Source: Alistipes sp. (GTDB lineage: Bacteria > Bacillota > Clostridia > Oscillospirales > Ruminococcaceae). From it: 64,000 nt of DNA. The position numbers and the translations under genes were made by a program. The notes below the pieces were generated by a model. It ran no database searches and was not told the origin of the DNA. It saw only the letters and a program-made list of their open reading frames with translations. Where the stretch lies: positions 101,334 to 165,333 of the forward strand of contig JAMPAJ010000002.1 of the NCBI GenBank assembly GCA_023667265.1, in the 5' to 3' direction. Numbering within the stretch: position 1 is the stretch's first letter; every line of letters begins with the position of its first letter. Shown here in pieces: positions 1-64,000 of this stretch.

Positions 1-695
1 GGCGCATTTGCACTCACAGCTTTCATAAAGTCCTCAGCCATATCCCTGGCTTCCTTGCCGTTCGGGTCGGCGGGAGGATCGTCGTATTTCCAGGAATAGC
101 TGTAATGTATATTGCCGCTTATTCCTGCAAATCCGTCGTCGGTCATTACTGCCACGCCGAATTTTATACTGTCGAACATAAAATCGGTATTATTCTGAAA
201 CAGTGAAGAATAGTCTGACAAAGCGACGATACCTGTTATTTTCAGCGGCTTTCCGGCAACGCTGAATGTGTCGCCGACGGACAGATCGTTATTTCTTGCA
301 TAAAGACGATCGAGAGCTATCTCATTTTCCGCTGCCGGCATTTCACCGCTTAAAAGGCACTCTTTGTTCACATCAGTTCTGTTCGCAAAAATTCTCAGTG
401 TACTCTCAAAATCGTCCGTATCTTCTTCAGTGTAATAATTTTCGTATAGCTTTACGCCCTCGTTTTCGATAGAATTGATCGTATCGGCGTCGGCTGCTTC
501 CGCAAGTTCAAAATTTCCGTCCTCAACGTTATACTTCTCAAAGCTGTCATCGTAGGATGTTTTCAGACTTTCGCCTGCAATGAGAAAGCCTGAGACAACG
601 CCTACAAGAGCCGCCATGAAGATAAATATTACCAGGTATTTTCCGGCTTCGTCCTTTATCGCCTTGAAGATTCTTTTATTAAGAGGATTTTTCAT
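1..695 (-). CDS. ABC transporter permease (FtsX/MacB-like), partial; runs off the left edge
   Basis: Hand translation from ATG at 695 (RBS AGGAGGAA upstream): MKNPLNKRIFKAIKDEAGKYLVIFIFMAALVGVVSGFLIAGESL..., with an N-terminal TM segment then a soluble domain. Lies directly downstream of the ABC ATPase. Confidence 0.85.
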   Translation of the reverse strand, partial: MKNPLNKRIFKAIKDEAGKYLVIFIFMAALVGVVSGFLIAGESLKTSYDDSFEKYNVEDGNFELAEAADADTINSIENEGVKLYENYYTEEDTDDFESTLRIFANRTDVNKECLLSGEMPAAENEIALDRLYARNNDLSVGDTFSVAGKPLKITGIVALSDYSSLFQNNTDFMFDSIKFGVAVMTDDGFAGISGNIHYSYSWKYDDPPADPNGKEARDMAEDFMKAVSANA

Positions 696-707
696 AGCTG
701 TTCCTCC

Positions 708-1406
708 TTACCAATCGAGCTCTGCCGCTGAGGTTTTTGTTTCATTAAGATAATTCTTTCTGATGACGCCGTCGCGGAGCTTGATAACTCTGTCCGCCAT
801 ATTTTTTATCGCGTCATTATGCGTTACCATAATGACGGTACTTCCGTACTTCTGATTCAGCTCCTCAATAAGCTTTAGTATCTCCTTGGAGGTATTGTAA
901 TCGAGAGCGCCTGTGGGCTCGTCGCAAAGCAAGATATCAGGATTTTTAACAATAGCGCGTCCGATCGCAGTCCTCTGCTGCTGTCCGCCGGAAAGCTGGT
1001 TCGGAAGCTTATGACGATGTTCATAGAGTCCCAGGACCTTCAAAAGCTCGTCCACATCCAGAGGATCCTTGCTGAGATACGCGCCTATCTCCACATTTTC
1101 CTTGATATTCAGATTTGGAATGAGATTGTACATCTGGAAAATATAGCCAAGATGCTCACGACGATAGGCTGTCAGCGACTTTTCGTTCATATCCTCGGTT
1201 TTTTCTCCGCCGATCTGGATATACCCACTGTCGGCGCTGTCAATTCCGCCGATTATATTAAGCAGCGTGGATTTTCCTGAGCCTGAAGGACCAAGAAGAA
1301 CGCATATCTCCCCTTTTTCGATTTCGGCATCAATGCCTTTCAGCACCTCTACGCGGCTTTCGCCCTCTCCAAAGTGTTTTTTGATGCCCTTGATCTCGAT
1401 AAACAT
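708..1406 (-). CDS. ABC transporter ATP-binding protein (LolD/MacB-type)
   Basis: Walker A GPSGSGKS, signature LSGGQQQR, Walker B LLCDEPT, H-loop VTHN; RBS GAGGAGG. Confidence 0.95.
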
Positions 1407-1480
1407 AAATATTCCTCCTCAGTTAGAATAAGCTAACTTTTATCGCAAAACGTAAACAACCGTTTGCAGTTGCTAACATT

Positions 1481-1509
1481 ACTTTAACATATTTTTATCA
1501 ATTTGTCAA
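1481..1509 (-). promoter_or_regulatory. sigma-A-type promoter for the ABC operon
   Basis: Minus strand TTGACA-17 bp-TAAAGT. An inverted repeat AGTTAG-N6-CTAACT at 1421-1438 may be an operator. Confidence 0.6.
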
Positions 1510-1584
1510 GGCGTGCGGAATGGATTCATTATTCCGGGAAAAATCTCTTCTTTTTAGGTGAATATTCTTATTAATAATATATAA

Positions 1585-1632
1585 AGGCAATACCGTGCAA
1601 AGTCGTCAGATATGCTTTGTGCGGTGTTGCCT
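1585..1632. repeat. REP/MITE-like palindromic element, short copy
   Basis: AGGCAATACCGTGCAAAG ... CTTTGTGCGGTGTTGCCT imperfect inverted ends; same ends as 3987-4160. Confidence 0.7.
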
Positions 1633-1685
1633 AAAGGCAGACTAAAAATGCCGCACAGGAATGTACGGCATTCAGTCACCTTATT

Positions 1686-3962
1686 TTACTGCTTCACATA
1701 GCTGCTGTAAAGTCCGTTCTGCTTTAACAGCTGCTCATGTGTGCCTTCCTCTGCGACCTGTCCCTTATCCATAACATAGATATAGTCGCAGTTTCTGATC
1801 GTGTTTAATCTATGAGCAATAATGATGCAGGTCATTTTGTCCGAGAAGTTTTCGATCATCGCTTTTATGCTATTCTCCGTTATAGTATCAAGATTGCTCG
1901 TCGCCTCGTCCATAATAAGCACATCGGGGTTTCTCAGCAGAGCTCGCGCAATAGCGATCCTCTGCTTCTGACCGCCGGAGAGGTTATTGCCGTTCTCCTC
2001 AATGACAGTTTCATACTTCATGGGAAGCTCCTGTACAAAATCATCCACAAGGCAGAGCTTGCACACACGCTCTATCTCTTCATCTGGAATGTCGGTTCTG
2101 CCCAGCGTCAGATTGTTGTATATCGTATCGGAAAACAAAAATACATTCTGGGAAATATAAGCGATATGATCTCTTACGGAGTCGGATGAATATTGTGAGA
2201 CATCGCTTCCGTCAATGGAAATGATTCCGCTTTCAGGAGAATAGAACGATAAGAGCAGCTTTGCGAGAGTTGTTTTTCCGCATCCGCTTTCACCTACTAT
2301 AGCGGTCTTTTTTCCTTTCGGGATCTTCATATTCACATCCTTCAGCACGAGCTCTCTGTTTCCGTAGCGGAAATTCACATTCTTCAGTTCGATATTTCCG
2401 TAAAGACTGGAAGCAGCCGTTTTCCCGTCAGAGCCTTCAGTTTCGGCATCCAGAATATCATTAAGACGTTCAGCTGCAACAGCGGCTGTCTGGAGCTCGG
2501 GCTGGAGATTTATAAGATTCTGAACAGGGTCGAGGAAGAAACTGATAAGGTAATAGAAGGTTATCAGATCACCGATAGTTATAACGTTTTTTATGCAAAG
2601 ATATGTGCCCGACCAGATAAGCAAAACTATTCCGACAGACGCAACCATGTTTACAAGGGTCTCCTGGATGTTATAAATGATAGAGCCCTTGACGGATGTA
2701 TCGGCAAGCTCGTTATACAGTTCCGATGTTATTTTCTTTGCATTGCTTTCACACTGATAAGCCTTTACAGTTTCTATGCCGTCTATGGATTCTTTAAGAT
2801 ATGATGTGACCTGCGCATCCCTTTCCATCATCTCATGGTTGACATTTTTTATAGGCTTTCTGAATGCGAACATTATCACAGCGTATACTATCATAATGCA
2901 AAGGGTAATTATAAAAAGTGTGCTGTTTATAAAGCAGAGCAGAATACCGCAGGCTACTGCCATTATCGTATCGAACATCAACGTAAGGGTCGCTGTAGAT
3001 ATGGCGTTTCTGATTTTTTCGGTATCGGAGAATCTGGACATGAACTCGCCTGTTTTTCTTGTTCCGTAAAACTCGGCAGGAAGCTCGACAAGATGATCGT
3101 AATATCCAAGAGTTAAAGGAACATCGACTTTTTTCGCAGTGAGAGCAAGGAGATAGCCTCTTAAAACCTGGAGCAGACCTCTGAATATATAAAGCAGGAT
3201 AACTGAAATACACACGGTATTTATATTCTGGAAAACCACCTCAAGCTTGCCGCTTATGCTTGTCAGCATTTTCGTCATAGTTCCGGTTTCTTCCTCGGCA
3301 GCTTCGCCTGTATGGTCGTGATCCTCCTCGCAGTTTTCGTCATCACATTCTGTCTCATCGGTCGTTGACGAGACAGCGGCTCCCATGGCATAATCGAATA
3401 CTACTGAGCCTGCAATATTTATCATGGATACCAATACTGACATGACAAAGACGAAAACGAGCATTTTTTTCTGCATTGTAATATATCTGAAAAACTTCCG
3501 GAATGAGCCCTTCCGCTGATCTCCCTTGCTGAAATCCTTTCCGGGAGCAAGGGTTATGATATTTCCGAGCCATTGCTTTTCAAACTGCTCGGCGGACATC
3601 CTGGTTATCCCTGTTTTAGCCGGGTCGCCGATTTTCAATGTCCCGTTTTCTATCGAGTATACGACAATATAGTGCTCGAACATTTCGTCGTTTATAATTC
3701 TTGCGATAAAGGGAAAGCAGATCTCGCCCTCCGATATGCCGTCGGTAAGCTCTGCGTAAGAACCTTCAAGAGCGTCCGCCTGAAGCCCTATTTTCTCCGC
3801 GCCTGTTACAATACCGTAGATATTCGCGCCATGATTGTCTACTTTTATTAATTCCCGGCATTTCGCAATAGGCAGCTTCAAGCCGAAAAATTCGCTTATC
3901 ATAGAAAGGCAGGCAGCTCCGCAGTCCTTTTCGTCATGCTGTTGTATATGTGGATATTTCAT
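1686..3962 (-). CDS. Peptidase C39-containing ABC transporter (PCAT, double-glycine peptide exporter)
   Basis: Start reassigned to MKYPHIQQHDEKDCGAACL (RBS AGGAG). C39 catalytic motifs DCGAAC and EHYIVV, TM domain, NBD with GESGCGKT, LSGGQ and DEATS. Confidence 0.95.
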   Translation of the reverse strand: MKYPHIQQHDEKDCGAACLSMISEFFGLKLPIAKCRELIKVDNHGANIYGIVTGAEKIGLQADALEGSYAELTDGISEGEICFPFIARIINDEMFEHYIVVYSIENGTLKIGDPAKTGITRMSAEQFEKQWLGNIITLAPGKDFSKGDQRKGSFRKFFRYITMQKKMLVFVFVMSVLVSMINIAGSVVFDYAMGAAVSSTTDETECDDENCEEDHDHTGEAAEEETGTMTKMLTSISGKLEVVFQNINTVCISVILLYIFRGLLQVLRGYLLALTAKKVDVPLTLGYYDHLVELPAEFYGTRKTGEFMSRFSDTEKIRNAISTATLTLMFDTIMAVACGILLCFINSTLFIITLCIMIVYAVIMFAFRKPIKNVNHEMMERDAQVTSYLKESIDGIETVKAYQCESNAKKITSELYNELADTSVKGSIIYNIQETLVNMVASVGIVLLIWSGTYLCIKNVITIGDLITFYYLISFFLDPVQNLINLQPELQTAAVAAERLNDILDAETEGSDGKTAASSLYGNIELKNVNFRYGNRELVLKDVNMKIPKGKKTAIVGESGCGKTTLAKLLLSFYSPESGIISIDGSDVSQYSSDSVRDHIAYISQNVFLFSDTIYNNLTLGRTDIPDEEIERVCKLCLVDDFVQELPMKYETVIEENGNNLSGGQKQRIAIARALLRNPDVLIMDEATSNLDTITENSIKAMIENFSDKMTCIIIAHRLNTIRNCDYIYVMDKGQVAEEGTHEQLLKQNGLYSSYVKQ

Positions 3963-3986
3963 TTTTTTACTCCTGATAAAAATTGT

Positions 3987-4160
3987 AGGCAATACCGCAC
4001 GAAGATTGTGCGGCAGATGCGCAGTCAGATTTTTCGTCAGATTGTACAGAAATGACGCAGGCATACTGACGTATGTCAAGGAATTTCTGTGCAAAATGGC
4101 GGAAAATATGCAAGCAGATGACGTGCAAAATCGTCAAATGTGCTTCGTGCGGTGTTGCCT
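3987..4160. repeat. 174-bp MITE/REP-like element with 18-bp terminal inverted repeats
   Basis: AGGCAATACCGCACGAAG (3987-4004) and CTTCGTGCGGTGTTGCCT (4143-4160), 1 mismatch. Confidence 0.7.
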
Positions 4161-4171
4161 GTAGTATAAAT

Positions 4172-4208
4172 GAAAAACCATATCCCCGGAAAAGAGATAT
4201 GGTTTTTC
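4172..4208 (-). terminator. Hairpin/terminator downstream of the small peptide gene
   Basis: 13-bp perfect stem GAAAAACCATATC / GATATGGTTTTTC. Confidence 0.7.
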
Positions 4209-4215
4209 CGCTTGA

Positions 4216-4386
4216 TCAGCAAATATAAGCGTTGTGACCAGGATATAACATATTGTGAGCCTTAACCTGAGCCTTCAAAATAGCCTTGTTGCACCAAGCA
4301 ACAGTTCTGTGCCAACCGCACTTCCTGCAGTATGCACCCCAGCCGCCGTTAGCCTTAACCTGTGCAGCCTTTGTCATCTTCTTCAT
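4216..4386 (-). CDS. 56-aa double-glycine-leader peptide (bacteriocin-like PCAT substrate), absent from the ORF track
   Basis: MKKMTKAAQVKANGG|WGAYCRKCGWHRTVAWCNKAILKAQVKAHNMLYPGHNAYIC*. RBS GAAAGGGGA; followed by a hairpin and then the PCAT gene. Confidence 0.8.
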   Translation of the reverse strand: MKKMTKAAQVKANGGWGAYCRKCGWHRTVAWCNKAILKAQVKAHNMLYPGHNAYIC

Positions 4387-4541
4387 TGCAATGATCCCCT
4401 TTCATTAAGATTCTGGAATATTAATTCCATACCCCTATTATACAAAAAAATAATCAATTCGTATTTTATACAAAGTTTTTGTTGAAAATTTGTATATATT
4501 TACCCAAAAGAGTCCCGTTTAACGCTATCAGTGAGAAAAAA

Positions 4542-4594
4542 TCAGGGCGTCTCCGTACAAAGTCATCAGACGTGCTTTGTGCGGCGATGCCCTG
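4542..4594. repeat. Degenerate third copy of the REP-like palindrome
   Basis: TCAGGGCGTCTCCGTACAAAG ... CTTTGTGCGGCGATGCCTGA; internal sequence resembles the 1585 copy. Confidence 0.55.
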
Positions 4595-4606
4595 AGGTTT
4601 ATAAAA

Positions 4607-6865
4607 TTATGCTGTTTCTGACGGAAGAGATTTCAGATTGCCTGCGTCATAGCTCTGGATCGCGAGAGCGTCGAGAGCCGTTATGCCGTCGCCGGGATCG
4701 CAGCAGTCCGCATTCCTTTTCTCCTGTGCGCTGAGCTGGTACTTATCTCCGTTGCCGATGTGCTGGAGCACCAGCGTTGCGTCTGAAATATCGACCTCGC
4801 CGTCGCAGTTCGCATCGCCGTAAAGGGTCTTGCTCTCCATTTCCGCGAGTATCTCCAGGTTCTGGTCATAGCTCTTGCTTTCAGCTTCGAGGGCGGGAGC
4901 TCCTTCAAGGCTCGCCTGGTAGCGGCTGTATACCTCGTCAAAATCCGATGTGTCCGTATGCTTGATGACGTACATCTGAACCGCAAGAATGTCGTAGATA
5001 TCCTTTGTCGTGCCGTTTCCGTTGATATCGAAGCCTTCCTCGATGTTATTCCATATTTCAGCCGGAAGCGCGCTGTCAGCGGCGGTTTTTCCGTTGATCA
5101 GCTCCTTCATGTATGTGTTGATCGTGAAGTAGTCGTAGAGGTCGACAGCTCCGTCCATATTGACATCGGGAGCGGCGGTAAGACCAGCATCGACGTTGTC
5201 GCAGTAGGTGAGGAAAAGCTCGTTAAGGTCGTCTATGTTGTATTTCAGCCATGCGTCGTCGTCGACCCTGAGCCCGAGCCGTGCAGCCGCCTGCTCGACC
5301 AGATAATTTATTATTCCGCTGTCAGGACGATAGTAGCTGCTGCCATAGGTCTTGATATAGTATTCCTCAGTGAAGTACTCCGGTCTCATTTCGATATGCT
5401 CAACGATATAGTGCGTCAGGTAGTAGCGGAACGTATGTACATCCCTTGACTGTGTATCTGTGAAGCGATAGCAGTCCTGCAGACCGTTGTCCTCTGTGCG
5501 CTCGACGCAATACTCTGTTATTATGCCGGGACAATGGGACATTGCCGTATCGCAGCGCTTCCATTCCTCGTTGGAAATATATCCCTTGTTTTTATCCTGT
5601 GTCCCAAGATATTCAAAGACATAGAAGACATAGAGATCGCCGATGTCAAGCTGACCGTTTCCGTTAAAGTCCAGGTCGATAGACATATCGAGTTCGTATG
5701 CGGTATTCCATTCGCCTGTCGTGTCCTCGTACATCTCGGCGAATATGTCATAGCCTGCCCGGAGGTAGTACAAGTGATCCTCCAATTCCTTGATGTAGTT
5801 GTACAGAACATTATAGTCCGTGCTGAAATCATCCATGGGGAAATCGGGGTCATAGAAGGTAGGATTAAGCTGCGCGCGTTTCACTCCGCCGTTTATTATC
5901 AGATATCTTTCGAGATGCTCTGAATCCTGGAAGTTGACCACTCCGTCGCCGTTGTAGTCTGCGATAGCCTCGATTCGCTCCCGGTCTGCGTCGTCAAGGT
6001 CTATCTTACCTAATTTCTTGTACTTCTCCGCAAAATAGTTTCTCGCGTTTTCCGCATATTTTTCGGCTAATTCCGGTCTGTCGGAATAGCTCGCATAGAT
6101 ATGCTCTATGGTCTCTTCAACGGCTTCGATCTGGCAGTATCTCTTTTCAAAGGTATAGCAGAAAAGCTTAAAGCCGTCCAGAACGTCGAAAGCTCCGTCG
6201 CCGTTTATATCGAGGTCGAGCTCGCCGCTTTCCATTTTAGCGAATATCGCCTTTTCTCCTGCCCAATATCTCGATTCGTCGATCTTGTATTCTGCGCTGC
6301 CTATTATCGGCGATGCCGAGGCTGCTATCAGTAATGCGGATGTACCTAATGCTGCGATTTTTTTCATATAGATTCTCCCTTCGGTTTCCGTCTGCGCTGT
6401 GCAGACTGTCGTACTTGGCGGAATTTCGTTTGTGTGGAGCTTTGTTTCAAGGGCTGTCTGTGTCTGCCTGGCTTCCGTGTCAGCCGATATGCCCTGGCTG
6501 TGGGGCTGCGTCTGTACCGCCGGGGCAGCCTCCGCGGTCGCTGTGCCGGGAGCAGGAGCGGTCTGTGCAGTCTCCTGCAATGACGTATCGTGATAAGGGC
6601 TCGTTCCAGGTGCAGCAGTCGTGGTCTGAGGGCTCGTTTCAGTCTCGGCAGCCGTGACAGGAATATTCATATCCGGATAATTATTATTAAGTATAACGTC
6701 AATATCCGACGTGCCCCGGACTCCGAGGCATATGAGAAGGACTGCGCAGAGCTGCGCTGCAAGGCATGAGACCCTTTTTATCCCGGAAGCCCTTCTCTGC
6801 TTCCGTTCAAGCAGCTCGTCGCCCCTTTTAAATACTCTTTCTGCAATATCCTCATAACTCTTCAT
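4607..6865 (-). CDS. Anti-sigma-like membrane protein with Pro/Thr linker, several Ca-binding dockerin-like loops and a C-terminal dockerin; possible internal start at 6367
   Basis: MKSYEDIAERVFKRGDELLERKQRR plus a TM segment, P/T-rich linker, second signal peptide MKKIAALGTSALLIAASA with RBS GAAGGGAG, five DxNGDG-type loops, C-terminal YGDANCDGEVDISDATLVLQHI...ADCCDPGDGITALDALAIQ. The longer track start (6967) lies inside the ICE end. Confidence 0.75.
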   Translation of the reverse strand: MKSYEDIAERVFKRGDELLERKQRRASGIKRVSCLAAQLCAVLLICLGVRGTSDIDVILNNNYPDMNIPVTAAETETSPQTTTAAPGTSPYHDTSLQETAQTAPAPGTATAEAAPAVQTQPHSQGISADTEARQTQTALETKLHTNEIPPSTTVCTAQTETEGRIYMKKIAALGTSALLIAASASPIIGSAEYKIDESRYWAGEKAIFAKMESGELDLDINGDGAFDVLDGFKLFCYTFEKRYCQIEAVEETIEHIYASYSDRPELAEKYAENARNYFAEKYKKLGKIDLDDADRERIEAIADYNGDGVVNFQDSEHLERYLIINGGVKRAQLNPTFYDPDFPMDDFSTDYNVLYNYIKELEDHLYYLRAGYDIFAEMYEDTTGEWNTAYELDMSIDLDFNGNGQLDIGDLYVFYVFEYLGTQDKNKGYISNEEWKRCDTAMSHCPGIITEYCVERTEDNGLQDCYRFTDTQSRDVHTFRYYLTHYIVEHIEMRPEYFTEEYYIKTYGSSYYRPDSGIINYLVEQAAARLGLRVDDDAWLKYNIDDLNELFLTYCDNVDAGLTAAPDVNMDGAVDLYDYFTINTYMKELINGKTAADSALPAEIWNNIEEGFDINGNGTTKDIYDILAVQMYVIKHTDTSDFDEVYSRYQASLEGAPALEAESKSYDQNLEILAEMESKTLYGDANCDGEVDISDATLVLQHIGNGDKYQLSAQEKRNADCCDPGDGITALDALAIQSYDAGNLKSLPSETA

Positions 6866-6877
6866 ATATAAACCTCT

Positions 6878-6902
6878 CTTGATATAAGTTCTCATAGCGA
6901 AC
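6878..6902. other. Left attachment junction of the ICE
   Basis: CTTG[AT]ATAAGTTCTCATAGCGAAC; TATAAGTTCTCATAGCGAAC is the inverted counterpart (18/20) of GTTCGCTATGAACACTTATA at the right end. Confidence 0.8.
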
Positions 6903-7059
6903 GAAAAGAACGAACAAAAACCAAAACTTTCAGACAATAGAATATTGTACAAAACAAACAAACTCACGGAATAAAATCGGTGAGTTGTTTGTATTTTCAG
7001 GGACTTTCAAAATGAAGTCCCTTTTCTTATGTCTGAAAAACGAAAACGGAGGTAGAAAA

Positions 7060-7557
7060 ATGGAAAAGAACTTTGTAACCGAACAGAACATCATCGAAAT
7101 TCTTGACAGCTTATATGACAATGAAGAAGCGATATACATACCGCAGACAGTAGCCGCACTGCCAAACATATGTAATGATACAAAATATATTTTTGGAGTG
7201 GCATTTTGTGAATGTCTGAGGAAGATTTCAATGGAAAAACATTTCATACAGCAAGCGGTTGATATGATAAAAAACTATTTGGGAAATATTGAAGCACAAA
7301 CAGTTATGAACTATGTTGAGTGCAGTCTCCAAAGGGCAGTTGAAATAAAAGAGGAGCTTTTAGCTGCTGCTGACGATGAGATACTTCGGAAGTGTTTTAA
7401 TGAAGGCTTTATAAGTTTGATTGAAACAACATCGTTAGAGGACATATACCTTACCAACATTATGTCAAAAGTAGAAGCCTTGCCGTTATGGAAACGCCGT
7501 ATGGTAAAATCAGACATTATAAATATGATTGAGGAAAATTACTCAATCAGCGAATGA
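7060..7557 (+). CDS. Hypothetical protein (first ICE gene)
   Basis: RBS GGAGG before MEKNFVTEQ; helical and acidic; no motif recognised. Confidence 0.65.
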   Translation: MEKNFVTEQNIIEILDSLYDNEEAIYIPQTVAALPNICNDTKYIFGVAFCECLRKISMEKHFIQQAVDMIKNYLGNIEAQTVMNYVECSLQRAVEIKEELLAAADDEILRKCFNEGFISLIETTSLEDIYLTNIMSKVEALPLWKRRMVKSDIINMIEENYSISE

Positions 7558-7847
7558 AAGGAGATATAAGAATGATTGAAAGCAAATCCGGAACAGGTCT
7601 AATTGCACCTGTTGACAACTCGCTTTCTCTCGGAGCAAGAGGGGTACTTGGAGTAATGCTGAATGACCCTTGCTGTGATTATCAGCGGAAAGAAAATATA
7701 TACAGCATATTCTGCTCTGACAGCCGTTCAGCAGTTGACAAAGCACTGTCAGAGCTGTGTGAGAACGGATATATAATTAAGCTGCCGTCAGACGTGTTTG
7801 CAGTCAATAAGACCAAAATACACGATATGCTTATAATTGGGAGGTAA
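7554..7847 (+). CDS. Small winged-helix protein similar to the N-terminus of the next gene
   Basis: DNSLSLGARGVLGVML...ALSELCENGYI parallels DPKLGINGRGILLTML...ALHALEDLGYL. Confidence 0.6.
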   Translation: MKGDIRMIESKSGTGLIAPVDNSLSLGARGVLGVMLNDPCCDYQRKENIYSIFCSDSRSAVDKALSELCENGYIIKLPSDVFAVNKTKIHDMLIIGR

Positions 7848-7850
7848 ATA

Positions 7851-8945
7851 ATGCCAATTTTACAAAAGAAAGTAAACGATGACTTTACAATCGTTCACAA
7901 TGCCTTTATTCGCGACCCTAAACTCGGCATAAACGGGAGAGGAATTCTTCTGACAATGCTGTCGATGAAAGACGGTTGGAATTTCAGTGTAAAAGGCTTA
8001 GCTGCAATTTTGCCCGACGGAGAAAAAAGAGTGTCTACCGCTCTCCACGCTCTTGAAGATTTAGGCTATCTCAAGAGAACTCGAATTACCGACAAGCAGG
8101 GGAAAGTAGTTGAGTGGGAGTATACATTCAGCGACGAGCCAATCTTTTTGGAAAATTCTGACGGAACTTCAAAGAAGCCAAAATCTGACAAAAAAGCAAA
8201 AGAAAAACCACAATTCCGTTTTGGAGATGTGGATAATGCAAATGTGGAAAAGGCAGATGTGAAAAAACGGCATGATAATAAAATACTAAATAATCAAATA
8301 CTATCTAATCAAATACCATTTAATCAATCAGTCAGTCAAGACGAAAAAATTCCGGCAGAGAAAACCGAGACTGGCGGACAGACAGACGGACAAAGCAGGT
8401 CAATGTCTTTTGCGGAGGTTCTTGAAGAAATCGGCTTTGATACGGACAGCATAGATTTTGTTCCTGAAAGCGAAAAAGAGCTGAATGAGCTTGACGAGGA
8501 GGACAGAAGAATAAGCAGATGTACAATTCCCTATTCGCTTAAAGCAGATAAAAAGGCTATGAAAGAAGCCTTGAAATTCTTGTTTGCTTACAGCTGCTAT
8601 GCGCCGACTATGGAAAGCAGCGGCAGACGGCTGCTCGATACCGTCATTTCAGCCCTGGCTGAAATGACAAAAAAGGATATACAGGAATATCAAGGGCAAA
8701 GAGTACGCTACAGTGACGTTATAGACCGTCTTAACGACGTTATACACAGTACGGACGGTTCACTGTTCGACTGGTTCAACAGCTTTGTACAGCAGTGGAA
8801 TAAAATTCTTGCGGAGAATGATATAAAGCACCAAAAAGCGTATATGAAAAGCTGTATATGGAACTGGCTGAACGATTATGCCTTTGAGGAAGATAACGAT
8901 TTGAGAAAACTTGACTACAATTTAAAGAGAAACGGAGTGATTTAG
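7851..8945 (+). CDS. Replication-initiator-like wHTH protein (phage replisome-organiser-type N-terminus, DUF6017-like C-terminus)
   Basis: NDDFTIVHNAFIRDPKLG..KDGWNFSVKGLAAIL..LEDLGYLKRTRI; C-terminal IKHQKAYMKSCIWN. Confidence 0.7.
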   Translation: MPILQKKVNDDFTIVHNAFIRDPKLGINGRGILLTMLSMKDGWNFSVKGLAAILPDGEKRVSTALHALEDLGYLKRTRITDKQGKVVEWEYTFSDEPIFLENSDGTSKKPKSDKKAKEKPQFRFGDVDNANVEKADVKKRHDNKILNNQILSNQIPFNQSVSQDEKIPAEKTETGGQTDGQSRSMSFAEVLEEIGFDTDSIDFVPESEKELNELDEEDRRISRCTIPYSLKADKKAMKEALKFLFAYSCYAPTMESSGRRLLDTVISALAEMTKKDIQEYQGQRVRYSDVIDRLNDVIHSTDGSLFDWFNSFVQQWNKILAENDIKHQKAYMKSCIWNWLNDYAFEEDNDLRKLDYNLKRNGVI

Positions 8946-8946
8946 T

Positions 8947-9435
8947 ATGTCAGACCGCGAAATCCGGAAAACTCTCGGAGTAATGGTTGAATGCGCAAAG
9001 CTGACACCCGAAATCTTCGCAAAAGCGATTGAAGATATGCTGAAAAACATCTCCGACAAAAATCCGCAAGGGAAAACAAGCCTTAACAAACTGATGAAAA
9101 CAGGCAAGGTTGACAGCATAGAGGTCAGCGACAGCAATATCGGCAGTTTTACACAGACTGCCAAAAAGTACGACCTTACATATGCCTTGAAGCGCGTTCA
9201 GGACGAGAACGGCAAAAAACAGTATCTTGTCTGTTTCCACGGCAAAGACTTAGAAACTATGCAGAAAGCGTTTAAGGAATATTCCTACAAGCAGACCCAT
9301 AAGAAAGAAACGCTTTTCAGCAGAAAGAAAATTGCTGAAATTCAGGTATCCGCTCCCGAACACGATAACGACCGCAGCAGAAGCAAGCAAAAGGAACACA
9401 AAAAAGAACGTTCCGACAAAAATATCAGTCTGTGA
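8947..9435 (+). CDS. PcfB/DUF3801 family conjugation accessory protein
   Basis: GKTSLNKLMK, SIEVSDSNIGSFTQTAKKYDLTYALK, YLVCFHGKDLETMQKAFKEY; immediately upstream of virD4. Confidence 0.8.
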   Translation: MSDREIRKTLGVMVECAKLTPEIFAKAIEDMLKNISDKNPQGKTSLNKLMKTGKVDSIEVSDSNIGSFTQTAKKYDLTYALKRVQDENGKKQYLVCFHGKDLETMQKAFKEYSYKQTHKKETLFSRKKIAEIQVSAPEHDNDRSRSKQKEHKKERSDKNISL

Positions 9436-9651
9436 GGTGAGCTGCAATGACTGATAAGAAAAAATTGGGAAAGTTCAGCTCCGCACACAAGAGAACAGAA
9501 AAAGATATTAAGTGGTATATTCGTTATCTTTATGTTGGCAAAGAGCCGAATTTAAAGCGTGTGGGCGGTTCAGGCAGCGGAAAAACAAGATTTTTTATAA
9601 AGCCAAATCTTATGCCGAAGAAGTGAGGTGAGCTGCAATGACTGATAAGAA
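9432..9651 (+). repeat. 29-bp direct repeat (9432-9460 and 9623-9651) duplicating the virD4 translation start
   Basis: GTGAGGTGAGCTGCAATGACTGATAAGAA present twice, exact. Confidence 0.9.
9447..9626 (+). CDS. 59-aa mini-ORF with the VirD4 start and Walker A segment
   Basis: MTDKKKLGKFSSAHKRTEKDIKWYIRYLYVGKEPNLKRVGGSGSGKTRFFIKPNLMPKK*; same RBS as virD4. Confidence 0.55.
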   Translation: MTDKKKLGKFSSAHKRTEKDIKWYIRYLYVGKEPNLKRVGGSGSGKTRFFIKPNLMPKK

Positions 9652-11476
9652 GAAAAAACCTCTTATTTCTCCCGACAGTATTCTCGGAAAAATGCTTGCG
9701 GACTTGAAAAAAGTTTTTAAGAGGAAAGCAAAGTTTGATAAAAAGACGGTTATCGGACTTTTGCCGCTGATTATTATCGCTTGGTTGGGAAATAAAATTT
9801 ACTGCGCTTACAGACTTAACGGTCTGACAATGGAAATGTTCACAGCGGTGAACGATATGTTTTCAAATCCCGTGCCGAGTTTCAATAAATCTGATTTACT
9901 GGCAGGACTTGTAGCGGCGGCAGCTTTCAAGCTGTTTCTGTATATCAAGAAGAAAAACAAGAAAAACTACCGAGATAAGGAAGAATACGGCTCTGCACGT
10001 TGGGGAACGGCAAAGGATATTGAACCGTATGTTGATACGGAAAATCCCCAAAACAATATAATCCTCACTCAGACCGAGAGCCTGACTATGAACGGCAGAG
10101 TGCCAAATCCGAAATATGCCCGAAATAAAAACATACTTATTGTGGGCGGTTCGGGCAGCGGCAAAACAAGATTTTTCGTAAAGCCTAACATTATGCAAAT
10201 GCACAGCAGCTATGTTGTTACCGACCCGAAAGGCACGATAGTTTTGGAGTGCGGAAAAATGCTCCAAAAAGCAGGATACCGCATAAAAGTCATAAATACG
10301 ATAAATATGGACAAGTCAATGCACTACAATCCTTTTGCCTATCTGCACGGTGAGGAAGATATTCTGAACCTTGCAAACACCATTATCACCAACACCAAAG
10401 GCGAGGGAGACAAAAGCGGCGAGGACTTTTGGGTAAAGGCTGAAAGACTGCTGTATGTTGCATTTATCGCCCTTATATATTACGAATTTCCCGAAGAAGA
10501 AAAGAATTTCGGTACGCTGTTATGGCTTATAAACCAGTGTGAAACACGGGAGGACGACGAAACGTTCAAGAACCGTGTTGACCTTACTTTTGAGCTGCTT
10601 GAAAAGAAAAAGGGCGAAGACCATTTCGCGGTAAGGCAGTACAAAAAATACAAACTTGCGGCAGGAAAGACCGCAAAATCTATCCTTATTTCGTGCGGCG
10701 CGAGACTTGCGCCGTTTGACATAGAAAAAGTCAGAAAAATGATGACTTACGACGAAATGGAACTTGATACGCTCGGAGACCCCGACCAAAAGACGGCTCT
10801 GTTCGTGATAGTTTCGGACACGTCGGCAACATTTAACTTTATTATTGCGATGTTGTACACACAGCTTTTCAATCTGCTCTGTACCGTCGCTGATGATAAA
10901 TACGGCGGCAGACTGCCTACGCACGTTCGCTGTCTGCTTGATGAGTTTGCGAACATCGGGCAAATCCCGAATTTTGACAAGCTCATAGCCACTATCAGAA
11001 GCCGTGAAATATCGGCAAGTATCATTTTGCAGTCCAAATCGCAGCTTAAAGCGATTTATAAAGATAACGCCGACACCATAATCGGCAACTGCGACACAGA
11101 ACTGTTTCTCGGCGGAAAGGAAAAGTCAACGCTCAAGGAGTTATCCGAAATTTTAGGTAAACAGACTATTGACCTTTTCACCACATCGGAAACAAGAGGA
11201 CAGTCGCAGTCATCGGGGACTAACTACAACAGAACAGGGAGGGAGCTGATGTCACAGGACGAAATCGCGGTAATGGACGGCGGCAAGTGCATTATGCAAA
11301 TCAGAGGAACGAGAGCTTTTTTCTCCGATAAATTTGACATTACAAAGCACGAACGCTACAAGGAATTATCGGATTTCGACCCTAAAAACACATTTGACAT
11401 AACGGGATATGTCAAAGCAAACGCTAAAATCAAGAAAAACGACGAAATAGAAATCATGTCCCGAATGGTTTTCTGA
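9638..11476 (+). CDS. virD4: Type IV coupling protein VirD4/TraG
   Basis: N-terminal TMs, YGSARWG, Walker A GGSGSGKT, LLDEFANIG, RSREIS..LQSKSQL. Confidence 0.95.
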   Translation: MTDKKKKPLISPDSILGKMLADLKKVFKRKAKFDKKTVIGLLPLIIIAWLGNKIYCAYRLNGLTMEMFTAVNDMFSNPVPSFNKSDLLAGLVAAAAFKLFLYIKKKNKKNYRDKEEYGSARWGTAKDIEPYVDTENPQNNIILTQTESLTMNGRVPNPKYARNKNILIVGGSGSGKTRFFVKPNIMQMHSSYVVTDPKGTIVLECGKMLQKAGYRIKVINTINMDKSMHYNPFAYLHGEEDILNLANTIITNTKGEGDKSGEDFWVKAERLLYVAFIALIYYEFPEEEKNFGTLLWLINQCETREDDETFKNRVDLTFELLEKKKGEDHFAVRQYKKYKLAAGKTAKSILISCGARLAPFDIEKVRKMMTYDEMELDTLGDPDQKTALFVIVSDTSATFNFIIAMLYTQLFNLLCTVADDKYGGRLPTHVRCLLDEFANIGQIPNFDKLIATIRSREISASIILQSKSQLKAIYKDNADTIIGNCDTELFLGGKEKSTLKELSEILGKQTIDLFTTSETRGQSQSSGTNYNRTGRELMSQDEIAVMDGGKCIMQIRGTRAFFSDKFDITKHERYKELSDFDPKNTFDITGYVKANAKIKKNDEIEIMSRMVF

Positions 11477-11507
11477 ACGTCAAAAAAATTTATGGAGGTA
11501 ATTTAAA

Positions 11508-11729
11508 ATGTCATTTTTTACAGACGCAGTAGGAGTATTACAAACGGTACTTACACTTATAGGCGCAGGCTTAGGCGGTTGGGGAATTGTTAATCTTCTC
11601 GAAGCCTACGGTTCTGACAATGCCGGAGGAAAATCTCAGGGTATGAAGCAGCTTATGGGCGGTGGCGGAATTATTCTTCTCGCTCAGATACTCATTCCTA
11701 AGCTGAACGGTCTTATGTCAACGTCCTGA
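11508..11729 (+). CDS. Maff2 family protein (VirB2-like pilin)
   Basis: AGLGGWGIVNLLEAYGSDNAGGKSQGMKQLMGGGGI; position directly after virD4. Confidence 0.85.
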   Translation: MSFFTDAVGVLQTVLTLIGAGLGGWGIVNLLEAYGSDNAGGKSQGMKQLMGGGGIILLAQILIPKLNGLMSTS

Positions 11730-11747
11730 TGTGTCACCGTGACACAC
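11729..11747. repeat. ICE palindrome copy 1
   Basis: ATGTGTCAC-C-GTGACACAC, directly at the Maff2 stop codon. Confidence 0.9.
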
Positions 11748-11757
11748 TTTAATTAAG

Positions 11758-11787
11758 ATGTCGTCACGAATAAAATCGTGACGACAT
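11758..11787. other. Perfect 12-bp hairpin between the pilin and virB6 genes
   Basis: ATGTCGTCACGA-ATAAAA-TCGTGACGACAT. Confidence 0.7.
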
Positions 11788-11800
11788 AAAACTTTGGGAG

Positions 11801-12748
11801 GTGATTTATTTGGGCGTAGTAAGCGACGCAATTGACGGTATAAAGGACGGAATTGTAGACGCAATAGAAGAATTTATGCAAAAAACATTGGGCGGTATGA
11901 TTGAAACGGTTACCACCAATGCCGCCGGCTGCATGGAGGACGCAATTCTTGACGCAGGCAGCAAAGTTTCTGAAACTCCGAGCGGTTGGCTTAGCGGGGC
12001 AGTATCCGGACGTTCTCCGTATGAAATTCTTCAAAATGTTTCAAATACTGCAATTATGCCTGTTGCAATAGGCATAATGTCAATTATAATCTGCTATGAC
12101 CTGATTACAGCCTGTACCGACAAAAACAGTTTCAAAGATTTTGATACATCAATATTTTTCCGATTTATTGTTAAAGCGTGGGTAGCGATTTACTTTATGA
12201 ATAACTGCTTCACGATTTTTTCAGGAATATTTGACATTGGAGCGGCAATAGTTGGAAAAACAACAGCGATAATTACTTCAACGGACGTTTCAATAACAGA
12301 ACAATTAGCGACAGCTTTTTCGGGAAGTTGGTACAAAGATTTCTCTGTTGGAGACCTTGCCGGTTCGCTTTTGCTGTCACTGTTTACTTATGTGGCTTCG
12401 TTAGCCATATTTGTCATTATAACGGTCGTCACGGCGGGACGAATGATAGAAATAATGATTTACTTTTGTTCTGCCCCTATTCCGTTTGCAACAATGACCA
12501 ACAAGGAGTGGAGTCACGTCGGTTTTTCATTCTTGAAAACCCTGCTTGCCTTTGCGCTCCAATCATTTATCATAATTGTTATACTTGTTCTGTTTGAAGT
12601 CATTTTCAACGCAGAGGTTGTGTCCTCACTTGCAGGTTTGGAGACCCTTTCGGGAGCATTGTTGAAATGGTTAGGCTATGCTGTAGTATGCTGCTTTATG
12701 CTGTTAAAATCGGGAAGTATAGCAAAATCAATCTGCGGAACGCATTAA
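11801..12748 (+). CDS. VirB6-like conjugation membrane protein
   Basis: Multi-TM; GRMIEIMIYFCSAPIPFAT, LLKSGSIAKSI. Confidence 0.85.
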   Translation: MIYLGVVSDAIDGIKDGIVDAIEEFMQKTLGGMIETVTTNAAGCMEDAILDAGSKVSETPSGWLSGAVSGRSPYEILQNVSNTAIMPVAIGIMSIIICYDLITACTDKNSFKDFDTSIFFRFIVKAWVAIYFMNNCFTIFSGIFDIGAAIVGKTTAIITSTDVSITEQLATAFSGSWYKDFSVGDLAGSLLLSLFTYVASLAIFVIITVVTAGRMIEIMIYFCSAPIPFATMTNKEWSHVGFSFLKTLLAFALQSFIIIVILVLFEVIFNAEVVSSLAGLETLSGALLKWLGYAVVCCFMLLKSGSIAKSICGTH

Positions 12749-12760
12749 GGAGGTCGGGAA

Positions 12761-13150
12761 ATGGCTTTATATATGAAAATACCAAAAGATATGAACAATA
12801 TCAAGGACACGGTAATGTTCAAAATGACAAAACGGCAGCTCATTTTCAACGCTATTGGCTTAGCATTGGGTTTTACAGTATTTTGGCTGACATACAAATC
12901 TCTTGGAACAAGCACGGCAGGAATTTTTCTGTTTTGTCTCGGAGGTCCTTTCTTCATAATGGGAATATATGAAAAAAACGGATTTACGCTTGAAAAAATC
13001 CTGCTGAACTTTATACGGTACAAGCTATGTCCGCAGATACGACCGTATAAGACGGAAAATATTTATCGCAAAATCGCGGAAGAAATTGAATATAAGAAAG
13101 AGGTGGAAATGCTTGAAACAGGCAGAAAAAAAGTCAAACTCAAAAACTAA
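12761..13150 (+). CDS. prgI: PrgI family protein (VirB3-like)
   Basis: IPKDMNNIKDTVMFKMTKRQLI, two TMs, YEKNGFTLEK. Confidence 0.85.
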   Translation: MALYMKIPKDMNNIKDTVMFKMTKRQLIFNAIGLALGFTVFWLTYKSLGTSTAGIFLFCLGGPFFIMGIYEKNGFTLEKILLNFIRYKLCPQIRPYKTENIYRKIAEEIEYKKEVEMLETGRKKVKLKN

Positions 13151-15605
13151 GACTAAAACCGTGCCGCTTTCAAAAGCGGAATATGAAACCGTAAAGCAAA
13201 GCGTTTCGGCAAAGGAAAAGCAGCGAAACGCTGTCAAGCTGCCGCAAACTTCACAGCAGTCTATACCATTTGACTATATGACCAAAGACGGCATCGCAGT
13301 GTCGAGCGAACCTGAAAAATTCTCGCTTATGGCTTTTCTGTTCGGCAAAAAGAAGCCTGTGGAAACACGGTACAGCAAAACGGTACAGTTTTACGACGTT
13401 GACTATGAAATAGCGGAGGTTTCAAAACAGCAGAATATTTTCGCTAAATATTGCAGTCTGCTGAACTGCTTTGACAGCAGCGTGAAATTTCAGATTTCAG
13501 TTGTAAACGTTACAAACGACAATGATTTTGAGGACATAATAGAGCTGCCGGAACGTGACGATGATTTCAACGATATTCGCAAGGAATACTGTGATATGCT
13601 CCGTGAGAAACTTGCAAAGGGCAATAACGGCTTTATCCGAGTGAATTATATAACCTTTTCCATAACGGAAAAAAACATCAATAAGGCTCGTCAGCAGCTT
13701 ACGGGAATTGAAAAGGACGTTATTCGTGCGTTTAAATCGTTCGGTGTGGCGGCTGTTCCGCTGAACGGCGAGGAAAGACTGTTTGCAATGTACAAAATGC
13801 TTCATCAGTATTCTGACGACCCGTTTCTGTGCGATTTTGACAGTATGCCGGAAGCCGGATATATGCCAAAGGACTATATTGCTCCGTCCTCGCTCAATTT
13901 TTCCAAAAAGAACGAGTTTAAGTGCGGAAACTTCTGCGGTTCTACATTTTCTATCAATTTGCTTGCTTCGGAAGTATCGGACAGGTTTCTTTCAGACCTT
14001 ATGGATACTGAAAATCCCATAGCGTTTAATATGCACTTCACGGCAGTAGACAACCTTGAAGCCAAAAAATTCGTCAAGCTGAAATTATCAAACGTTGAAA
14101 AAATGAAAGTTGACGAACAGAAAAAGGCGGCGCAGCAAGGCTATGATATGGACATTCTTCCTCCCGACATGAAAACATACATAAACGAGCTTAACATTAT
14201 GCTTGACGATTTGGAGAACAAGAACGAGAGAATGTTTCTTGTAACTATTCTTGTAACCAATTTTGCTAAAAGCGGAAAAATGCTGAGCGTATGCAACGAC
14301 AGGCTGAACCGTATTGTTTTACAGGCTAATTCACAGCTCATTCCTCTTGATTACAGGCAGGATTTGGGACTGGCTTCAATTCTTCCTCTTGCGGAAAACA
14401 GAATTGAAATAGAACGCCGCCTGACTACAAGCTCTGCGGCAATATTTCTCCCGTTTGCCACAAAAGAAATTTTTATAGGCGGTGAAGCCGTTTATTACGG
14501 TCTTAATCAGATTTCCGACAATATGATTATGGCTGACAGAAAACAGCTTGACAATCCCAACGGTATCGTGTTGGGTGTTCCAGGCGGCGGTAAATCGTTT
14601 CAGGTTAAATGCGAAATAGCTCCGGTGTTTCTGTTCACAGACGATGATATTATGATTTGCGACCCCGAAGATGAGTATCATCCGCTTGTCAAGGAATTTC
14701 ACGGTCAGGTTATTGAAATTTCAAGCGACAGCTCGGACTATATCAATCCTATGGATATTGACCGGAACAGCGGTGAGGAAGATATTATCGGTGTAAAATC
14801 GGAATTTATCATCTCTCTTTGCGAGCTTGTAGCAGGAGGGAAATACGGACTTGACCCGCAGGAAATTTCAATTATTGACCGCTGTGTAAGAAATCTGTAC
14901 ATAAATTTTTTCACGGCAATGGAAAAAGCAACCGATGAGGAATTTAATGCAAATATGCCGATTTTAGGCGATTTGCAGGTAGCTCTTTTAGAGACAGGGG
15001 AGGAATACGCAAAACGTGTTGCAAATGCCCTTGAAATTTACGTTACGGGTTCTTTAAATATCTTCAATCACCATACAAACGTTGATTTGAATAACCGTAT
15101 TGTCTGCTATAACATCAAAAAGCTGAAAAATACCCTTAGAAAACTTGGTATGCTGATAGTACAAGACCAAGTATGGAACAAGGTTTCAATGAACAGAGGT
15201 GAAAAATCCACATGGTACTATATGGACGAATTTCACTTGCTGCTCAAAGAAGAACAGACCGCAAAATATTCAGTTGAGATGTGGAAACGTTTCAGAAAAT
15301 GGGGCGGTATTCCTACCGGACTTACGCAGAACGTAAACGATTTTCTTTCTTCAAAAGAAGTTGAGTCCATTTTCGACAATTCGCAGTTTGTCATAATGCT
15401 GAAACAGGCAGTCGGAGACGTTGACGTACTTGCACAGAAATTAAAAATTTCTCCCTCACAGCAGAAATATATTGAAAGCACTGTGCAGAGGGGCAGCGGT
15501 CTTATTTACTATGGCGGAAGTATTCTGCCGTTCAATAATCAGTTCCCGACTGATACAAAGCTGTACAGACTTATGACAACCAAACCGCAGGAAAGTATGA
15601 TTTGA
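13086..15605 (+). CDS. virB4: VirB4-like conjugation ATPase
   Basis: Walker A GVPGGGKS, YMDEFHLLL, RFRKWGGIPTGLTQN. Exact start uncertain. Confidence 0.93.
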   Translation: MNIRKRWKCLKQAEKKSNSKTKTKTVPLSKAEYETVKQSVSAKEKQRNAVKLPQTSQQSIPFDYMTKDGIAVSSEPEKFSLMAFLFGKKKPVETRYSKTVQFYDVDYEIAEVSKQQNIFAKYCSLLNCFDSSVKFQISVVNVTNDNDFEDIIELPERDDDFNDIRKEYCDMLREKLAKGNNGFIRVNYITFSITEKNINKARQQLTGIEKDVIRAFKSFGVAAVPLNGEERLFAMYKMLHQYSDDPFLCDFDSMPEAGYMPKDYIAPSSLNFSKKNEFKCGNFCGSTFSINLLASEVSDRFLSDLMDTENPIAFNMHFTAVDNLEAKKFVKLKLSNVEKMKVDEQKKAAQQGYDMDILPPDMKTYINELNIMLDDLENKNERMFLVTILVTNFAKSGKMLSVCNDRLNRIVLQANSQLIPLDYRQDLGLASILPLAENRIEIERRLTTSSAAIFLPFATKEIFIGGEAVYYGLNQISDNMIMADRKQLDNPNGIVLGVPGGGKSFQVKCEIAPVFLFTDDDIMICDPEDEYHPLVKEFHGQVIEISSDSSDYINPMDIDRNSGEEDIIGVKSEFIISLCELVAGGKYGLDPQEISIIDRCVRNLYINFFTAMEKATDEEFNANMPILGDLQVALLETGEEYAKRVANALEIYVTGSLNIFNHHTNVDLNNRIVCYNIKKLKNTLRKLGMLIVQDQVWNKVSMNRGEKSTWYYMDEFHLLLKEEQTAKYSVEMWKRFRKWGGIPTGLTQNVNDFLSSKEVESIFDNSQFVIMLKQAVGDVDVLAQKLKISPSQQKYIESTVQRGSGLIYYGGSILPFNNQFPTDTKLYRLMTTKPQESMI

Positions 15606-15606
15606 G

Positions 15607-18600
15607 GTGAGTTATGTGAGCAGTCGTGACGAACAGCTAAAAGCATTGGAAGCTGCCGTAAAAAGTGCGGAAAGCAAGCTGAAATCGGCAGAAATGACGG
15701 TAAAAGATGTTGAGGGCAAAATAAAGTCGGCTGACGAAGCCTTTGAACAAAAACTTGCCGAAAAAGCAGCAGGATACAAAGAACAGACCGGAGCTGATTT
15801 CAGCCGTACAGTTGACGAAAACGGCAGAGTTACTTATTCTTTCAGCCGTGAAAAAGCTGAAAATGAGCGCAAGAACAGCCGTAATCTGACAATAAAGCGG
15901 TATTTTGACAGCGAAACGGGAAAAGTCCGGCACAAGGTTGAGCTTGCCGAAAACGACAGTCAGACCGTAGCTGTAAATTCGGCAAAAGACCTTAAAAAAC
16001 CGAAAAACAGGAAAAGGTATATTGCATATAACCTGTTCGGCTATCGGAAATTGGAGTTAAGTAATACATTCCTTGATACAGTCGGAAAGCCGTTAATCGT
16101 CCCTATTCAGACTGCTGCACGTCTTGCTGAAAAAGTCAGGGAAACACCTGTCGGCAAAGGTGCTTCGGGTGCTGCAAAAATTGTTTCTGCTCCTATCGTT
16201 ATTCCTGCAAAAATAATCAAGGAAATTGCCGATAAAGGCGGAGTAATTCACGCTGTTACAGACTTGGGCAGTAAAATTAAAATTGAGGGATATAACGTTC
16301 CGAAACCTTTAGCAACAGGACTGCACGCCGTTTCAGCCACGGCAAAGGGAGCTGAAACTGCTGCGGTCGGCACGGCAAAAGGCTTGGGAAAATTCTCAAT
16401 TGAGATTGCCAAAGAGCAGCTTTATCAGAAAATCAATGAGGGAATTGCCGAAAACGAGGGAACACAGGCGGCTTATGTTATCGGTGTCAGAGTTATTGAC
16501 GTTTACAAGGTTCTCCACGAACATGCAAAATTTAAGCGCGCTGTAAGGAGAGACAAGGCAGGAAACGATATTACTGATGTAAATGTTTCCCGTTATCTTG
16601 CGGAAAAGGAAGAAAAGAAGTTCGGCAAAAATAAGGATAAATTGGAAGCGGAAAAAGCAGCGGCTGATTATTCGGCTGACGGTGCAAGGAAAGAGTATGA
16701 AGCGGCAAAGGCAAGACTTGACAAATATTGTAAAGAACACGGCATTTCTGTTTCAGAAGTTCCGAAAGCTCCCACATCAGAAGCTGTTTCTGAAAAGCCA
16801 AAACTTACCAAAACCGAAAAGAAAATTGAAAAGACCAAACTCAAGTTAAAATCTGTTCAGAAACATAAATACAGGCTTAAAAGGCAAAAAGTCTTTGACG
16901 AAAGAAAAGGAGAAGTCGTTACAAAGACAATACTTGCAAGGGTAGAAGTTACCGGAACAAAGCCAATGACAGCTTTGCAGACAGGTAAAAAGCTCGGAGG
17001 ACTGGCTGTTCGTGATACTGCTATGAGTATGCGCCGAAAGGCAATGAGAGACGGCGGCGATAATGCAGGAGTTGAAGCCGCTAATTTTGCTATCACTGCT
17101 TATCAACAGACAAGTCGAGCCGCTAAAACCTTGAATGAAAAGGGACGGCAATGGTCGGAACGCTTTTATGAACGAAAGCTGCAAAAGCTGAACAACGCGA
17201 AAAAACTTGAAGAACAGACAATTCCAAAGAGCAAAGCATATGAAAAAAATCCGACGGATAAAAAAAGAAAAAAGAAATCCGGAAATCAGAAGCATATGCA
17301 GAAAAAGAGAACTCAGAGGAAAGTCTACAACCGCAGAAAAAAGGAAAGAGAAGTCTTTAAAAACATTATTAACGATGTCAAAGGTTTTGTTTTCAAGCAA
17401 ATAAAGGGCGCAGGAATTGTAATTGGCGGAATAGTGGCTATTGTTATTCTGCCTATGCTGTTTCTCACAATGTGCGGCGGAGGTGGCGGTCTTGCTTCAT
17501 CAGGTGTATTTACAAGTCCGCTTGATTTATACGATATTGGTTCTATTGACCTTTATTACACGGAACTTGCAAAAGATATGATTGATGTTCATCAGAATAT
17601 TGAAAACTATTATGTTGATTATGACAAGTATGTCTGTCTAACAGAAATAAACGAAATCAGTCATTCGCCGACTAAGCTTCTGCCGTATATTATGGCTGAT
17701 ACTGATTTCCAATTAAACGACGTTATAATTGACGAAGCGGCGGACGTTCGGATAATGGAAAGCGCAAAATCAAAGGTCAAATCAATTTTCAACGCGCAGT
17801 ATGAATTTTATGCAAATGAAATTCACGAGGTGAGAAAGGACGTAAAAACCGTCACATATTCAAACGAGGACAGTTACTATTCACTGTTTGGTACGTCTGA
17901 ATATAACCTTGAAAGACCGGAGGGTTTTGATATTCCAGACCCGCTTAAATCGTCCGGATACACAGGATATGCAAATACTTATGTGCACGTTGAAGTACCG
18001 ATTATCAACGGCTATATTATCAATACGATTGACAATATAGGCAGATATACGGACATAAACGGAAATACTACAGAATATGACGATATGCGGACAATGACGT
18101 TCTATAACTATTGGCAGATAACTCTTGTGTTTGATTATATGGAGGACGGCGAATATCAGGAATACTGGAAATATACCGAACAGCGGCAGGAGTATTTTGA
18201 ATATGACTATTATACCCTTGAATACGCTATCAGGGAAAGGCAAATCGACGTTCCCGAAAGTTACTGGTCTGATACGGACGAAAACTGGCAGGACAATAAT
18301 TTTAACAGGCTGATTTACAATTTGGTGTCAGATATGGACGGAAATGAACAGGCATTTTTCTATGGGTATCTTGCGTTTAATATGGGACGGCAAATATTCA
18401 AAAGTCCTTTTCCGGATGCTCAGATAGCAAAATATTCAGGGTACAACACTGATATTTACGGTGATATGTCGCTTGAAAACAGCATTATTTTCTATTCTTC
18501 TCCAGGGCAGGAAATAGTATGCGGTACTGACGGAGAAATTACTGTAACAGATAACGGATTTTCGATATATAACAAAAAATATGGAACGCTCTACTATGAG

Positions 18601-18735
18601 GGAGCGACTGCTCCAAATGTGCAGACCGGTACTAAAGGCACAGTCGTTTCTACTGCAACAGGCGATACGCTGAAAGTAACTTATATTGACAAAAATGGAA
18701 ATTATGTCAATCCGCTGTTTGCTTTCACTAATTAA
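15607..18735 (+). CDS. CD1108-like large conjugation protein with a degenerate M23-like C-terminal domain
   Basis: Basic coiled-coil N-terminus and one TM; C-terminus FKSPF...GQEIVCGTDGEITV...KNGNYVNPL matches M23 architecture but lacks the catalytic His residues. VirB1 position in the operon. Confidence 0.7.
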   Translation: MSYVSSRDEQLKALEAAVKSAESKLKSAEMTVKDVEGKIKSADEAFEQKLAEKAAGYKEQTGADFSRTVDENGRVTYSFSREKAENERKNSRNLTIKRYFDSETGKVRHKVELAENDSQTVAVNSAKDLKKPKNRKRYIAYNLFGYRKLELSNTFLDTVGKPLIVPIQTAARLAEKVRETPVGKGASGAAKIVSAPIVIPAKIIKEIADKGGVIHAVTDLGSKIKIEGYNVPKPLATGLHAVSATAKGAETAAVGTAKGLGKFSIEIAKEQLYQKINEGIAENEGTQAAYVIGVRVIDVYKVLHEHAKFKRAVRRDKAGNDITDVNVSRYLAEKEEKKFGKNKDKLEAEKAAADYSADGARKEYEAAKARLDKYCKEHGISVSEVPKAPTSEAVSEKPKLTKTEKKIEKTKLKLKSVQKHKYRLKRQKVFDERKGEVVTKTILARVEVTGTKPMTALQTGKKLGGLAVRDTAMSMRRKAMRDGGDNAGVEAANFAITAYQQTSRAAKTLNEKGRQWSERFYERKLQKLNNAKKLEEQTIPKSKAYEKNPTDKKRKKKSGNQKHMQKKRTQRKVYNRRKKEREVFKNIINDVKGFVFKQIKGAGIVIGGIVAIVILPMLFLTMCGGGGGLASSGVFTSPLDLYDIGSIDLYYTELAKDMIDVHQNIENYYVDYDKYVCLTEINEISHSPTKLLPYIMADTDFQLNDVIIDEAADVRIMESAKSKVKSIFNAQYEFYANEIHEVRKDVKTVTYSNEDSYYSLFGTSEYNLERPEGFDIPDPLKSSGYTGYANTYVHVEVPIINGYIINTIDNIGRYTDINGNTTEYDDMRTMTFYNYWQITLVFDYMEDGEYQEYWKYTEQRQEYFEYDYYTLEYAIRERQIDVPESYWSDTDENWQDNNFNRLIYNLVSDMDGNEQAFFYGYLAFNMGRQIFKSPFPDAQIAKYSGYNTDIYGDMSLENSIIFYSSPGQEIVCGTDGEITVTDNGFSIYNKKYGTLYYEGATAPNVQTGTKGTVVSTATGDTLKVTYIDKNGNYVNPLFAFTN

Positions 18736-18756
18736 TTGAAAGGAGATTTAATTACA

Positions 18757-19041
18757 ATGAAAAAAATTTCAACCGCAAAGAAAAAGACCGCTAAGCTGAA
18801 CGCTGAAATACAGCAGCTTGAAGCGCAGATAGCAGACAGCAATAAAAGATTGTCTGCTTTGAAAGAAGCCAAAACAGAAGCAGAAAACACAGAAATTATT
18901 TCTATTATACGAGGTGCGGATTTATCCGTTGACGATATAGCAGAACTGATTTCGGACTTAACCGCAGTGAAAAAAACTCCGCAGCAGTCTGAGAAACAGG
19001 CAGCGGACACGGATTTGAAAGGAGAGGAAATTGCCATATGA
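18757..19041 (+). CDS. DUF4315-like small coiled-coil protein
   Basis: KLNAEIQQLEAQI...KTEAENTEIISIIRGADLSVDDI; RBS GAAAGGAG. Confidence 0.75.
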   Translation: MKKISTAKKKTAKLNAEIQQLEAQIADSNKRLSALKEAKTEAENTEIISIIRGADLSVDDIAELISDLTAVKKTPQQSEKQAADTDLKGEEIAI

Positions 19042-19820
19042 TTAAAAAAATTCTTACTTTTCTTACAGCTTTATCGCTTGTAACAAGTATACCGATTACT
19101 GCTGTTTCAGCGGTGGAAACAGAGGAAACAGCTGCTACAGAAGTAACGGAAACAGCGAGTACAGAAATATCCGACGTTTCAGTAGACGAAATTGACGATA
19201 TAAAGCAGCTTTTGGAAGATAACGGCTATGACATTGACGGTATGGTTTCTGACGTTTCACAACAGGCAACGTCTGAACCGCAGACGGCAACAGTCACAAC
19301 AGTTAGCAGACCTGTTGTTGAACCAAATACAGAGCCTAACGGTTATCTTGTTGAAAAGGTTGAGAAATATTCTGACGAACGTGATTTTATCACAGTCACC
19401 ACAAGAAACGGTCACGTTTTCTATATCGTCATAGACTATGAGGGGGAAAATCAAAATGTTTATTTTCTCAACACTGTTGATACAGCAGATTTAAAATATC
19501 TGCTCGAAAGCGGAGGAACTTCAACAACGGTCAGCGGTGATGAGAGCCAAAAGAACTCTACCGAAGTTAAAGCAGCGACTTCCGCTGATACAACACCAAA
19601 AGATGAAAAAGAAAAAGCTGAGACAAAGAAAAACAGCAATACTGTTTTGTACATAGTCGGCGTAATAATGATTATGGTATTTGTATTCATTGCAAAGAAA
19701 AAATTATCGGGCGGCAAAAAGAAATTTGACGATGACGAGAGCGACAGGGGTGACGATTACACAGAGGAAGAACCTGAAATTTATGTAAACGAAGATAATT
19801 TGGAGGACGATAATGAATAA
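19038..19820 (+). CDS. DUF4366/CD1107-like membrane-anchored protein
   Basis: Signal peptide; RDFITVTTRNGHVFYIVIDY..NVYFLNTVDTADL; C-terminal TM and acidic tail. Confidence 0.8.
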   Translation: MIKKILTFLTALSLVTSIPITAVSAVETEETAATEVTETASTEISDVSVDEIDDIKQLLEDNGYDIDGMVSDVSQQATSEPQTATVTTVSRPVVEPNTEPNGYLVEKVEKYSDERDFITVTTRNGHVFYIVIDYEGENQNVYFLNTVDTADLKYLLESGGTSTTVSGDESQKNSTEVKAATSADTTPKDEKEKAETKKNSNTVLYIVGVIMIMVFVFIAKKKLSGGKKKFDDDESDRGDDYTEEEPEIYVNEDNLEDDNE

Positions 19821-20148
19821 GAAAACTTTGGCTCTGATTGCTTTTGGTTCTTTTGCAGGAATAGCTTTGCGGTCTCAGAGTAAACGTCAACAGGCAAAAA
19901 GGTATATTGAAGCTATCACTGAAATACTTGACAATAAAGAAGTTACCGACTTTGAAAGTTTTTCTGATTATTTGCTTGAGTATTACGGAATTACCGCAAA
20001 AAACATTTGCGGGAATGTGGTTGAGTATTCTGCAAAACAGAACAGCGCAATGATAAGCGAGGATTTACGGAAATACGGCAGCAGCGGTTACGGTTACGAT
20101 ATGGGCGAGTTGGAAACTTTCTTCTCCTCTAACCGTATGTTGGTATGA
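19813..20148 (+). CDS. Hypothetical protein
   Basis: ORF overlaps the upstream stop and has RBS GGAGG; N-terminal hydrophobic segment. Confidence 0.6.
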   Translation: MNKKTLALIAFGSFAGIALRSQSKRQQAKRYIEAITEILDNKEVTDFESFSDYLLEYYGITAKNICGNVVEYSAKQNSAMISEDLRKYGSSGYGYDMGELETFFSSNRMLV

Positions 20149-20149
20149 A

Positions 20150-20168
20150 GTGTGTCACGGTGACACAC
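20150..20168. repeat. ICE palindrome copy 2 (perfect)
   Basis: GTGTGTCAC-G-GTGACACAC, 1 bp after a stop codon. Confidence 0.95.
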
Positions 20169-20226
20169 TGAAAAATCCGTCCCGTTTTTAGTCGGGACGG
20201 ATAAAATTTTGAAAGGATTTGATTGT

Positions 20227-22551
20227 ATGAAACTCATAATCGCGGAAAAGAAAAGCGTAGGAGAAACAATCGCTAAAGTGCTTGGAGCAAAAAGCAAAAA
20301 CAACGGATACATAGAGGGAGACGGATATATCATTTCTTGGTGTCAGGGACATCTTGTAGGACTTTCTCTACCTGATAGCTACGGCGAACAGTATGAGCAT
20401 TACTGGACGTTTGACAATCTTCCCATTATTCCGCAGGAATGGAAGTTTGAAACCGACAGCAGCAAGGTAAAACAGCTTAAAATTCTAAAAGACCTTATGT
20501 TCAACAATTCAGTTGACGAAATAATATGCGCCACTGACGCAGGACGTGAGGGCGAGTGCATTTTCAGATATGTGTATAATTTTGTAGGCTGCCGGAAGCC
20601 TGTCAAGCGTTTATGGATTTCGTCAATGGAGGATACGGCTATTAGTGAGGGTATGCGGAATTTATTGCCTAAAAGTAATTACGACAACCTTTTTGCTGCC
20701 GGACTGTGCAGAGCCAAAGCCGACTGGCTTGTGGGTATGAACGCTTCTCGCTTGTTTTCCAACCGTTACGGAGCTGTCCTGAATGTGGGACGTGTTCAGA
20801 CCCCTGTGCTTGCAATGGTGGTAAAGCGTGATTATGATATTGCTCATTTCATCAAGCAGAAATTCTATAACGTCTCTTTGAACTGCGGTGATTTTGACGT
20901 AACTTCCGAAAGAATTGAAGATGAAAGCACTGCTATTGAAATTGCCAAAAAATGCGGCGGCAAAACGGCAACAGTTACCAAAGTTGAAAAAGAGATAAAA
21001 AACGAAAATCCACCAAAGCTGTACGACTTGACTACTCTCCAAAGAGAAGCCAACAGGCAGTTTGGCTACACGGCAAAGCAGACCCTTGAATATTTGCAGT
21101 CGCTGTATGACAATAAACTCGCTACATATCCCCGAACAGACAGCCAATATCTGACCGAGGATATGGAACAGACCGCGCTTGATATGATTAAAACTGTTCA
21201 GCAAGTCATTCCCGAATTTAATTTCGGAATTGAAAATCCGAACGTTAAACGCTGCCTTAACAACAAAAAGGTATCAGACCACACGGCGGTTATCCCCACT
21301 GCCGAAATCGCAAACGCTGACATTGAGGGACTGCCGACCGGAGAGAAAAATATTCTTTTCCTCATAGCCGCAAAACTTCTCATCGCAACAGCAGAACCTC
21401 ACAAATATGAAGCTGTGAAAGTTACGGTCAATTCAGAGGAATATGACTTTTTTGCAAGAGGAAAAACCGTTATTTCAAACGGTTTTAAGGATATTGAGAG
21501 CCGCATAAAGTCCCAGCTCAAAGGCGAAAACGAAGTACCCGAAAAAGAAACCGCTTTACCTGAACTTTTTGAGGGACAGAAGTTTGAACACGCTTCATCA
21601 ACAGTAACAAGCGGTTACACTACCCCGCCGAAAGCCTATACGGAAGATACCTTGCTCAAAGCTATGGAAACAGCAGGAAATACCGATTACGACGAAAATT
21701 CCGACGTTGAGAAAAAAGGCTTGGGTACTCCTGCAACGAGAGCCGATATTATTGAAAATCTTGTAAAGCGCGGATATATTGTGCGTGAAAAGAAAAAAGT
21801 CACGGCTTCTGAAAAAGGTATACATCTGATTGAGGTCGTTCCCGATGAAGTAAAATCCGCTAAACTTACTGCCGATTGGGAAACGACATTGCAGCACATT
21901 GAAAGGGGACAGGCTTCTCCCGACAGCTTTATAACTGAAATTGAGGATTTCACAAAAGAACTGGTGAATAAATATGCCGAAAAAGCGGACGGTCAAGTTT
22001 TTGCCAAAGAGAGAGAAATACTTGGCAAATGTCCTCGGTGCGGCAAGAATATTTATGAGGGAAAACAAAATTATTACTGTGAGAGCGGAAAAGACGGTTG
22101 CGGCTTTACAGTTTGGAAAAATCAGAAATATCCAAACACAACAGTTTCAGCGGCTCAAATGAAAGAGCTTTTGTCGGCAGGAAAAACAAGGCTTAAAGCC
22201 GTATCGAAAGAGGGCAAGGAATACACAGCGGATTTTGCTCTTGAAGATACGGGGAAATACATAAATCTTGTTTTTCTTCCTGCCGAAAATGAAGCCTTGG
22301 GCAAATGCCCGAAATGCGGCGGAGACGTTCTGAAAGGTCAGTACGGCTTTTGCTGCAAAGATAAGTGCGGAATGAACATCGGCAAGGTTTACGGCAAAAG
22401 CCTGACGGAAACACAAGTGAAAAAGCTGCTTAGCGGCAAGGAAACCTCTTATACTGCAAATGACAAGAAAGTCATTGTGCTGCCGGAGGTCTTTGAGAAC
22501 AATTATCAGGGAAAGATTTTCTTTCAATGGAAAACTAAGAGGTCGGAGTGA
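20227..22551 (+). CDS. topB: DNA topoisomerase III (type IA)
   Basis: MKLIIAEK, CATDAGREGE, GRVQTP, catalytic TYPRTD, GLGTPATR, C-terminal CPxC zinc ribbons. Confidence 0.95.
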   Translation: MKLIIAEKKSVGETIAKVLGAKSKNNGYIEGDGYIISWCQGHLVGLSLPDSYGEQYEHYWTFDNLPIIPQEWKFETDSSKVKQLKILKDLMFNNSVDEIICATDAGREGECIFRYVYNFVGCRKPVKRLWISSMEDTAISEGMRNLLPKSNYDNLFAAGLCRAKADWLVGMNASRLFSNRYGAVLNVGRVQTPVLAMVVKRDYDIAHFIKQKFYNVSLNCGDFDVTSERIEDESTAIEIAKKCGGKTATVTKVEKEIKNENPPKLYDLTTLQREANRQFGYTAKQTLEYLQSLYDNKLATYPRTDSQYLTEDMEQTALDMIKTVQQVIPEFNFGIENPNVKRCLNNKKVSDHTAVIPTAEIANADIEGLPTGEKNILFLIAAKLLIATAEPHKYEAVKVTVNSEEYDFFARGKTVISNGFKDIESRIKSQLKGENEVPEKETALPELFEGQKFEHASSTVTSGYTTPPKAYTEDTLLKAMETAGNTDYDENSDVEKKGLGTPATRADIIENLVKRGYIVREKKKVTASEKGIHLIEVVPDEVKSAKLTADWETTLQHIERGQASPDSFITEIEDFTKELVNKYAEKADGQVFAKEREILGKCPRCGKNIYEGKQNYYCESGKDGCGFTVWKNQKYPNTTVSAAQMKELLSAGKTRLKAVSKEGKEYTADFALEDTGKYINLVFLPAENEALGKCPKCGGDVLKGQYGFCCKDKCGMNIGKVYGKSLTETQVKKLLSGKETSYTANDKKVIVLPEVFENNYQGKIFFQWKTKRSE

Positions 22552-22850
22552 TATTAGAAAAAATCATATTGCTGTGGCACACTCAAAAAAAAGGACGGAG
22601 GTATACAACCTTGCTTGAAACTGTTTTTGTATTAATTGCTTTGCTGTTGATACTTATAATTTTTTTGTTTGGTGTTGGACTTTCTTTTATGATGTTGGCA
22701 GTTATAATTTTTAAAATACGTAGTATTTTAAATAAGAGAAAAATTTACAAAAAACTACGTTCAAAGTTTGCTATTGACAAGAGCGAAAAGGAGCTTGACG
22801 AGCTTGCGGAAAAGCTGCTGACAGAATATTTTGAGAGTGTGTCACGGTGA
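22548..22850 (+). CDS. Small membrane protein fused to a copy of the ParB C-terminal tail
   Basis: AT-rich TM region followed by FAIDKSEKELDELAEKLLTEYFESVSR, identical to the end of 47663-49600. Start may be TTG at 22611. Confidence 0.65.
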   Translation: MILEKIILLWHTQKKGRRYTTLLETVFVLIALLLILIIFLFGVGLSFMMLAVIIFKIRSILNKRKIYKKLRSKFAIDKSEKELDELAEKLLTEYFESVSR

Positions 22851-22855
22851 TACAG
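22837..22855. repeat. ICE palindrome copy 3
   Basis: GTGTGTCAC-G-GTGATACAG, overlapping the stop codon. Confidence 0.85.
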
Positions 22856-22871
22856 TCAGAAAAGAATAAGG

Positions 22872-23117
22872 GTGAAGACTATGTCATTAATTGAGTATAT
22901 AAATAATATTTTTGCAAATATAGATGTTTTTCTATTTATAATATTATGTGTTTTTTGGGGTAGCACTCTGTTATTTATTATTGCAAATTCACTTGAAATT
23001 AGATATAACGATGTTTACGACGAATTTTTGTCAAGGTCTGATATTGATATGAGCGAACAAGAGTTTTATGAGCTTACCGAAAATCTGCTGACAGAATATT
23101 TTAAAGATGTAACATAG
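22872..23117 (+). CDS. Small membrane protein with a diverged ParB-tail copy
   Basis: TM segment, then SRSDIDMSEQEFYELTENLLTEYFKDVT. Confidence 0.6.
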   Translation: MKTMSLIEYINNIFANIDVFLFIILCVFWGSTLLFIIANSLEIRYNDVYDEFLSRSDIDMSEQEFYELTENLLTEYFKDVT

Positions 23118-23125
23118 TGACACAC
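23107..23125. repeat. ICE palindrome copy 4 (degenerate left arm)
   Basis: ATGTAACAT-A-GTGACACAC, followed by TTATAAAGGAGG, similar to what follows parB. Confidence 0.6.
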
Positions 23126-23147
23126 TTATAAAGGAGGATAGTATATA

Positions 23148-23408
23148 ATGTTATCTATTGTGTTGATAATTATGAAGGTATTGCCGTTTATTACCAGTCT
23201 TATATTAGCTATTCAAATTCCAAGTAATAAATCACTGTGTAAAAAAGAAAAAGTAATTCTTTTTATTATACTTGTAGTTTGTATGGTAAATTGTCTTTTG
23301 ATGTCAATTACAACTAATATAATTTTATTATCAGGAATTATGGTAATTCAATTAGCATTCGCTGGTCTTATGCTTTTTATGATAATGGCAGATGACGACA
23401 AAAATTAA
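23148..23408 (+). CDS. Small multi-TM hypothetical protein (AT-rich)
   Basis: RBS AAGGAGG; three hydrophobic segments. Confidence 0.65.
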   Translation: MLSIVLIIMKVLPFITSLILAIQIPSNKSLCKKEKVILFIILVVCMVNCLLMSITTNIILLSGIMVIQLAFAGLMLFMIMADDDKN

Positions 23409-23427
23409 TTGTGTCACAGTAACACAC
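23409..23427. repeat. ICE palindrome copy 5
   Basis: TTGTGTCAC-A-GTAACACAC, immediately after a stop codon. Confidence 0.8.
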
Positions 23428-23467
23428 TCGAACATTATAAACGTTCCGTAAAGAAAGGATAAATATT

Positions 23468-24736
23468 ATGAATTTTATGCGTAAAACAAATAATCTTGCT
23501 GACAAAGATATTCACAATAACATCATACTGACAGACGATGTTCAGTTATCGCTCAATCCTGTGAAAACTGGAAAAAATCTGAATGTATGTGTTTTCGGCG
23601 GTGGAGGAACGGGCAAAACACAGAATTACGTTCTGCCGAATATTTTACAGGCAAACACCTCATACGTCATAACAGACCACGGCGGATATTTGTTGAACAA
23701 AACAAGAAAATTCCTTGAAGAACAAGGTTATGTTATCAAAGTTCTGAACCTGAATGATACCGAAAATTCAAACCACTACAATCCGTTTGACTATGTATAT
23801 GACAAGGACGGCGTTTGTAATGAAGCTGACGTTACAAAAATGGTTGAAATGATTTTAGCAACGCCAAAAACAGCAGCGAAAAAGACTTCTCTTGCAGGTC
23901 AAATTACAGACGATATGATGTGTATCCTTGTTTCCGCAATCTGTTTTTATCTATTTGAAATGGGAAGCAAAGAAAATCGTAATTTTCAAAATGTAATCAG
24001 ACTATTAAGTATGCCTGTTTCGGAACTTGACGAAATTTTTCTTATGCCCGATGAAAAAGTAAAGTTCTTATCTCTGAAACGTTATATGCTGTTCAGAAAA
24101 GCGGCAAAAGTGGAAGAAATTGCAGAAACCATACGCATTAAAGCACTTAACAGACTGGGTGCGTTTACTCAGACAGATATAACTAATCTAACACAATTTG
24201 ACGATATGGAACTTGACCTCATAGGAGACAGAAAAACAGCGGTTTTTATTCCGCTCCCGACTTTCAACCACAGTCTTAATTTTCTTACAAGCGTTCTGAT
24301 TACACAAATATTCAATGTATTATGCGGCAGGACTAAAGCACTGCCAAATAGCAAATTGCCTGTTCACGTTCGCTTTATGCTTGATGAATTTGCCAACTGC
24401 GGCTATATTCCCGATTTTGAAAAGTATGTTGCAGTATGCGGTTCTCACAATATAAGTTTTAATATTATCTTACAGTGCGTTGAGCAACTGCAAACGCTTT
24501 ATAAACATTGGGATATTATACTGAATTGTTGCGACAGCAGATTATATCTCGGCGGTTTAAATATTGGAACATTGCACAACATTTCTGAAACTGTCGGCAG
24601 CCAAATGAGTGTTGATGAATTTCTTGCAATAAATAATCACAACAAATGCGTTTTAAACGTTCGCGGTCTGCCGACGTTTTGCGGTAATAAGTTTGACGTT
24701 GAAAAACATTTTAACTATGACAAGATTGAAGAATAG
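23468..24736 (+). CDS. Second, soluble VirD4/TraG-like ATPase lacking the N-terminal TMs
   Basis: NLNVCVFGGGGTGKTQNYVLPNILQ, SNHYNPFDY, HVRFMLDEFANCG, ILQCVEQLQTLY. Confidence 0.8.
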   Translation: MNFMRKTNNLADKDIHNNIILTDDVQLSLNPVKTGKNLNVCVFGGGGTGKTQNYVLPNILQANTSYVITDHGGYLLNKTRKFLEEQGYVIKVLNLNDTENSNHYNPFDYVYDKDGVCNEADVTKMVEMILATPKTAAKKTSLAGQITDDMMCILVSAICFYLFEMGSKENRNFQNVIRLLSMPVSELDEIFLMPDEKVKFLSLKRYMLFRKAAKVEEIAETIRIKALNRLGAFTQTDITNLTQFDDMELDLIGDRKTAVFIPLPTFNHSLNFLTSVLITQIFNVLCGRTKALPNSKLPVHVRFMLDEFANCGYIPDFEKYVAVCGSHNISFNIILQCVEQLQTLYKHWDIILNCCDSRLYLGGLNIGTLHNISETVGSQMSVDEFLAINNHNKCVLNVRGLPTFCGNKFDVEKHFNYDKIEE

Positions 24737-24754
24737 TGTGTCACTGTGACACAC
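24736..24754. repeat. ICE palindrome copy 6 (perfect arms)
   Basis: GTGTGTCAC-T-GTGACACAC, sharing the G of the stop codon TAG. Confidence 0.95.
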
Positions 24755-24836
24755 GACATAATAAACACAGCAATTAACACACGAATATAATCCCTATGGG
24801 GTTATAAAATATAAAAATAAAAGGAGCAAAAAATCT

Positions 24837-25310
24837 ATGAAACACACAAAAAAGGCACTCGCACTCACATTGGCGGCAGTAATGGGACTGTCAGCCGCAC
24901 CAACGTTAAGCTGCTCGGCAGCGGAACGAACAGAGCTTGAAAAAACATATTTCAGCTCTACATACGAAGAACCGTATACCCTTGAATTTATCGTTATTAT
25001 GTGGTCTGAAAACGATAACGGGGAGCTTGCCATAACAGGCTGTTCCCCAATGTGGTCAAGCAGAGTAAGCGACTATCCGACGTCTAACGTCATCGGTGGA
25101 TTTGTTTTTAACGGTACGCTGAAACTGCCCTCGCATATTAACGGCAAGCCGGTCACGGAAATAAGCGGAGTTAATATTGCAAAATCGGTAGGCGCAAACA
25201 CGGTTATAATCAACGAAAACATTACGGAAATTTCAGACAATGCTTTCGGAAAAGGTATAACGGTTATGACTACTGATAAGGAACTCAAACAATCGCCCAT
25301 TTATTATTGA
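24837..25310 (+). CDS. Secreted protein with a BspA/LRR_5-like remnant
   Basis: Signal peptide; LKLPSHINGKPVTEISG...VIINENITEISDNAF. Confidence 0.65.
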   Translation: MKHTKKALALTLAAVMGLSAAPTLSCSAAERTELEKTYFSSTYEEPYTLEFIVIMWSENDNGELAITGCSPMWSSRVSDYPTSNVIGGFVFNGTLKLPSHINGKPVTEISGVNIAKSVGANTVIINENITEISDNAFGKGITVMTTDKELKQSPIYY

Positions 25311-25389
25311 TTTTTCTCACGGCAATTTAATATTACGGTTAAGGGAGTATGCGTTTGTGTACTCCCTTTTTTGTTTCGGGAGGTGGAAA

Positions 25390-25620
25390 ATGTATCAGGT
25401 ATTATTTGTTCTTATGGTCTGCGAATTTTCGGCGGACATTCTTAAAAGTATGTGCAATAGGCAAAAAAATATTCTTGAAGAAAAAGCGGCATATCTTTCT
25501 CCGAAAGAAAAATTCAGATATGAACGGAAAATCCGTATTTCAGGTTTTTTTGAAAAATTCTTGAAATATGGCGGTATAGTCTATGCCGTGCCGGCAGCTA
25601 TATTGGTTATTATTTCTTAG
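25390..25620 (+). CDS. Small membrane hypothetical protein
   Basis: RBS GGAGGT before MYQVLF; hydrophobic ends. Confidence 0.5.
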   Translation: MYQVLFVLMVCEFSADILKSMCNRQKNILEEKAAYLSPKEKFRYERKIRISGFFEKFLKYGGIVYAVPAAILVIIS

Positions 25621-25632
25621 AAAGGAGAAGAA

Positions 25633-26670
25633 ATGGACGTATTAAGTTTGTTTGACGGTATTTCCTGCGGAATGGTCGCATTGGAACGTTCGGGAATACC
25701 CGTTGAAAAGTATTCAGCGTATGAAATTGATAAATACGCTTTGACAGTTTCAAAGAAAAACTATCACAAAATAGAACAGTACGGAGACGTATTCGAGGGC
25801 AGTTTCAAAAAACATAAAGGCTGTGATTTGCTTATCGGCGGCTCTCCATGCACTTTTTGGAGTGTTGCTAAAAGAGACAGAGAAACAACTCCAGACGGTG
25901 AGGGGTTCAAAATGTTTATGCAGTATGTCAGAGCCTTAGAAGAAAGCCGTCCGAAATATTTTCTTTATGAGAATAACAACAGCATACATAAGGATATAAA
26001 GACGGAAATATCTAAATTCTTAGGTGTTGAGCCGATTATGATTAACTCCGCTTTGGTGTCCGCACAGCATAGAAAAAGATGTTACTGGACAAATATTCCG
26101 AATGTAACACAGCCGGAGGACAAAGGCATTTTGCTTAAAGATATTATCATCAGCGGCATTCCTTGGCAGGACAAGTCTTATGCCTATACAACAAGATGTC
26201 AGGCTGCAACGTTTAAAGATACACTTGAACGTCACAGACATACAATGATTGCCGAGCCTGTCATACTTAACGATATAAACGGAAAAGCACGGACAATAAA
26301 AGCGCAGTATAAAAATACGGGTATTCCAAACGCCGTTCGTACAGACGGTTTTGGCGCAACTATGGTCGCAGTACCTGTCAAAATCGGACAAATAGGAAAG
26401 TATCAACAGGACAGAGTGTATTCGGTTTACGGAAAGTCGGTTTGCCTAAAAGCCAACGGCGGAAACGGTGCAAAAACAGGTCTGTATAAAATTGACTTGC
26501 CCGACGGAGATTACATAATCCGCAAGCTGTACCCTATCGAAGCGGAACGTCTGCAAACGCTCCCCGACAATTACACGGAGGGAGTTTCAAACACTCAGAG
26601 ATACAAGGGTATCGGAAACGGTTGGACTGTTGACGTTATCGCTCACATTCTTGGATTTATTCCGAAATAA
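25633..26670 (+). CDS. Orphan DNA (cytosine-5)-methyltransferase
   Basis: Motif I LSLFDGISCG, motif IV GGSPC, motif VI YENN, C-terminal ERLQTLPDNY..IGNGW. Confidence 0.92.
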   Translation: MDVLSLFDGISCGMVALERSGIPVEKYSAYEIDKYALTVSKKNYHKIEQYGDVFEGSFKKHKGCDLLIGGSPCTFWSVAKRDRETTPDGEGFKMFMQYVRALEESRPKYFLYENNNSIHKDIKTEISKFLGVEPIMINSALVSAQHRKRCYWTNIPNVTQPEDKGILLKDIIISGIPWQDKSYAYTTRCQAATFKDTLERHRHTMIAEPVILNDINGKARTIKAQYKNTGIPNAVRTDGFGATMVAVPVKIGQIGKYQQDRVYSVYGKSVCLKANGGNGAKTGLYKIDLPDGDYIIRKLYPIEAERLQTLPDNYTEGVSNTQRYKGIGNGWTVDVIAHILGFIPK

Positions 26671-26688
26671 AAAGAAAGGACTGAACAA

Positions 26689-27431
26689 ATGGAACACATT
26701 CTGTCTCTCAGCTACGGCAAGGACAGTCTTGCCTGTTTGGGAGCAATTGAAAAATTAGGGTGGCAGCTCGACAGAATAATTCACGCTGAAATATGGGCAA
26801 CAAAAACTATTCCTGCCGATTTGCCGCCGATGATTGAATTTAAAGAAAAAGCCGATAGGGTTATAAAAGAGCGTTATGGACTGACAGTTGAACATATTAC
26901 TGCCGATGATACATACGAGGAAATATTTTTCCGCACTTACGTCAGGGGTAAAAACAAGGGCGTTATATACGGTTTCCCGTGTATAAAAGGCAATTGGTGC
27001 AACAGCAAATTAAAGGTCAAAGCATTGGATAAATGCAAAACAAACGGTGTTAGATATATCGGAATAGCTTTTGACGAACCAAACAGATTTAAAGTTCTGA
27101 ACAGCTTGAAAAAATCTCCCCTTGTATCTGCAAAATGGACTGAAAAAATGTGCTATGACTGGTGCGCGGAAAACGATTTGCTTTCTCCGGTCTACAATAC
27201 GTCAGCTCGCGGCGGCTGTTGGTTCTGCCATAATCAGAGTGTAGAGCAGCTTCGCATACTCCGCAAAAGTTACCCCGATTACTGGAAACTGCTTCTGCAA
27301 TGGGACAGCGTTTCTCCGATTTCCTTTAAGCCTGAACATACCGTACTCGATTACGAAAACGTTTTCAGCTTGAAGATATGGGACTTATGTATCCTAATGA
27401 CAGACGTTTTCGGTGGGAATGGGTAAATTAA
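26689..27431 (+). pseudogene. PAPS-reductase-family (adenine nucleotide alpha-hydrolase) protein with an apparent 1-nt deletion near the C-terminus
   Basis: SLSYGKDS PP-loop, WCNSKLK, RGGCWFCHNQ. Adding one A at the A4 run 27356-27359 gives DYEKRFQLEDMGLMYPNDRRFRWEWVN* (stop 27429-27431). Confidence 0.65.
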
Positions 27432-27453
27432 TATTTTAAAAATCATACATAAG

Positions 27454-27472
27454 GTGTGTCACGGTGACACAC
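27454..27472. repeat. ICE palindrome copy 7 (perfect)
   Basis: GTGTGTCAC-G-GTGACACAC, just before the RBS of the toprim gene. Confidence 0.95.
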
Positions 27473-27489
27473 CTTGAAAGGAGAAAATA

Positions 27490-30363
27490 ATGCCAAAATA
27501 TACTGATGAACAGGTGGAACGCGCAAAAAATACCGACGTCCGCACGTTTCTTGAACAGACAGAGGGGTACACATTTCAGAGAAGCGGAAAATATCTGAAA
27601 TGCCAAAATCCCGAAAGAACCGGACAGCCGTCATCGCTTACGGTGGATACTAATATGAACCGCATATTTTACAATTCCGAAACAGGCAACCGTCCGCTTT
27701 CCGCTCTTGACTGGTGCAAGGAAATAAAAAAACTTGATTTTCAATCCTCAATGCAGCTTATTCTCGGCGAAAGTCCGCAAGGTGAAAGAACCGAAAAGCC
27801 AAAGTACCAACAGCACAGGTCAGAGCCTGTAAACTATGAACCCAAAAACCTTGAAATGTCCGAAAAAGCGGATACGTCAAAAAACGTATATGCCTATCTC
27901 ACCAAAACGCGAGGTATTCCCGAAAACATTGTCAAGGACTGCCTTAACAAAAATCTCATATATCAGGACGTAAGAAAAAACGCCGTATTTGTTGGGTATG
28001 ACGATGATAACAATGCCAAATATGCCGCAAGGCGAGGTACGTTCACGCCCGACGGAAAAGAGCCTTTCAAGCGCGACTGCACAGGCAGCGACAAAAATTT
28101 TGCTTTCAGGTTAGAGGGCAAAAATGCCGACACGATTTATGTTGCGGAAGCGGCTATCGACGCGCTTAGCCTTGCCGCTTTGGAGGATAAATTTCACGGC
28201 AGCGGAGCGTATAAGGAAAAGACCTACATATCAACAGGCGGCGCAGGAATTGACAGCGCAATCGAACAATTCTGCAAGACCCACGACGTTAAAACAATCA
28301 ACATCTGCTTTGACAATGACGAAGCCGGAAAGAACGGAATGGAAAAAATAATGCAGAAATTCCGTGAAAAAGGCTATGAAGTAAATGATATGAGGGCAAG
28401 TTTGGCGCATGACTATAACGATGAGCTGCTTGCTTTCAATCAAAATCCGCAGTTTTATCCCGAACCGCCTTTGACGGTAGCAAAAAATATCGGCGCGGAG
28501 AAAACGGAGAATATTCAGCTGCCCGAAATGCCAGAAAACTATCCCGAACCGCCGATAAACGAGAATAATATTCCTCCCGAAGATTATTATGCGGATTATG
28601 ACGAAGCGGATATACCTCCGGAGGATTATTACAGCGGATATGAGCAGTTTGAAGAAATACCGCCCATGCCCGAACCTAAAAAAGAAGAAAGGATTGATAC
28701 TATGCCCGAAATTACCATAACGGAGAATGTACAGCAGGAAGAAAAAGAACCTAAAGAGGTTGAACAGCCTGTTATGGAAGAAATACAGCCTGTTCCCGAA
28801 CAGCCGCAGACAAGGATTTTTGAAATGGCTGAAAACGCTGACAGTCAGAAAAAAGACAATATTATTCTTCCGAAAAAAGAAGCAGAACCTCCGCAGACAG
28901 AAAATGTTTCCGTTCCCTCACCGCAGGAGCATAAAGAAGAATTCACCGAAAAACAGCTTGAAAACCTTGATACAGAGGGCAAAATGAATTTTCTGCTTGC
29001 TTCAATGAAAGAACGTCAGGAGAATAAACGCGCGGAGCTGCTTGACAAAATTGACAGGATAGACGGCAAAATTGCCGACCGACAGAAGCAGATAGACAAG
29101 CTGAACAGCAAAATTGCGGATATTGAAACTTCCTTGAAAACCTCGGCTGCCTTTAAACGCGCTTTTGGCAATACTCTTGTCGGCAAACTTATTGACAGCA
29201 GTATCGAAAGAAAGCAAGCCAAAATTCAGAAAATCCGTGAAGTAAAAATCCCGAAGCAGAAAGAAAAACTTGACAGGCAGACCAACAAAAAGGCTAAGTC
29301 CGTTAAACGGCTCGGCAAAGTAAACAGGAAAATTGACAAAATCGACAAAGTACAGCAGTTTTTATCAGCTATCGGCAGCGATGACAAAGAGGAGCGGCAC
29401 AAAGGCTTTGTGACAGGTCTTGAAAATCTTTCAGATATTCGCCGTGAAAGTCTTGAAAACAAGCTGCATAAGACTGAAACAAAGATTGATATGCTTTCGG
29501 CTAAATACAGTTCTCCCGATATTTCTCATACGGAACGTTATGAAATCGGTAAAAATATACGCTCCCTCAGAGCTAAGTCGGACGTTCTTGCTGTCAAAAT
29601 CGAAAGTATAAACAAGCTGCACAGCGATTTGGACGATATAAAGAACGGAAAACTTACCGAAGCTGAAATTGAAACGGTTGTCAATAAAACAGCCGATAAA
29701 ATTTCCGAACGTCTTGAAAATTCCGAAAATCAGGGGGAAAAGGGAGTTGTAAATGCCGTTATTGCTAACTCCGTTGAAGCGGGCAGTGAAGCTATAAACG
29801 AGGTTACGGCAGAAAAGGCAATCGAACAAGCTGAAAAATCCAAACCGTCTATCGAACGTGAGCGCACTCCCGAAGAAAGAGAGCCTGACGTGAACAAGAC
29901 AAAGGAGCTTGATATTCTGACAATGGCAGCGGTCATAACAGGAGTTAATATTTCTGAACTTAACAGACTTCCTGCCGAGATAAAGGCGGATATTATTGCT
30001 GAATTTCAGGAGAATAACGGCAATATTTCATCGGAACAGCTTGCGGAGAGAATATGCGAAATTGCCGATATTGAGCCGCGCGAAACGGTAAAGCCGTCAG
30101 AACCCGAAATAAAGCCGCAGGAAAACAAGGAAAAGGAAAATCATTTGCGTGAACTGGAGGAAATGACAGAATTGAATTATAACCACATTGACGGAATAAT
30201 CAATAATCTGCCGCCGGAAAAACCAAAGGAAATTGAGACGGAAAAAGACGAACCGCTTTTCTCGCGTTCAAAAATTATGGGCGATGATTTTAAGCCGACT
30301 TCCGAAAAATCGCAGGAAGATAAGGAAAAGAGCAAAAACAAAAATAACCACATAGGACTGTAA
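27490..30363 (+). CDS. Primase-like protein: DUF3991 plus toprim domain, coiled coil and DUF4316-like tail
   Basis: YAYLTKTRGI, NAVFVGYD, YVAEAAIDALS, ICFDNDEAG, DYND; C-terminal ELNYNHIDGIINN. Confidence 0.8.
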   Translation: MPKYTDEQVERAKNTDVRTFLEQTEGYTFQRSGKYLKCQNPERTGQPSSLTVDTNMNRIFYNSETGNRPLSALDWCKEIKKLDFQSSMQLILGESPQGERTEKPKYQQHRSEPVNYEPKNLEMSEKADTSKNVYAYLTKTRGIPENIVKDCLNKNLIYQDVRKNAVFVGYDDDNNAKYAARRGTFTPDGKEPFKRDCTGSDKNFAFRLEGKNADTIYVAEAAIDALSLAALEDKFHGSGAYKEKTYISTGGAGIDSAIEQFCKTHDVKTINICFDNDEAGKNGMEKIMQKFREKGYEVNDMRASLAHDYNDELLAFNQNPQFYPEPPLTVAKNIGAEKTENIQLPEMPENYPEPPINENNIPPEDYYADYDEADIPPEDYYSGYEQFEEIPPMPEPKKEERIDTMPEITITENVQQEEKEPKEVEQPVMEEIQPVPEQPQTRIFEMAENADSQKKDNIILPKKEAEPPQTENVSVPSPQEHKEEFTEKQLENLDTEGKMNFLLASMKERQENKRAELLDKIDRIDGKIADRQKQIDKLNSKIADIETSLKTSAAFKRAFGNTLVGKLIDSSIERKQAKIQKIREVKIPKQKEKLDRQTNKKAKSVKRLGKVNRKIDKIDKVQQFLSAIGSDDKEERHKGFVTGLENLSDIRRESLENKLHKTETKIDMLSAKYSSPDISHTERYEIGKNIRSLRAKSDVLAVKIESINKLHSDLDDIKNGKLTEAEIETVVNKTADKISERLENSENQGEKGVVNAVIANSVEAGSEAINEVTAEKAIEQAEKSKPSIERERTPEEREPDVNKTKELDILTMAAVITGVNISELNRLPAEIKADIIAEFQENNGNISSEQLAERICEIADIEPRETVKPSEPEIKPQENKEKENHLRELEEMTELNYNHIDGIINNLPPEKPKEIETEKDEPLFSRSKIMGDDFKPTSEKSQEDKEKSKNKNNHIGL

Positions 30364-30410
30364 CAAAACTTGTGCAAAGTGCCGAAATATAAAGTCAAGG
30401 TAAAAAAACC

Positions 30411-30439
30411 TTGACTTTAGCACTTTAATGTGGTACAAT
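30411..30439 (+). promoter_or_regulatory. sigma-A-type promoter of the giant helicase gene, with the -35 inside a hairpin
   Basis: TTGACT-17 bp-TACAAT with TG; inverted repeat TAAAGTCAAGG/CCTTGACTTTA at 30390-30419. Confidence 0.65.
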
Positions 30440-30450
30440 GAAATGGAGGA

Positions 30451-33400
30451 ATGGAAATGCCAAACAACAAGGTCAGTGAAGCACAGGCAATTTATATCGG
30501 TGAAATACGGCGAGTTCAGGAGACTGCCGAAAAGTGGAGAGATTTTCTTGATTTTGCGGCACAGGCGCAGATAAGTGAAAATCAGAGTGAATTTGAATTT
30601 TCCTCAAAGCTGATTATTCACGCGCGTAATCCAAATGCCAAAGACTGCCGCCCGTTCGGTGAATGGAAAACAGAGGACGGAAATCACGTCAGCCGGCTTG
30701 AAAGGGGAATACCCGTATTATCCCGTGACAGCAGAGGAAATCAGTCTGTAACGTATCTTTTCGATACAAGTCAGACAGCGTTAAAAAAAGAGCCTGAACG
30801 TATTGAAATCCCCGAAGAAATGAGGGAAAATCTTAAATCTGCTCTAAGCGGAATAATTAAAGATTTTTCGGACAATACTTCACTTTCCGACGTACAGAAG
30901 CGCATTTTTGCTGAAACTGCCGAATACAAGCTGTGCAAACAGTACGGACTTGAAACGGCAGAAAATCCCGAAAGATTTTCAGGTATTGAAAAGCTGTCAG
31001 TAAAAGAAATTGCAAACATCGGTGTAGCTCTTAACAGGTGCAGTAATTCTTTTGCTGAAACGGTAAAAAACGAAAGGAGTAATTTCAATGAGCGAGGTAA
31101 CAACAGTCAATCAAGAGATGATAGGACAGAATTATACGGACAGGAACGGCGTGGAGTGGATTTGGGACAAGGAGTATCGGGAACACGTGATGAAGTACGT
31201 TTACGACGAGAACATGAACGAATGGAGCAAACTCAACGAGGAGAACATGACATACGAACCGCTGATAGAAATTCCGCAGCCGAAGCCGACAGCGGCAATG
31301 GGCAAGTACGGCAGTATGAGACTGAAATTCATATGGCAGACCCCGTGCCTGTTGGAGATACTTCTCACGGACAATCAGGTGAAGCACTGCGAGGAAATGA
31401 ACGAGAAAGTTCTGAACCTGATAGAGAACATAGTGGAGAAGAAAAAGCAGTCGGAGGAATACAAGGCGATAGAGGAAACGGGGAAATTCCTGCCGAAAGT
31501 GCAGATACTGGAGAGGTACAGAGCAGAAGCGGAGGAGGAAATACTTCCCGTGACGGTTTACGCGATATAACGGAGGAAACGGCAGAGCCTGAAAAGGTTT
31601 CTGCCGTTTCTGTTTCCGAAAATGAACAGTCAGACCCTTTTGAAAACTTCAAACGTTCCAAAGACGGAGATATTATCTTAGGCAACACTACTTTCAGATA
31701 TATTCCCGAAAAGACCTATACCCAAATTGACAAGGATATAGCTGTCGAGGTTTCGGAACAGCTTGAGAAGCAAGGCATAAAATTTTCGGGAGTTATAAAG
31801 GGAGACACGGCAACAATTACCGTGAGCAAGCCGCAGAAAGAAACGCTTGACAGGATTATTGCGGATATTTCTTCTCCCAACAAAGATATTGCTGCCGAAG
31901 AAAGCATTGACACTCCCGAATTGACAGATAAGGAAAAGGCTTTTTTGGACGGAGAAACAGCTCCGCTTATGGCTAAAGATGTGCTTGCTTGGGACGAAAT
32001 AGAAGATATTGGCTACCGTTTGTACGAAAAAGGATATATCGACCGTCACGCTCCGAGCGAAAAGGCAATATACGGAAACGGTCTGAATGAACCCGTGCTT
32101 TACGATATGGCTAAGCGTATGCAAAACGGCGAGGATATTGGCAAAGAACTGTCTTTAGCTCTGCTCGGAAATCAGCGCACGTTTGACATAAACATTTTTG
32201 ACGAATTTAATGTTGAATACGGCAGTGACTTTATTACAGCCAAATTCGGCAATGCTGAAAAACAGGTAAGCTATGAGGAACTGGAAAATGCTTTTTTCAA
32301 ATTGTTCAAAGATGAGTATGATGATATTGTTCACGGCAGAACGGTTGAGGATTTGAGAGATATTTTTCCCGATATTACGGGCGAAACCGCCGATAACCTT
32401 ATCAATGCCTTTGACGGTGCAATTATGCACGGCTGGCAGGATAACGAGGTTGTTCAGCGTAAAATCAAAAAGGCTTTGTATAATATTCTCGGTGATAAGG
32501 AAAATACCGAAAAGGCTTTTTCTTCTATTGCAGATATGAAATATAACGTAAAAATAAGCAATATCGGCTTTTTCTCTCTCGGCAACGGTGTGACTGTCTG
32601 CGATACTTCCCGTATGGATAAGGAAACAAACGATTATGTTAAGGTGGCTCACATTTCGCCGGAGGGCGTACTTACTATGTACGATAATTCCGTCTCCCAA
32701 CAGGATATGGCAAGTATCAGGCAGCAAGTCAATACTGTGCGTGATGAATTTGTGCGGAACTGGAACTCAATGTCGAGGACGCAGCAGTTTGAAATGCTTC
32801 TTGACAGAGCCGATATTACCACACAGGTCAATATTTCCAAAGACAGTATCTCTATGGAAGAAAAAATTGAAAAATATATGCCCTATGTATTTTTCAAAAA
32901 AGGCGAAAGACCCGAACCGCAGACGGCAGAGCAGAATAATATCAAAAATATTGAATTTATTGGTGAAAGAGATAGCTTTGAAGCCGTAAAAGCAGCGGCT
33001 CGAACTCAATCCTTTGGTACTACCGTGACTGACGGCAACAGGCTTTCTATCGTTATGTATGATAATGCCGATGTTGACGAGGTAAGAAAACTCTTAGAAA
33101 CTGCACAAGAAAACAATGTTTTTGAAACTGTTGAAACCGCTAAAATGCTTGAAGATAAATTCGGAGCAGTTTTTTCATATAATTCTCAAAACAATCCCAC
33201 TGTTGCCGATTTATCGGCAGGAGATGTAATTCTCTATGAGGGCAAGCGAAGAGAAGTTGAAAAAATAAGCGAAAACAGCATAAGTCTGAAAGATTTGGAC
33301 GCGCCCGATTTCGGAGGTATTTTGCTCGGTACAAGTGACGTACTTGCGTATAAGGGCTGGCAGGAGGATATGAACGAAAAGGGTTTTGAAATTCTTTCCA

Positions 33401-36400
33401 AAGCCAAAACTTACTCCGAAATCACAAGGGATATGTACCAAACAGAAAATCCCGATATATTTACCGTTAAGGGCAAAGGCAGCTTTGCAAAAATTGATAT
33501 TACGGTCAATGCGGAGCTGTGGGAAAGGCTTGCCGAAAAGGGACTTGTACGGAACGAGAACAGTGTTGACAGGGTAATTTTCAATATTGATAACAAGGAA
33601 TGGAACAAACTTGTAATTCCCGATAAATGGGGAAATATGACCAACAATATCAATATCGAGGACGTTTTTACCAGTGAGGAATTGCAGACAGCTAAATCTG
33701 TTGCGGATTTTGTTATCGGAAATGAGGATATTCAGCAAGTGCTTGACAATTTCAATGAGGATATAACTCCTGTTGAAAATAATACGTCATTTTCGGAGGA
33801 AATAAGCGGCAGTAACGGCACTGTCAAATATAAGGTAACGGAAAACGCTGACGAGCAGTACAAATATAATGTGCAGATATTCACTCAGGGGGAGAACGGC
33901 GAATTTTATTACAGCGGCTTAGGTCGCTTCTGCGAAACGCTTGATGAAGCTCACGCTTTTATTGAAAATGATATTGCAGAGCGTACTGCCGCAAAGGATA
34001 GGCAACATTCCGATAAGGACGAAATCACCGGAAACGATGAATATAACATTTCACAGGGACAGATGTCACTGTTTGATGATATTCCGGATATAGAGGAAAT
34101 TCCCAATGAAAGAAACTATCAGGTTGTTACTTATTCTCGTGATTTGGGTGCAGATGACAAAAAGATTTTTTCAACATTGGACGAAGCCGTTGAAAGCGGC
34201 AGAGGATATTTGTATGACAAGGAACACGAGGGTTATTATTCGGGCATTGCCATTCTTAACACAAAAGAACAAAAGGTTGAATATTATGAGGGTGATTTCC
34301 CGTTAGAGGGTATTTTCAGCGAACAGGTATACCAAAACAGCGGTAATTGGCAGAGAGCCGAGCCAATTCCAAACTTACTGTTTGACAAGTTTGATGAGCA
34401 TTACAACGAAATGTATAAAAATCACGATGAAGTCAACGGTTATGACGAAGCGGTCGCTGTCGGTGACAAATTTATTAGGGAAAATCCCGATATTATGGAA
34501 AGAATAGCAAATTCCAGAAATGATGTTATTACCAGTGACCGTGAAGCAGCAGCTCTCGCATTTGCACTTGCCGACGTGGGTATGATTGACAAATTTGTTG
34601 AACCTGAACAGTCTAAACAACAGAAAGTTCAGCAGAATTTAGTTACATCGGTGCATACTGAACAATCGCCGTTAAATCCGGAACGTGTCACGGTGACACA
34701 CTCCGAAGCTGCAAAAGTGCCTGACATTGATGTTGAAAAGCCGGAAGAAAAGAAAACCAATAACCTTTTCCGCATAACAGACGAGCATTTGGGCGAGGGC
34801 GGCAAAAAGGAAAAATTCAGGAATAACATTGAAGCTATAAAAACGCTGCAAATCCTTGAAGCCGAAGAACGCGCCGCAACTCCCGAAGAACAGGAAACAC
34901 TGTCCAAATATATCGGCTGGGGCGGTTTGCAGGAAGCGTTTGACAATTCTCTCTCCGCTTGGGATACGGAATACCGCGAACTTAAAAATCTTCTTTCCGA
35001 GGAAGAATACGAAGCCGCACGGTCTACCGTAAACGACGCGTTTTACACTTCTCCGGTCATAACACAGGCAATTTATGAGGGACTTGCGAACATCGGATTT
35101 AACGGCGGAGAAGTCCTTGAGCCGTCAATGGGTGTGGGAAACTTTTTCGGAACTATGCCCGATAAAATGCGTGAAAACAGCAATCTGTCGGGAATTGAAA
35201 TCGACAGCATTTCGGGACGTATCGCCAAAAAGCTCTATCCCGAAGCGGATATTGCCATAAACGGCTATGAAAATATAAAGCTGACCAAAGGCTCTTTTGA
35301 CTTGGCTGTGGGCAACGTTCCGTTCGGAAATCACGGTGTAAACGACAAAACAAAGGCATACAAAGGACTTCTGATACACGACTACTTCTTTGCCAAATCC
35401 CTTGACAGCGTTCGTTCGGGCGGTATTGTTGCTTTTGTAACGTCAACGGGTACGCTCGATAAAGACGATACGAAAGTCCGTCAAATGCTTGCACAGAAAG
35501 CGGAGCTTTTGGGCGCGGTCAGACTGCCTAACAATGCTTTTCAGAAAAACGCAGGAACACAGACGGCAACCGATATTATCTTTCTGAAAAAGCGTGAAAA
35601 ACCGCTTAATATCAGCGAAATGCCTATGGATAAATCCTGTGAATGGGTGCATACAAAGGAAAACGCCGACGGTCTGAAAATAAACAGCTATTTTGCCGAC
35701 AATCCCGAAATGGTTTTAGGCGAACTTTCCGACAAGGGACGTTTCGGCAGTATAATATGCACTCCCGTTCAGGGCGCAGACCTTAAAGAACAGCTTCACG
35801 AAGCTATGAAAAATATCAAGGGAGAATACGTTCCCCTTGAATTTCAGCAGGAGCTTGACGAACGTGCGGAAAATAACTATCTGACCGCAACTCCCGATAT
35901 TGAAAATCTGACCTATACTGTTGTGGACGATAAGCTGTATTTCCGTGTTGACGATAACCTTATTCCGCTGAAAGAAAGCGAACAGCACGGAGTGACCGCA
36001 GACCGCCGCAAAGGTTTGTGCGATTTGGGTTTAACCGTCAGGGAGCTTTTGAAAGCGCAAGTCGAGGACAGACCCGACAAGGAAATAAAGCTGCTGCAAG
36101 CGGAGCTTAACGTTAAGTATGATAAATTCGTTCAGAAATTCGGACGGATAAATCCCACGGAAACGCCAAACTCAAGAAATGCAAGCGGAGTTACAAGAAA
36201 AGCTCCCAACAGCAACGTTTTCAAAAACGACGTAAGGCTGCCGCTTTTGCAGTCCCTTGAAAAAATGAAAGAGGGGCAGTTTGTAGGCAAAACAGAGATA
36301 TTCACCGAAAGAACCATACGTCCCCGTAAGGTAGCGGAACACGTTGAAACCGCTCACGAAGCATTGATTTTGTCAATATCCGAAAAGGGAAAAATTGACT

Positions 36401-39400
36401 TTGATTATATGCAGGACTTGACAGGCTTTGAGAAAGAAAAAATAGTTTCCGATTTGCACGGTGACATATACCCTGTTCCCGAACTTTCCACGGAAGATAA
36501 TACCGTATATCAGACAAGCGATGAGTATTTATCGGGAAATATCTATAAAAAAATAGCTATGGCGGAAGCAAAAATATCGGAAAATCCTGCCTATGCGGAA
36601 AATGTGGCGGCTCTGACGGAAGTAATACCGAAACCGCTGAAAGCCACGGAAATAGATATGCAGCTCGGTATGACTTGGATTGACACGAAAATCATTCAGC
36701 AGTTTATGTATGAAACTTTTGAAACTCCGCAGCGTTTCAAGGAATATGACGGAGATGTTCCGCAGGAAAATCCCTCCGCTATAACCGTTCACTATTCGGG
36801 CGCAGGAAAAGGCTCTTGGAAAGTTGAAAACGCATGTCTTGACAATTCCGTGAAGTCTACGAAAAATTTCGGTACAAAGGATTTGAACGCTTATGAACTG
36901 CTTGAAAAAATCCTTAACGCTAAATCGGTCGCGGTAACGCAAACCGTAAGAGATGAGGAGGGCAGACAAAAGACCGTAATTCTTGAAAAGCAGACAAAGG
37001 CAGCGGAGGATAAAGTCAAGCAGATAAACGCCGCTTTCAAAAAATGGATTTTTGCAGACCCCGAAAGGCGCAATGAGCTTGTAAAGACGTACAATGAAAA
37101 ATTCAACGGCATACGTCCCCGTGAATACGACGGCAGCAATCTTAATTTCTTCGGTTCAAATCCCGAAATAACGCTGAAACCGCATCAGAAAAATGCTGTG
37201 GCGCACGCGCTTTTCGGCGGCAATACGCTGTTCGCACATCAGGTCGGCGCAGGAAAAACCTTTGAGATGATAGCCACGGCAATGGAGGGAAAACGTCTCG
37301 GACTGCACAATAAGAGTATGTTTGTCGTTCCAAATCATCTGACGGAACAGATAGGCTCTGACTTTATGAAGCTGTACCCTAACGCTAATATTCTTGTGGC
37401 AAAGCCGGACGATTTTTCTCCGCAGAAGCGCAGACAGATGTGCGCAAGAATTGCAACGGGAAATTTCGACGCGGTAATTATAGGACATTCACAGCTTATA
37501 AAAATTCCGCTTTCCGCGAAGCGTGAAGAAGAATTTATACGCAAGCAGATAAACGAGGTTGTATCAGCTCTTGAAGCTGCCGAGGAAACCGACAGCAAAA
37601 GCTACACGGTAAAGCAGCTCGAAGCAACAAGAAAAAATCTCCGTGAACGTCTTGAAAAGCTGACCAACGGCACGGTCAAGGACAATGCGGTCACATTCGA
37701 GGAGCTTGGTGTGGATAAGCTGTTTGTAGACGAGGCTCACGAGTTTAAAAACCTCTATGTTTCCACAAAAATGGAGAACGTTTCGGGACTTTCCACTAAT
37801 GCCGACGTTCAGAAAACGCAGGATTTGTATATGAAATGTCAGTATCTTGACGAAAAAACAGGCAGCAAAGGTATTGTTTTCAGTACGGGAACGCCTGTGA
37901 CCAACGCTCTCTCGGAAATGTACACCACAATGAAATATTTGCAGTCCGATTTGCTGAAAGAAACAGGTCTTGACAGTTTCGATGCGTGGGCAGGAAATTT
38001 TACAAGAAAATCCACCGAAGCGGAAATCTCGCCCAGCGGCAGCGACTGGAGAATGAAAACACGTTTGAAATTCACCAACGTTCCCGAACTTGTCACTATG
38101 TTCAAAGAATGCGCCGATGTGAAAATGGCAGACCAACTCAATCTCGATGTGCCTGAATGCGAAAAGCACATTGTTTCGGTTGAGCCGACAGAAGCGCAAA
38201 AATCAGTTGTACAGTCCCTTGCGGTAAGAGCTGAAGCTATCAGCAAGGGAGAGGTTTCAAGAACAGAGGATAATATGCTTGTTGTAACAGGTGACGGAAG
38301 AAAGCTCGGTCTTGACCAACGGCTTTATGACCTTAATCTGCCCGACGAACCGCAGACAAAGTTAAACGCTTGTATTCAGAACGTTTTTGACATATGGGAA
38401 AATACGTCCGAAAAGAAGTCAACGCAGCTTGTTTTCTGTGATTTGGGTGTGCCGCAGTCCAAAGAAGATTTGAAAAAGAACGGAGAACGGTTTGACGTTT
38501 ATTCCGATATTCGTTCAAAGCTGATAGAAAAAGGCATACCCGAAAAGGAAATAGCCTTTATCCACGAAGCCAACAGCGAAACGGAAAAGGCGAAACTGTT
38601 TGCAAAAGTCCGCAGCGGAGACGTTCGTGTGCTTATCGGTTCAACGCAGAAAATGGGCGCAGGAACTAATGTGCAGGACAAACTTGTCGCACTTCACGAC
38701 CTTGACTGCCCTTGGAGACCCGCCGACCTAACGCAGCGTTTGGGACGTATGGTTAGACAGGGCAACGAAAACAAGAAAGTAGACAATTTCAGATATGTTA
38801 CCAAAGGCACGTTCGACGCATATCTGTACCAAATGGTAGAAAAAAAACAGGAAAGCATTTCGCAGATTTTCACGTCAAAGGCTATTGCGCGAACCTGTGA
38901 CGATATTGACGATATGGCGGTTGACCTTATGCAAGTCAAAATGGCTGCCGTGGGAGACGACCGTATCAGGCGGCAAATGGAGCTTAGAGAGGATATTCGC
39001 AGTCTGAATATGCTGAAAAATACATATCTTGAAAATAAATACGAAATTGAGGACAACATAAAAAGGCTGCCGTCCAAAATTGCCAACACGGAAAAAATAA
39101 TCGAGGGAATTGCCGCCGACACCAAAACGGTAAAAGGATATGTTCCCAAAAAGGATATTGACGGTCAGGAAGTTTTTGAAATGAAAGTCGGAAACACCTT
39201 GTACGTTGATAAAAAAGAAGCGGCGGAAGCTCTCAAAGCTGCTATGACAAGTGCTGTTATGGGAAATCCGAAAGCGCAAACGGATATAGCCGAATACAAA
39301 GGCTTCAAAATAGCCGTTTCCTATGACGGCTTCGCAAAATCTTACAAAGGACATCTTAAAGGCGAAAACATTTATTCCTTTGATTTTGGCAGCAGCGAAA

Positions 39401-40071
39401 GCGGAAATCTCACGAGAATAGATAACGCGATAGCTTCTGTTCCTATGCGTATAGATAAAGTCTGCAACGAGCTTGAACGTATGAAAACTGAGCTTGCCGA
39501 CAGCATAAAGGAAGCCGATATGCCGTTTGAGCATGAAGCGGAGCTTGAGGAAAAGAAACAGGAGCTTGAACGTCTGACTGACGAGATAAACGCCGATAAG
39601 GTAAAAGGTGAGATTGCGCCGGAACAGCCGGAAAGCACGGGAAAATCCTCAGAAAAGCCGGAAAAACAGGTGCAGACCGAAAAAGTTGATAATCTCAACA
39701 TCAAATGGCGGCAGAACGACAAGGAGCTTCGCATAACCTATGACAGAACCGCCGACAGCAAGATTACCGCATATTCGGACGGAAAAGAAATAGGGCATTG
39801 CTCCCCCGACGAGCTGACGGTCACTAAAATCAGCGGGAGCGAACAGAAAAAATATCCCGACGGAATAACAAAGTGCGTCGAACCTTTAAACCTTGCGTTC
39901 AGCAGTAAAATGGCTATGCACATCAATAACTTTGCCGAAAGGGTGAAAGAAGCGGAAAAGTCCGTTTCAAGGGACGATAAGGCACTTTTCTCCCGTGACA
40001 GGATTATGAGCGATGATTTCAAGCCAACCTCGGAAAAGTCAGCCGATACTCCCAAATCTCAGTCGCTTTAA
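30451..40071 (+). CDS. 3206-aa DarB-like protein: ArdC-like N-terminus, N6-adenine MTase and SNF2-type helicase
   Basis: LEPSMGVGNF, GNVPF, HQVGAGKT, FVDEAHEFKN, GTPVTN, MGAGTNVQ, QRLGRMVRQGN. Confidence 0.9.
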   Translation: MEMPNNKVSEAQAIYIGEIRRVQETAEKWRDFLDFAAQAQISENQSEFEFSSKLIIHARNPNAKDCRPFGEWKTEDGNHVSRLERGIPVLSRDSRGNQSVTYLFDTSQTALKKEPERIEIPEEMRENLKSALSGIIKDFSDNTSLSDVQKRIFAETAEYKLCKQYGLETAENPERFSGIEKLSVKEIANIGVALNRCSNSFAETVKNERSNFNERGNNSQSRDDRTELYGQERRGVDLGQGVSGTRDEVRLRREHERMEQTQRGEHDIRTADRNSAAEADSGNGQVRQYETEIHMADPVPVGDTSHGQSGEALRGNERESSEPDREHSGEEKAVGGIQGDRGNGEIPAESADTGEVQSRSGGGNTSRDGLRDITEETAEPEKVSAVSVSENEQSDPFENFKRSKDGDIILGNTTFRYIPEKTYTQIDKDIAVEVSEQLEKQGIKFSGVIKGDTATITVSKPQKETLDRIIADISSPNKDIAAEESIDTPELTDKEKAFLDGETAPLMAKDVLAWDEIEDIGYRLYEKGYIDRHAPSEKAIYGNGLNEPVLYDMAKRMQNGEDIGKELSLALLGNQRTFDINIFDEFNVEYGSDFITAKFGNAEKQVSYEELENAFFKLFKDEYDDIVHGRTVEDLRDIFPDITGETADNLINAFDGAIMHGWQDNEVVQRKIKKALYNILGDKENTEKAFSSIADMKYNVKISNIGFFSLGNGVTVCDTSRMDKETNDYVKVAHISPEGVLTMYDNSVSQQDMASIRQQVNTVRDEFVRNWNSMSRTQQFEMLLDRADITTQVNISKDSISMEEKIEKYMPYVFFKKGERPEPQTAEQNNIKNIEFIGERDSFEAVKAAARTQSFGTTVTDGNRLSIVMYDNADVDEVRKLLETAQENNVFETVETAKMLEDKFGAVFSYNSQNNPTVADLSAGDVILYEGKRREVEKISENSISLKDLDAPDFGGILLGTSDVLAYKGWQEDMNEKGFEILSKAKTYSEITRDMYQTENPDIFTVKGKGSFAKIDITVNAELWERLAEKGLVRNENSVDRVIFNIDNKEWNKLVIPDKWGNMTNNINIEDVFTSEELQTAKSVADFVIGNEDIQQVLDNFNEDITPVENNTSFSEEISGSNGTVKYKVTENADEQYKYNVQIFTQGENGEFYYSGLGRFCETLDEAHAFIENDIAERTAAKDRQHSDKDEITGNDEYNISQGQMSLFDDIPDIEEIPNERNYQVVTYSRDLGADDKKIFSTLDEAVESGRGYLYDKEHEGYYSGIAILNTKEQKVEYYEGDFPLEGIFSEQVYQNSGNWQRAEPIPNLLFDKFDEHYNEMYKNHDEVNGYDEAVAVGDKFIRENPDIMERIANSRNDVITSDREAAALAFALADVGMIDKFVEPEQSKQQKVQQNLVTSVHTEQSPLNPERVTVTHSEAAKVPDIDVEKPEEKKTNNLFRITDEHLGEGGKKEKFRNNIEAIKTLQILEAEERAATPEEQETLSKYIGWGGLQEAFDNSLSAWDTEYRELKNLLSEEEYEAARSTVNDAFYTSPVITQAIYEGLANIGFNGGEVLEPSMGVGNFFGTMPDKMRENSNLSGIEIDSISGRIAKKLYPEADIAINGYENIKLTKGSFDLAVGNVPFGNHGVNDKTKAYKGLLIHDYFFAKSLDSVRSGGIVAFVTSTGTLDKDDTKVRQMLAQKAELLGAVRLPNNAFQKNAGTQTATDIIFLKKREKPLNISEMPMDKSCEWVHTKENADGLKINSYFADNPEMVLGELSDKGRFGSIICTPVQGADLKEQLHEAMKNIKGEYVPLEFQQELDERAENNYLTATPDIENLTYTVVDDKLYFRVDDNLIPLKESEQHGVTADRRKGLCDLGLTVRELLKAQVEDRPDKEIKLLQAELNVKYDKFVQKFGRINPTETPNSRNASGVTRKAPNSNVFKNDVRLPLLQSLEKMKEGQFVGKTEIFTERTIRPRKVAEHVETAHEALILSISEKGKIDFDYMQDLTGFEKEKIVSDLHGDIYPVPELSTEDNTVYQTSDEYLSGNIYKKIAMAEAKISENPAYAENVAALTEVIPKPLKATEIDMQLGMTWIDTKIIQQFMYETFETPQRFKEYDGDVPQENPSAITVHYSGAGKGSWKVENACLDNSVKSTKNFGTKDLNAYELLEKILNAKSVAVTQTVRDEEGRQKTVILEKQTKAAEDKVKQINAAFKKWIFADPERRNELVKTYNEKFNGIRPREYDGSNLNFFGSNPEITLKPHQKNAVAHALFGGNTLFAHQVGAGKTFEMIATAMEGKRLGLHNKSMFVVPNHLTEQIGSDFMKLYPNANILVAKPDDFSPQKRRQMCARIATGNFDAVIIGHSQLIKIPLSAKREEEFIRKQINEVVSALEAAEETDSKSYTVKQLEATRKNLRERLEKLTNGTVKDNAVTFEELGVDKLFVDEAHEFKNLYVSTKMENVSGLSTNADVQKTQDLYMKCQYLDEKTGSKGIVFSTGTPVTNALSEMYTTMKYLQSDLLKETGLDSFDAWAGNFTRKSTEAEISPSGSDWRMKTRLKFTNVPELVTMFKECADVKMADQLNLDVPECEKHIVSVEPTEAQKSVVQSLAVRAEAISKGEVSRTEDNMLVVTGDGRKLGLDQRLYDLNLPDEPQTKLNACIQNVFDIWENTSEKKSTQLVFCDLGVPQSKEDLKKNGERFDVYSDIRSKLIEKGIPEKEIAFIHEANSETEKAKLFAKVRSGDVRVLIGSTQKMGAGTNVQDKLVALHDLDCPWRPADLTQRLGRMVRQGNENKKVDNFRYVTKGTFDAYLYQMVEKKQESISQIFTSKAIARTCDDIDDMAVDLMQVKMAAVGDDRIRRQMELREDIRSLNMLKNTYLENKYEIEDNIKRLPSKIANTEKIIEGIAADTKTVKGYVPKKDIDGQEVFEMKVGNTLYVDKKEAAEALKAAMTSAVMGNPKAQTDIAEYKGFKIAVSYDGFAKSYKGHLKGENIYSFDFGSSESGNLTRIDNAIASVPMRIDKVCNELERMKTELADSIKEADMPFEHEAELEEKKQELERLTDEINADKVKGEIAPEQPESTGKSSEKPEKQVQTEKVDNLNIKWRQNDKELRITYDRTADSKITAYSDGKEIGHCSPDELTVTKISGSEQKKYPDGITKCVEPLNLAFSSKMAMHINNFAERVKEAEKSVSRDDKALFSRDRIMSDDFKPTSEKSADTPKSQSL
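31088..31570 (+). CDS. TnpV-like protein nested in the +1 frame of the giant helicase gene
   Basis: RBS GAAAGGAG before the ATG; MGKYGSMRLKF..LLEILL..HCEEMNE..YRAEAEEEIL..VYAI matches the TnpV pattern. Confidence 0.72.
   Translation: MSEVTTVNQEMIGQNYTDRNGVEWIWDKEYREHVMKYVYDENMNEWSKLNEENMTYEPLIEIPQPKPTAAMGKYGSMRLKFIWQTPCLLEILLTDNQVKHCEEMNEKVLNLIENIVEKKKQSEEYKAIEETGKFLPKVQILERYRAEAEEEILPVTVYAI
34683..34701. repeat. ICE palindrome copy 8 (intragenic)
   Basis: ACGTGTCAC-G-GTGACACAC within the helicase gene (encodes RVTVTH in a linker). Confidence 0.85.
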
Positions 40072-40077
40072 TGCAGT

Positions 40078-40113
40078 CCCCCGAATACAGTTTTTGTGTT
40101 CGGGGGAATTTTT
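40078..40113 (+). terminator. Intrinsic terminator after the helicase gene
   Basis: CCCCCGAATAC/GTGTTCGGGGG stem followed by a T tract. Confidence 0.8.
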
Positions 40114-40118
40114 CTTAT

Positions 40119-40147
40119 TTGACATTAGTTTATATTTGTGATAAAAT
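40119..40147 (+). promoter_or_regulatory. sigma-A-type promoter of the ICE ECF sigma gene
   Basis: TTGACA-17 bp-TAAAAT. Confidence 0.7.
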
Positions 40148-40200
40148 GGGTATATCATTTTAAAGGACAGTATTTTACTGTTCTTTTAAGGAGATTGCTT

Positions 40201-40659
40201 ATGAAATTTGAGAACATCTTTAACGAGATAGCCGAGCAATACTATAACGCCATTTTCAAGTATTGCTGTGTCAGACTGGATAATGAACACGCTGCAAAGG
40301 ACTGTACGCAGGAAGTTTTCCTGACACTGTACAGAAAAATAGATAAAATGAAGCTGTCGGAGAACGTCAGAGCTTGGCTTTACCGTACTGCCGACAATGT
40401 TATGAAAAATTACCGCAGGAAAAATAAAATAACCGTTTCCATTGACGATATTAACGAAACTACCGAAGATAGTTACTCGGTGGAAACGCCGTTTGAAGAT
40501 ATTATCACCAAAGAGGAATACGAGCTGCTTAATTCCTACTACATAAACGGTGACAGTATCGAAACCATTTCAAAACGGCTTGGTATCAGCAAGGACGCTG
40601 TTTACCAACGTATTCACAGGATAAAAACAAAAATCGAAAAAGAATATATGCAACAGTAA
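40201..40659 (+). CDS. ECF RNA polymerase sigma factor (ICE cargo)
   Basis: AKDCTQEVFLTLY..VRAWLYRTADN (region 2); SIETISKRLGISKDAVYQRIHR (region 4); RBS AAGGAG. Confidence 0.9.
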   Translation: MKFENIFNEIAEQYYNAIFKYCCVRLDNEHAAKDCTQEVFLTLYRKIDKMKLSENVRAWLYRTADNVMKNYRRKNKITVSIDDINETTEDSYSVETPFEDIITKEEYELLNSYYINGDSIETISKRLGISKDAVYQRIHRIKTKIEKEYMQQ

Positions 40660-40757
40660 CAAATTAGCGCAGACAAATTTATGCAAGTATACAAACTTGA
40701 AAGGCAATTGTCAAAAAATGAATTGCTGCGAACATTACTTAGTGAAAGGATTTTTAT

Positions 40758-41564
40758 ATGGAAAATATGGAAAACATTCTTGAAAAAATTCGTTCAGACA
40801 GTTCTTTCGGTGAAATAACCGCCGAGGAACTGGAAAAACAGCTTGACCGCGAGCTTGCAAAGCCGAACCCTGACTATGATTTAGTCGAAGAACTGACAGC
40901 GGCGATTATGGAAGCAAGAGGAAAAGCTGTAAAAGAAATTAACGTACAGTCTGAAATCAGAATGATAAAGCAAAAGAGCGCAAAGCGTTTCAAATTTCCC
41001 AAATGAGCAATTGCCGCAAGCGCGGCGTGTATTATGCTTATCGGTGCAAACACTGTGTCCGTGGCGGCATGGGGTACAAATATTTTTTCGGCGATTGTGC
41101 AATTTACCAAAGGGGATTTGACTATTGATTTAGGCAAGCAGGAACAGACCGTAATCAGCTTGCCGACGTCGGAGAACGACCCTTACGGCATAAAAGCAAA
41201 GTGCGCCGAATACGGTATTTCTCCGCAAGCTCCATTTTATCTTCCCGACGGTTTTGAGTTGGTGGATTTTTATGCCGAAATAAACGAAGCGTTCAGCGAT
41301 ATATGCTTCTTTTACAAAAACGGCAAAACAAGGCTGAATATAACCTTTACAAAATACGTCAATTCGGATAATATACCGCCGATAGGAATACCGACGGATA
41401 CTTATAATCTTCAGGAAACCGAAATAAACGGGCAAACCGTATTCATTCTGAAAGAGGACGGTCAGTTTACCGCAACCTATTTGAACAACGGCATAGTTTA
41501 TGTTATTACTTCAAATAAACTTGACTATGACGAATGCCAAAAGGTAGTGGAAGCAATGAAATAG
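40758..41564 (+). pseudogene. DUF4367-type anti-sigma factor interrupted by an in-frame TGA at 41004-41006
   Basis: 40758-41006 and 41034-41564 are in frame: FKFPK*AIAASAACIMLIGAN (likely TGG>TGA just before the TM); C-terminal PFYLPDGFEL..QETEINGQTVF. Confidence 0.8.
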
Positions 41565-41579
41565 CGACAGGAGAACCTT

Positions 41580-42056
41580 ATGAAAAAAAGTTTTGCAGCA
41601 GTAGGGATTGCAAACTTGCTGTGTATTTTAACGCCTATGCAAGCGCAGGCTGCCGAAATTGATACGGCAGACAAACCGTACCTTACTGTATCGGAAACAA
41701 GCGGCATTATGCCCTATGCGGAATGGTTAATCACAAACCATTCGCTGTCATGCTCCGCTGCAACAAAGGCAGTGGAAATAACGTCCAAAACGTCCGCTTC
41801 ATCTTCAATGGCTAAAATCGGCTTCAAGAATATTGTTATTCAGAGAAGCTCCGATAAGGTCAATTGGACTGACGAGGTAGATGTTGGAGATAAACTGAAA
41901 TCGTCAGCAAGCACATACAGCCTTGCGAATTACTCGGTTTCGGTAAAAGGCGGTTACTATTACCGTGTTAAGCTCACACATTACGCCAAAGAAAGCGGCT
42001 TATTCGGCAGCTCTCAGAGCGTAGATGTTACTTCAAACAGTGTGTGGGTAAGTTAA
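41580..42056 (+). CDS. Secreted beta-rich protein of the type that follows sigma/DUF4367 pairs
   Basis: Signal peptide; IMPY; C-terminal VKGGYYYRVKLTHYAK. Confidence 0.75.
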   Translation: MKKSFAAVGIANLLCILTPMQAQAAEIDTADKPYLTVSETSGIMPYAEWLITNHSLSCSAATKAVEITSKTSASSSMAKIGFKNIVIQRSSDKVNWTDEVDVGDKLKSSASTYSLANYSVSVKGGYYYRVKLTHYAKESGLFGSSQSVDVTSNSVWVS

Positions 42057-42057
42057 A

Positions 42058-42076
42058 GTGTGTCACCGTGACACAC
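42058..42076. repeat. ICE palindrome copy 9 (perfect)
   Basis: GTGTGTCAC-C-GTGACACAC, 1 bp after a stop codon. Confidence 0.95.
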
Positions 42077-42238
42077 TGTGAAAGGCGGCGGTCGGATTGA
42101 TTGTATAAGTTTAATCTCGGACTTTTTTACACACAAATATAAACAATCGGAGAAAATTCAGACGGAATATTCAAACATAATTTTATGACAATTGAATGAC
42201 GTATATTTTCTCCTCACACTTGAAAGTGAGGAATTACT

Positions 42239-42745
42239 ATGAAAATGACAAAAAGAATTGCTGCTATGGCAGCTTGCGCGGTTATGACGGTTTCTTCTGT
42301 GGTTGGTATGAGTGCTTCGGCAGGATTTTCATCAACTATGCTTGAACCAAACGGCTCATGTGTACTCTTTTCCGTTGGTGGGGAAACCTATGGCTTTCAA
42401 ATTCGTTCAGAGATAGAAACAACGGCTTTGGGCTATGGAAGTTCTACAATAAATTCAACAACATATCTTCATGAGGTTATACAAAGAAATATACCAACGG
42501 AAAACGTAAAAGTGGACTCTTATCTTTATGGCAAATCCGCAAAAACTGGCACATATTCCTTGCTTAGCATTGGACATTCAGAAGATAACTCTGATTATCC
42601 CTCAAGTATATATGCAGAAACAAGTTGGTATGATATGTGGGGGGAGTATTCATCTTTTCATACAACCGGACGTGCATATGGTAGATACTCCACTAAAGAC
42701 ATCTGGCAAAACTTCTTAAATGTTGAGACATCAGATATAAGCTAA
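42239..42745 (+). CDS. Secreted hypothetical protein
   Basis: Signal peptide MKMTKRIAAMAACAVMTVSSVVGMSASA; RBS GAGG. Confidence 0.75.
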   Translation: MKMTKRIAAMAACAVMTVSSVVGMSASAGFSSTMLEPNGSCVLFSVGGETYGFQIRSEIETTALGYGSSTINSTTYLHEVIQRNIPTENVKVDSYLYGKSAKTGTYSLLSIGHSEDNSDYPSSIYAETSWYDMWGEYSSFHTTGRAYGRYSTKDIWQNFLNVETSDIS

Positions 42746-42779
42746 ATGCTTAACTTTATTATTTAGGAGGATATTACCC

Positions 42780-43259
42780 ATGCAGAAACTCAAAAAAACA
42801 AAACTATTTTATATAATGATTATAGCAGTATCGGTAATATTTATAGTGGGAACAATAATATTGTGTTTTCAAAAAAACAACAATAAAAGCACACACATTG
42901 AAAACAGCAATATATACGAAACGAACTCTAATGGACAAACTTATGGTTACGCAGAAACTACTTCATATGAACAGATTCCAGACCTAACTCCTGCTGTAGG
43001 GAAAAATCATATAGACGGATATATGCGTAAAGAAGACCTTTTATGCGAAAATATCGAAAAATATGATACATATACTGTTGAACTTACTGATACTGATTAT
43101 GAGCTTGAAATAGCACGCAAACAGTATAAGAATCAATATGAAGATGTTACAAAAATAAAATTTTACAAAAAATGCGTTGATGTACCGCTGTTTGATGTTT
43201 CAGGCGAAATTGAAGTCGACCAATTTACTATCAATATGGGTTATTATCCTTATCCTTAA
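42780..43259 (+). CDS. Membrane-anchored extracellular hypothetical protein
   Basis: N-terminal TM; YETNSNGQTYG..PDLTPAVGKNHIDGYMRKEDL. Confidence 0.7.
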   Translation: MQKLKKTKLFYIMIIAVSVIFIVGTIILCFQKNNNKSTHIENSNIYETNSNGQTYGYAETTSYEQIPDLTPAVGKNHIDGYMRKEDLLCENIEKYDTYTVELTDTDYELEIARKQYKNQYEDVTKIKFYKKCVDVPLFDVSGEIEVDQFTINMGYYPYP

Positions 43260-43275
43260 ACTAAAAATCAAATCG

Positions 43276-43318
43276 AAATCTCCCTCTATAAGCACTTGCC
43301 TATAGAGGGAGATTTTTT
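43276..43318. terminator. Bidirectional terminator between convergent ICE blocks
   Basis: AAATCTCCCTCTATA/TATAGAGGGAGATTT perfect stem with A/T tracts on both sides. Confidence 0.85.
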
Positions 43319-43319
43319 A

Positions 43320-44729
43320 TTATAACTCCAAATCATTCTTTTTATCCAAACCAACATTCTTGTCCTTACTTCTCGTAGGAGCATACTTGTCAGAACTGAT
43401 TTCGGCAACCGAAAATAAAGGCTCTTTTTCCTGTTCGTCTTTCTTTTCAGGAGCAGAGGGAATAGTAGGTTGAGCTGCCTTGCGTTCATGCTTGACAGAC
43501 GGCTTTTTTACTTGTTCCGCAGCTCGCTTTTTCTTGTCGAGCATTGAAGCAGCCTTTTTCAGTATGTCCTTAATATCGGAGAAAAAATTATATACTTTGC
43601 TTTCGGCAGTGTGCGTACCCCTTTCAATTTTGGACTTAGCCTTAGTCAGAGCTTGCGGTGTTTCAATCGAGATGATAGGCTTAAGCGACATAGTTCCGTC
43701 CTCGTTTTGAGTTTCTTTCGTAAGAGTGATTTTTGACGATAATTTAGCATTTGGCACTTTCTCACGCTTCTCAATTTCCGCATTGACGGCTTTTATTTCA
43801 TTCAGAATAAGGTCTTTAACATCGCTGTTATGTGGGTCTTGCGCTTGAGCTGCAAGTCTTTCTGCGGCATTTTTAAGCATATCGGAATTGTAAATAGTTC
43901 TGTTGCTGAATACCGACAGTTTCCTCTCATAGGCTTTCTGAGCGGCTTCTGAACGTGTTTCCGCATACTTTGTCCTCTTGCTTCTAAGCTGCTTTAAATC
44001 GGCTTTAATGGTCGCATATTCGGAATTATTCAGTATTTTTTCATTCAGCCGCCGACGTTCCTCTGCCGGAATTTCTATAATACATCTGTCAACATTGTTT
44101 ACCTTGTCATGTTCAACAAATGAAACTATTGTGATTTCGGGAACACTTCTGCGCCCGTCATTGTTGTATGTCCTGTCGGTAGGAAACTGTGATATTCCGT
44201 GAGCAACTTTAGGATTATTTTTATCAAGCCTGAAAAAAGCATATATTCTTTCATCGGGAGTTTTCTTGTTTTCAGGTTCAAATACAAGCATAAAATCAGC
44301 TGCGATTTCGGAATTATACGGACGTTGGCTTCTATGACAGTCCAAGTTCCACGAATACGCTTTTACATTACCGCTGTTCAGAACCTCGCGGAAATTCGCA
44401 AATGTATCTATTCTGTCATCGAGGGTATATGTCACGCTGTTCTTTTGAGGGTCGTTGAGCGGAACATTCCACGATGAGCTGCTGCAAGCAGTTTGATATG
44501 TAACGGTATTGTCCATTATATTATCATATAATCTGCTGCTGCTTATATCAGAAAATGGAGGTAAATCAGTCAGTTTCTCTAAACCTGCTAAGTGCATAAA
44601 TCCGCTGTTGTCAAAGCCGATAGTTGTATTGATAATTGTTCCGTTATTGTGCAAACATATTTTGTATTCATAATTTCCAAGTTCTGCATATGAATTTGCA
44701 CACTGATATAATTTGTCATTATTCTCCAT
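43320..44729 (-). CDS. PBECR4-like (Barnase/EndoU/colicin/RelE superfamily) nuclease with a long C-terminal tail
   Basis: LYQCANSYAELGNYEYKI..FDNSGFMHLAGLEKL, IAADFML, SQFP; charged tail ending EPLFSVAEISSDKYAPT..DLEL. Confidence 0.7.
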   Translation of the reverse strand: MENNDKLYQCANSYAELGNYEYKICLHNNGTIINTTIGFDNSGFMHLAGLEKLTDLPPFSDISSSRLYDNIMDNTVTYQTACSSSSWNVPLNDPQKNSVTYTLDDRIDTFANFREVLNSGNVKAYSWNLDCHRSQRPYNSEIAADFMLVFEPENKKTPDERIYAFFRLDKNNPKVAHGISQFPTDRTYNNDGRRSVPEITIVSFVEHDKVNNVDRCIIEIPAEERRRLNEKILNNSEYATIKADLKQLRSKRTKYAETRSEAAQKAYERKLSVFSNRTIYNSDMLKNAAERLAAQAQDPHNSDVKDLILNEIKAVNAEIEKREKVPNAKLSSKITLTKETQNEDGTMSLKPIISIETPQALTKAKSKIERGTHTAESKVYNFFSDIKDILKKAASMLDKKKRAAEQVKKPSVKHERKAAQPTIPSAPEKKDEQEKEPLFSVAEISSDKYAPTRSKDKNVGLDKKNDLEL

Positions 44730-44747
44730 TTCCGCACCTCTTTACAT

Positions 44748-44923
44748 AAAATAAGCGGCTCTGAAAACAGAACCGCTTATTGCATATTTTCTTTCAGCAT
44801 TTCTGCCTACGTCAAGTCTGGTTCCTATGCAACCACTAAAGCTCCATGCACACCCCTTGACTCCTGCGTGACACTTCATAGCTTAGCAATCCCGATTACT
44901 TACGGGCAATGCTGATTTTCATC
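44748..44923 (-). ncRNA. Candidate ~175-nt structured RNA/leader ending in a terminator upstream of the PBECR4 gene
   Basis: Consensus promoter upstream; no ORF noticed; terminator stem AATAAGCGGTTCTG/CAGAGCCGCTTATT plus T tract (44748-44781) before the RBS. Confidence 0.45.
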
Positions 44924-44929
44924 ATTTAT

Positions 44930-44958
44930 ATTATATGCTATTTTTTTCGATTTGTCAA
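44930..44958 (-). promoter_or_regulatory. Perfect sigma-A consensus promoter
   Basis: TTGACA-17 bp-TATAAT. Confidence 0.8.
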
Positions 44959-44987
44959 GGGCTTTTGAAAAATTTTTTAAAATTTTT

Positions 44988-45302
44988 TTATTTCCGTATT
45001 CTCTCCAATTCGTCCCTTAGTTCAGCTATAATCTGCCGCTGTATCTGTGTTTCCACTCTGTACTCGTCAACCAGCTTCTGCCATTCGGCTTTGACTGCTG
45101 CGTGATTATGCCTGTTGTTTGCAGCTCTGAACCGCGCATTTGCTTTCTCTACGGTTTCGGCACATTCGGAACAATATTTGCGCTTGATAAGAGCGTAATA
45201 GCTTGTGTCATATTCATTTCCTATGTACTTTGCACACACAATACAATGCCCTGTCAGAACCCCGTCAACGTACTGCAAGGCAGGATTTTTAAATTTACTC
45301 AT
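44988..45302 (-). CDS. Small CxxC...CxxC zinc-binding protein with a coiled coil
   Basis: CIVC...YCSEC; RBS GAAAGGA. Confidence 0.65.
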   Translation of the reverse strand: MSKFKNPALQYVDGVLTGHCIVCAKYIGNEYDTSYYALIKRKYCSECAETVEKANARFRAANNRHNHAAVKAEWQKLVDEYRVETQIQRQIIAELRDELERIRK

Positions 45303-45427
45303 ACCGTTTTCCTTTCGTTTTCGTACTATCTCCCCTACCCTGATTAAAGAGGGAATTTTTAACCTTTTCGCAGCGTTTCCGTTACTACCGTAACGATATT
45401 GCTTTTTACCTCAATTATAAAAGAGTG

Positions 45428-45814
45428 CTAAGCGTTTTCCTTGATTTTCGGAAGTTTCTTCATTGATTTTTTTAACTCGTCCTTTAGCCGCCGTCTTTCA
45501 TCTGAAGCGAGGACAGTTAAATTATCTGCGTTAGTCAAAATCGGCAGTCGTATTGTCTTATCATTGCCGCCCGAAACCGGAGCATATTTTATGTATGCGT
45601 AAATCTCAATATTGTTTGAACGTCTGACCGTTTCAACGTCTGTGAGAAATTCGTCTATGTCATCAATATCCGCTCTTATTTGTTCCATACGGATAATCTG
45701 AGGACGAACCTTGCCATAATTCACATCATTGTGAGGAATTAAGTACCATTTGAAAAATCGGTAAGTTACATAGCCGATGATAAAAAGACCTAAAATTGCT
45801 GTTCCGTTACTCAT
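45428..45814 (-). CDS. Membrane-anchored hypothetical protein
   Basis: Start reassigned to MSNGTAILGL (RBS GAAAGGA); one N-terminal TM. Confidence 0.65.
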   Translation of the reverse strand: MSNGTAILGLFIIGYVTYRFFKWYLIPHNDVNYGKVRPQIIRMEQIRADIDDIDEFLTDVETVRRSNNIEIYAYIKYAPVSGGNDKTIRLPILTNADNLTVLASDERRRLKDELKKSMKKLPKIKENA

Positions 45815-45949
45815 AAAATTTTTCCTTTCGATGTATTGACGAAAGGGTATCAAATGTGTTATAATAACACTGTCGGACACCTTTCGTCCGTCGGACAGGG
45901 CAGAACCGGAAGTGTGGAGCTTGGTGGTCTGTCCTGTTTTATTTTTGAA

Positions 45950-45968
45950 GTGTGTCATCGTTACGCAC
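45950..45968. repeat. ICE palindrome copy 10 (degenerate)
   Basis: GTGTGTCAT-C-GTTACGCAC, 7 bp beyond the stop of 45976-46377. Confidence 0.7.
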
Positions 45969-45975
45969 TTTTTTG

Positions 45976-46377
45976 TTATATATAAAATCTATCAGTATCA
46001 CAGAATAGAATTACCTTTGCAAGTCCCCAAAGCCAAACAGCGGCAATAAATACCATACTGTATAATTTTGAGACAATTGTAGGCATAGAACCGCTAAAGA
46101 GGGTAAGGAGCGTTATAAATATAATGCAAAGGAAAAAAGTCAATCCCATTTCCTTGAACTCGCTCCAGCCGTTTCTGAGTGTCATAATTATTCCGATTAT
46201 TATTCCTATCATTCCAAGTCCGGCTATAAAGCTGCCGGCAAGTGCTATGAGGGAAGCCGCAAAATTCAAAAATAATAAAAAAGTATTCTGAAAAATCAGC
46301 AGCAACAGAGACAGCAAACCCAAAATCAAAAAAAGCACAAGCCGTATCGGAAAAGAAATTATTTTTAGAAAAATCAT
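45976..46377 (-). CDS. Multi-TM hypothetical protein (CD1845-like)
   Basis: Highly hydrophobic; LKIISFPIRLVL start typical of small ICE membrane proteins. Confidence 0.6.
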   Translation of the reverse strand: MIFLKIISFPIRLVLFLILGLLSLLLLIFQNTFLLFLNFAASLIALAGSFIAGLGMIGIIIGIIMTLRNGWSEFKEMGLTFFLCIIFITLLTLFSGSMPTIVSKLYSMVFIAAVWLWGLAKVILFCDTDRFYI

Positions 46378-46390
46378 AGTTATCTCCTTG

Positions 46391-46732
46391 TCATCTATTT
46401 GGTTCTTTTATCTCGCTGTTAAAGAAATCAATCAACAGTTCCTGAGATATGCTTGCGGCTTCGGCAAGCTGTATTATATGCTCTATTAAATCGGAAATTT
46501 TGCTTAAATACAGCTCCTGCGCGTTTTCCTTGCAGTTTTCTGTGAGTATGTAGCCGCCTGACTTAGTGCGGCTGACAATATCGTTTTCTAAGAGAATTTT
46601 AAATATAATGCCCATTTGCTTCGGCAAAAGGTTATAATCCCTTGTAAAAATAAATTCCCCCGATTTCTTTTTCCCCGATGTTATTTCATAAATGATTTGG
46701 TTCAAAGTCATTTCCTGCTTTGTAATACGCAT
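46391..46732 (-). CDS. GntR/YtrA-like winged-helix protein (divergent)
   Basis: NQIIYEITSGKKKSGE...LLENDIVSRTKSGGYIL plus a helical tail; RBS GAAAGGA. Confidence 0.55.
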   Translation of the reverse strand: MRITKQEMTLNQIIYEITSGKKKSGEFIFTRDYNLLPKQMGIIFKILLENDIVSRTKSGGYILTENCKENAQELYLSKISDLIEHIIQLAEAASISQELLIDFFNSEIKEPNR

Positions 46733-46749
46733 TGGTTTTTCCTTTCCGA

Positions 46750-46768
46750 GTGTGTCACCGTGACACAC
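46750..46768. repeat. ICE palindrome copy 11 (perfect)
   Basis: GTGTGTCAC-C-GTGACACAC, overlapping the stop of 46768-47253. Confidence 0.95.
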
Positions 46769-47253
46769 TACTCTTGCTCTGAATTGCCTGTCAAATCCTT
46801 GCTGTCAAAATAATCACCGATACTGTAAGAATTATAAACATCTTCGCTCACATCAAAATGATTGCTGCCTTGGTGTGTTTCTCCGTCATACTCAAATTCC
46901 GCGCTGATATGTATGCGGTAGACCGTAGGAACATAGCTTTTATTGCCGTTAAAGCTGTAACCGACCTTGCCGTCATAATAACCCACTCCTGCGCCGCCGG
47001 CTGTGTGTCCGTTGATTATTTCCTTGTCTGTTATAATTCCTGCCGAAACGCTCGCTTTAGAGTTGTATCTCATGCTGTTGCCTAAGCTATCAAAAACTCT
47101 ATCGAGAGCAATCCAACCTCCAATAATTATAAGGACAAGTGCTGCCATTTTAGAAAAAAGCAATATCATTTCTGCAAAGTCGAAATTAGTGTTTTTTCTC
47201 ACAGTATCTTCGGTTTCTTCTGTACTTTCATTCATTTCGTCAAACTCTGTCAT
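46768..47253 (-). CDS. Membrane-anchored hypothetical protein (DUF2500-like)
   Basis: One TM, then GIITDKEI...YRIHI...FDVSEDVYNSYSIGD. Confidence 0.6.
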   Translation of the reverse strand: MTEFDEMNESTEETEDTVRKNTNFDFAEMILLFSKMAALVLIIIGGWIALDRVFDSLGNSMRYNSKASVSAGIITDKEIINGHTAGGAGVGYYDGKVGYSFNGNKSYVPTVYRIHISAEFEYDGETHQGSNHFDVSEDVYNSYSIGDYFDSKDLTGNSEQE

Positions 47254-47273
47254 TTTAATTTTTTTCTTTCCGA

Positions 47274-47292
47274 GTGTGTCACCGTGACACAC
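47274..47292. repeat. ICE palindrome copy 12 (perfect)
   Basis: GTGTGTCAC-C-GTGACACAC; shares the flank TTTCCGA with copy 11. Confidence 0.95.
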
Positions 47293-47303
47293 TTTCTCAT
47301 AGA

Positions 47304-47639
47304 TTATGAAATAATCTCAATACCTTTTTTCAGAAAATAATTTTTTCTTTCTGTAGTATTCATTTTAACCTCATCACCGCTTAGCTCTATAATGTTGACT
47401 GAATTGTCATTGCAATTAACACCAATTTCATAAAATGGTTTGCGCCATTCCTTACCGCAGCTTTCACAGTGAGCATGACTAATCCGCCACACAGGTGGTG
47501 TGGTACATTCATCAGCAATTCTGTCCGAATATTCGTCAAAACCTTCGTCTGTCAGTACCGCTTTTTTGATATATGTAAGAGTGTAAAGGATGTCTACTAT
47601 TATTTCTCCGCCGCATTTTGGGCAATGTAGTATGTTCAT
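47304..47639 (-). CDS. Zinc-ribbon hypothetical protein
   Basis: MNILHCPKCGG...HAHCESCGKEW; RBS AAGGAGG. Confidence 0.7.
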   Translation of the reverse strand: MNILHCPKCGGEIIVDILYTLTYIKKAVLTDEGFDEYSDRIADECTTPPVWRISHAHCESCGKEWRKPFYEIGVNCNDNSVNIIELSGDEVKMNTTERKNYFLKKGIEIIS

Positions 47640-47657
47640 AAAATAACCTCCTTTATA

Positions 47658-47676
47658 GTGTGTCACCGTGACACAC
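47658..47676. repeat. ICE palindrome copy 13 (perfect)
   Basis: GTGTGTCAC-C-GTGACACAC, overlapping the last codons and stop of parB (SVSR*). Confidence 0.95.
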
Positions 47677-49600
47677 TCTCAAAATATTCCGTCAGCAGCT
47701 TTTCCGCAAGTTCGTCAAGCTCCTTTTCACTCTTGTCAATAGCAAACCTTGAAAAAATATTGTTGTAAACATTGCTCTTGTATTTCTTCAAAGGTTTCGG
47801 CGCAAGCAGCTTTGTAAATTCGTGGAACGGAACGTCCTCGCCGCCGTAAGTCTCTACGATTTGAGCAAACTCCTTTGCAATTTCGGGAGTGATTTTCTTG
47901 CTGTCGGGACGTGAAAGAAAATTCAGAACCGCTTTTTGATTTCCCTCCGAAAATGCCGCTATGATTTCGGCGGCGGCAAGCTGAATTTTTCCCTCGTCCG
48001 CATATTTCTGTAAATGAACATTCAGACTTGCTACACTTATGTAACGGTACATAGTCTTTTTCGATACTCCGAATTTAGCGGCAATTTCAGCGGCTGTCAT
48101 ATCAGTATCAGCACGCTTATCCATATATGCGGAGAATATTTTTCCGTACTCACTGGGCAAAGTCCTGTCCCTCTGAATATTGCTCTCTGCAACAATTTTA
48201 AAGGCTTCATCGTCTGTGATTTTTCTAACCACGCAAGGTACGGAAAGCAGATTAAGCTGCCGTGCCGCTTCATAGCGGTGATGTCCTGCAATTATCTGAT
48301 AATTATTACCGTCAGTTTTGCGGACTATCAGGGGCGTTACAATGCCTATATCCTCGGCACTCGCCATAATCTGAGCTATCTTGTCACTGTTCAGATTAAA
48401 CGGCTGTGAACCGCCTTTCTCGTCCTCATAGTGGTGCAGCAGATTAAGCTCGATACTTTCAACCTTTTCAAAAGAACTGCCCCACACATTGTTATAGGAC
48501 TGCTTTAATGCTGTGTTTTCCGTATCGGTCTTTTGCTTTGCTTCAATTCGTTTTTGCATTGCTTCAACACGCTTCTTGTCAATATCAAGCGGATTTTCAG
48601 CAGTTATCGCTATCATGTCCAACGGGTCAAGACAGCCGTGTTCGCTTATTTCTGAAAAGCGTGATAAATCAAGTTTTCCCATATTATTTTCCTTTCTGTA
48701 AATATTGTGCCGTCTGCAATAGTTATCCCACGTTTCGCTGCGGAATTTGCCGCTGTAAATAAATCTTTGTGCAAATTCCAACTGGATTTTATCAGGGATA
48801 ATACCCTTGCTTTCGTTTCTTTCCGCTTGGGCATAAAGCGTTATACCTTTGAATTTCTTTAGACGTTCCGCTCTTTCGGCTGCATTGTCAACGTCCTTTG
48901 TAACCAACAGATAAATAAACAGCCTGTAAGGTTTAACTCCGTATTTCATAAGAAGCTCCGCAGCATTTTCAATAGCTGCAATTTGCGCCGATGTATCGCA
49001 GCTGAACCGAATGTATTTTATCCATTTCAGCCGCGAGAGTATCTGCGCTATGCTATCGGTAACAAGACGTGCATCCATACCCTGATTAAGGTCAATAGCG
49101 TAACCGCTGTCAATCAGACTTTCGAGCTGCCGTATGCCGTATTCGCTTGCGAGAATGTTGTTGTCCATAAGCACAAGTTTACGGCTGTCAGGTCTTACAA
49201 GCTGCTCCCACGTTCTGTACGGCTTAATATTGCCCTCCTTTTCGGGAACAATGCACCAACGGCAATGATTGGGACAACCTCTCGTTATGTAGCCTATGGC
49301 GTAGTCACAGTCGGGATAAATACTGTAATCGGGAAACATTTCCTCAATTTCGGCAGGAAGAACGGAATGTATGTCATACCCCGTCCCTCCCTTGACCGTA
49401 TCGGGCGGCAGCAGAGGATTTTCGGGAGTAAAGTCAAAAATCTTGCTTGAATAGACCCTGTCGTATTTTTTCTCCGGCTGCCACCATTCAACGGTATCTC
49501 CAACAGATTTGTGATAAGCCGATATTTTCATAAGCGCGTAATTGGGGAACGTCTTTCTTTTCAGATATTCCTTTTCGCTGTCGTGTAGAGCGATGTTCAT
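47663..49600 (-). CDS. parB: Radical SAM protein fused in frame to a ParB/RepB/Spo0J-family protein (internal ParB start at 48682)
   Basis: N-half has CPNHCRWC (CxxxCxxC). C-half has GIVTPLIVR..IIAGHHRYEAA, ESNIQR and HTH MTAAEIAAKFGVSKKTMYRY. Internal RBS AGAAAGGA before MGKLDL. Confidence 0.85.
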   Translation of the reverse strand: MNIALHDSEKEYLKRKTFPNYALMKISAYHKSVGDTVEWWQPEKKYDRVYSSKIFDFTPENPLLPPDTVKGGTGYDIHSVLPAEIEEMFPDYSIYPDCDYAIGYITRGCPNHCRWCIVPEKEGNIKPYRTWEQLVRPDSRKLVLMDNNILASEYGIRQLESLIDSGYAIDLNQGMDARLVTDSIAQILSRLKWIKYIRFSCDTSAQIAAIENAAELLMKYGVKPYRLFIYLLVTKDVDNAAERAERLKKFKGITLYAQAERNESKGIIPDKIQLEFAQRFIYSGKFRSETWDNYCRRHNIYRKENNMGKLDLSRFSEISEHGCLDPLDMIAITAENPLDIDKKRVEAMQKRIEAKQKTDTENTALKQSYNNVWGSSFEKVESIELNLLHHYEDEKGGSQPFNLNSDKIAQIMASAEDIGIVTPLIVRKTDGNNYQIIAGHHRYEAARQLNLLSVPCVVRKITDDEAFKIVAESNIQRDRTLPSEYGKIFSAYMDKRADTDMTAAEIAAKFGVSKKTMYRYISVASLNVHLQKYADEGKIQLAAAEIIAAFSEGNQKAVLNFLSRPDSKKITPEIAKEFAQIVETYGGEDVPFHEFTKLLAPKPLKKYKSNVYNNIFSRFAIDKSEKELDELAEKLLTEYFESVSR

Positions 49601-49788
49601 ATATCATCATTTTCAGTTATCAGTTTTACCCAACATATACCTGAAAAAAGAAACATAAGTATATGAAGTCCTGCCCCAATTTTTACAAAGGTATAGTTAA
49701 ATCCTATCATCAGAACAATAAGAAGTAACATTGTGGCTACGCCATTTATAGCTGTGAGTGCTCTCATTTTTCTAATATCATTATTCAT
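49597..49788 (-). CDS. Small two-TM hypothetical protein
   Basis: Coupled overlaps with both neighbours; hydrophobic. Confidence 0.55.
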   Translation of the reverse strand: MNNDIRKMRALTAINGVATMLLLIVLMIGFNYTFVKIGAGLHILMFLFSGICWVKLITENDDI

Positions 49789-50159
49789 TATGATTTTCCT
49801 TTCTGTGTTGCTAATTTTTTATATTTATGATAAAGATTTCTTACTTGAATTTCAAGCTGTCTTTTTGCAACATATGCTTCGTATTTTTCCTCAACTTGTA
49901 AAAACATACGCTCAAAATTTGTTTCGGAAACTCCGTAAAATCTTTCAGAAGTATTGATAAATTCTATTTTTGTTTTTCCAACAATGTCTTTTATAAAACC
50001 CAAAATAACAAGGCTAATTGCAAAGCCTATCATTAAATACAAGTTTTCAAAGACCCAAGCAAACACAACAAACGCTATTGGAACTAAAGCAAAAGTGAAA
50101 TAAACGGCTTTAATCTTTTTAGCTTTTGAAAAAGATTTTATCACTTCTTCATAATCCAT
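49788..50159 (-). CDS. Membrane hypothetical protein
   Basis: Two TMs; RBS AGGAAAGG located within the parA 3' end. Confidence 0.6.
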   Translation of the reverse strand: MDYEEVIKSFSKAKKIKAVYFTFALVPIAFVVFAWVFENLYLMIGFAISLVILGFIKDIVGKTKIEFINTSERFYGVSETNFERMFLQVEEKYEAYVAKRQLEIQVRNLYHKYKKLATQKGKS

Positions 50160-50928
50160 ATTTTGTATTTCCTTTCCTGCTTATAATCTCCTCCGCAACA
50201 CTCATAAAAGCCTTGCCGATAGTGGTTTTATCGGAAATGCTCTTGTCCGACATAACCGACTGTTCAGCCTGCGCAGGACAGTAGGGGACAGTCGTGTTAA
50301 ACACCAAATCCCCGTAACGCTTTTTGACCTCGCTGACAATTTCGTGAGCAACGGAAGTCCGCTGCTGTTTGTTCAGAAGTATGCCGAGGACTTTAAGCTG
50401 ACGGTTCGTGCTGTTGTTTATAGACTTCACCTTGTCAATCATTTTGTAAAGTCCCATATAAGAATACAGACCACTTTCAACAGGAATAATCACGCTGTCG
50501 GAAGCATTCAGAGCATTAGCCGCAAGCAAGTCAAGAAGCGTTCGGCAGTCAAAAATTATGTAGTCGTAAGCCTTGGAAATTTCCTTGTCCAACGAACGTT
50601 TTATAACATATCCGCTGTCGCTGTCATTGGCAATAAAAGCCGTAATTCCCGTGAGCATTTGTGAAGCAGGAACATAGTCAACTCCGCTTTCGGAATGACG
50701 TATAGCTTCGGAACAGTCCATATCAATCCCCGCAACAGTGTTGTAAATAAGCTCCGCCGATGTAGGCTTTCCGTCATAAGAATAGCCGAGAGCTTTGCTT
50801 GCGTTCCCCTGTTGGTCAAGGTCGATTACAAGAACCTTTTTCCCCGACTTTGCAAGTCCCTTTGCCGTGTGTACGGCGGTCGTGGTTTTGCCCACGCCGC
50901 CCTTTTCCGAAATCACCGAAATAATCAT
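50149..50928 (-). CDS. parA: ParA/Soj-family partition ATPase
   Basis: Deviant Walker A KGGVGKTT, VIDLDQQGNAS, YDYIIFDC, VIIPVE. Confidence 0.93.
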   Translation of the reverse strand: MIISVISEKGGVGKTTTAVHTAKGLAKSGKKVLVIDLDQQGNASKALGYSYDGKPTSAELIYNTVAGIDMDCSEAIRHSESGVDYVPASQMLTGITAFIANDSDSGYVIKRSLDKEISKAYDYIIFDCRTLLDLLAANALNASDSVIIPVESGLYSYMGLYKMIDKVKSINNSTNRQLKVLGILLNKQQRTSVAHEIVSEVKKRYGDLVFNTTVPYCPAQAEQSVMSDKSISDKTTIGKAFMSVAEEIISRKGNTKYGL

Positions 50929-51257
50929 TTTGTACCTCCGTTTTCTGAATTTATATTTTCATCAAGATATTCAATATCCCTAAGAAATCTTTCAAGTATT
51001 TCCTTATTCTCGCCCTTGCCCGAAATATTCATCAGGTCAAGAGCGTAATTCATTCCCTGAACAAATCCGAGATACTGGGCAGAGTAAGCACGTTCATCAA
51101 TTTCCTCCCTAAGTTGATTTAACAGATTTTCGATTTTATTGCTATGCTCCATAAAATCCTTTACCCATATATTCTCTCTATCTATTTCGTAATCTTCCTG
51201 ATAGAAGTAAATTACTTTCCGCAAATGCTCTAATTTTGTAAGTTTTTTATTATCCAT
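50925..51257 (-). CDS. Hypothetical protein
   Basis: ORF coupled to parA (ATGA overlap). Confidence 0.6.
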   Translation of the reverse strand: MDNKKLTKLEHLRKVIYFYQEDYEIDRENIWVKDFMEHSNKIENLLNQLREEIDERAYSAQYLGFVQGMNYALDLMNISGKGENKEILERFLRDIEYLDENINSENGGTK

Positions 51258-51272
51258 TTTTCTGTCCTTTCT

Positions 51273-51875
51273 TTATTGCAGCAATTTATTTATTACCTTT
51301 TCTTTCTTTCCGATAGCCAACTGTTTATCTAAGGTAACCGAAAACGCTACTCCCATAATTCCCGCGGTGCTCCAACAAATGCCAAAGAAAATATTTCCGA
51401 TAATTCCAGTTGAAATTTCTTCAGACGGTATGAAAATATTATACCACACACCATTAACCCAACCGAGAATTGATATAGCTATCAATCCTGCAAGCCAAAA
51501 AAGCATAAGCAAAATAAGTCCCACATTAATGTGCCGCTTTTCAAGATAAGACTTGTATTCTTTTGTTCTGTCAGTGTCAATCGTGAAGTATTCTCTGACA
51601 AAGTTCTGTATTCTTTGCGGATATTTCGGAACATCATTTGAAAGAATACATTCTTCGTCTTCTTCAATCACATCGCTCAGATACATATAATCACAATCGT
51701 CTGATAATATGACTTTGTAGCAATCACAAAGTTTACTTTTCTCGTCTCGACAAAGAATAACCCGTGTTCCTTTGGTAATAATACCATTTCTCGTCTGCAA
51801 ATCTTTTTTCAAAATAAAGATAGTATTTTCATCAGGCATACTCTCTGCAATTATTTCTTCATTTGATTTAAACAT
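51273..51875 (-). CDS. Membrane hypothetical protein
   Basis: RBS AGGAGG; two C-terminal TMs. Confidence 0.65.
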   Translation of the reverse strand: MFKSNEEIIAESMPDENTIFILKKDLQTRNGIITKGTRVILCRDEKSKLCDCYKVILSDDCDYMYLSDVIEEDEECILSNDVPKYPQRIQNFVREYFTIDTDRTKEYKSYLEKRHINVGLILLMLFWLAGLIAISILGWVNGVWYNIFIPSEEISTGIIGNIFFGICWSTAGIMGVAFSVTLDKQLAIGKKEKVINKLLQ

Positions 51876-51891
51876 CGTATATCCTCCTGTT

Positions 51892-52344
51892 TTACCTTAT
51901 TCTCACCCGAAGTCCCTCTAACGGAATATTATTCCTGTCGGAACTTATCGACTTTGAACCGACAATATAATAGTCATCTCCATCGTGTTCAACGCTGCTC
52001 ACAACCCAACGATAATAACCGTTCCAATCATCATAAGCATAGTATTCTATGCTGTTTCCGCAAGTGTATTCGTGCGCTTCACACTCATATCTTCCGCCGC
52101 TGTTTTTGTGCAGAACATACTCGCCCCTTATCGGTTTCCGAAGATAGCTTATTGTGTCGCTTGCTTCGGAAATATTCAGCATAACTTTCCGAAGCTCCTC
52201 GACCAACAAAAGCTGTTCGGGACTGTTGCTGTCCGCTTCAATTCCCGATAAATCTCCGTTCGCTTCAATCCCTGTATTCTTGATAAGACGTGTAAATTCC
52301 GTATTAAGTACCGACAAGGATTTCATTAACTCGTTAATGTTCAT
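51892..52344 (-). CDS. DUF5348-like protein
   Basis: YVLHKNSGGRYE..YTCGNSIE..VEH..YYIVG..LEGLRVRIR. Confidence 0.75.
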   Translation of the reverse strand: MNINELMKSLSVLNTEFTRLIKNTGIEANGDLSGIEADSNSPEQLLLVEELRKVMLNISEASDTISYLRKPIRGEYVLHKNSGGRYECEAHEYTCGNSIEYYAYDDWNGYYRWVVSSVEHDGDDYYIVGSKSISSDRNNIPLEGLRVRIR

Positions 52345-52404
52345 TGCAATACCCCTTTCTTGTGGATAAATTAGTTTTGAGACATTACCTCAACCCCTGA
52401 TAAT

Positions 52405-52433
52405 ATTATACCATGAGTTGCCATAATTGTCAA
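52405..52433 (-). promoter_or_regulatory. Perfect sigma-A promoter driving the DUF5348-parA-radSAM/parB operon
   Basis: TTGACA-17 bp-TATAAT with extended TG. Confidence 0.8.
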
Positions 52434-52476
52434 TATATGGAAATATATTTTTCATATTTAACAAAATAAAAATTCA

Positions 52477-53838
52477 TTATTCAAGCTCGCCGTTTGACTT
52501 TTTTCTCTGTTGCTCGGAGCGTTCCACATCAAGATACGCTTCAATTTTTTCGTGAAGGTTTTCAAGAGTTTTCAGTGAGTGTTTCAGTGAGTTATACTCG
52601 TCAAGAAGCATTTCACGCTTGCTTTCGTTTTCGTTAATCTGCATTTCCAACACTGAACGGTTCGGTAGGGAAGTACCCTTGTATCTTTCTTTCAGCCATT
52701 CTTTCGAGGACTGAAAAATTGAAAGTTCGCGGCTGTGCTCACGTTTGAATTTTTCCCTGTCGGAACATTTCAGATATTCATCGTGAACGGCTTTTGTGTT
52801 CCAGTAGGTTTGAAGCATTTTCAGCAGCTCCCTTTGGCTTCGTATTTCTTTTTCAAAATCGTTCAGACCCTTTACAACATCAAATCTTCTGTCGTACTGC
52901 TCCGATATTTTTTCTTCGAGCTGCGGAACAGAACCGATACCGTATTCGGAAAGAACATTCAAAATTTTTGAAGCTTCCTGCATATTCTTAAGAGCCGCCC
53001 ACCTGTTAAGACCGACTGCATTTTCATCATTGGAATGATAAAAACCGTTATCTTTTACGAGCTTGTCCGTCCGCTTTCTCAACTGTCTTGCAATACGTTT
53101 TTCAATCTGTTCAGGCTCATAGTACCAACCTAATCTTTTTCGGCTGCACCTTGTAAAACGTTCCTGTCCCTCCGCTCTGAACGAGAGTGAACTGCCCCTT
53201 ATTTTGTATTCATACTTCTTTTCGGTCTGCATTTTTTTCAGAAAATCATCATAGCTTTCAGCAGACAAAATACAATCGTCAATTGCTCTTTTCAGCTTGC
53301 CTTTGTAGCTGTTGTCGCGCTGTTCCTGCAACCATTCATAATAGCATTTTCCGTAACCTTTTTCGGGCATTGAAATAACGGATAATTTGTTTTCAAGACA
53401 AATATCATCGCTTATTTTTCTAAGCTGTTTCCACGCAGGATTACTCTTTCTGTCATGCTCCGTTCCAAAGGCTAATCCGTTTTCAAAATTCACTCCGCAA
53501 ATGATTATGTGGTTATGAATATGTCCTCGGTCAAGGTGTGTGGAAATGACATATTCATACTTGCCTTTCAGAAATTCATCGGCGGTCTGAATACCTATTT
53601 TGTGCGCCTGTTCGGGAGTTACCTCGTCAGGCTTGAAAGACTGGATACAGTGAAAAGCAAGATTTTCTCCTTTGAATTTGTGACGTTCCCTTGTCTTTGC
53701 AAATTCAAGATACGCTGTTTGTTCACTGCAAGCGAACGTTGAAACAAGCAGATTATCATCAGTTTTTTCGGGATTGACAATGTAGAAAATAGCCTTGTCA
53801 AGCGTGGTTTTTATAGCGTGTATTTTCGTGTAAGCCAC
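52477..53838 (-). CDS. Relaxase (MOBP-type relaxase/mobilisation nuclease)
   Basis: MAYTKIHAIK..YIVNPEKT (catalytic Tyr), FHCIQSFKPDEVTPEQAHKIG, STHLDRGHIHNHII (3H motif). Confidence 0.93.
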   Translation of the reverse strand: MAYTKIHAIKTTLDKAIFYIVNPEKTDDNLLVSTFACSEQTAYLEFAKTRERHKFKGENLAFHCIQSFKPDEVTPEQAHKIGIQTADEFLKGKYEYVISTHLDRGHIHNHIIICGVNFENGLAFGTEHDRKSNPAWKQLRKISDDICLENKLSVISMPEKGYGKCYYEWLQEQRDNSYKGKLKRAIDDCILSAESYDDFLKKMQTEKKYEYKIRGSSLSFRAEGQERFTRCSRKRLGWYYEPEQIEKRIARQLRKRTDKLVKDNGFYHSNDENAVGLNRWAALKNMQEASKILNVLSEYGIGSVPQLEEKISEQYDRRFDVVKGLNDFEKEIRSQRELLKMLQTYWNTKAVHDEYLKCSDREKFKREHSRELSIFQSSKEWLKERYKGTSLPNRSVLEMQINENESKREMLLDEYNSLKHSLKTLENLHEKIEAYLDVERSEQQRKKSNGELE

Positions 53839-53839
53839 T

Positions 53840-54223
53840 TCATTTTTCCTCCGTTTCTTTCATAAAAAGCTTCATAATTTCAACCTGTTTTTTCTGCAAA
53901 AGGTCAACTTGATTTTTCAAATCCTGCAAGTCCTCACCGTAGAAATTTCCCGTTGAATTTACTCGCTTTGCGATTTGATTTATGCTTTTCGCGGCATTGC
54001 TCATAAGGTAATTATTCTTTCTGATTTCGCTTTCAAATTCGGAATAATCATACCTTATGCACTGTCCGTCAATAGCCATTTTTCTCAGATACGCTTCACG
54101 GTTTTTAATGCGGAGCATTTTCATTTTTGCCTGAATGAATTTCAGCTCATCTTCATCAACACGAAATGAAATTCTCTTTTTCCGTACTCTCTGTTTTTCC
54201 TTAATCTCATTTTTGTCGTTCAT
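53840..54223 (-). CDS. mobC: MobC relaxosome accessory protein
   Basis: RISFRVDEDE..YLRKMAIDG..SINQIAKRVNSTG. Confidence 0.9.
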   Translation of the reverse strand: MNDKNEIKEKQRVRKKRISFRVDEDELKFIQAKMKMLRIKNREAYLRKMAIDGQCIRYDYSEFESEIRKNNYLMSNAAKSINQIAKRVNSTGNFYGEDLQDLKNQVDLLQKKQVEIMKLFMKETEEK

Positions 54224-54247
54224 TTCTTAATCCTTTCCGCTGTTCAG

Positions 54248-54330
54248 AGGGCTTGGGAGACTTCCCAAAATGATTTTCAAAAGCCTTTGAAAATTGCGAG
54301 TGGACACCCACTTGCGTTGCTTGCTATATT
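54248..54330. other. Putative oriT region
   Basis: Upstream of mobC; short inverted repeats (TTGGGA/TCCCAA, TTTTCAAA/TTTGAAAA, GAGTGG/CCACTT) and CCACTTGCGTTGCTTGCTA, resembling MOBP oriT segments. Nick site not identified. Confidence 0.4.
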
Positions 54331-54514
54331 AGAACTACCCTCTACACTGATAATTACTTTAGCTTACCTCATACCATTACTATACCTTAGTGCCGAATAT
54401 GACATTTTGAAGCTGAAAGCAGAAAAAAGAAGTCCCTCTAATATTATAGTGAAAAAATAGGTCGTTTGTAAATAGGAAACATCTTGTTAAAATAAAAAAA
54501 TATATCTGTACATA

Positions 54515-54543
54515 TTTACAAATAAGGTTAAATAAGTTATAAT
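54515..54543 (+). promoter_or_regulatory. sigma-A-type promoter of the sigma-region-4 gene
   Basis: TTTACA-17 bp-TATAAT. Confidence 0.6.
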
Positions 54544-54617
54544 TAAGTTAATGCAAAACCTCAGAGGAGTTAAGTTTGCGGCTTCAAGCCGTAAATAAAT
54601 ACTTTGGAGGTTTTGCT

Positions 54618-55021
54618 ATGAGCAAAAAAAAACGTTCCGTCTTGAAAACGGAACACCGGTGACGGGCAATGCCGAGGTTTACAAGGCATATGCCAGCAGC
54701 AGAAACAAAGAACGTTACCTGAAACGCAGGCGTGACGAATTCGTCTCAATGTCGCTTGACGATGAAAAAACAGCTTTTGTTTTGAAATCCGACAGCAACG
54801 TTGAGGAAGAAGTCGAAAAGCGTATCCGTATTGAATTGGTGCGTAAAGCTGTTCGGGAGCTTCCCGAAGATGAACGCAAGCTGATATGCGAATATTTTTT
54901 TGAAGATATTTCACTTCGGCGGATTGCTAAAAGATATGGCGTATCTCACACCTACATCAGCGGCAGAATAAGCGATATTCTGATTAAACTCAGGCAGTAC
55001 ATTACTGACAAAAACAATTAA
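54618..55021 (+). pseudogene. Sigma-70 region-4 ICE regulator, frameshifted at an A9 tract (54624-54632)
   Basis: RBS GGAGG plus ATG at 54618 reads to TGA after 14 codons; one extra A gives MSKKKTFRLENGTPVTGNAEVYK..., joining the ORF with LPEDERKLICEYFFEDISLRRIAKRYGVSH. Confidence 0.7.
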
Positions 55022-55490
55022 GTTTAATTGTTTAATGTGCTGATTTTTTGAAAAAAGTCCCTTTTTCGTTTACAGTGAGCGAAAAAATTCACTATATATT
55101 ATAGAGGGGTATATTTTCAAAAATATCTTTCTGAAATATTCGCCGTAGCGAACCTTGAAAACAGAATAGACTGTATCGGAAACAAAACAGCTTGTTTTTT
55201 GTTTTGCCACGACTGCCTGAGAAAATTTTTCGGAATTTCCTTGAACGCGAAGAACCAACTAAGCACACCCACGGTGAAGCAAAGGCACGAGCGATAAGAG
55301 CATTTTGCAAATGATGTACATACAAGAACGAGCTGACAATGATACTTCCGTGTTGAACGCTTCACAGCATTGCACGGCGCACCCACAGGTATGGGACGGG
55401 AGAAAAGTATTCCGATTGCTTTTACTTCATGTGTGACGGAGCAAACCGTCTGTTCGATACGGTCATTAAATTTTTATCGGAGGTGTTTTC

Positions 55491-55673
55491 TTGAAAAACA
55501 ATAGCAATAAATGTGTTAATGTTCAGAAGAAAATCCACAAAAGGGAAATTCACAAATACATTATCGGCAATACTCATTTTACCGTGAGCATTATCAATAA
55601 AAATGAAAATCCCCGTTTGATTTTGGAAAGACTTAAATCTGTTGTTGTTAATCACACGGACATAAAAGTTTAA
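55491..55673 (+). CDS. TnpW-like small protein
   Basis: RBS GGAGG plus TTG; KYIIGNTHFTVSI..LILERLKSVV; located before the recombinase. Confidence 0.5.
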   Translation: MKNNSNKCVNVQKKIHKREIHKYIIGNTHFTVSIINKNENPRLILERLKSVVVNHTDIKV

Positions 55674-57377
<1,704 letters not shown>

Positions 57378-57393
57378 TTGCAATCTCACCTTT

Positions 57394-57420
57394 GTTCGCT
57401 ATGAACACTTATAATGTTCA
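57394..57420. other. Right attachment junction of the ICE
   Basis: GTTCGCTATGAACACTTATA[AT]GTTCA; inverted partner of the left junction. Confidence 0.8.
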
Positions 57421-57941
57421 AGCTTTGCTTTAAGGGACTGCTTCGCCCGGTAGAGCAGATATGTTATCTGGCGGTTGGTCTTGCCCATTATCCTGGCTGC
57501 CTGGGAGGTGTCGAAATCCTCAAAATATATCAGATATAGCACCTGTCTGTATTCCGGCTTAAGCCTCTGGATCGTCCTGTGGAGCATGAGCCTCTGCTCG
57601 TTTTTGATATGCTCCCGTTCTATTTCCTCCTTGTCCGCAAGACTATAGAACTCCTCAATGGGGACAGAGACCGTCCGTTTATTTTTCCTGATGAAGTCGA
57701 TTGCAGTAAATCTTGCAATTGAATAAAGCCAGGTTTTGAATGAGCTTTTCCCGGAGAACCGGGGCTTATTGACATAGAGCTTTACGAATACGTCCTCAGC
57801 TATCTCCTCGGCAGCGCATATATTATCGACAAGGCTGTTCACGTACAGCACGATGCCGTCCCTGTATTCGCGGATCATATCAGTCAGAGCATCTTTATTC
57901 CCTTCGAGAAAACGGCGGTAGCTACTTGCACCGTTATCCAT
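57399..57941 (-). CDS. Host ECF sigma factor with its C-terminus replaced by ICE sequence
   Basis: AEEIAEDVFVKL..FKTWLYSIAR; region 4 YRQVLYLIYFEDFDTSQAARIMGK..YRAKQSLK; ends HYKCS* inside the ICE inverted repeat. Confidence 0.9.
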   Translation of the reverse strand: MDNGASSYRRFLEGNKDALTDMIREYRDGIVLYVNSLVDNICAAEEIAEDVFVKLYVNKPRFSGKSSFKTWLYSIARFTAIDFIRKNKRTVSVPIEEFYSLADKEEIEREHIKNEQRLMLHRTIQRLKPEYRQVLYLIYFEDFDTSQAARIMGKTNRQITYLLYRAKQSLKAKLEHYKCS

Positions 57942-58097
57942 ATTTCAACTCCTTTCTGAAAATATATCTTCACTACTTAGTCGTATGATATGCTGTATTG
58001 TTGCAGATAAAATTGGAAAAAATTTTGCGAGTGGGACAGCCCCCACAGGCAAGTTCGCGCTGCAAATATCTTAAAATTAAATTTTTCCACGCGAGTG

Positions 58098-58126
58098 TTG
58101 CATTTTTGCAATTTATATGTTATAAT
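58098..58126 (+). promoter_or_regulatory. sigma-A-type promoter
   Basis: TTGCAT-17 bp-TATAAT with TG. Confidence 0.65.
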
Positions 58127-58172
58127 GTACTCAATATAAATCCAACTTGAAGCCACGAAAAAGGAGGCATAT

Positions 58173-60530
58173 ATGCCAAGAAAAATTTTGTCCGGAACAA
58201 GACTTATGAAATTTTCCGCCGTACTCTGCGCCGCTGCCATTGCTGCCGCCGTGCCGTACAGCAATTTCTGTCGTCCTCTCCTGTCTGATGCAGCGGAATC
58301 AGACGGAACTGCGGAACAGCCCTTTCCTTTTTTGAGATATTCTGTCGGATACCAGAACTGGGATGACACGGAATATATCACTATTGAAGAATGTGACAAG
58401 GACTATATCGGAAACCTTATCATACCCGAATATATCGAGGGAATCAAGGTTGCGAGCATTTCTTCAGGCGCATTTGAGGAATGTATGAATCTCACCGGAA
58501 TTGATATTCCCAAGAACGTCCAGTCAATAGAAAACCGTGCCTTTGCAGATTGTTTTTCACTGAAAACCGTTATCATCAGAAATGAAATGTGCATGATAGC
58601 TGACAGTGAAGATGTTTTCGGCGACGACCGCAATTTTTACGATGACGATAAGGTCGTCCGGACGCTCTACTCCGCCGCCGATTCCTATGTCTCTGAATAT
58701 GCGCAGAGATACGGCTTGAATTTCAGCTCAGATATACCGGAGCTTGAAGCCTCCCCGACAAATATACTGCCCTATCTCACCTATGATTTAGAATACTCCC
58801 ATGCGACCATCACAGGCTGTGACCCTGCCGCATACGGAAGATTTATGATACCCCAGTATATCGAGGGCATGCCTGTTTCTGAAATCGCTGAGGGAGCTTT
58901 TGAGAACTGCGCAGGTATCAGCGAGCTCCAGCTTCCCGACTCGTTATATTGTATCCGTTCCAGAAGCTTTTATGGCTGTTCGGGACTGAAAATGATCGAA
59001 CTGCCGGAATTGGTGAGGTTTGTAGAGGATAATGCCTTTACCGAGTGCTCTTCCCTTGAAACGGTGATTATCCGTAATCCGGAATGTGAGATCTACAATA
59101 GTCCCGAAACCATCTGCAATACCATTGAGCCGCCGGGATATTCAAGAACTATTTTCTTTGGAACTATCTGCGCTCCTGCCGGTTCACGGGCGGAAAAATA
59201 TGCCAATGACTTCAACTGCGATTTCAGCACTGAAATACCGGAAAGCCCTGTTTTTGCTGAAAATGCACTTCCCTATCTGAGCTATGAGGAGATCGGCGGC
59301 TATATTCGCATTACAAAATGCAGTCCTGACGCATCCGGTAAGCTTATTGTCCCGTCTAATATAGACGGAAAATCTGTCATTGAAATATACAGCAACGCTT
59401 TTATGGACTGCAAAAATATTGTAGAAATTGAGCTTCCGAGCTCAATAATGGCGGTCGATTCATATTCATTTGCCGGCTGTACAAGCCTCAGAAAAATTGA
59501 CCTTGGAAGAGGCGTACATATGATCGGCGATTCCGCCTTTCTCGAGTGCGGCTCTCTGGAAACCGTTATTATCCGCAGCGATTACTGCAATATTTCATCG
59601 GATGCGTTCAATGGATATTTTGAACCCTTTCACGGAACTATTTACGGCTTTTCAGGTTCAACCGCCCAGGAATACGCTGAGAACAATGGCTATAATTTCA
59701 GCGCAGAGATGCCGGACTGCACACATTTTTCAGTTGACAGCGGCTCATATCTGACATTTGAAAATGCTGAGCAAAGGACAATTCTGACTAAGTGCGACCC
59801 AGCTGTTGTGGGAAAGGTCATTATTCCGAAGGTGATAAACGGTACGCCGGTCGAGGAAATTGCGGAAGACGCTTTTATGGAATGTCCGAATATCACGGCT
59901 GTTGTTCTGCCGGACTCTGTTCATTTTCTTAATCCGAGAATATTCGCGAAATGCGAGTCGCTTTGCGAGGTGATTCTTCCTGACTATATATTCAGCATAT
60001 CAAATGAAAGCTTTTTGGAATGTGTGTCTCTGAAAAAGATCAGACTTCCCGAAAATCTCGTAAATATTGGAGGCAGTGCATTTGGAAGATGCCAGAGTCT
60101 TGAGGATATTACCATTCCGGCAAAAGTGAGCGCCATTGAATCGGGAGCTTTTTCAGACTGTGAATCATTGAAGAAAATCACTATTCTTAATCCTCATTGC
60201 AGCATCTACGGCTCAAATTATACAATTTGCAACTCCCATGGAACTGACAGCTTCAGCGGCGTAATTTGCGGATATGACAACTCTACTGCCGACAAATATG
60301 CCGAACAATGCGGTTATGCCTTTGAGAGTCTCGGACCTGCTCCGGAAACGCTGAGAGGCGACGCGAATTATGACGGAATATTTTCAATTTCAGATGCGGT
60401 CATGCTGGAAAGATGGCTGCTTGGCTCAGGAAAGCTGACTGCCCCGGAAAATGTTGATCTTTGCAAGGACGGAGTTATCGACTCTTACGATATGTGCCTG
60501 CTCAGGAAGGAACTGGTTTCGGGTAATTAA
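58173..60530 (+). CDS. BspA-type leucine-rich-repeat (LRR_5) secreted protein with C-terminal dockerin
   Basis: Signal peptide; repeated I...AF..C..L..I.LP; C-terminal RGDANYDGIFSISDAVML..VDLCKDGVIDSYDMCLLRKEL. Confidence 0.9.
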   Translation: MPRKILSGTRLMKFSAVLCAAAIAAAVPYSNFCRPLLSDAAESDGTAEQPFPFLRYSVGYQNWDDTEYITIEECDKDYIGNLIIPEYIEGIKVASISSGAFEECMNLTGIDIPKNVQSIENRAFADCFSLKTVIIRNEMCMIADSEDVFGDDRNFYDDDKVVRTLYSAADSYVSEYAQRYGLNFSSDIPELEASPTNILPYLTYDLEYSHATITGCDPAAYGRFMIPQYIEGMPVSEIAEGAFENCAGISELQLPDSLYCIRSRSFYGCSGLKMIELPELVRFVEDNAFTECSSLETVIIRNPECEIYNSPETICNTIEPPGYSRTIFFGTICAPAGSRAEKYANDFNCDFSTEIPESPVFAENALPYLSYEEIGGYIRITKCSPDASGKLIVPSNIDGKSVIEIYSNAFMDCKNIVEIELPSSIMAVDSYSFAGCTSLRKIDLGRGVHMIGDSAFLECGSLETVIIRSDYCNISSDAFNGYFEPFHGTIYGFSGSTAQEYAENNGYNFSAEMPDCTHFSVDSGSYLTFENAEQRTILTKCDPAVVGKVIIPKVINGTPVEEIAEDAFMECPNITAVVLPDSVHFLNPRIFAKCESLCEVILPDYIFSISNESFLECVSLKKIRLPENLVNIGGSAFGRCQSLEDITIPAKVSAIESGAFSDCESLKKITILNPHCSIYGSNYTICNSHGTDSFSGVICGYDNSTADKYAEQCGYAFESLGPAPETLRGDANYDGIFSISDAVMLERWLLGSGKLTAPENVDLCKDGVIDSYDMCLLRKELVSGN

Positions 60531-60536
60531 GATGAC

Positions 60537-60587
60537 AAAAAACGCCATAGTACTTTTGACTATAAATCAAAATGCTATGGCGTTTTT
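60537..60587. terminator. Bidirectional terminator
   Basis: AAAACGCCATAG ... CTATGGCGTTTT stem between convergent genes. Confidence 0.75.
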
Positions 60588-60589
60588 AT

Positions 60590-61528
60590 TTATTCATCAG
60601 ACCTGTTTCCGCAATAATTGACTATAAAAATTCCTATGCATACAAGCACAAGTGCGGCTAATGCGTTTATGCCGAGAGAGCTGCTTTCTTTCAGCACAAT
60701 GCTCGAGATGATAACTCCGCATACCGGATTCATAAAGCCGAACACGGACACCCTTGACACCGGATTATATTTCAGCAGAACAGACCAAAGGGAATACGCC
60801 GCCGCCGATACAAAGGCAAGATACAGCAGGATCGCTATTGCTCCTGCGTTTATATTCCGGATATTTCCGCCGCAGATAATTCCCGTCAGAGCCATAATAA
60901 CTCCGCCGAGGAAAAACTGCCAGCCGCTTAGCATGACCGGGTTCTCTCCTGCCGAATATTTTTTCATCAGAACAGAAGAAAAGCCGTGTGCGATCGTTGA
61001 TATGAGAATAAAACCATCACCGAGAAAATTAAAGCTTATACCTGCTCTCAGACCGTTCAGGTTAACAGCTATTATTCCTGCAAAGCCCAGTATACAGCCA
61101 ATTATCTTTGGAATAGTCAGTTTCTCGATCCTATAGATAAGCGAGGAGATGAGAATTGACATAAACACATTCGCGGCTACAATTACGGCTGCCTTGACTC
61201 CGGTCGTATGAGCAAGACCGATGTAATAGAAAACATATTGCAGAACTGTCTGGAAAAGGCATATTACCGCGATCTTCGGCAAAGCTCTTTTCGTCGGCAG
61301 AAGAATTTTCCTCGAGGTAACACTGCCTATCGCCACAGCCATAATTCCTGCTATGGCAAATCTTGCTCCGGCGAAAATCATCTGGGACTGCCATTCTCCG
61401 GAGGAGATGCCGAAACGCTGGTAGCCTATTTTCACACCTGAAAACGCGCTTCCCCACAATGCCGAGCAGATAAATGCAAGGACGACCACTACCGGAGTTT
61501 TTGTAAATAGATTTTCCTTTTTTGTCAT
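60590..61528 (-). CDS. DMT/EamA family transporter
   Basis: About 10 TMs; ALWGSAFSGVKIG, ARFAIAG, YNPVSRVSVFGFMNPVCG; start MTKKENL coupled to the upstream gene. Confidence 0.9.
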   Translation of the reverse strand: MTKKENLFTKTPVVVVLAFICSALWGSAFSGVKIGYQRFGISSGEWQSQMIFAGARFAIAGIMAVAIGSVTSRKILLPTKRALPKIAVICLFQTVLQYVFYYIGLAHTTGVKAAVIVAANVFMSILISSLIYRIEKLTIPKIIGCILGFAGIIAVNLNGLRAGISFNFLGDGFILISTIAHGFSSVLMKKYSAGENPVMLSGWQFFLGGVIMALTGIICGGNIRNINAGAIAILLYLAFVSAAAYSLWSVLLKYNPVSRVSVFGFMNPVCGVIISSIVLKESSSLGINALAALVLVCIGIFIVNYCGNRSDE

Positions 61529-61529
61529 A

Positions 61530-62015
61530 TCAATAACCGTCGTTTGTCCTGAGCTTCCGGGCGGCATTCCGCTTGATCGCGCCCTCCCATTCAGCCTTTT
61601 CCGAAAGCGTCTCCACGTCCAGACCGTACCTGACAGGCTGAGGTCTGCCCTCCTCGTCCACGTGAACGCAGATCAGATAGGCGTGGTTTATCGCGCGCCT
61701 TATTCCGGTCTCAATATCCTCAACATATGTGTCAACCCTGACCTCCATTGAGGTATTGCCCACGTAGGTTATTTTTCCGATAAGAACAATTATTTCATTA
61801 ATATATGCGCCGTATTTGAACCGCAGGGTATCTACAGCACAGGTCGTCACAAGTCCGCCGCAGTGACGCATTGCAGTAAGTGCAGCCACCTCATCTATCC
61901 ATTCCATAAGCCTGCCGCCGAAAAGTCTGTTCTGACCATTGATCTCCCGGTACTGCAAAAGCTTTGTGGTCTCAGTAATTGACTCGGAGACCTTTTTATT
62001 TCTGATCCTATCCAT
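61530..62015 (-). CDS. Acyl-CoA thioesterase (hotdog fold)
   Basis: NGQNRLFGGRLMEWIDEVAA, VTTCAVD, YVGNTSMEV. Confidence 0.92.
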   Translation of the reverse strand: MDRIRNKKVSESITETTKLLQYREINGQNRLFGGRLMEWIDEVAALTAMRHCGGLVTTCAVDTLRFKYGAYINEIIVLIGKITYVGNTSMEVRVDTYVEDIETGIRRAINHAYLICVHVDEEGRPQPVRYGLDVETLSEKAEWEGAIKRNAARKLRTNDGY

Positions 62016-62041
62016 AATATCCTCCTCTTTCCTTTTTATTA

Positions 62042-62070
62042 ATTATAACACTTTTTGACGTATATGTCCA
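62042..62070 (-). promoter_or_regulatory. sigma-A-type promoter
   Basis: TGGACA-17 bp-TATAAT with TG. Confidence 0.6.
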
Positions 62071-62263
62071 GAACTTTTTATCACAGAAATTTGCTTTCAA
62101 AGACATCGAATTGTTAAACACCAACATTTTTATTGATGAGTACAGTTTTTATTTTGTTGATTCATACAAATCGACAGATTTTTTCGTCTTTTTTGCCCAT
62201 AAAAAACACTAATTAATAAAAGCTGCTTACATAGCCGCTATAATTAAAAAAGGAGTGTTTTTT

Positions 62264-64000
62264 ATGAAAAAGGTTTTATCAATTCTATCTGCCCTTGCAC
62301 TGCTCACGACATTCTCATGCAGCCAGAAACCGGCAGAGTCCGACCAGCAGAAGCAGACAAGCTATACAGCCGAAAAGCTCAGCGACGTTGTCTCTTATAA
62401 GAAAAACAACCTGCCTGTGCCCGAAAGCTGTTCCCAGATCTGGACATTTATGCCCTACAACAGCGGAGAAGACTATCTCCTCCTTGGCTCGGGAACAAAA
62501 TCCCCTGAGTTCTGGCACACAAAGGATTTCAAGAGCTATGAAACTGTCGATTTTCCGGATTTTGAAATAGGCGCGAATTATACTGTCACCTGCGCAAACG
62601 ACGGCACTGTCGTTACCTTCCTCTCCATGCCGGATCAGGAAATGAACGATGACTGGACATATCCCGAGGGTACGCAGTTTAAATTCATGATAAATACCTA
62701 CAAGGACGGCGCACTCGCTTCTTCGGTTGACGTTGAGGATTTCGGCGTAGAGGCACAGCAGAATTCCTCTATCAGTGAAATTTATACTGACGGTGAAACT
62801 GTTATTGTCGGCGTTTCCGGATCGCTTGAAATGTTTAAAATAACCGGAGAATATGTCGGCGAGCTGACCTCGGAAAAGTACGATATTGACGCTGTCGGAA
62901 ACGACAAGAGCGGCAGATTGATCTGCACCGCAGCAAGTACGGAAAATGATTCCGACGTAATAAAGCTCTGTTATGTCAATGCCGACGGTACGCTGACCGA
63001 CTGCAATTCAATTGCGTATGATTTCTCTGAGACGCCCCAGGGTATTCAGATAGGCTCAGGCGACTACGACCTCTTCATCTGGTCGCGAACAACCGTTTTC
63101 GGCATAAAATCTGACGGCGAGATCGAACCCTTATTTAATATAAACGCAGCCGGTCTGACATCCGATATGATAAATGGCATGATAATTACGGAAAATGGCA
63201 ATATTGCTGTGATAAATAACGATTACAGCACATGGAGCGTATTTTTCAGAGAATTTATACCGCGTACAGCAGAGGAAATGGAGGGTATTCCCGTTCTCAC
63301 TCTCGGCGCTGTAAACGGCGGAGACTATATGTTGCGGGAATATGTGACTGCCTGGAATGACGAGGGGCACGATTTTATTCTTGAATACAAGGATTACCAG
63401 AGCGAGTGGGATATTGAAACCGGAGTCAGCAATATTAGTGGGTTACAGGAGGATATGCTCACAGGAAATTTGCCGGACATTATGATAGGAGAAGACAGCG
63501 ACTTTAATGAACTTGCACGAAACGGAGCACTTTGCGATCTGTATGAATTTATAGACAACGACGATACGTTAAGCAGAGATTCATTTTTCCCGAATGTGCT
63601 GAATTGCTTTGAGAATGACGGTAAGCTGTACAGCCTTTCTGACAGATTTTATCTTGATGCAGGACGTGTGGCTAAGACAAAATTTGTGGGCGACGGTTCA
63701 GACTGGAACCTGGATAAGACTGTCGATGTTCTGACTGAATATTCTGATAATATAGAGATCGAATATGACAGCAAACAGCAGAGATTATCTTATATCATTT
63801 CCTATCCAGAATGGATAGACAGGGAAAATGCAACTTGTCATTATACTGACGAGAGCTTCATAAAATACCTTGAATGGTGTAATATTCCCGATAACATCGA
63901 ATCGGAATATCCCGACTGGGAGGAAAGGACTGATGAGGAGGAACAGGCTGATTATATCAGACAACAGCGCAGATATATTGACGACAAGGCGATATTTGCA
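62264..64000 (+). CDS. Lipoprotein, extracellular solute-binding-like; partial (runs off the right edge, absent from the ORF track)
   Basis: RBS AAGGAG; MKKVLSILSALALLTTFSC lipobox; later GNLPDIMI..GALCDLYEFIDND..CFENDGKLYSL. Confidence 0.8.
   Translation, partial: MKKVLSILSALALLTTFSCSQKPAESDQQKQTSYTAEKLSDVVSYKKNNLPVPESCSQIWTFMPYNSGEDYLLLGSGTKSPEFWHTKDFKSYETVDFPDFEIGANYTVTCANDGTVVTFLSMPDQEMNDDWTYPEGTQFKFMINTYKDGALASSVDVEDFGVEAQQNSSISEIYTDGETVIVGVSGSLEMFKITGEYVGELTSEKYDIDAVGNDKSGRLICTAASTENDSDVIKLCYVNADGTLTDCNSIAYDFSETPQGIQIGSGDYDLFIWSRTTVFGIKSDGEIEPLFNINAAGLTSDMINGMIITENGNIAVINNDYSTWSVFFREFIPRTAEEMEGIPVLTLGAVNGGDYMLREYVTAWNDEGHDFILEYKDYQSEWDIETGVSNISGLQEDMLTGNLPDIMIGEDSDFNELARNGALCDLYEFIDNDDTLSRDSFFPNVLNCFENDGKLYSLSDRFYLDAGRVAKTKFVGDGSDWNLDKTVDVLTEYSDNIEIEYDSKQQRLSYIISYPEWIDRENATCHYTDESFIKYLEWCNIPDNIESEYPDWEERTDEEEQADYIRQQRRYIDDKAIFA

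Follow-up and report, generated by a model that had tools for sequence, protein, structure and literature searches.

Copies of a ParB C-terminal tail and an adjoining palindrome at the ends of small predicted membrane-protein genes in a Ruminococcus conjugative element

The free C-terminal domain of B. subtilis ParB acts as a dominant negative in vivo as well as in vitro, and in engineered form it makes mixed dimers with full-length ParB and disrupts its networks and foci (PMC5731820). The module described here, which we call the tail, resembles that domain in its place at the extreme C-terminus, behind a flexible linker, of a protein that has ParB_N and helix-turn-helix (HTH) domains, and a protein with the module only could similarly form mixed dimers with full-length ParB. 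The tail differs in being a helix-loop-helix of 37-40 residues without a sequence match to solved ParB domains or Pfam. Moreover its copies are natural, fused to membrane segments and known from sequence, where the ParB domain was engineered. The two genes that carry them, ORF1 and ORF2, keep the tail without ParB_N and HTH, in the manner of decoys that retain the oligomerization module of their partner.

A 21-bp palindrome, termed PAL, adjoins the tail. As with parS, the KorB OB sites of RK2 and the BisD clamp of ICEclc (PMC12409273), a ParB homologue on a mobile element is accompanied by a single palindrome in about a dozen dispersed copies. Unlike parS, PAL has an extra central base pair and is a candidate ParB site, and it lies between a stop codon and the next ribosome-binding site (RBS) rather than at promoters. 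We know of no parallel to a recombination-junction role in the parS, KorB OB or BisD systems. The first parS to be described lies inside spo0J, and similarly one copy of PAL is located at the 3' end of parB. Noc has an N-terminal amphipathic helix of its own that tethers it to the membrane. Were ORF1 to pair with ParB, a ParB-family DNA-binding complex would likewise be held at the membrane, but the membrane segment would come in trans, from a separate small protein sharing just the C-terminal module. The solved Noc structures matched in our searches are of the truncated body.

There is also a likeness to integron cassettes and attC sites, in that the units are mostly promoterless single genes in one orientation, with a palindromic site as the exact boundary of gain and loss. 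However, PAL is a near-perfect palindrome, whereas attC is an imperfect one of 57-141 bp with R and L box structure. The arrays here lie inside the backbone of a conjugative element with a large serine recombinase at its end, in which we found neither an integron integrase nor attI nor Pc.

The window analyzed is a stretch of 64,000 nucleotides from a cellulosomal Ruminococcus. An integrative and conjugative element takes up about 50 kb of it, roughly from 7.0 to 57.4 kb. ParA is encoded at 50149-50928. The serine recombinase (55692-57377) is the sole recombinase seen, and the window proteins scanned include no tyrosine integrase. The features under discussion are as follows.

22574-22601, plus strand: degenerate right half-PAL (GTGGCACACTC), A-run and RBS GGACGGAGG located 5' of ORF1, with the PAL-then-RBS layout of other copies
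22611-22850, plus strand: ORF1, 79 aa, with a predicted long hydrophobic helix, a basic juxtamembrane stretch (KIRSILNKRKIYKKLRSK) and the ParB tail; its stop is inside PAL
22734-22854, plus strand: tail copy 1, which agrees with the 3' end of parB at 88% of its 121 nt and at 87/91 over the last 91 nt
22836-22856, plus strand: imperfect PAL after ORF1 (AGTGTGTCACGGTGATACAGT; GTGATAC)
22881-23117, plus strand: ORF2, 78 aa, with a hydrophobic segment (residues about 16-36) and a diverged tail (RYNDVYDEFLSRSDIDMSEQEFYELTENLLTEYFKDVT)
23007-23137, plus strand: tail copy 2 with the right half-PAL GTGACACAC (23117-23125) and ATAAAGGAGG (23128-23137), an RBS context also seen 3' of parB
23148-23408, plus strand: ORF3, an 86-aa polytopic hydrophobic protein without tail, the next cassette; a similar 3' end adjoins PAL in the related locus L045
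23408-23428, plus strand: PAL variant (GTGTCACAGTAACAC) that bounds the CD1115-type VirD4 cassette on the left
23468-24736, plus strand: VirD4-like coupling protein of the CD1115 family, 422 aa, without N-terminal membrane domain (NCBIfam NF045973, Pfam T4SS-DNA_transf)
24735-24755, plus strand: PAL variant (GTGTCACTGTGACAC) that bounds the VirD4-like cassette on the right
47657-47677, minus strand: PAL copy (AGTGTGTCACGGTGACACACT on the sense strand) comprising the last three parB codons and stop (GTG TCA CGG TGA)
47663-49600, minus strand: donor parB, 645 aa, with a radical-SAM-like domain (CX3CX2C), ParB_N and HTH; the last 37-40 residues are the tail
47666-47779, minus strand: tail-coding segment of parB (KYKSNVYNNIFSRFAIDKSEKELDELAEKLLTEYFESVSR), encoding helix, loop (FAIDK) and helix

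We consider it probable that the cassettes ending in tail and PAL originated from a parB that ends within PAL, and plausible that ORF1 would pair with the tail of ParB and hold or titrate it at the membrane.

The first-pass annotation of this DNA had matched 22760-22850 to the 3' end of parB (47663-47753, minus strand) at 87 of 91 nt. We reproduce this match, and ungapped homology extends to 121 nt with 88% identity (22734-22854 against 47659-47779). Three of the four mismatches within the 91 nt are synonymous, and the fourth exchanges K and R. The last 27 residues of ORF1 are exactly those of the resident ParB. A second, diverged copy had been placed at the end of the next gene. It is indeed there, with 53% protein identity to the ParB tail over 36 residues, and its DNA homology passes through GTGACACAC into ATAAAGGAGG as it does 3' of parB, but just half of the palindrome remains. 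The palindrome earlier ascribed to both membrane genes is thus imperfect after ORF1 and reduced to its right half after ORF2. A DNA pattern for tail plus palindrome found three sites in the window, i.e. the parB end and the two copies, against 0 expected, and tblastn within the window found no fourth tail copy.

ORF1 had been started at GTG 22548. The most likely start is TTG 22611, with the RBS GGACGGAGG 9 nt upstream; a 2-nt deletion at 22592 in a second allele would break the longer frame. For ORF2 the start moves from 22872 to ATG 22881, from which it is called in the public protein collection (P0010). ORF1, ORF2 and ORF3 are consecutive and non-overlapping on the same strand and fill the interval, each preceded by a purine-rich Shine-Dalgarno-like stretch that is strong for ORF1 and ORF3 and weak for ORF2. 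No promoter or terminator signal was found interrupting the operon before 25341. ORF1 and ORF2 are probably real genes, and would be translated as single-pass membrane proteins. The hydropathy of ORF1 reaches a maximum of 3.3, and AlphaFold2 predicts helices at residues 2-53 and 59-78 (mean pLDDT 87), with a confident helix-loop-helix. The positive-inside pattern would place the tail of ORF1 in the cytoplasm. ORF2 has no such charge signal, and its orientation is uncertain. Neither protein has ParB_N or HTH, the tail being the only part of ParB carried. No homologue was found for their 5' (membrane) parts, related loci included, and megablast of 20000-26000 against plasmid and phage collections gave no match. 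Searches of Pfam, NCBIfam and PDB matched neither the tail nor ORF1-3.

A second allele (X2, X3) keeps ORF1-3 intact, with ORF1 and ORF2 diverged by 3-7%. ORF1 of X2 has 16 substitutions, and 26 of its last 27 residues are those of the resident ParB. ORF2 has 10 substitutions, nine of them within its first 41 codons; the 37 tail codons have just one, and it is synonymous (Fisher p = 0.02). Between the alleles there are three substitutions in 192 nt of tails compared with 23 in the remaining 279 nt (p = 0.0016), and the sole indel lies outside the ORFs. Whole-ORF dN/dS, calculated from just 10-16 substitutions between two alleles, is about 0.6, compatible with weak constraint. Divergence is 5-fold higher in the ORF region than in its flanks. 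The low divergence of the ORF1 tail could stem from gene conversion by parB instead of selection; the ORF2 tail has no donor for conversion within the element. It had been considered that the chimera might be unique to this strain. We find two alleles in two to three samples, from one organism and one study, and no further relatives among 1.84 billion representative proteins. No RNA run was found to contain the region.

The donor gene was earlier labeled simply parB. It does have ParB_N (Pfam, 5e-16), together with HTH_ParB, an NCBIfam parB_part match above cutoff and matches to ParB/Spo0J/Noc in PDB at 1e-13, but the 645-aa product is a fusion of ParB_N and HTH to a radical-SAM-like domain, for which the Pfam match is weak. 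In AlphaFold2 the 315-aa ParB part ends with helices at 280-289 and 295-314 (pLDDT 80-94). A fold search with the ParB model matched ParB, Noc and KorB structures, all C-terminally truncated, and reported only the ParB body. Most of 49 ParB homologues keep the tail, including standalone ParBs of 300 aa encoded after ParA, and in most the order is ParB_N, HTH, a helical region, a Pro/Lys linker and the tail at the extreme C-terminus. Its helices are amphipathic, with a conserved hydrophobic pattern. Among ParB orthologues the dN/dS of the tail, a measurement proposed in the first-pass annotation, is 0.07-0.12 with dS of 0.3-1.7, and the constraint is therefore on protein and not DNA. Judged from these alignments, the tail is a native, conserved C-terminal helix-loop-helix module of the ParB family of Ruminococcus-type conjugative elements. 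A Pfam scan of the tail with E up to 10 found no family, and its profile found no sequence match in PDB to solved structures or characterized ParB C-terminal domains. Because of this we infer self-association or dimerization of the tail from its location, where the C-terminal domain of a ParB would be.

parB ends (VSR-stop) inside PAL. The window contains 11-12 copies of PAL against 0.6 expected, scattered between genes from a stop codon to the next RBS, and those in the AT-rich ORF1-ORF2 zone are degenerate. With the exception of L027, every related ParB-bearing locus fetched contains PAL. Its half-site TGTGTCAC agrees with that of parS (TGTTNCAC) at 7/8 positions, such that compared with the parS consensus TGTTNCACGTGAAACA PAL has half-sites matching at 7/8 plus the extra central base pair, giving a 17-bp core. 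PAL was not found in the literature searched. A role at the RNA level, whereby the central base would always follow gene direction, was weakened by three opposite-oriented copies, with same-strand genes, in L030.

PAL is the exact junction of cassette presence or absence between related elements. The zone 3' of parB is variable across these, with PAL between cassettes. In L045 the VirD4-like cassette is missing, and PAL is the exact junction; L046 has a VirD4-like orthologue in the same slot with a different left neighbor, and again the junction is at PAL; L028 has an inserted cassette between two PALs. The possibility that the VirD4-like gene is a truncated pseudogene was rejected, as its product matches the CD1115-family model NF045973 from position 1 of the model, at 309 bits where the cutoff is 250, and has the orthologue in L046.

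The tail with PAL is found behind at least five 5' parts, unrelated to one another and spread over different elements; those of ORF1 and ORF2 are two of them. P0003 is a 135-aa non-ParB protein with the tail followed by PAL, and comparison with its tail-less homologue P0004 places the left junction in a 6-nt microhomology, AATACA. P0012 (L028) is a Cro/C1 HTH protein with the tail and then PAL, and P0041 (L029), a remnant, is a relaxase fragment with the same ending. In all the chimeras the tail is in frame and the segment adjoins PAL. The P0012 tail is about 50% diverged from that of the neighboring resident ParB. In 14 related loci no tail chimera was present up to 10 kb from parB. Of 21 matches to the tail-plus-PAL DNA pattern in genome contigs 19 were due to chance, and the two real ones (L007 and L010) are both parB ends; a metagenome scan gave two further parB ends and nothing else. 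The tail was not found in viral contigs, and a word-indexed protein search with a 41-column tail alignment gave no match. The exhaustive profile search used all 135 columns, not the tail alone, and its many matches to the unrelated N-terminal domain of P0003 were sorted by matched positions. A survey of related elements for the chimera, as earlier suggested, yields other tail fusions, with the membrane chimeras found in a single organism. Further fragment chimeras occur in these elements, at 9447-9626 of the window and as a ParA/VirD4 mosaic in L044.

The first-pass annotation had also suggested a recombination hotspot that seeds new genes. This is supported by the nativeness of the tail to ParB, the five unrelated 5' parts, the 6-nt microhomology and the role of PAL as cassette junction. 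In the origin that we propose, related elements would gain and lose cassettes at the PALs scattered between their genes. The tail would have been copied onto ORF1 and ORF2 because parB ends inside the repeated palindrome at which elements swap cassettes. As the tail is directly upstream of PAL, a single illegitimate (microhomology) join upstream of it would suffice to create a new cassette of 5' gene part, tail and PAL, which could then be moved elsewhere by PAL-to-PAL exchange. Two such cassettes would be ORF1 and ORF2, whose zone, between topoisomerase III and the VirD4-like gene, is variable. The donor of the ORF1 tail would have been a parB about 95% identical to that of the resident element, and the ORF2 tail would stem from an earlier capture or from a different one. 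Exchange at PAL may proceed by RecA homology, by template switching at hairpins or through a dedicated enzyme.

What the chimeras do may be read in several ways. ORF1 and ORF2 might be functionless by-products, open because they are young, with T-rich filler as their 'membrane' parts. The orphan 5' parts, the degenerate PALs, the dN/dS and the raised divergence of this zone are all in keeping with such debris, as are the other fragment chimeras (9447-9626, the L044 mosaic and the relaxase-tail remnant P0041). Yet the interval is filled by three same-strand ORFs with Shine-Dalgarno-like stretches, and in DNA of about 33% GC their runs of 51-86 codons free of stops would arise by chance with a probability of roughly 0.001-0.02 each, as estimated from local base composition; moreover the only indel avoids the ORFs, and the tails, including the donor-less one of ORF2, are significantly less changed than the 5' parts. 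We therefore regard debris as possible, if somewhat unlikely. Conservation of tails while membrane parts vary would also be expected were the chimeras selected as dedicated partners of ParB, either as membrane anchors that keep ParB-bound DNA of the element near the conjugation machinery or as decoys that, by capping the C-terminal domain of ParB, would weaken the complex it forms for partition or regulation. Pairing of ORF1 with ParB, as anchor or decoy, is plausible because their tails are nearly identical. The basic stretch that predicts a cytoplasmic tail, the position in a conjugation operon beside a VirD4-like protein lacking its membrane domain, and the dominant-negative behavior of the free B. 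subtilis domain (PMC5731820) point the same way. Nevertheless the chimeras are sporadic, and the tails of ORF2 and of the L028 HTH protein differ by about half from those of their resident ParBs, so that a selected role as ParB partners seems rather unlikely.

For those two proteins self-association fits better than ParB binding, given this divergence of about 50%. The tail may be a generic module that dimerizes or oligomerizes any fusion partner, with no targeting of ParB, useful to a Cro/C1 HTH repressor or to small membrane proteins. Its amphipathic helices and conserved hydrophobic pattern, and the suitability of an HTH-plus-tail architecture for a dimeric repressor, are consistent with this. 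However, the ORF1 tail is almost that of the resident ParB, and if it self-associates then cross-pairing would be hard to avoid; as a general account this is unlikely. Lastly the segment might belong to an extended cis site, such as a centromere, an operator or the context of an RNA hairpin, with its coding incidental. It always adjoins PAL, which has parS-like half-sites and a 9-bp hairpin of about -12 kcal/mol, and close orthologues hardly differ at the DNA level over the last 15 parB codons. But synonymous sites vary freely while amino acids are kept, other PAL copies have no upstream similarity to the tail, the tail is always in frame, and the hairpin z-scores (about -1.2 to -1.6) are unremarkable. 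A DNA- or RNA-level element is therefore disfavored as very improbable. Our preferred reading is the parB-in-PAL origin, in which ORF1 in particular would pair with a near-identical ParB tail such that ParB would be held or titrated at the membrane. In a bolder version, which we think doubtful, PAL would be the binding site of ParB and the tail a portable docking tag recruiting accessory proteins, i.e. membrane proteins and an HTH regulator, to ParB-PAL complexes. Here a dozen sites on the element DNA would be tethered to the membrane beside the VirD4-like protein, with PAL doubling as the homology for cassette swapping.

The locus offers a traceable case of a mobile element building new genes, in which a short conserved palindrome would act as a portable crossover point and unrelated genes receive the module encoded just upstream. 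Should that module still pair with ParB in its new setting, the chimeras would be the first counterparts in nature of the dominant-negative ParB C-terminal domain that was engineered, and would point to membrane tethering or titration of the ParB of a conjugative element. PAL itself, with its parS-like half-sites, about a dozen copies per element and exact boundaries, may merit more study than the chimeras.

The window carries a Firmicutes-type conjugative element. Its plus strand has the conjugation genes (full-length coupling protein, VirB6-like, VirB4-like and CD1107-like proteins), followed by topoisomerase III and three small ORFs, then a VirD4-like protein, and then a C5 methylase, a DUF3991-Toprim primase, a 3206-aa giant protein and a sigma factor. 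The other strand encodes a relaxase, NikA, ParA and a ParB fusion. The large serine recombinase and the dockerin-bearing flanking genes indicate an element of ~50 kb integrated in a cellulosomal Ruminococcus; close relatives are labeled Ruminococcus flavefaciens or Ruminococcus sp. The element has two coupling proteins, and an N-terminal membrane region is found in the longer of them but not in the shorter VirD4-like one. The features concerned are:

9638-11476, plus strand: 612-aa full-length coupling protein
22611-22850, plus strand: ORF1, 79 aa
22881-23117, plus strand: ORF2, 78 aa
23148-23408, plus strand: ORF3, 86 aa, polytopic
23468-24736, plus strand: 422-aa VirD4-like protein, CD1115 family
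47663-49600, minus strand: parB, 645-aa fusion of a radical-SAM-like domain, ParB_N and HTH
55692-57377: large serine recombinase

The ParB part of the fusion matches solved ParB, Spo0J and Noc structures at ~1e-13, and its AlphaFold2 model folds like them in a fold search. The radical-SAM-like domain at its N-terminus comprises ~300 aa with a CPNHCRWC motif, and the arginine patch of ParB is GHHRY, not GERR. Orthologous fusions occur in related loci L007 and L010 and in protein P0021, most homologues being standalone ParBs of ~305 aa.

The last 37-40 residues of ParB form what we call the tail, modeled by AlphaFold2 as a helix (280-289), a loop and a second helix (295-314) with pLDDT 80-94. 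The same tail ends the orthologous fusions of L007 and L010, a ParB fragment in L026, and a standalone 313-aa ParB downstream of ParA in L027. In an alignment of 49 ParB homologues reaching down to ~24% identity, most keep this C-terminal module after a Pro/Lys-rich linker, with the pattern [IVL]Y..[IL]...[FY].[IVF]..[ST][ED].[ED][LIV][DE].[LI]...LL.[ED]YF. From such sequence comparisons the tail belongs to ParB as a native part. The first-pass annotation had proposed measuring its dN/dS; among ParB orthologues this is 0.07-0.12 at dS 0.3-1.7, and the constraint is therefore on the protein and not on the DNA. The module matched no Pfam family and no solved structure, and its position and amphipathic character are the sole basis for a possible equivalence to the ParB dimerization domain.

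The tail is copied twice in the window. Reading both strands, 22760-22850(+) is identical to 47663-47753(-) at 87 of 91 nt, as the first-pass annotation had reported, the four differences being three synonymous changes and one K/R. With a repeat finder, the ungapped homology reaches 121 nt at 88% (22734-22854 versus 47659-47779). The diverged second copy described there at the end of the next gene also holds: the 3' end of ORF2 has 53% identity to the ParB tail over 36 residues, and the DNA similarity carries on across GTGACACAC and into ATAAAGGAGG, an arrangement also seen downstream of parB. A pattern of TEYF plus the palindrome has exactly three matches in the window (parB and the two copies) where none is expected, and tblastn found no fourth tail copy there.

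ORF1 most likely starts at TTG 22611, nine bases downstream of the ribosome binding site GGACGGAGG. The start at 22548 suggested previously is less likely, and a 2-nt deletion at 22592 in a second allele would destroy that longer frame. In ORF1 a single long hydrophobic helix is followed by a basic stretch and then the tail (AlphaFold2 model: helix 2-53, loop, helix 59-78; mean pLDDT 87). ORF2, called from ATG 22881 (P0010), has a single hydrophobic segment and an acidic tail; ORF3 lacks the tail. ORF1 and ORF2 share a reading frame (22611-23117(+)), with one TGA inside the palindrome and 10 sense codons between them; at one chance in three, coincidence is the probable explanation.

Whether these are real genes can be judged from the second allele, 93-99% identical on contigs of a second sample and likewise, at low depth, of a third. 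In favor, all three ORFs stay intact in this allele despite 16, 10 and 2 substitutions in ORF1, ORF2 and ORF3 respectively, and the sole indel lies upstream of the ORF1 TTG. Of the ORF2 substitutions, nine lie within codons 1-41, and the 37 codons of the tail have a single one, which is synonymous (p = 0.02); for ORF1 and ORF2 combined, avoidance of the tails gives p = 0.0016. Gene conversion cannot explain the stability of the ORF2 tail, because the element contains no donor for it. From topoisomerase III to 25341 there is no prominent signal resembling a promoter or terminator, consistent with co-transcription. Against real genes, whole-ORF dN/dS between alleles is only ~0.6, on few changes, and the membrane parts of ORF1 and ORF2 have no homologues among 1.84 billion representative proteins or in the related loci. 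Moreover, the segment from ORF1 to the 5' part of ORF2 (22536-23002) diverges by 7-8%, versus 1-1.5% in its flanks (topoisomerase III, ORF3 and the VirD4-like gene), which would reflect recombination in a local tract or else fast evolution.

The palindrome, PAL, is the 21-bp sequence AGTGTGTCAC-G-GTGACACACT, with 11-12 copies in the window versus 0.6 expected:

11728-11748, 20149-20169, 22836-22856, 23408-23428, 24735-24755, 27453-27473
34682-34702, 42057-42077, 45949-45969, 46749-46769, 47273-47293, 47657-47677

Copies are intergenic, except that parB and ORF1 each have their final codons and stop within one; the usual spacing is a few bases from the preceding stop codon and 8-15 bases to the following ribosome binding site. 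PAL occurs in all related elements fetched except L027, with 11 copies in 21 kb of L030. Its half-site TGTGTCAC agrees with the parS half-site TGTTNCAC (consensus from PMC7022226) in 7 of the 8 positions, and PAL has an additional base pair at its center. This provides a lead that PAL is a candidate binding site for the window ParB. The exact core gave no match in the literature searched. A GC-rich hairpin ATCCGTCCCGAC...GTCGGGACGGAT at 20170-20205(+), immediately following PAL 20152 and ahead of topoisomerase III, is conserved in the same place in L045 and L046.

Comparison of these two loci with the window indicates that PAL is the exact junction of cassette presence and absence. Between topoisomerase III and a conserved 157-aa gene they contain:

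Window: ORF1, ORF2, ORF3, VirD4-like gene
L045: 58-aa gene, DUF5052 gene
L046: 58-aa gene, DUF5052 gene, 450-aa gene, SSB, VirD4-like gene

The VirD4-like gene is a PAL-bounded cassette, present in L046 and absent from L045 exactly at PAL. In L045, sequence like the 3' end of ORF3 is joined via a single PAL to that following window PAL 24738. In L046 the right side of PAL 8430 matches that of window PAL 23411, and the left neighbor differs. Related elements also differ in this PAL-cassette manner downstream of parB.

The survey of related elements that had been proposed earlier reveals tail fusions to unrelated partners elsewhere. A profile search run exhaustively on 1.84 billion representative proteins, plus Pfam, places the tail on five non-ParB backgrounds, each followed by PAL:

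ORF1
ORF2
P0002/P0003, a 135-aa soluble protein, with a homologue (P0004) lacking the tail
P0012, a Cro/C1-type HTH protein
P0041, the N-terminal part of a MobA/VirD2 relaxase with ParB linker and tail

In L028 the HTH-tail cassette directly follows parB-tail-PAL and is closed by its own second PAL. Alignment of P0003, P0004 and parB DNA places the left join of P0003 in the microhomology AATACA. A deletion running from the relaxase gene to the 3' end of parB would seem to have produced P0041; these elements have the two genes arranged in that order and orientation. Across 14 related loci, the 10 kb around parB on either side showed no additional tails, and the captures are therefore sporadic.

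Other mosaics were also seen. A 59-aa ORF at 9447-9626(+), just upstream of the coupling-protein gene, is a fragment chimera reusing that gene's first codons (MTDKKK) and Walker A region (GGSGSGKTRFF), and a 126-aa ORF in L044 (1076-1456) is a ParA/VirD4 (coupling-protein)/ParA mosaic joined at P-loop motifs. In P0003-bearing elements a recurrent promoter-like motif, which includes a palindrome of its own (AAATGTAAATAGTGCTATAATAGCACAA), lies ahead of operons (L001 1-30, L001 690-725 and L004 400-435).

A recombinational origin of the tail chimeras is best supported by these comparisons, which lend support to the earlier suggestion of a recombination hotspot. Because parB ends inside PAL, the putative crossover point of the family, one microhomology join upstream of the tail would suffice to create a cassette of 5' part, tail and PAL, and PAL exchange could then relocate it. 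As to function, ORF1 and ORF2 may be membrane anchors or decoys for ParB. The position and amphipathic pattern of the helix-loop-helix tail suggest that it self-associates; if so, pairing of ORF1 with ParB at the membrane would be expected, since ORF1 and the resident ParB end in the same 27 residues. In B. subtilis an engineered free ParB C-terminal domain is dominant negative (PMC5731820). The tails of ORF2 and the HTH-tail protein are ~50% diverged from their resident ParBs, which would fit better with self-association than with ParB targeting.

Domain shuffling and cassette exchange on a conjugative element are processes already known, and a recombinational origin would make the tail chimeras a variant of both. 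The more unusual feature is the parS-like palindrome at the cassette boundaries.

Follow-up and report, generated by a model that had tools for sequence, protein, structure and literature searches.

A stretch of some 480 nt within the 64,000-nucleotide window analysed here (the window) is very probably a selectively maintained same-strand dual-coding region, in which an internally initiated tnpV gene lies within a DarB-like gene whose other frame supplies a tether. The host is a Clostridia-type integrative conjugative element (ICE) of a gut Ruminococcus-like bacterium, and the element also carries T4SS genes. The features that matter for the argument are the following.

27490 to 30363, forward strand: DUF3991/Toprim_2 primase-like protein, the upstream neighbour (957 aa; Pfam).
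30451 to 40071, forward strand: giant DarB-like ORF (3206 codons; Pfam and PHROG).
30451 to 31086, forward strand: N-terminal module (N-module) of the giant protein (212 aa; without a Pfam family).
31072 to 31079, forward strand: Shine-Dalgarno (SD) sequence of tnpV, GAAAGGAG, 8 nt before the ATG and within the giant ORF.
31087 to 31572, forward strand: putative tether, the helicase-frame reading of the tnpV DNA (about 162 codons; giant-protein residues ~213-374).
31088 to 31570, forward strand: nested tnpV ORF (160 aa, ATG start; ORF list and Pfam).
55692 to 57377, forward strand: large serine recombinase of TnpX type, carried by the same element (Pfam Resolvase, Recombinase, Zn_ribbon_recom and DUF4368).

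The first-pass annotation had described a 160-aa ORF with a ribosome-binding site, nested in the +1 frame within a 3206-aa ORF of the same strand, and this is exactly what the sequence contains, the offset between the two being (31088-30451) mod 3 = 1. Its suggestion that the nested frame encodes TnpV is borne out by an HMM search: Pfam TnpV (PF14198) matches residues 54-153 (profile positions 7-107 of 111) with E=3.7e-8 and 33.8 bits, above the gathering threshold of 27, and phrog_24764 is a second family match. Fifteen homologues share 58-76% identity, PF14198 is found in 14 of these 15, and an alignment of 16 TnpV sequences has 37 invariant columns. The start signals, GA(A/G)AGGA(G/A) followed by a spacer of ~8 nt and an ATG, are kept in all nested loci, and TnpV is probably made by internal initiation at this conserved SD and ATG. 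An AF2 model of the protein (pLDDT 80) consists of beta-hairpins and a helical bundle, for which Foldseek returned no neighbour at E<0.1 in PDB or BFVD and no Xis-like winged-helix match. Our best guess is that TnpV serves as a small accessory protein in the element's DNA processing or establishment. The role in recombination or regulation proposed at first pass could conceivably apply, its support being a postulate in the literature and co-occurrence with a TnpX-type recombinase; that a 160-aa TnpV and such a recombinase are encoded by one mobile element places the nested ORF in the family.

The giant ORF contains the Pfam domains Eco57I, ResIII, SNF2-rel_dom and Helicase_C, arranged after the N-module, the tether and a set of variable modules as an Eco57I-like N6-methyltransferase (MTase) followed by an SNF2/ResIII helicase. 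Residues 1427-3108 match phrog_10089, "DarB-like antirestriction", with 1517 bits, which backs the earlier label of a probable anti-restriction MTase/helicase. Translation probably begins at the ATG at 30457, preceded by GGAGG at 30445-30449. A promoter and terminator scan gave four promoter-like sites where 2.3 are expected; the best of these (30411-30439) was unconvincing and was given no weight because it lies too near the SD of the giant ORF. The gene for the DUF3991/Toprim_2 protein is syntenic in all related elements (L001, L002 and L005). The C-terminal tail LFSRxxIMxDDFKPTSEKS is common to that protein and the giant protein.

Substitutions in the N-module follow a coding signature (third codon position.50 > first.28 > second.20), with 55 invariant columns, and its frame is that of the MTase in every case, with no stop ever occurring before the tether. 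It has no Pfam match, Foldseek of its model against PDB gave nothing at E<0.1, and a profile search against PDB sequences gave a weak, implausible match only. An ArdC-N-like domain was at one stage suspected in the N-module and was dropped, as no search result backed it. The tether translation is rich in G, D, E, R and S (NERGNNSQSRDD...SGGGNTSRDG) and includes the peptide stretch GNGQVRQYETEIHMADPVPVGDTSHGQSGEALR; hydrophobic residues make up 14% of it, compared with 30% of the remaining protein, and 13-17% across 12 loci. Presumably, it is a flexible, disordered segment that joins the N-module to the rest of the giant protein.

The helicase frame is far more open than the TnpV coding sequence would allow by itself. 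With the TnpV protein fixed and codons resampled from element usage, 14.6 helicase-frame stops are expected and 0 of 20,000 resamples were open, while permutation of the codons of tnpV itself gave P(helicase frame open)=0.00075. As a control, all 339 windows of 160 codons taken from giant genes carry at least seven shifted-frame stops (mean 16.4), and none (0/339) is open. Among ~26 distinct overlap sequences from Ruminococcus/Oscillospiraceae elements, whose TnpV is 58-77% identical, there are zero stops in either frame. Permutation per locus gave P(open) of about 0-0.01 for all but one locus. Both frames are open in 11 of 12 loci from GTDB genomes, the other (L029) being 5'-truncated, and so they are in the 20 loci from metagenomes that were found via the N-module and carry tnpV with an intact N-module frame; L011-L015, L029, L017, L058, L060 and L062 were set aside as truncated, rearranged or low-coverage, rather than as exceptions.

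The locus might instead comprise three genes, namely the N-module, tnpV and a helicase starting downstream of tnpV, in which case the open helicase frame would be incidental and no tether would be translated. Public pipelines come close to this arrangement, since they call TnpV and a 2571- or 2747-aa helicase beginning after tnpV and leave the N-module uncalled; the L001 and L005 giant ORFs (3208 and 3142 aa), which read through tnpV, are split by public gene calls. A separate N-module gene needs a stop codon, however, and none occurs before residue 3206. On the contig of one further locus (L056, 2.6x coverage) the N-module is joined straight to the downstream modules and the tnpV segment is absent, which fits the three-gene arrangement and implies either a tether that can be dispensed with or a rearranged contig. 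The N-module frame is nevertheless stop-free over the 160-codon overlap in the ~26 distinct sequences, where 4-16 stops would be expected. Composition bears on the question in both directions. Standalone tnpV genes are already G3-rich and somewhat T3-poor, so the nested composition is partly intrinsic to tnpV or inherited. By contrast, T at TnpV third positions before AA, AG or GA occurs 0 times in 736 in nested copies and in 27.9% of cases (3038/10872) in other parts of these giant genes, an avoidance that relaxes in the standalone copies; T3 in safe contexts of nested tnpV stands at 12.6% against a background of 34.6%. We regard three separate genes as quite unlikely.

The pattern of substitution shows how the two frames share the overlap. 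Changes there fall by TnpV codon phase (third position.35 > first.22 > second.18), and the least variable position of the helicase frame is its own third position. Amino-acid divergence over the overlap is.45 for the helicase frame versus.33 for TnpV, and divergence at four-fold sites of TnpV is.34, compared with.55 and.48 in the flanking single-coding regions. Among recent substitutions, 9 of 22 are TnpV-synonymous, against 19% expected (p=.015), and 2 of 22 are helicase-synonymous, against 23% expected. At conserved Tyr, Asp, Asn, Phe and Cys codons the final base is invariably C in nested copies and a mix of C and T in standalone ones. The codon-phase analysis agrees with the earlier proposal that the charged, low-complexity linker is due to selection on the other frame. 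In evolutionary terms the helicase-frame peptide behaves as a passenger, yet one that is kept stop-free and hydrophilic. Judged by these signatures, selection is split, TnpV being held for its amino acids and the helicase frame for openness and hydrophilic composition, with no particular sequence; each frame of the overlap appears to bear a selection signature of its own, as a nested gene pair should.

It is difficult to reconcile this pattern with tnpV being a relic, that is, with a helicase frame that alone is functional and a TnpV frame that is an untranslated remnant awaiting decay. Besides the tracking of TnpV codon phase, resampling with the helicase-frame peptide held fixed gave P(TnpV frame open)=0.00085, and 37 columns of TnpV remain invariant. 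Whether the +1 frame and its ribosome-binding site persist in homologous giant genes was a check set beforehand; frame, SD and ATG proved intact in every one examined, across all lineages at 58-77% identity. TnpX alone reportedly suffices for excision of Tn4451, which would fit a relic; even so, we consider one very unlikely.

A programmed +1 frameshift near 31067-31088 would produce an N-module-TnpV fusion, instead of or beside free TnpV. In most loci a stop 0-10 codons 5' of the conserved ATG closes the TnpV frame, there is no conserved slippery motif, conservation of the SD, spacer and ATG is what independent initiation would predict, and standalone tnpV genes begin at the homologous Met. 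Such a frameshift would suit two frames that overlap on one mRNA, and the open TnpV frame reaches well 5' of the ATG in L005, L021, L038 and L055, but overall it seems to us most unlikely. A -1 slippery-looking A_AAA_AAC at ~31063 was rejected, as a shift there would end in the wrong frame and the motif is not conserved. Finally, double coding at this locus is neither chance nor artefact, the likelihood of either being negligible: contigs from two independent runs are identical over 30400-32400 with 0 indels and a ~97% variant of the locus differs by substitutions only, which together exclude assembly error, while the Pfam match is above threshold and the arrangement is conserved in dozens of independent assemblies.

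Under the dual-coding interpretation that we favour, ~480 nt of a single mRNA would be read in two frames. Frame A would give the giant MTase/helicase, with the tether codons as the -1 reading of tnpV, and frame B would give TnpV, translated separately via its own SD and ATG inside the giant ORF; we infer from sequence that both products are made. A screen of RNA runs turned up none containing this sequence, the best share being 0.04. The first-pass annotation had tnpV overprinted inside the helicase. The nesting stands, whereas the polarity probably runs the other way: family distribution and composition, alongside a tree that is midpoint-rooted and has no outgroup, point to tnpV as the older gene, with the tether in the helicase frame as the overprinted newcomer. 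In the most likely history, a free-standing tnpV would once have lain between an N-module gene and a helicase gene, the flanking ORFs would then have been fused by read-through of tnpV in the other frame, and some small Rep3 plasmids would later have regained tnpV as a free gene.

Standalone copies on Rep3 plasmids carry 4, 5, 6, 11 and 15 stops in the helicase-equivalent frame, and in the two most divergent the stop counts match the permutation expectation, in keeping with a stop avoidance that may be decaying there. No recombinase was seen in the sequenced stretch of these plasmids. No match to TnpV emerged from a tblastn search of PLSDB plasmids, and the standalone controls were consequently drawn from metagenome contigs. 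A fuller scenario, towards which we are slightly more sceptical than convinced, would have the tether arising de novo by read-through of tnpV, with a separate N-module protein thereby joined onto the helicase ("gene fusion by overprinting"), the dosage of TnpV being coupled through the common mRNA to giant-gene translation in conjugative establishment, and tnpV escaping to plasmids, where the decay of stop avoidance would have been caught in the act.

Long conserved same-strand dual-coding regions in bacteria are rare and often contested. The tnpV overlap makes a good model because its comparative evidence is clean, comprising dozens of diverged copies together with standalone controls in which the constraint is relaxed, and it may serve as a model for a form of frame sharing in which one frame is constrained at the level of amino acids and the other need only stay open and keep its composition. 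The overlap further links TnpV in physical terms with antirestriction and establishment genes, on an ICE whose recombinase is of the TnpX type. On a practical note, standard gene callers retain tnpV but shorten the giant gene and lose the ~210-residue N-module, with the result that DarB-like ICE proteins are systematically mis-annotated in metagenome catalogues.

Comparison with known systems begins with the two partners. TnpV of Tn4451 and Tn4453 and of Tn6104-6106 in C. difficile belongs to the same Pfam family and likewise occurs with a TnpX-type recombinase on the same element, but those tnpV genes are free-standing and the one described here is nested. Unlike the Tn4451 type, the present subfamily carries ~50 further residues at the N-terminus, a beta-hairpin region that the Pfam model does not cover, and also occurs on Rep3 plasmids without a recombinase in the sequenced stretch. 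A role for TnpV in excision, akin to that of lambda Xis, has been postulated but not shown (PMC3158075). The giant protein resembles DarB of phage P1 in its phrog_10089 match and its N6-MTase and helicase domains; it differs from DarB in being ICE-encoded and in having ~1400 additional N-terminal residues made up of variable modules, including the N-module and what is probably a tnpV-encoded tether.

As a nested pair, tnpV and the giant gene are a well-supported addition to a known class of out-of-frame genes within genes. In RSF1010 (IncQ), mobB lies in a different frame within the structural portion of mobA/repB (PMC2200642), and there too an accessory gene of a mobile element sits inside a large multifunctional DNA-processing gene. 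The partners differ, being a relaxase/primase and MobB on a Gram-negative plasmid as opposed to a DarB-like MTase/helicase and TnpV, and the overlap as a fusion of two formerly separate modules is proposed here, whereas for mobB/mobA there is no evidence of such a fusion. In Bacillus subtilis, comS is a small out-of-frame gene on the same strand inside the giant multi-domain gene srfAB and is transcribed with the host operon; it has been studied by frame-specific genetics (PMC12915044). The likeness to the present locus lies in a small gene that sits wholly inside a giant multi-domain one, in another frame of the same strand. At 46 codons comS is shorter, and it is lineage-specific, hence a newcomer. 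Unlike comS, the nested gene described here is 160 codons long, is a member of a widespread Pfam family and is apparently the older partner, and its host frame encodes what seems to be a sequence-tolerant tether, where that of comS in srfAB encodes an enzymatic domain.

Within the window, a small gene is nested out of frame inside the giant DarB-like methyltransferase/helicase gene:

30451..40071, + strand, giant ORF of 3206 codons, frame 0
31088..31570, + strand, tnpV, ATG start, 160 codons, frame +1 relative to the enclosing ORF

The first-pass annotation had claimed a same-strand +1 ORF of 160 codons with a ribosome-binding site and a TnpV pattern, lying over a low-complexity charged linker in the main frame, and each element was recovered. 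The ORF listing of the window contains the reading frame exactly at 31088..31570, GAAAGGAG occupies 31072-31079 with a gap of 8 nt to the ATG, and the Pfam TnpV profile (PF14198) matches at 33.8 bits (gathering score, 27), residues 54-153 aligning with profile positions 7-107 of 111. Main-frame translation of this stretch gives a peptide (NERGNNSQSRDD...SGGGNTSRDG) in which G, D, E, R and S are abundant and F, W and C are absent. No spacer separates GGAGGA from the start ATG listed for the giant ORF, at 30451 (30445-30459); the second ATG, at 30457 (MPNNK...), follows GGAGG by 7 nt, agrees with the N-termini of relatives and is probably the true start.

TnpV homologues 58-76% identical were found in gut metagenomes, and long related contigs match the gene order of the window (topoisomerase III, C5-methylase, DUF3991/Toprim_2, TnpV, giant helicase, sigma-70, DUF4367). 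A scan of GTDB genomes with TnpV as query returned 12 loci, nearly all in Ruminococcus, Oscillospiraceae or Clostridia MAGs, and a scan of metagenome contigs using only the N-terminal 212 residues of the giant protein (the N-module), a sample free of any TnpV presupposition, returned 26. Every locus with a full N-module and sufficient sequence carried tnpV at +1 with both frames open, and in the GTDB and metagenome loci the N-module and methyltransferase domain lay together in a single frame, which reached 3,700 codons at most. The scans yielded about 26 distinct overlap sequences, and all nested ones keep a GA(A/G)AGGA(G/A) Shine-Dalgarno sequence, a spacer of ~8 nt and the ATG, so that the proposed frame and its start signals are also conserved in homologous helicases. 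Public gene calls on related contigs show a free TnpV, a shortened helicase (2571 or 2747 aa) and, upstream, a gap without calls (uncalled or truncated at 9315-10000 and 10493-11277 in L001, and at 9416-10000 in L005), which corresponds to the ~210-residue N-terminal module. Because the ORF listings have uninterrupted frames of 3208 and 3142 codons that begin in this gap, cross tnpV out of frame and continue into the helicase, the split calls are a gene-caller artefact, and this family looks to be systematically mis-annotated in metagenome catalogues.

Several loci depart from the common picture. L027 (contig CAYNYB010000020.1) has the full nested arrangement and is binned as 'uncultured Alistipes' (Bacteroidota), all other loci being Clostridia; it reflects either mis-binning or cross-phylum ICE transfer. 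In a Huintestinicola MAG (L029, 6600-6630) a chromosomal gene continues directly into a 5'-truncated tnpV (144 aa; NCBI annotates it as 'TnpV protein'), which marks either the edge of an element or a chimeric junction within the overlap. In L011-L014 (~11003-11023 in L011) and L015 (~5671-5697) independent assemblies break, or both frames stop, at the same overlap point, which suggests an insertion or repeat boundary in those variants. Finally, a variant giant ORF in L056 (163-1728) joins N-module residues 1-172 straight to other modules and the methyltransferase without the tnpV segment; coverage is 2.6x, and the locus could be either a real architecture that lacks tnpV or a product of assembly rearrangement.

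The openness of both frames is far from a chance expectation. With the TnpV protein fixed and synonymous codons redrawn from element usage, the helicase frame acquired a mean of 14.6 stops and was open in 0 of 20,000 draws; permutation of tnpV's own codons gave P=0.00075 for an open helicase frame, and fixing the helicase-frame peptide left the TnpV frame open with P=0.00085. Control windows (339 of 160 codons each, from giant genes outside the overlap) averaged 16.4 stops in the equivalent shifted frame, with a minimum of 7. The same TnpV subfamily also occurs free-standing on small Rep3/Mob plasmids carrying toxin-antitoxin pairs, and these standalone copies have 4, 5, 6, 11 and 15 stops in the helicase-equivalent frame. 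The two most divergent agree with permutation expectation (12.3 and 13.7), and the plasmid clade that neighbour-joining places beside nested lineage L025 has 4-6 stops against 8-10 expected, an intermediate count of the kind to be predicted after a recent escape of the gene from the overlap. On Rep3 plasmids L006 (589-2135) and L030 (3919-5483), tnpV starts 3 nt past the rep stop codon, a spacing that points to translation coupled with that of Rep and to a function independent of a serine recombinase.

A selected coding frame classically varies most at its third codon position and least at its second, and pairwise differences in the overlap at TnpV positions 1, 2 and 3 were 0.22, 0.18 and 0.35; it follows that the helicase frame varies least at its own third position. 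Divergence is higher for the helicase-frame peptide (0.45) than for TnpV (0.33), and in a small sample of substitutions between near-identical copies 9 of 22 were TnpV-synonymous (19% expected, p=0.015) and 2 of 22 helicase-synonymous (23% expected). Together these patterns identify TnpV as the frame under purifying selection at the amino-acid level.

Selection on the helicase frame is of a different kind. T at a TnpV third position (T3) followed by AA, AG or GA creates a helicase-frame stop, and nested copies have it at 0 of 736 opportunities; the corresponding frequencies are 27.9% (3038/10872) in the remainder of these giant genes and 13.8% in standalone tnpV. Even in contexts that could not yield a stop, T3 is scarce (nested 12.6%, background 34.6%, standalone 25.3%). 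Codons beginning with T specify F, L, S, Y, C and W, and the helicase-frame peptide has a correspondingly low hydrophobic content (13-17% in 12 of 12 lineages, against 30% for the remaining protein). Four-fold-site divergence is 0.34 in TnpV against 0.55 and 0.48 in the flanking single-coding N-module and methyltransferase, and at conserved Tyr, Asp, Asn, Phe and Cys residues nested copies use C-ending codons without exception, whereas standalone ones use both C and T. These observations show a non-neutral helicase frame, selected for openness and hydrophilicity with no particular sequence favoured, as expected for a flexible tether.

Other explanations account less well for these data. A frameshift fusion of the N-module with TnpV is opposed by closure of the TnpV frame just 5' of the ATG in most loci, and no conserved slippery site is visible. 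Three separate genes cannot explain the total lack of N-module-frame stops across dozens of lineages, or why stop avoidance is relaxed in standalone copies. That tnpV is a relic contradicts the TnpV-phase substitutions and the conserved Shine-Dalgarno and ATG. Frameshift error or other artefact is excluded, since assemblies from two independent sequencing runs have exactly the same sequence with zero indels and a ~97% identical mouse-gut metagenome variant differs solely by substitutions.

The conserved signals suggest one mRNA with two readings. Ribosomes from the giant-ORF start (probably 30457) would cross the tnpV DNA in frame 0, producing a disordered tether that joins the N-module to the variable modules, methyltransferase and helicase, and others would start at the internal Shine-Dalgarno and ATG (31088) in frame +1 to yield free TnpV. 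The first-pass title had TnpV overprinted inside the helicase; the nesting stands, but we favour the opposite polarity, with tnpV as the older gene, because its family is widely distributed and stands free in other settings, the composition of the helicase-frame peptide is that of an overprinted frame, and amino-acid-level selection is seen only in the TnpV frame. If so, read-through of tnpV would have fused a formerly separate N-module gene to the helicase gene. This history is tentative, since the tree has no outgroup and the low-coverage contig L056 links the N-module with downstream modules in the absence of a tnpV segment.

The surrounding element is an ICE, with these components:

within the element, topoisomerase III, VirB4- and VirB6-like genes
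9638-11476 and 23468-24736, two T4SS coupling proteins (T4SS-DNA_transf/TraG-D_C)
55692-57377, TnpX-type large serine recombinase (Resolvase, Recombinase, Zn_ribbon_recom, DUF4368), probably marking one ICE end

The host encodes dockerin proteins, which fits Ruminococcus. The giant protein has Eco57I-type methyltransferase, ResIII, SNF2 and Helicase_C domains, and residues 1427-3108 match the PHROG 'DarB-like antirestriction' family at 1517 bits. Its N-module has a coding signature and 55 invariant columns across 10 lineages, and found no neighbours in Pfam, PDB sequences or a structure search. The C-terminal tail of the giant protein, LFSRxxIMxDDFKPTSEKS (39829-40068), is common to the 957-aa DUF3991/Toprim_2 primase-like protein (30121-30360, there Pfam DUF4316; 56% identity over 43 aa, E=9e-12), occurs also in L001 and L005, and could be a T4SS translocation signal for proteins exported into the recipient. 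In L001 (~10500-12500, where the contig has a run of N) the giant protein contains tandem-duplicated ~200-residue modules, each preceded by TAAEPNTVSAVSV, a motif that recurs after the tnpV overlap at ~31580-31620 of the window (ETAEPEKVSAVSV) and may be a recurring inter-module junction. As in Tn4451, TnpV and a TnpX-like enzyme occur together. An excision role for TnpV in Tn4451 is a postulate of the literature, made from similarity to lambda Xis (PMC3158075); our TnpV structure model (pLDDT 80) predicts N-terminal beta-hairpins followed by a C-terminal helical bundle, and found no neighbour in PDB and BFVD fold searches, which lend such a role no support.

A literature search for tnpV within a DarB-like gene found no paper, but nested out-of-frame genes are already known as a kind, and the present case is therefore a new example of that kind rather than categorically new. 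It is relevant to overlapping-gene research and ICE biology, and offers a practical lesson for annotation. Like comS in srfAB (PMC12915044) and mobB in mobA/repB of RSF1010 (PMC2200642), tnpV is a small same-strand gene nested out of frame in a large one; what is distinctive here is that, of the two partners, the nested one appears to be older, and that the comparisons, which include standalone copies as built-in controls, give unusually clean evidence.

What the first reader, a model, noticed from the sequence alone, without database searches (positions are those of the whole stretch)
43320..44958. Promoter-ncRNA-terminator-RNase module with type III toxin-antitoxin architecture
Seen: a perfect TTGACA-17-TATAAT promoter, about 175 nt of non-coding sequence with hairpin potential (e.g. 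AGCATTGCCCG...CGGGATTGCT), an intrinsic terminator, then the RBS of a PBECR4-like nuclease. Established: type III TA loci (ToxIN, CptIN) use this layout to over-produce an RNA antitoxin relative to an RNase toxin, and PBECR domains belong to RNase toxin folds. No tandem repeats were seen, so it is not a canonical ToxI array. Inference: an RNA-antitoxin/Abi or addiction module, possibly also exported through its tail motif.
Basis: partly seen in the sequence, partly recalled or inferred. Interest (0 to 1): 0.68.

Follow-up and report, generated by a model that had tools for sequence, protein, structure and literature searches.

The report
Drum RNA paired with PBECR4 nuclease
The non-coding stretch is a copy of the known but unexplained "drum" structured RNA, and in every case sampled it sits in a fixed promoter-RNA-terminator-gene cassette with a predicted RNA-cutting enzyme, which makes it testable as an RNA-antidote/toxin pair.

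Summary
It lies on the minus strand. A 12/12 consensus promoter (44958-44930) is followed by a ~180-nt non-coding RNA, a strong intrinsic terminator (44780-44744), an RBS and a 469-aa ORF (44729-43320) with an N-terminal PBECR4 domain. There are no tandem repeats.

The RNA is not new. It is the drum RNA motif (Rfam RF02958, 48.4 bits against a gathering score of 43), preceded by a conserved 5' hairpin. It is the only Rfam gathering-level hit in the window.

The main result is how strict the pairing is. About two dozen distinct intact PBECR4 genes were retrieved by protein similarity alone, from ICE-type metagenome contigs, Enterococcus/Streptococcus plasmids, viral contigs and chromosomal-looking contigs. 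Every one has a drum on the same strand directly upstream, and all 20 cassettes read across the spacer have an intrinsic terminator there.

Drums also occur without the protein. Many are standalone genes in phage contigs, often inside tRNA arrays. Two, possibly three, loci keep an intact drum next to a decayed or disrupted PBECR4 gene.

This fits the layout and logic of a type III toxin-antitoxin or abortive-infection module. Two defining features fail: the RNA is not a repeat array, and the nuclease matches PBECR4, not a ToxN-type family. Toxicity, RNA-protein binding and expression are untested. Export through the tail motif has no support.

The parts
44963..44990 (.). AT-rich tract (AAAATTTTTT x2) just upstream of the -35; possibly an UP element
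   Evidence: Tandem Repeats Finder; sequence. Function inferred.
44930..44958 (-). Consensus sigma-70-type promoter: TTGACA (44958-44953), 17-nt spacer, TATAAT (44935-44930). Predicted transcription start near 44923.
   Evidence: 12/12 match. 2 perfect matches in the window against 0.02 expected. The same promoter block is kept almost unchanged in L001-L016.
44885..44913 (-). 5' hairpin (P0) directly before the drum core; not part of the Rfam model
   Evidence: A hairpin folds at this position in almost all drum loci, with different stem sequences. The loop is ACUUGAG-like in phage and plasmid copies and GUAAGUAAU in the window type.
44779..44884 (-). Drum RNA core (Rfam RF02958): helices P1, P2 and P4, a pseudoknot between the GGUU..AACC loop (GCAUA) and the 3' tail (UAUGC), and a second pseudoknot GUCAAG:CUUGAC
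   Evidence: Rfam 48.4 bits against a gathering score of 43. My own model gives 81.8 bits. Covariation over 43 sequences: 89.9% of cells paired against 33-43% when partners are slid. The second pseudoknot changes on both strands together across loci.
44744..44780 (-). Intrinsic terminator between the RNA and the ORF (13-bp stem, UUUU loop, U-run)
   Evidence: A hairpin plus U-run sits at the same place in all 20 cassettes read there, with unrelated stem sequences. It does not overlap the drum helices.
44735..44742 (-). Ribosome-binding site AAGAGGUG, 5 nt before the ATG
   Evidence: Sequence. There is no space for a separate promoter between terminator and ORF, so the ORF can only be expressed by read-through (inference).
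43320..44729 (-). 469-aa ORF: PBECR4 domain (about residues 1-220), helical region (222-325), then a low-confidence, probably disordered Lys/Glu-rich tail (326-469) that ends in a conserved motif (window: EPLFSVAEISSDKYAPT...KKNDLEL)
   Evidence: Pfam PF18813, E = 8.3e-15. 28 full-length homologs. Alignment invariants include H46, R106, S180 and D185. AlphaFold2 pLDDT is about 90 for residues 1-325 and below 50 for most of 327-469.
43276..43315 (.). Long GC-rich hairpin between the convergent ORFs, just past the 3' end of the PBECR4 gene; likely a terminator for both
   Evidence: 18-pair terminator-like site listed on the minus strand.

Best explanation
Shown: the region is one copy of a widespread two-part cassette.
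- A consensus promoter drives a ~180-nt highly structured small RNA made of a 5' hairpin, the double-pseudoknotted drum core and an intrinsic terminator.
- The gene for a PBECR4-domain protein, a predicted metal-independent BECR-fold endoribonuclease, follows immediately. It has an RBS but no room for a promoter of its own.
- Drum and PBECR4 are linked in every case sampled.

Inferred, most likely mechanism: most transcripts stop at the terminator, so the RNA is made in excess, and rare read-through yields a little nuclease. The drum RNA is the nuclease's cognate partner and holds it inactive, as RNA antitoxins do in type III toxin-antitoxin and abortive-infection systems. When transcription of the cassette stops, through loss of the element or phage shut-off, the RNA level would fall and the RNase would be freed. 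Phage-borne drum genes that lack the protein would then be decoys that keep the host's nuclease inhibited.

Here the cassette sits in the accessory region of an integrative conjugative element of a Ruminococcus-like bacterium.
For: Identity of the parts
- Rfam drum above the gathering score.
- Pfam PBECR4.
- Strong covariation for all helices and both pseudoknots.

Linkage in every case sampled, with loci retrieved by protein similarity only
- All ICE-type homolog loci fetched, about 10 distinct. L010 is cut off and shows only the 3' part of the drum plus the terminator.
- 6 of 6 Enterococcus/Streptococcus plasmid loci fetched, out of 20 hits.
- 4 of 4 viral contigs.
- 5 of 5 distant 237-391-aa forms.

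Layout
- An intrinsic terminator lies between drum and start codon, with spacers of 40-78 nt, in all 20 cassettes read there.
- The terminator does not overlap the drum helices, which argues against a riboswitch-type switch.

The RNA outlives the protein gene
- An intact drum sits next to a PBECR4 gene broken by a stop and truncation (L004) or a frameshift (L030). In L018 an IS200-type transposase gene follows the drum and a PBECR4 fragment lies 5 kb away.
- About 17 distinct drums in phage contigs have no PBECR4 in 382 kb of held sequence. Several have their own promoter and terminator.

Coupling of RNA and protein variants
- The first 95 residues co-segregate with the drum variant: 65-85% identical to the window with variant a, 43-49% with variant b.
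- Residues 96-220 stay 70-86% identical in both groups.

Conservation and context
- The leader is as conserved as the coding sequence or more so: 77-92% against 64-87% nucleotide identity.
- The cassette has different neighbours in different elements (AbiH, IS1216, SSB, ParB, peptidases), as a self-contained module would.
- From my own knowledge: type III RNA antitoxins also fold as pseudoknots.
Against: - No experiment or expression data. Toxicity of PBECR4, RNase activity, RNA-protein binding and the short transcript are all untested. Public RNA runs were held only as contigs.
- No tandem repeats, so there is no sign of the toxin-processed repeat array that defines ToxI, CptI and TenpI.
- The nuclease matches Pfam PBECR4, not a ToxN-type family. 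The fold search found no solved relative, so even the RNase assignment rests on the Pfam match and on Iyer et al. 2017 (PMC5512222).
- No match to any PADLOC defence model.
- The coupling of N-terminus and drum variant could be plain physical linkage.
- Weinberg et al. 2017 (PMC5737381) report the associated protein on either side and strand. I saw only the upstream, same-strand arrangement, so my sample may be incomplete.
Confidence: 0.42

Rival explanations
1. Ribonucleoprotein: drum is an obligate cofactor, scaffold or substrate of PBECR4 rather than its inhibitor. The protein would process drum into a functional RNA, or drum would position the nuclease on its targets.
For: The same strict linkage and the same coupling of N-terminus to drum variant. 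Drum has the conservation and tertiary complexity that Weinberg et al. 2017 (PMC5737381) associate with 'sophisticated biochemical function'. Its invariant single-stranded GGAG and GAAAGAAAA stretches could be binding or cleavage sites.
Against: Drums persist without any PBECR4 in many phage contigs and beside decayed PBECR4 genes. That is odd for a cofactor that is useless on its own. A terminator that favours RNA over protein fits an inhibitor made in excess better than a 1:1 partner.
Confidence: 0.25
2. Cis-acting leader: drum senses a ligand, or the PBECR4 protein itself, and sets read-through of the terminator. It would be a regulatory 5' UTR, not a trans-acting RNA.
For: In every cassette drum lies in the 5' UTR position with a terminator before the ORF. 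Autoregulatory protein-binding leaders are common.
Against: About half of the distinct drums found have no downstream PBECR4. Some are embedded between tRNA genes, in one case 1 nt from a tRNA. No alternative pairing between drum and the terminator stem was seen. Weinberg et al. 2017 (PMC5737381) judged drum an improbable riboswitch.
Confidence: 0.12
3. Effector and immunity: the long ICE form of PBECR4 is moved into recipient cells through the conjugation channel by its C-terminal tail to attack recipient RNAs, and drum protects the donor.
For: Iyer et al. 2017 (PMC5512222) propose that the polyvalent proteins carrying PBECR domains are delivered into the invaded cell with the DNA. The window is a conjugative element. 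The C-terminal motif is conserved among the 460-530-aa forms.
Against: The short 190-240-aa forms lack the tail yet keep the same cassette. No secretion signal for these systems is defined, and nothing here tests export.
Confidence: 0.08
4. Coincidence: an unrelated small-RNA gene that merely lies next to a nuclease gene.
For: None beyond the fact that both parts can occur in mobile elements.
Against: About two dozen of about two dozen independent PBECR4 loci carry drum in the same position and orientation. The proteins have diverged to 21-30% identity.
Confidence: 0.02

Closest known systems
drum RNA motif (Rfam RF02958; Weinberg et al. 2017, PMC5737381)
   Same: Full-length match above the curated threshold. 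It has the same helices, is followed by a Rho-independent terminator and is associated with a nearby protein gene, all as the paper describes.
   Different: Nothing structural; this is a member. Added here: the conserved 5' hairpin outside the Rfam model, the partner protein identified as PBECR4 in my sample, the fixed cassette order, and the orphan copies in phage tRNA arrays. The paper's supplement was not available, so I cannot say how much of this its authors had already noted.
Type III toxin-antitoxin / abortive-infection systems (ToxIN, CptIN, TenpIN, AbiQ-antiQ).
   Same: One promoter, then a structured pseudoknotted RNA, an intrinsic terminator and an endoRNase gene. Located on mobile elements. 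Phages carry RNA-only copies, as phage phiTE carries a pseudo-ToxI.
   Different: The RNA is a single ~110-nt complex fold, not an array of 34-45-nt direct repeats. The nuclease matches PBECR4 (predicted BECR fold), not a ToxN-type family. Toxicity, processing and complex formation are unproven.
PBECR domains of polyvalent proteins (Iyer et al. 2017, PMC5512222; Pfam PF18813)
   Same: Same Pfam family. Conserved His in an N-terminal helix (H46) and a conserved Ser/Thr region (S180, T184). Found in phages and T4SS-type elements, including solo forms.
   Different: That paper, in the passages read, proposes targets such as host or phage mRNAs and CRISPR RNAs and mentions no partner RNA. Here the gene follows a dedicated structured RNA in every case sampled.
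BECR-fold toxins with protein antidotes (colicin D/E5 with immunity proteins, RelE with RelB)
   Same: Same predicted fold class. The nuclease is encoded next to a dedicated neutraliser (inferred here).
   Different: In those systems the neutraliser is a protein. Here the only conserved neighbour is an RNA.

Membership tests
drum RNA (Rfam RF02958) | Covariance-model score at or above the curated gathering score (43 bits), full length | tested here: met
   48.4 bits, model positions 1-112 of 112, E = 2e-7.
drum RNA (Rfam RF02958) | Consensus helices supported by compensatory changes | tested here: met
   43 sequences including the window: 89.9% of cells paired against 33-43% with slid partners, 222 cells changed on both sides, and 0 of 500 shuffles reach the observed value on four of the five measures, 6 of 500 on the fifth. 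The loop-loop pseudoknot covaries. Caveat: the alignment was fitted to the model.
drum RNA (Rfam RF02958) | Followed by a Rho-independent terminator (Weinberg et al. 2017) | tested here: met
   Hairpin plus U-run at 44780-44744.
Type III toxin-antitoxin | Antitoxin is an array of tandem direct RNA repeats | tested here: not met
   No tandem repeat in 44700-44960. Two loci (L001, L004) have two whole promoter-drum-terminator units in tandem, but these are separate genes, not a processed array.
Type III toxin-antitoxin | Toxin belongs to the ToxN/AbiQ/CptN/TenpN endoRNase families | tested here: not met
   Pfam reports PBECR4 as the only hit above threshold. No match to any PADLOC defence model.
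Type III toxin-antitoxin | One promoter, RNA gene, intrinsic terminator, then the toxin gene | tested here: met
   conserved in all 20 cassettes read across the spacer.
Type III toxin-antitoxin | Toxin is growth-inhibitory, is neutralised by direct RNA binding, and processes the RNA | not testable with these tools
   Needs expression, binding and cleavage assays.
PBECR4 (Pfam PF18813) | Profile score above the gathering cut-off | tested here: met
   56.1 bits against 27, residues 6-173.
PBECR4 (Pfam PF18813) | [quoted passage not shown] 2017) | tested here: inconclusive
   H46 and S180 are invariant in 18 homologs, and the matching His and Ser are invariant in the solo forms. Which residues are catalytic was not established.
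PBECR4 (Pfam PF18813) | BECR fold | tested here: inconclusive
   The model is confident for residues 1-325, but Foldseek found no significant PDB match. The only strong hit is an unnamed 202-aa viral protein in BFVD.
Riboswitch / cis-acting attenuator | Consistently in 5' UTRs, with an expression platform that competes with the sensor fold | tested here: not met
   Many drums have no downstream gene partner and lie among tRNA genes. The terminator stem does not overlap the drum helices.

The most novel reading that the evidence does not exclude
Drum RNAs are a family of structured RNA inhibitors of PBECR4 (BECR-fold) ribonucleases. Together they form a previously unrecognised RNA-antitoxin defence or addiction system of Firmicutes mobile elements. 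It is built from a single complex pseudoknotted RNA instead of a repeat array. Phages answer it by carrying protein-less drum genes inside their tRNA arrays as decoys.
Probability: 0.35. Interest if true: 0.85.

Novelty: new variant of a known kind. Interest (0 to 1): 0.62.

Why it matters
Drum was singled out in 2017 as a widespread bacterial RNA whose conservation and complexity suggest a demanding biochemical job. No function for it appears in the literature I could search. Tying it in every sampled case to a predicted RNase, in a layout that makes RNA in excess over protein, turns an orphan RNA into a concrete experiment that takes two plasmids.

If the RNA neutralises the nuclease, three things would follow:
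- RNA-antitoxin systems would extend beyond the ToxN-type toxins and repeat-array antitoxins known so far.
- PBECR4 proteins would gain a first functional context.
- It would explain why phages carry drum genes among their tRNAs.

If the RNA is instead a cofactor, it would be a new bacterial ribonucleoprotein nuclease.

Tried and rejected
- blastn of the leader against annotated plasmids and phages. Only a 36-nt AT-rich chance hit and nothing else. The family is too divergent for DNA similarity, so covariance models were needed.
- Scans of viral contigs with the ICE-type protein: none found. The genome and metagenome collections gave only 5 loci, so most loci came from exact-protein look-ups.
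- Expression evidence. Runs that hold the leader were found, but all are kept as assembled contigs. These show that leader-like sequence is common in gut samples while the coding sequence is not. They say nothing reliable about transcript ends or abundance.
- Fold search of the AlphaFold2 model against the PDB: no significant match. A sequence profile against the PDB gave only one weak hit, a putative nucleotidyltransferase at E = 0.007, taken as noise.
- PADLOC and NCBIfam: no informative match.
- The 45-aa ORF inside the leader (44879-44742). Rejected as coding. It has no Shine-Dalgarno sequence. The drum variants differ by single-base indels that break the frame. Its apparent conservation follows the RNA helices. 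It explains the false N-terminal extensions on some database proteins.
- Riboswitch reading. Rejected because the terminator does not compete with the drum fold and because of the orphan copies.
- A single-stranded-DNA promoter or origin. Not pursued; no test was made. I dropped it because the promoter is an ordinary double-stranded consensus promoter and many copies lie in phage tRNA arrays.
- Six of the 42 pattern hits in viral contigs (L025, L038, L045, L051, L053, L054) were chance matches without a drum.
Full report
**1. What is in the window**

The feature is on the minus strand.
- A perfect TTGACA-17-TATAAT promoter lies at 44958-44930. There are only two perfect matches in 64 kb, against 0.02 expected from shuffles. 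An AT-rich tract precedes it.
- From a predicted start near 44923 the sequence is non-coding for about 180 nt.
- Next comes a 106-nt stretch at 44884-44779.
- A strong hairpin with a U-run follows at 44780-44744.
- An RBS (AAGAGGUG) lies 5 nt before the ATG at 44729.
- The ORF runs to 43320 (469 aa). It matches Pfam PBECR4 over residues 6-173 (E = 8.3e-15, 56.1 bits against a cut-off of 27).
- There are no tandem repeats in the leader.

**2. The RNA is a known family**

A scan against Rfam gives a full-length match of 44884-44779 to drum RNA (RF02958). The score is 48.4 bits against a gathering score of 43. It is the only gathering-level Rfam hit in the whole window.

Weinberg et al. [quoted passage not shown] They called them 'improbable riboswitches' because they are rarely in 5' UTRs. 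[quoted passage not shown] Its function was unknown. Their supplement is not held, and I found no later functional work.

**3. Structure of the RNA**

I collected 43 drum sequences (41 distinct) from related loci and aligned them to a covariance model.
- The four nested helices are 89.9% paired, against 33-43% when the 3' partners are slid by 1-3 columns.
- 222 cells are changed on both sides. No shuffle of 500 reaches the observed value on four of the five measures, and 6 of 500 do on the fifth.
- One of these helices joins the loop of a GGUU..AACC hairpin to the 3' tail. In the window this is GCAUA with UAUGC.
- A second pseudoknot joins the P2 loop to the strand before UAG. It changes on both strands together: GUCAAG:CUUGAC in the window, GGCAAG:CUUGCC, GUCAGG:CCUGAC, UCCAGU:ACUGGA and ACUGUCUU:AAGACAGU elsewhere.
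- The hairpin in front of the core (P0) is not in the Rfam model. It is present in almost all loci with unrelated stems. The loop is ACUUGAG-like in phage and plasmid copies.
- The 45-aa ORF inside the leader is an artefact. Single-base indels between drum variants break its frame.

**4. The cassette is conserved and the pairing held in every case sampled**

The protein has only 28 full-length relatives in 5.8 billion clusters. A full HMMER pass over 1.84 billion representatives finds 165 family members, in short (190-240 aa), middle (325-390 aa) and long (460-530 aa) forms.

I retrieved loci by protein similarity alone and then looked for drum.
- All ICE-type loci fetched, about 10 distinct. 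The proteins are 39-77% identical to the window's. L010 is cut off and shows only the 3' part of the drum plus the terminator.
- 6 of 6 Enterococcus/Streptococcus plasmid loci fetched, out of 20 tblastn hits. These carry solo ~195-aa proteins.
- 4 of 4 viral contigs.
- 5 of 5 distant loci with 237-391-aa forms, some in chromosomal-looking contexts.

In every case drum lies on the same strand directly upstream. It scores above the Rfam gathering score in most loci. L003 (41.4 bits) and the gene-adjacent variant-b copy in L001 (40.6 bits) fall just below it. For L007 and L011, also variant b, Rfam listed no hit at gathering level, and drum was found only with my own model (44.2 and 56.2 bits). 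In all 20 cassettes read there, a hairpin plus U-run of unrelated sequence fills the 40-78 nt between drum and the start codon. A sigma-70-type promoter is recognisable just upstream in many of them. I found no intact PBECR4 gene without drum.

The leader is as conserved as the coding sequence or more so: 77-92% against 64-87% nucleotide identity.

**5. Drum without the protein**

A conserved-core pattern scan of viral contigs gave 42 loci. Rfam confirmed drum in 36 of them, at 55-102 bits.
- Only five carry PBECR4. In all five it lies directly downstream on the same strand. One of the five is frameshifted.
- The remaining roughly 17 distinct drums have no PBECR4 in 382 kb of six-frame-translated held sequence.
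- Several have their own promoter and terminator.
- At least eight lie within 600 nt of tRNA genes in phage tRNA arrays. One is 1 nt from a tRNA, and one array holds three drums.
- In L004 the PBECR4 gene has an early stop and is truncated while drum is intact. In L030 it is frameshifted. In L018 an IS200-type transposase gene follows the drum and a PBECR4 fragment lies 5 kb away on the other strand.

So the RNA can persist and spread alone. The protein gene was never seen alone.

**6. The protein**

- AlphaFold2 with 18 homologs gives a confident model for residues 1-325 (pLDDT about 90). It has a mixed alpha/beta domain followed by four long helices. Most of 327-469 is low-confidence.
- Foldseek finds no significant PDB relative. 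The only strong match is an unnamed 202-aa viral protein.
- The RNase assignment therefore rests on the Pfam match and on Iyer et al. 2017 (PMC5512222). [quoted passage not shown] H46 and S180 are invariant here.
- No PADLOC defence model matches.
- The first 95 residues track the drum variant. They are 65-85% identical to the window when the adjacent drum is variant a, and 43-49% when it is variant b.
- Residues 96-220 stay 70-86% identical in both groups. For example, L015 against L011 gives 46% and then 94%.
- This could be functional specificity or simple linkage.

**7. Context**

The window is an integrative conjugative element. Searches identify:
- a coupling protein;
- a VirB4-like ATPase;
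- topoisomerase III;
- a primase;
- a 3206-aa SNF2/methylase polyvalent protein;
- a sigma factor;
- ParA and ParB;
- a MobA/VirD2 relaxase;
- a serine recombinase.

A dockerin/BspA protein, and a close relative of the PBECR4 protein in a Ruminococcus flavefaciens MAG, point to a Ruminococcus-like host.

The cassette has different neighbours in different elements, among them AbiH, IS1216, SSB, peptidases and ParB. That is how self-contained modules behave.

**8. Interpretation**

Shown:
- the identity of both parts;
- the fixed order promoter, P0, drum, terminator, RBS, PBECR4;
- the linkage in every sampled locus;
- the orphan and decayed cases.

Inferred:
- the terminator makes RNA exceed protein;
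- the RNA is the protein's cognate partner.

The reading I favour (0.42) is an RNA-antitoxin/RNase-toxin module that works like a type III system, with phage orphan drums acting as decoys. The main rivals are a ribonucleoprotein in which drum is a cofactor or substrate (0.25) and a cis-acting leader (0.12). The leader reading fits poorly with the orphan copies and with a terminator that does not compete with the drum fold. An effector-immunity variant that uses the C-terminal tail for export (0.08) has no direct support.

The module is not a member of the type III family as defined. It has no repeat array, and the nuclease matches PBECR4 rather than a ToxN-type family.

**9. Verdict**

The RNA motif and the protein domain are each already catalogued. 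Three things are not in the literature I could reach:
- the explicit drum-PBECR4 cassette;
- how strictly the two are paired;
- the distribution of orphan drums in phages.

Together they make a long-standing orphan RNA directly testable.

Noticed in passing
L001 3593-3698 and 3850-3956; L004 3616-3704 and 3847-3952: Two complete drum units in tandem before one PBECR4 gene. In L001 the upstream unit is the window type (variant a) and the unit next to the gene is variant b, each with its own promoter and terminator. In L004 the upstream copy is degenerate and the gene is a pseudogene.
   Followed up: partly
L023 10537-11675; L041 4289-4397; L050 2850-2956; L032, L036, L046, L048, L049: In phage contigs drum genes sit inside tRNA gene arrays: three drums in L023, and one in L050 that is 1 nt from a tRNA. 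Skipping-rope RNAs (L023, L041, L055) and a group I intron (L050 3360-3610) lie nearby.
   Followed up: partly
L028 11490-11537; L031 591-638; L052 3716-3763: A DUF3800-XI RNA (Rfam RF02975, 62.5 bits) directly abuts the 3' end of drum. It links two of the 2017 orphan motifs physically.
   Followed up: no
window 44925-44960: The ~35-nt promoter block recurs in many gut metagenome and metatranscriptome contigs joined to different downstream sequences (loose ends at 44925; one reads as an RBS plus a start codon of another gene). The same promoter seems to be reused in front of other genes of related elements. It occurs only once in this window.
   Followed up: partly
window 52405-52433 (-): A second perfect TTGACA-17-TATAAT promoter, just downstream of the relaxase gene and facing the next minus-strand ORF (51892-52344).
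   Followed up: no
window 44742-44879 (-); proteins P0008, P0018, P0020, P0023: A 45-aa ORF overlaps drum. In some database entries it, or an upstream start, is fused to PBECR4 as a false N-terminal extension. This is an annotation artefact caused by the conserved RNA.
   Followed up: yes
window 30451-40071 (+): A 3206-aa protein with Eco57I-type methylase and SNF2/helicase domains, of the polyvalent kind typical of conjugative elements. A sigma-70-family gene (40138-40659) and a DUF4367 gene (41034-41564) follow it.
   Followed up: no
L071 733-865 and 1744-1840; L072: One drum-PBECR4 cassette lies between an aspartate kinase gene and the SRP RNA/dnaX locus. It appears to be a chromosomal insertion rather than a plasmid or phage copy.
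   Followed up: no
L059-L064 (Enterococcus/Streptococcus plasmids): The plasmid drums are a shorter variant that lacks the P4 hairpin and the GAAAG part of the A-rich strand, yet they still score above the Rfam threshold. In pEFM9-2 the neighbouring gene is AbiH. L059 also carries an Enterococcus sRNA Ref1C-like hit on the other strand (1619-1749).
   Followed up: partly
L004 2446-2541: A NiCo riboswitch (75 bits) lies about 1.3 kb upstream of the decayed cassette in a Lachnospiraceae MAG. Probably unrelated.
   Followed up: no

Follow-up and report, generated by a model that had tools for sequence, protein, structure and literature searches.

The fusion gene lies in a conjugative element (ICE) of a gut Ruminococcus, within the 64,000-nucleotide stretch of DNA that was analysed (the window). 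A single ORF runs uninterrupted for 645 codons through a radical SAM (rSAM) domain, a linker and a full ParB, with zero stops between the domains. The cognate parA gene (50149-50928) is located upstream of it, separated by two small genes (123 aa and 63 aa), each of which encodes two hydrophobic segments. Linkage to parA was also observed in the relatives whose fetched DNA includes a parA gene. The internal ATG at 48680-48682 is preceded by AGAAAGGAAAATAAT. A preliminary description of this DNA had stated that a CxxxCxxC radical SAM domain reads into ParB without a stop and that ParB keeps its own ribosome-binding site and ATG (48682). Both statements agree with the 645-aa ORF and with the signals present in its frame. 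The features of the locus are listed below.

50149-50928, minus strand: parA, coding for a ParA/MinD-type ATPase (AAA_31, E 1.5e-44; CbiA; ParA_partition).
49788-50159, minus strand: gene of a 123-aa two-TM protein in the variable parA-parB interval; a homolog was found only in locus L012.
49597-49788, minus strand: gene of a 63-aa two-TM protein, the conserved upstream partner of parB with or without rSAM.
49597-49600, minus strand: ATGA overlap of the 63-aa gene stop and the rSAM ORF start, no Shine-Dalgarno sequence (SD) (ORF list, locus comparison).
47663-49600, minus strand: full fusion ORF rSAM-linker-ParB, 645 aa (ORF, domain matches, end-to-end homologs).
48683-49600, minus strand: radical SAM module, aa 1-306, with a predicted small N-terminal Rossmann-like subdomain and a partial TIM barrel (phrog_9298, AF2, fold matches).
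49253-49276, minus strand: CPNHCRWC, the CxxxCxxC motif of the 4Fe-4S/SAM cluster with C109/C113/C116, aa 109-116 (read from the sequence).
48473-48697, minus strand: linker, aa 302-376 (about 70 residues), predicted to be disordered (full-length model, alignment).
48680-48697, minus strand: parB SD AGAAAGGAAAA and ATG (Met307), retained within the fusion frame (SD energy, leader homology).
47666-48682, minus strand: ParB moiety, aa 307-645, with ParB_N, HTH and a C-terminal helical region (domain matches; standalone orthologues share the start Met).
48275-48286, minus strand: GHHR, aa 439-442, where the CTP-binding motif has GERR (alignment to M. xanthus ParB 7bnk).
47660-47674, no strand assigned: palindrome GTGTCACCGTGACAC, which includes the fusion stop codon (V S R, stop) (window count; same position in homolog loci).

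The radical SAM module and the ParB moiety

The N-terminal module matches the profile phrog_9298 with an E-value of 1.1e-80, and its residues 15-256 align with positions 10-251 of the 305 profile positions. The score for the Pfam profile Radical_SAM (PF04055) is 21.9 bits and thus under the gathering cut-off of 29.5; for this reason, the public annotation (P0004) labels the protein as ParB only. C109, C113 and C116 are invariant across 29 fusions. Among 32 members of the rSAM family, C109 and C113 are invariant as well, and C116 is conserved in at least 90%. The AF2 model of the module has a pLDDT of 92.7 and displays a partial TIM-barrel radical SAM fold. Judged by the profile match (E 1e-80), the cysteine triad and the fold model, the N-terminal domain is a radical SAM domain in spite of the sub-threshold Pfam score, and as far as can be read from its sequence it is an intact enzyme. 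The phrog_9298-type family is large (about 2,500 members; about 1,400 clusters at 50% identity with E below 1e-10). Most of its members are standalone proteins with a length of about 300 aa, encoded by phages and ICEs; the family occurs in gut phages, plasmids and ICEs. The N-terminal 306 aa of the fusion belong to this 'radical SAM domain protein' group, which is represented in Bacteroides LoVEphage and Clostridium phage phiCT453B (gp19), and are 37-55% identical to the phage proteins. The latter are standalone proteins of about 300 aa, whereas the present reading frame lacks the stop and continues into ParB. In a full-text literature search, neither an rSAM-ParB fusion nor the function of this rSAM family was found to be described.

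A Foldseek search with the rSAM model yielded BlsE (probability 1.0), PFL-AE (0.97) and many viral rSAM models, with TM values of 0.4-0.6; MiaB/COG1032-like proteins were matched by fold as well. With MiaB/RimO (7mjv, 4jc0) and the COG1032/B12-binding-like rSAMs, the module shares the predicted Rossmann-like N-terminal subdomain and the rSAM core RGC..C.[YW]C.VP..G. Profile and fold searches gave their best, albeit weak, matches with these enzymes. The short subdomain is predicted for aa 1-72. With respect to class B (cobalamin-dependent) radical SAM enzymes, TIGR04013 matches weakly (E 0.008) and viral 'B12-binding_like' models match at E 5e-4, which does not imply cobalamin binding. In contrast to MiaB/RimO, no auxiliary-cluster Cys triad is present in aa 1-97: none of the cysteines in this region is invariant among the 32 family members, and C98, which is invariant among the fusions, is a lone residue. 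Moreover, a profile search gave no TRAM domain match in the rSAM module, and the MiaB profile match (E 0.008) is confined to the cluster motif. A methylthiotransferase identity was therefore rejected. The same holds for an enzyme of the viperin, QueE, NrdG or PFL-AE type, for which there was no sequence match and the fold likeness is generic (TM about 0.4). As the nearest solved structures are matched weakly (TM about 0.4; MiaB E 0.008), any substrate named for the rSAM is a guess by association.

The C-terminal part contains a ParB_N domain (PF02195, aa 398-476, E 5e-16). TIGR00180 is matched with 75.3 bits, which is over the cut-off of 58.45, and HTH_ParB with 21.7 bits, which is slightly short of the cut-off of 22.6. 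The ParB part also matches phrog_498 (E 5e-11) and solved ParB proteins (E 1e-13). It has ParB_N, HTH and a nearby parA in common with the chromosomal and plasmid CTP-dependent ParB/Spo0J clamps (B. subtilis 6sdk, M. xanthus 7bnk, C. crescentus 6t1f), but differs from them in its N-terminal enzyme and in two motifs. The alignment to 7bnk shows GHHRYEA for GERRWRA and SNIQR for ENLQR; two of the three GERRxR arginines are missing, and a Ser occupies the catalytic-Glu position of ENLQR. The GHHR patch had been noted in the preliminary description and is indeed present, but it is not peculiar to this copy. Both altered motifs are invariant in the clade (29 homologs), and the patch is typical of non-canonical ParB/Srx members. 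Due to these substitutions, CTP binding, hydrolysis and clamp-like sliding are uncertain for the ParB moiety.

The candidate target of ParB is the palindrome GTGTCACNGTGACAC. The window contains 11 copies of the palindrome GTGTCACCGTGACAC, compared to 0.02 expected, and the palindromes track the ParB clade and not the rSAM. The half-site TGTGTCAC is one base away from the canonical parS half TGTTTCAC. The palindromes may be the parS of this ParB. However, the palindrome centre is 1 nt long in this element, compared to 2 nt in sister lineages, and in view of this variable centre a hairpin or a recombination site is no less fitting than a duplex parS.

Conservation and junction of the fusion

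The fusion reported in the preliminary description occurs end to end in other elements. More than 30 protein clusters of 612-638 aa align with the query over its full length (100%) and are 57-92% identical to it. Over positions 47500-50300, the Logan contigs of two samples display 0 differences. An assembly error or a missed stop was therefore rejected; the contigs of both runs are identical and the homologs keep the frame open. In principle, the SD and ATG in the middle of the ORF resemble a lost gene boundary, as would be left by a recent stop-loss, a sequencing error or a pseudogene. This explanation is refuted, given that more than 30 independent clusters are fused at identities down to 57%, that other assemblies are identical and indel-free, and that residues of catalytic or structural importance do not vary on either side of the junction. 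Of the two earlier alternatives, a recent stop-loss is thus refuted, and a selected fusion is supported: the fusion is widespread, and the module is inserted ahead of the parB SD. Its recurrence across many related elements argues for selection and against an error.

In a blastn comparison, the fused locus differed from the standalone one by an extra segment of about 1.1 kb, which ends about 21 nt ahead of the parB ATG. ParB of the relatives that lack the rSAM begins at the same Met (MGKIDFTAMK.., MGRKINLSSF..) and has the same SD leader; for example, the leader is aaacaggaggtacaagctATG in the fused locus L003 and aaacaggaggaacaagctATG in the standalone locus L058. This homology to the standalone parB leader is the informative one. 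The previously noted similarity between the ribosome-binding site at the 3' end of parA and that of ParB does exist, but merely as that of two ordinary SD sequences. The 63-aa gene adjoins parB upstream in both states and is 68-69% identical in the rSAM-less loci L058 and L060, and the stretch between parA and parB varies across all relatives. It is therefore not a three-gene insertion, as had been proposed, that distinguishes this locus. Since the 63-aa gene is kept without the rSAM, and since the rSAM is located exactly between this gene and the parB SD, the insertion corresponds to one ORF. The standalone members of the rSAM family stop a few residues past the same C-terminal motif, which implies that the stop was specifically removed in the fusions. 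An alignment of the fusions showed a 32-aa linker insert only in this copy and in P0001. In the longer fusions, every module junction retains a K/E-rich stretch followed by a Met.

In the loci of this ParB clade, every rSAM located 5' of ParB is fused. Four architectures were seen, namely a direct fusion and fusions with an additional 99 aa, a GNAT-like module or a Cys-rich module. Among the loci of this ParB clade, none has an rSAM gene directly ahead of a separate parB. Further rSAM-ParB lineages are represented by P0037, P0040 and P0047; their ParB parts are about 25% identical or not alignable by BLAST. According to the ParB tree, the rSAM domain was gained or lost at least five times, and one locus retains only a 60-aa rSAM remnant. 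The rSAM is therefore dispensable and often lost, and ParB works without it. Conversely, 30 of the 32 genome matches are standalone rSAMs, 27 of which have no ParB-like ORF in the fetched flanks; the rSAM enzyme thus works without ParB. In L013 and L014, the rSAM is encoded separately from parA, a parB-like gene and a DUF6017 gene, which are likewise individual genes.

The fact that both parts exist and evidently function alone is in agreement with a neutral read-through. In this case, rSAM and ParB would be independent, and the fusion would be a harmless side effect that arose when cassettes were joined at the parB leader; it would be tolerated as the internal SD and ATG supply free ParB. The repeated gains and losses including the decayed remnant, the K/E-rich stretch and Met at the junctions of longer fusions, which look like plain gene concatenation, and a disordered linker with no predicted interface all fit this explanation. 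However, it would make split arrangements of rSAM, stop and parB common, and the loci of this clade with an upstream rSAM showed no such case. Furthermore, the open frame has been held in four architectures and at least three ParB lineages, and the loss of the stop is specific to the fusions. A neutral origin is thus considered unlikely.

Expected products of the fusion gene

The SD at the junction of this gene has a duplex energy of -8.6 kcal/mol, which is the best value among all in-frame ATGs. In six of seven fused genes, the junction ATG possesses the strongest SD among the in-frame ATGs, with energies of -8.4 to -11.7 kcal/mol that belong to the top 0.5-3.8% of positions. In one divergent lineage, L001, the internal SD is weak (-5.2). 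The rSAM start has no SD and overlaps with the 63-aa gene (ATGA), which implies translational coupling. None of the RNA runs searched contains the fusion sequence. Residues 302-376 have pLDDT values below 50 and no packing of the domains was predicted; the full-length AF2 model (pTM 0.36) is informative for the disordered linker only.

According to the anatomy of the junction, the coding region of a phrog_9298-family rSAM from a mobile element was inserted precisely where the 63-aa gene ends and the SD of the ICE parB begins. Owing to this position, the rSAM frame continues across the former parB leader and on into ParB. Two products would be expected. The first would be the full-length rSAM-linker-ParB protein, made at a low level from the SD-less start coupled to the 63-aa gene. 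The second would be a free ParB of 339 aa, made from the strong retained internal SD and ATG. ParB would dimerise and bind the ICE DNA, and fused subunits would keep the rSAM beside the DNA, with the linker of about 70 residues acting as a flexible tether. The 645-aa gene is accordingly read, with a probability of roughly 0.6, as a selected, modular translational fusion that tethers a probably nucleic-acid-modifying rSAM to ParB-bound ICE DNA, free ParB being made in addition.

Possible function of the rSAM enzyme

Other members of the rSAM family are fused to a C5 methyltransferase (P0074, P0086), to N6_N4 plus MT-A70 (P0079) and to a PAPS reductase (P0088, P0106, P0116). A scan of the neighbours of 29 standalone loci gave 9 matches to C5 methyltransferases, 3 to Dam, 2 to N6_N4 and 3 to PAPS reductase; as methyltransferases are common in phage and ICE accessory regions and no background control exists, this enrichment is weak evidence. 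The same types of neighbours are found in annotated phage records. The background given in the preliminary description, according to which the rSAM family occurs in phage DNA-modification neighbourhoods and ParB is joined to modification enzymes elsewhere, agrees with these scans, records and matches. Close parallels to the latter are fusions of ParB_N with a DNA methyltransferase (PF02195 with PF01555 or PF00145; phrog_498), which likewise combine a ParB-family module and a SAM-using enzyme in one polypeptide of a mobile element. Here, in contrast, a radical SAM domain takes the place of the methyltransferase, and the ParB is of the full partition type (ParB_N, HTH, C-terminal region), is linked to parA and keeps its internal start. 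Judged by its partners in other fusions and by its gene neighbours, the rSAM most likely modifies nucleic acid, or shares the DNA-marking or anti-restriction niche of the methyltransferase domain in ParB-methyltransferase fusions.

A protein or a small molecule would be another conceivable substrate, for example ParB itself, the nucleotide bound by ParB, a host defence protein or a signalling nucleotide, with ParB serving for co-localisation or co-regulation only. The substrates of radical SAM enzymes are very diverse, the module contains no nucleic-acid-binding domain such as TRAM, many standalone members lack a nearby DNA-binding partner, and the nucleotide motifs of ParB are altered. Nevertheless, such a substrate seems rather improbable, because the rSAM is fused to three classes of DNA methyltransferases and to ParB, which are all directed to DNA, and because its nearest relatives in sequence and fold, though weak, are methylthiotransferases that modify nucleic acids.

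A more specific version of the preferred reading, i.e. of a DNA-tethered rSAM, is put forward tentatively and is doubtful in its details. The rSAM might add an undescribed radical-chemistry mark to the ICE DNA and might be delivered in cis by ParB loading at the dispersed palindromes. Mixed dimers of fused and free subunits might set the dose, and the mark might shield the DNA against restriction after its transfer to a new host. If so, phrog_9298 would represent a new class of DNA-modifying enzymes that can be exchanged for the methyltransferase domain found in ParB-methyltransferase fusions.

Methyltransferases tethered to ParB are a recognised, little tested theme of phages and conjugative elements, and here an rSAM from a very large family fills their slot. 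The fusion provides a testable hypothesis for the whole rSAM family, according to which these enzymes act on DNA or close to it, and the fused, rSAM-less and remnant elements form a natural comparison set. If DNA is the substrate, the enzyme would produce an epigenetic or anti-restriction mark of a new type. Otherwise, the gene would be an example of how mobile elements build multi-domain proteins via read-through of retained ribosome-binding sites.

In the DpdA/DpdB and DndB systems, which offer a precedent, ParB-fold proteins partner DNA-modification machinery; these are separate proteins encoded in defence-type operons. Conjugative elements reportedly also encode 'polyvalent proteins', a term associated with Iyer et al. 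2017. The ICE studied here contains, in addition to the fusion gene, an ORF of 3206 aa at positions 30451-40071.

The fusion gene and its two halves

The window contains every element that the preliminary description had listed, namely parA, two small membrane genes, a continuous frame for a radical SAM domain (rSAM) and ParB, an internal ribosome binding site with ATG, and a GHHR motif:

50149–50928, minus strand: parA (AAA_31, E 1.5e-44), upstream of the fusion
Upstream of the fusion, same strand: ORFs of 123 aa and 63 aa, two hydrophobic segments each
47663–49600, minus strand: fusion ORF, 645 codons without a stop
Residues 1–306, minus strand: rSAM half, contains CPNHCRWC (aa 109–116, nt 49253–49276)
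48680–48682, minus strand: internal ATG (Met307), preceded by AGAAAGGAAAATAAT
Residues 398–476, minus strand: ParB_N domain (E 5e-16), then a ParB-type HTH
aa 439–442, minus strand: GHHR arginine motif

The fusion gene lies in a conjugative element, for which a serine recombinase, a MobA/VirD2-type relaxase, a T4SS coupling protein and an orphan C5 methyltransferase were confirmed. The 245-aa ORF following the methyltransferase (26689–27426) has no Pfam match at E up to 1e-4.

More than 30 protein clusters (612–638 aa) cover 100% of the fusion query with 57–92% identity; the same fusion thus occurs elsewhere, end to end. In the alignment of the homologs both halves are conserved, and every sequence contains a Met at the junction. 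Logan contigs from two samples reproduce positions 47500–50300 with 0 differences and 0 gaps, which speaks against a stop missed near position 48690. Because these samples may include the source sample of the window, the conservation among homologs is the stronger argument. Together, the homologs and the contigs refute an artefact or a recent stop-loss, one of the two origins considered in the preliminary description.

With PF04055, the rSAM half reaches 21.9 bits and thus stays under the Pfam threshold of 29.5. The public annotation of a close homolog (cluster P0004) therefore reads only "ParB/RepB/Spo0J family partition protein"; the fusion scores 75 bits to TIGR00180 (ParB/RepB/Spo0J), which is over the cut-off. 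The rSAM half matches phrog_9298 ("radical SAM domain protein", E 1e-80). An exhaustive search for this family yielded 2,545 clusters at 50% identity (1,385 at E below 1e-10), mostly of about 300 aa. Among 32 family members, two of the cluster cysteines, C109 and C113, never vary, and the third, C116, is kept in at least 90%; the 29 fusions retain all three without exception. An AlphaFold model of the rSAM half, computed from 32 sequences, has high confidence (pLDDT 92.7, pTM 0.87). It resembles BlsE and PFL-activating enzyme in the PDB (TM about 0.4), and MiaB/MtaB-like, "B12-binding-like" and COG1032 models in a viral library (TM 0.4–0.6). In the PDB, the family profile finds no match other than MiaB and RimO (E 0.008), and these in the cluster motif only. 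In contrast to the rSAM half, methylthiotransferases possess auxiliary-cluster cysteines and a TRAM domain. Sequence and model indicate that the N-terminal half is a genuine rSAM, without assignment to a subfamily.

The ParB half aligns to solved CTP-dependent ParBs with E 1e-13. Instead of their GERRWRA and ENLQR motifs it contains GHHRYEA and SNIQR, the latter with a Glu one position earlier. Both changes are invariant across the ParB clade, and, judged from these motifs, the behaviour of a canonical CTP clamp should not be taken for granted. The model of the full-length fusion is poor (pTM 0.36), with residues 302–376 disordered and the domains lacking packing, and is consistent with a linker that serves as a flexible tether. 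Besides this copy, only its 92% relative P0001 has the 32-residue linker insert (..LDPLDMIAITAENPLDIDKKRVEAMQKRIEAKQK..; 48535–48630, aa ~325–356).

Origin and maintenance of the link

A metagenome scan with the ParB-half profile retrieved many ParB relatives (44–69% identity) without an rSAM upstream. They begin at the same Met as the internal start (MGKIDFTAMK.., MGRKINLSSF..), and the 5' leader of standalone parB is homologous to the fusion linker (fused locus L003, aacaaacaggaggtacaagctATG; standalone loci L058, aaataaacaggaggaacaagctATG, and L060, aaataaacaggaggtacaaaactATG). In blastn, L003 corresponds to L058 or L060 with about 1.1 kb added; this additional stretch stops about 21 nt short of the parB ATG. 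Moreover, the rSAM-less parB of L058 and L060 is directly preceded by a gene with 68–69% identity to the 63-aa membrane gene of the window. Taken together, these comparisons indicate that the inserted unit in the window is the rSAM coding region alone, bounded by the 63-aa gene's stop on one side and by the parB SD (Shine-Dalgarno sequence) on the other. Its 5' end is coupled, as the rSAM ATG overlaps the stop of the 63-aa ORF (ATGA) with no SD at this start, and its 3' end lacks a stop. The term "three-gene insertion" used previously is therefore wrong, also because the parA–parB interval holds 1 to 14 small genes in relatives. L003 carries two tandem copies of the small two-TM gene that lies upstream of parB (5594–5788 and 5804–6004; 64 and 66 aa), the second of which is coupled to the start of the rSAM; the module could be gained or lost through recombination of such paralogs.

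In the ParB tree, fused and standalone forms are interleaved, and well-supported branches force at least five gains or losses. L076 (2549–3658), an L003-type element, is a natural deletion derivative: of the rSAM, only the last ~60 residues are left in fusion with ParB. This makes the rSAM domain an accessory one that elements can lose. Among the loci of this ParB clade, no separate parB with an rSAM gene immediately upstream was seen; an upstream rSAM is always fused. The fused state holds in four architectures (direct, or with an additional 99-aa "WDG..LTW", GNAT-like or Cys-rich module), and ParB lineages at most 25% identical to that of the window are fused to the rSAM as well (P0037, P0040, P0047). 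These observations speak for selection to keep the two domains physically linked, in favour of the other origin considered previously, a selected fusion. rSAM-ParB is a conserved yet facultative module fusion.

Standalone members of the rSAM family stop 1–13 residues past the same C-terminal motif, and in the fusions this stop has been specifically lost. The closest standalone rSAMs (71–72% identity; loci L013 and L014, two genomes) are separated from an upstream parA/parB-like pair by a single gene, which codes for a DUF6017/HTH_36 protein. The ParB-like genes beside ParA (L013 3850–4914, L014 3604–4536) match a custom ParB profile with E 1e-37 to 1e-39; their products match no Pfam family at E up to 1e-3 or 1e-5. 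This arrangement is a second, unfused form of the association. The longer rSAM-X-ParB proteins (711–919 aa; P0015, P0021, P0037, P0040, P0041, P0043, P0047) contain an added "WDG...LTW.MAAR", GNAT-like or Cys-rich domain. At each module boundary a K/E-rich, SD-coded stretch is followed by a Met, as if whole genes had been joined in frame with their starts kept.

Predicted products and possible role of the rSAM

Seven fused genes could be compared at the DNA level; in six of them, no in-frame ATG has a stronger SD than the one at the junction. The duplex energies of these six (-8.4 to -11.7 kcal/mol) are in the top 0.5–3.8% of gene positions, and the junction SD is as strong as that of standalone parB genes. 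The most divergent fused lineage, L001, has a weak junction SD (-5.2). Given the strong internal SD and the SD-less, coupled rSAM start, the internal start is predicted to yield abundant free ParB, and the full-length fusion would be made in smaller amount.

A full-text literature search found no work on an rSAM-ParB fusion or on the function of the phrog_9298 family. In other proteins, the rSAM is fused to a C5 methyltransferase (P0074, P0086), to N6_N4 plus MT-A70 (P0079) or to PAPS-reductase domains (P0088, P0106, P0116). The 29 standalone rSAM loci are typical prophage or ICE regions; neighbours include C5 methyltransferase (9), Dam (3), N6_N4 (2) and PAPS reductase (3; all raw counts). 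In the annotated LoVEphage, a PAPS reductase gene lies upstream of the rSAM and methyltransferase genes downstream; in an annotated Oscillospiraceae phage, a methyltransferase gene overlaps the rSAM gene. ParB, DNA methyltransferases and PP-loop enzymes form a partner set typical of DNA-marking and anti-restriction modules, and the ParB half matches the ParB-methyltransferase family phrog_498. We therefore favour, on the basis of these associations and with the substrate a guess, a nucleic-acid-directed rSAM activity that ParB would bring to the DNA of the element. Within the known theme of ParB-enzyme fusions, the uncharacterised radical SAM enzyme is new as a passenger, and the fusion is valuable mainly because it opens a way to learn what a very large orphan rSAM family of mobile elements does. 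In about 15 clusters (P0057–P0071), the first ~250 rSAM residues, with the barrel truncated, are joined to an ABC-type ATPase, and in one (P0055) the first ~260 to a T4SS coupling protein.

The palindrome at the end of the gene

The palindrome GTGTCACNGTGACAC (GTGTCAC-N-GTGACAC) occurs in 11 copies in the window (sites within 11731–47674), compared to 0.02 expected. One copy holds the stop codon of the fusion and encodes its ..VSR tail, as in homologs. The density is 4.4 copies per 10 kb in loci of the ParB clade, with rSAM present or absent, and 0 copies were found in 341 kb around standalone rSAMs. The palindrome thus belongs to the ICE/ParB lineage, not to the rSAM. One base separates its half-site from the canonical parS half TGTTTCAC. 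In sister lineages (loci L059, L061, L062, L065 and L073), the variants TGTGTCAC-GC-GTGACACA and TGTGTCAC-AC-GTGACACA have a 2-nt centre, and GTGTGTCAA-T-TTGACACAC has changed arms. The variable centre is at least as good an argument for a hairpin or recombination site as for a duplex parS. At the palindrome closing the fusion gene (47657–47677), independent Logan contigs have loose ends: they break or branch exactly there, in keeping with a repeat at which alternative cassettes join.
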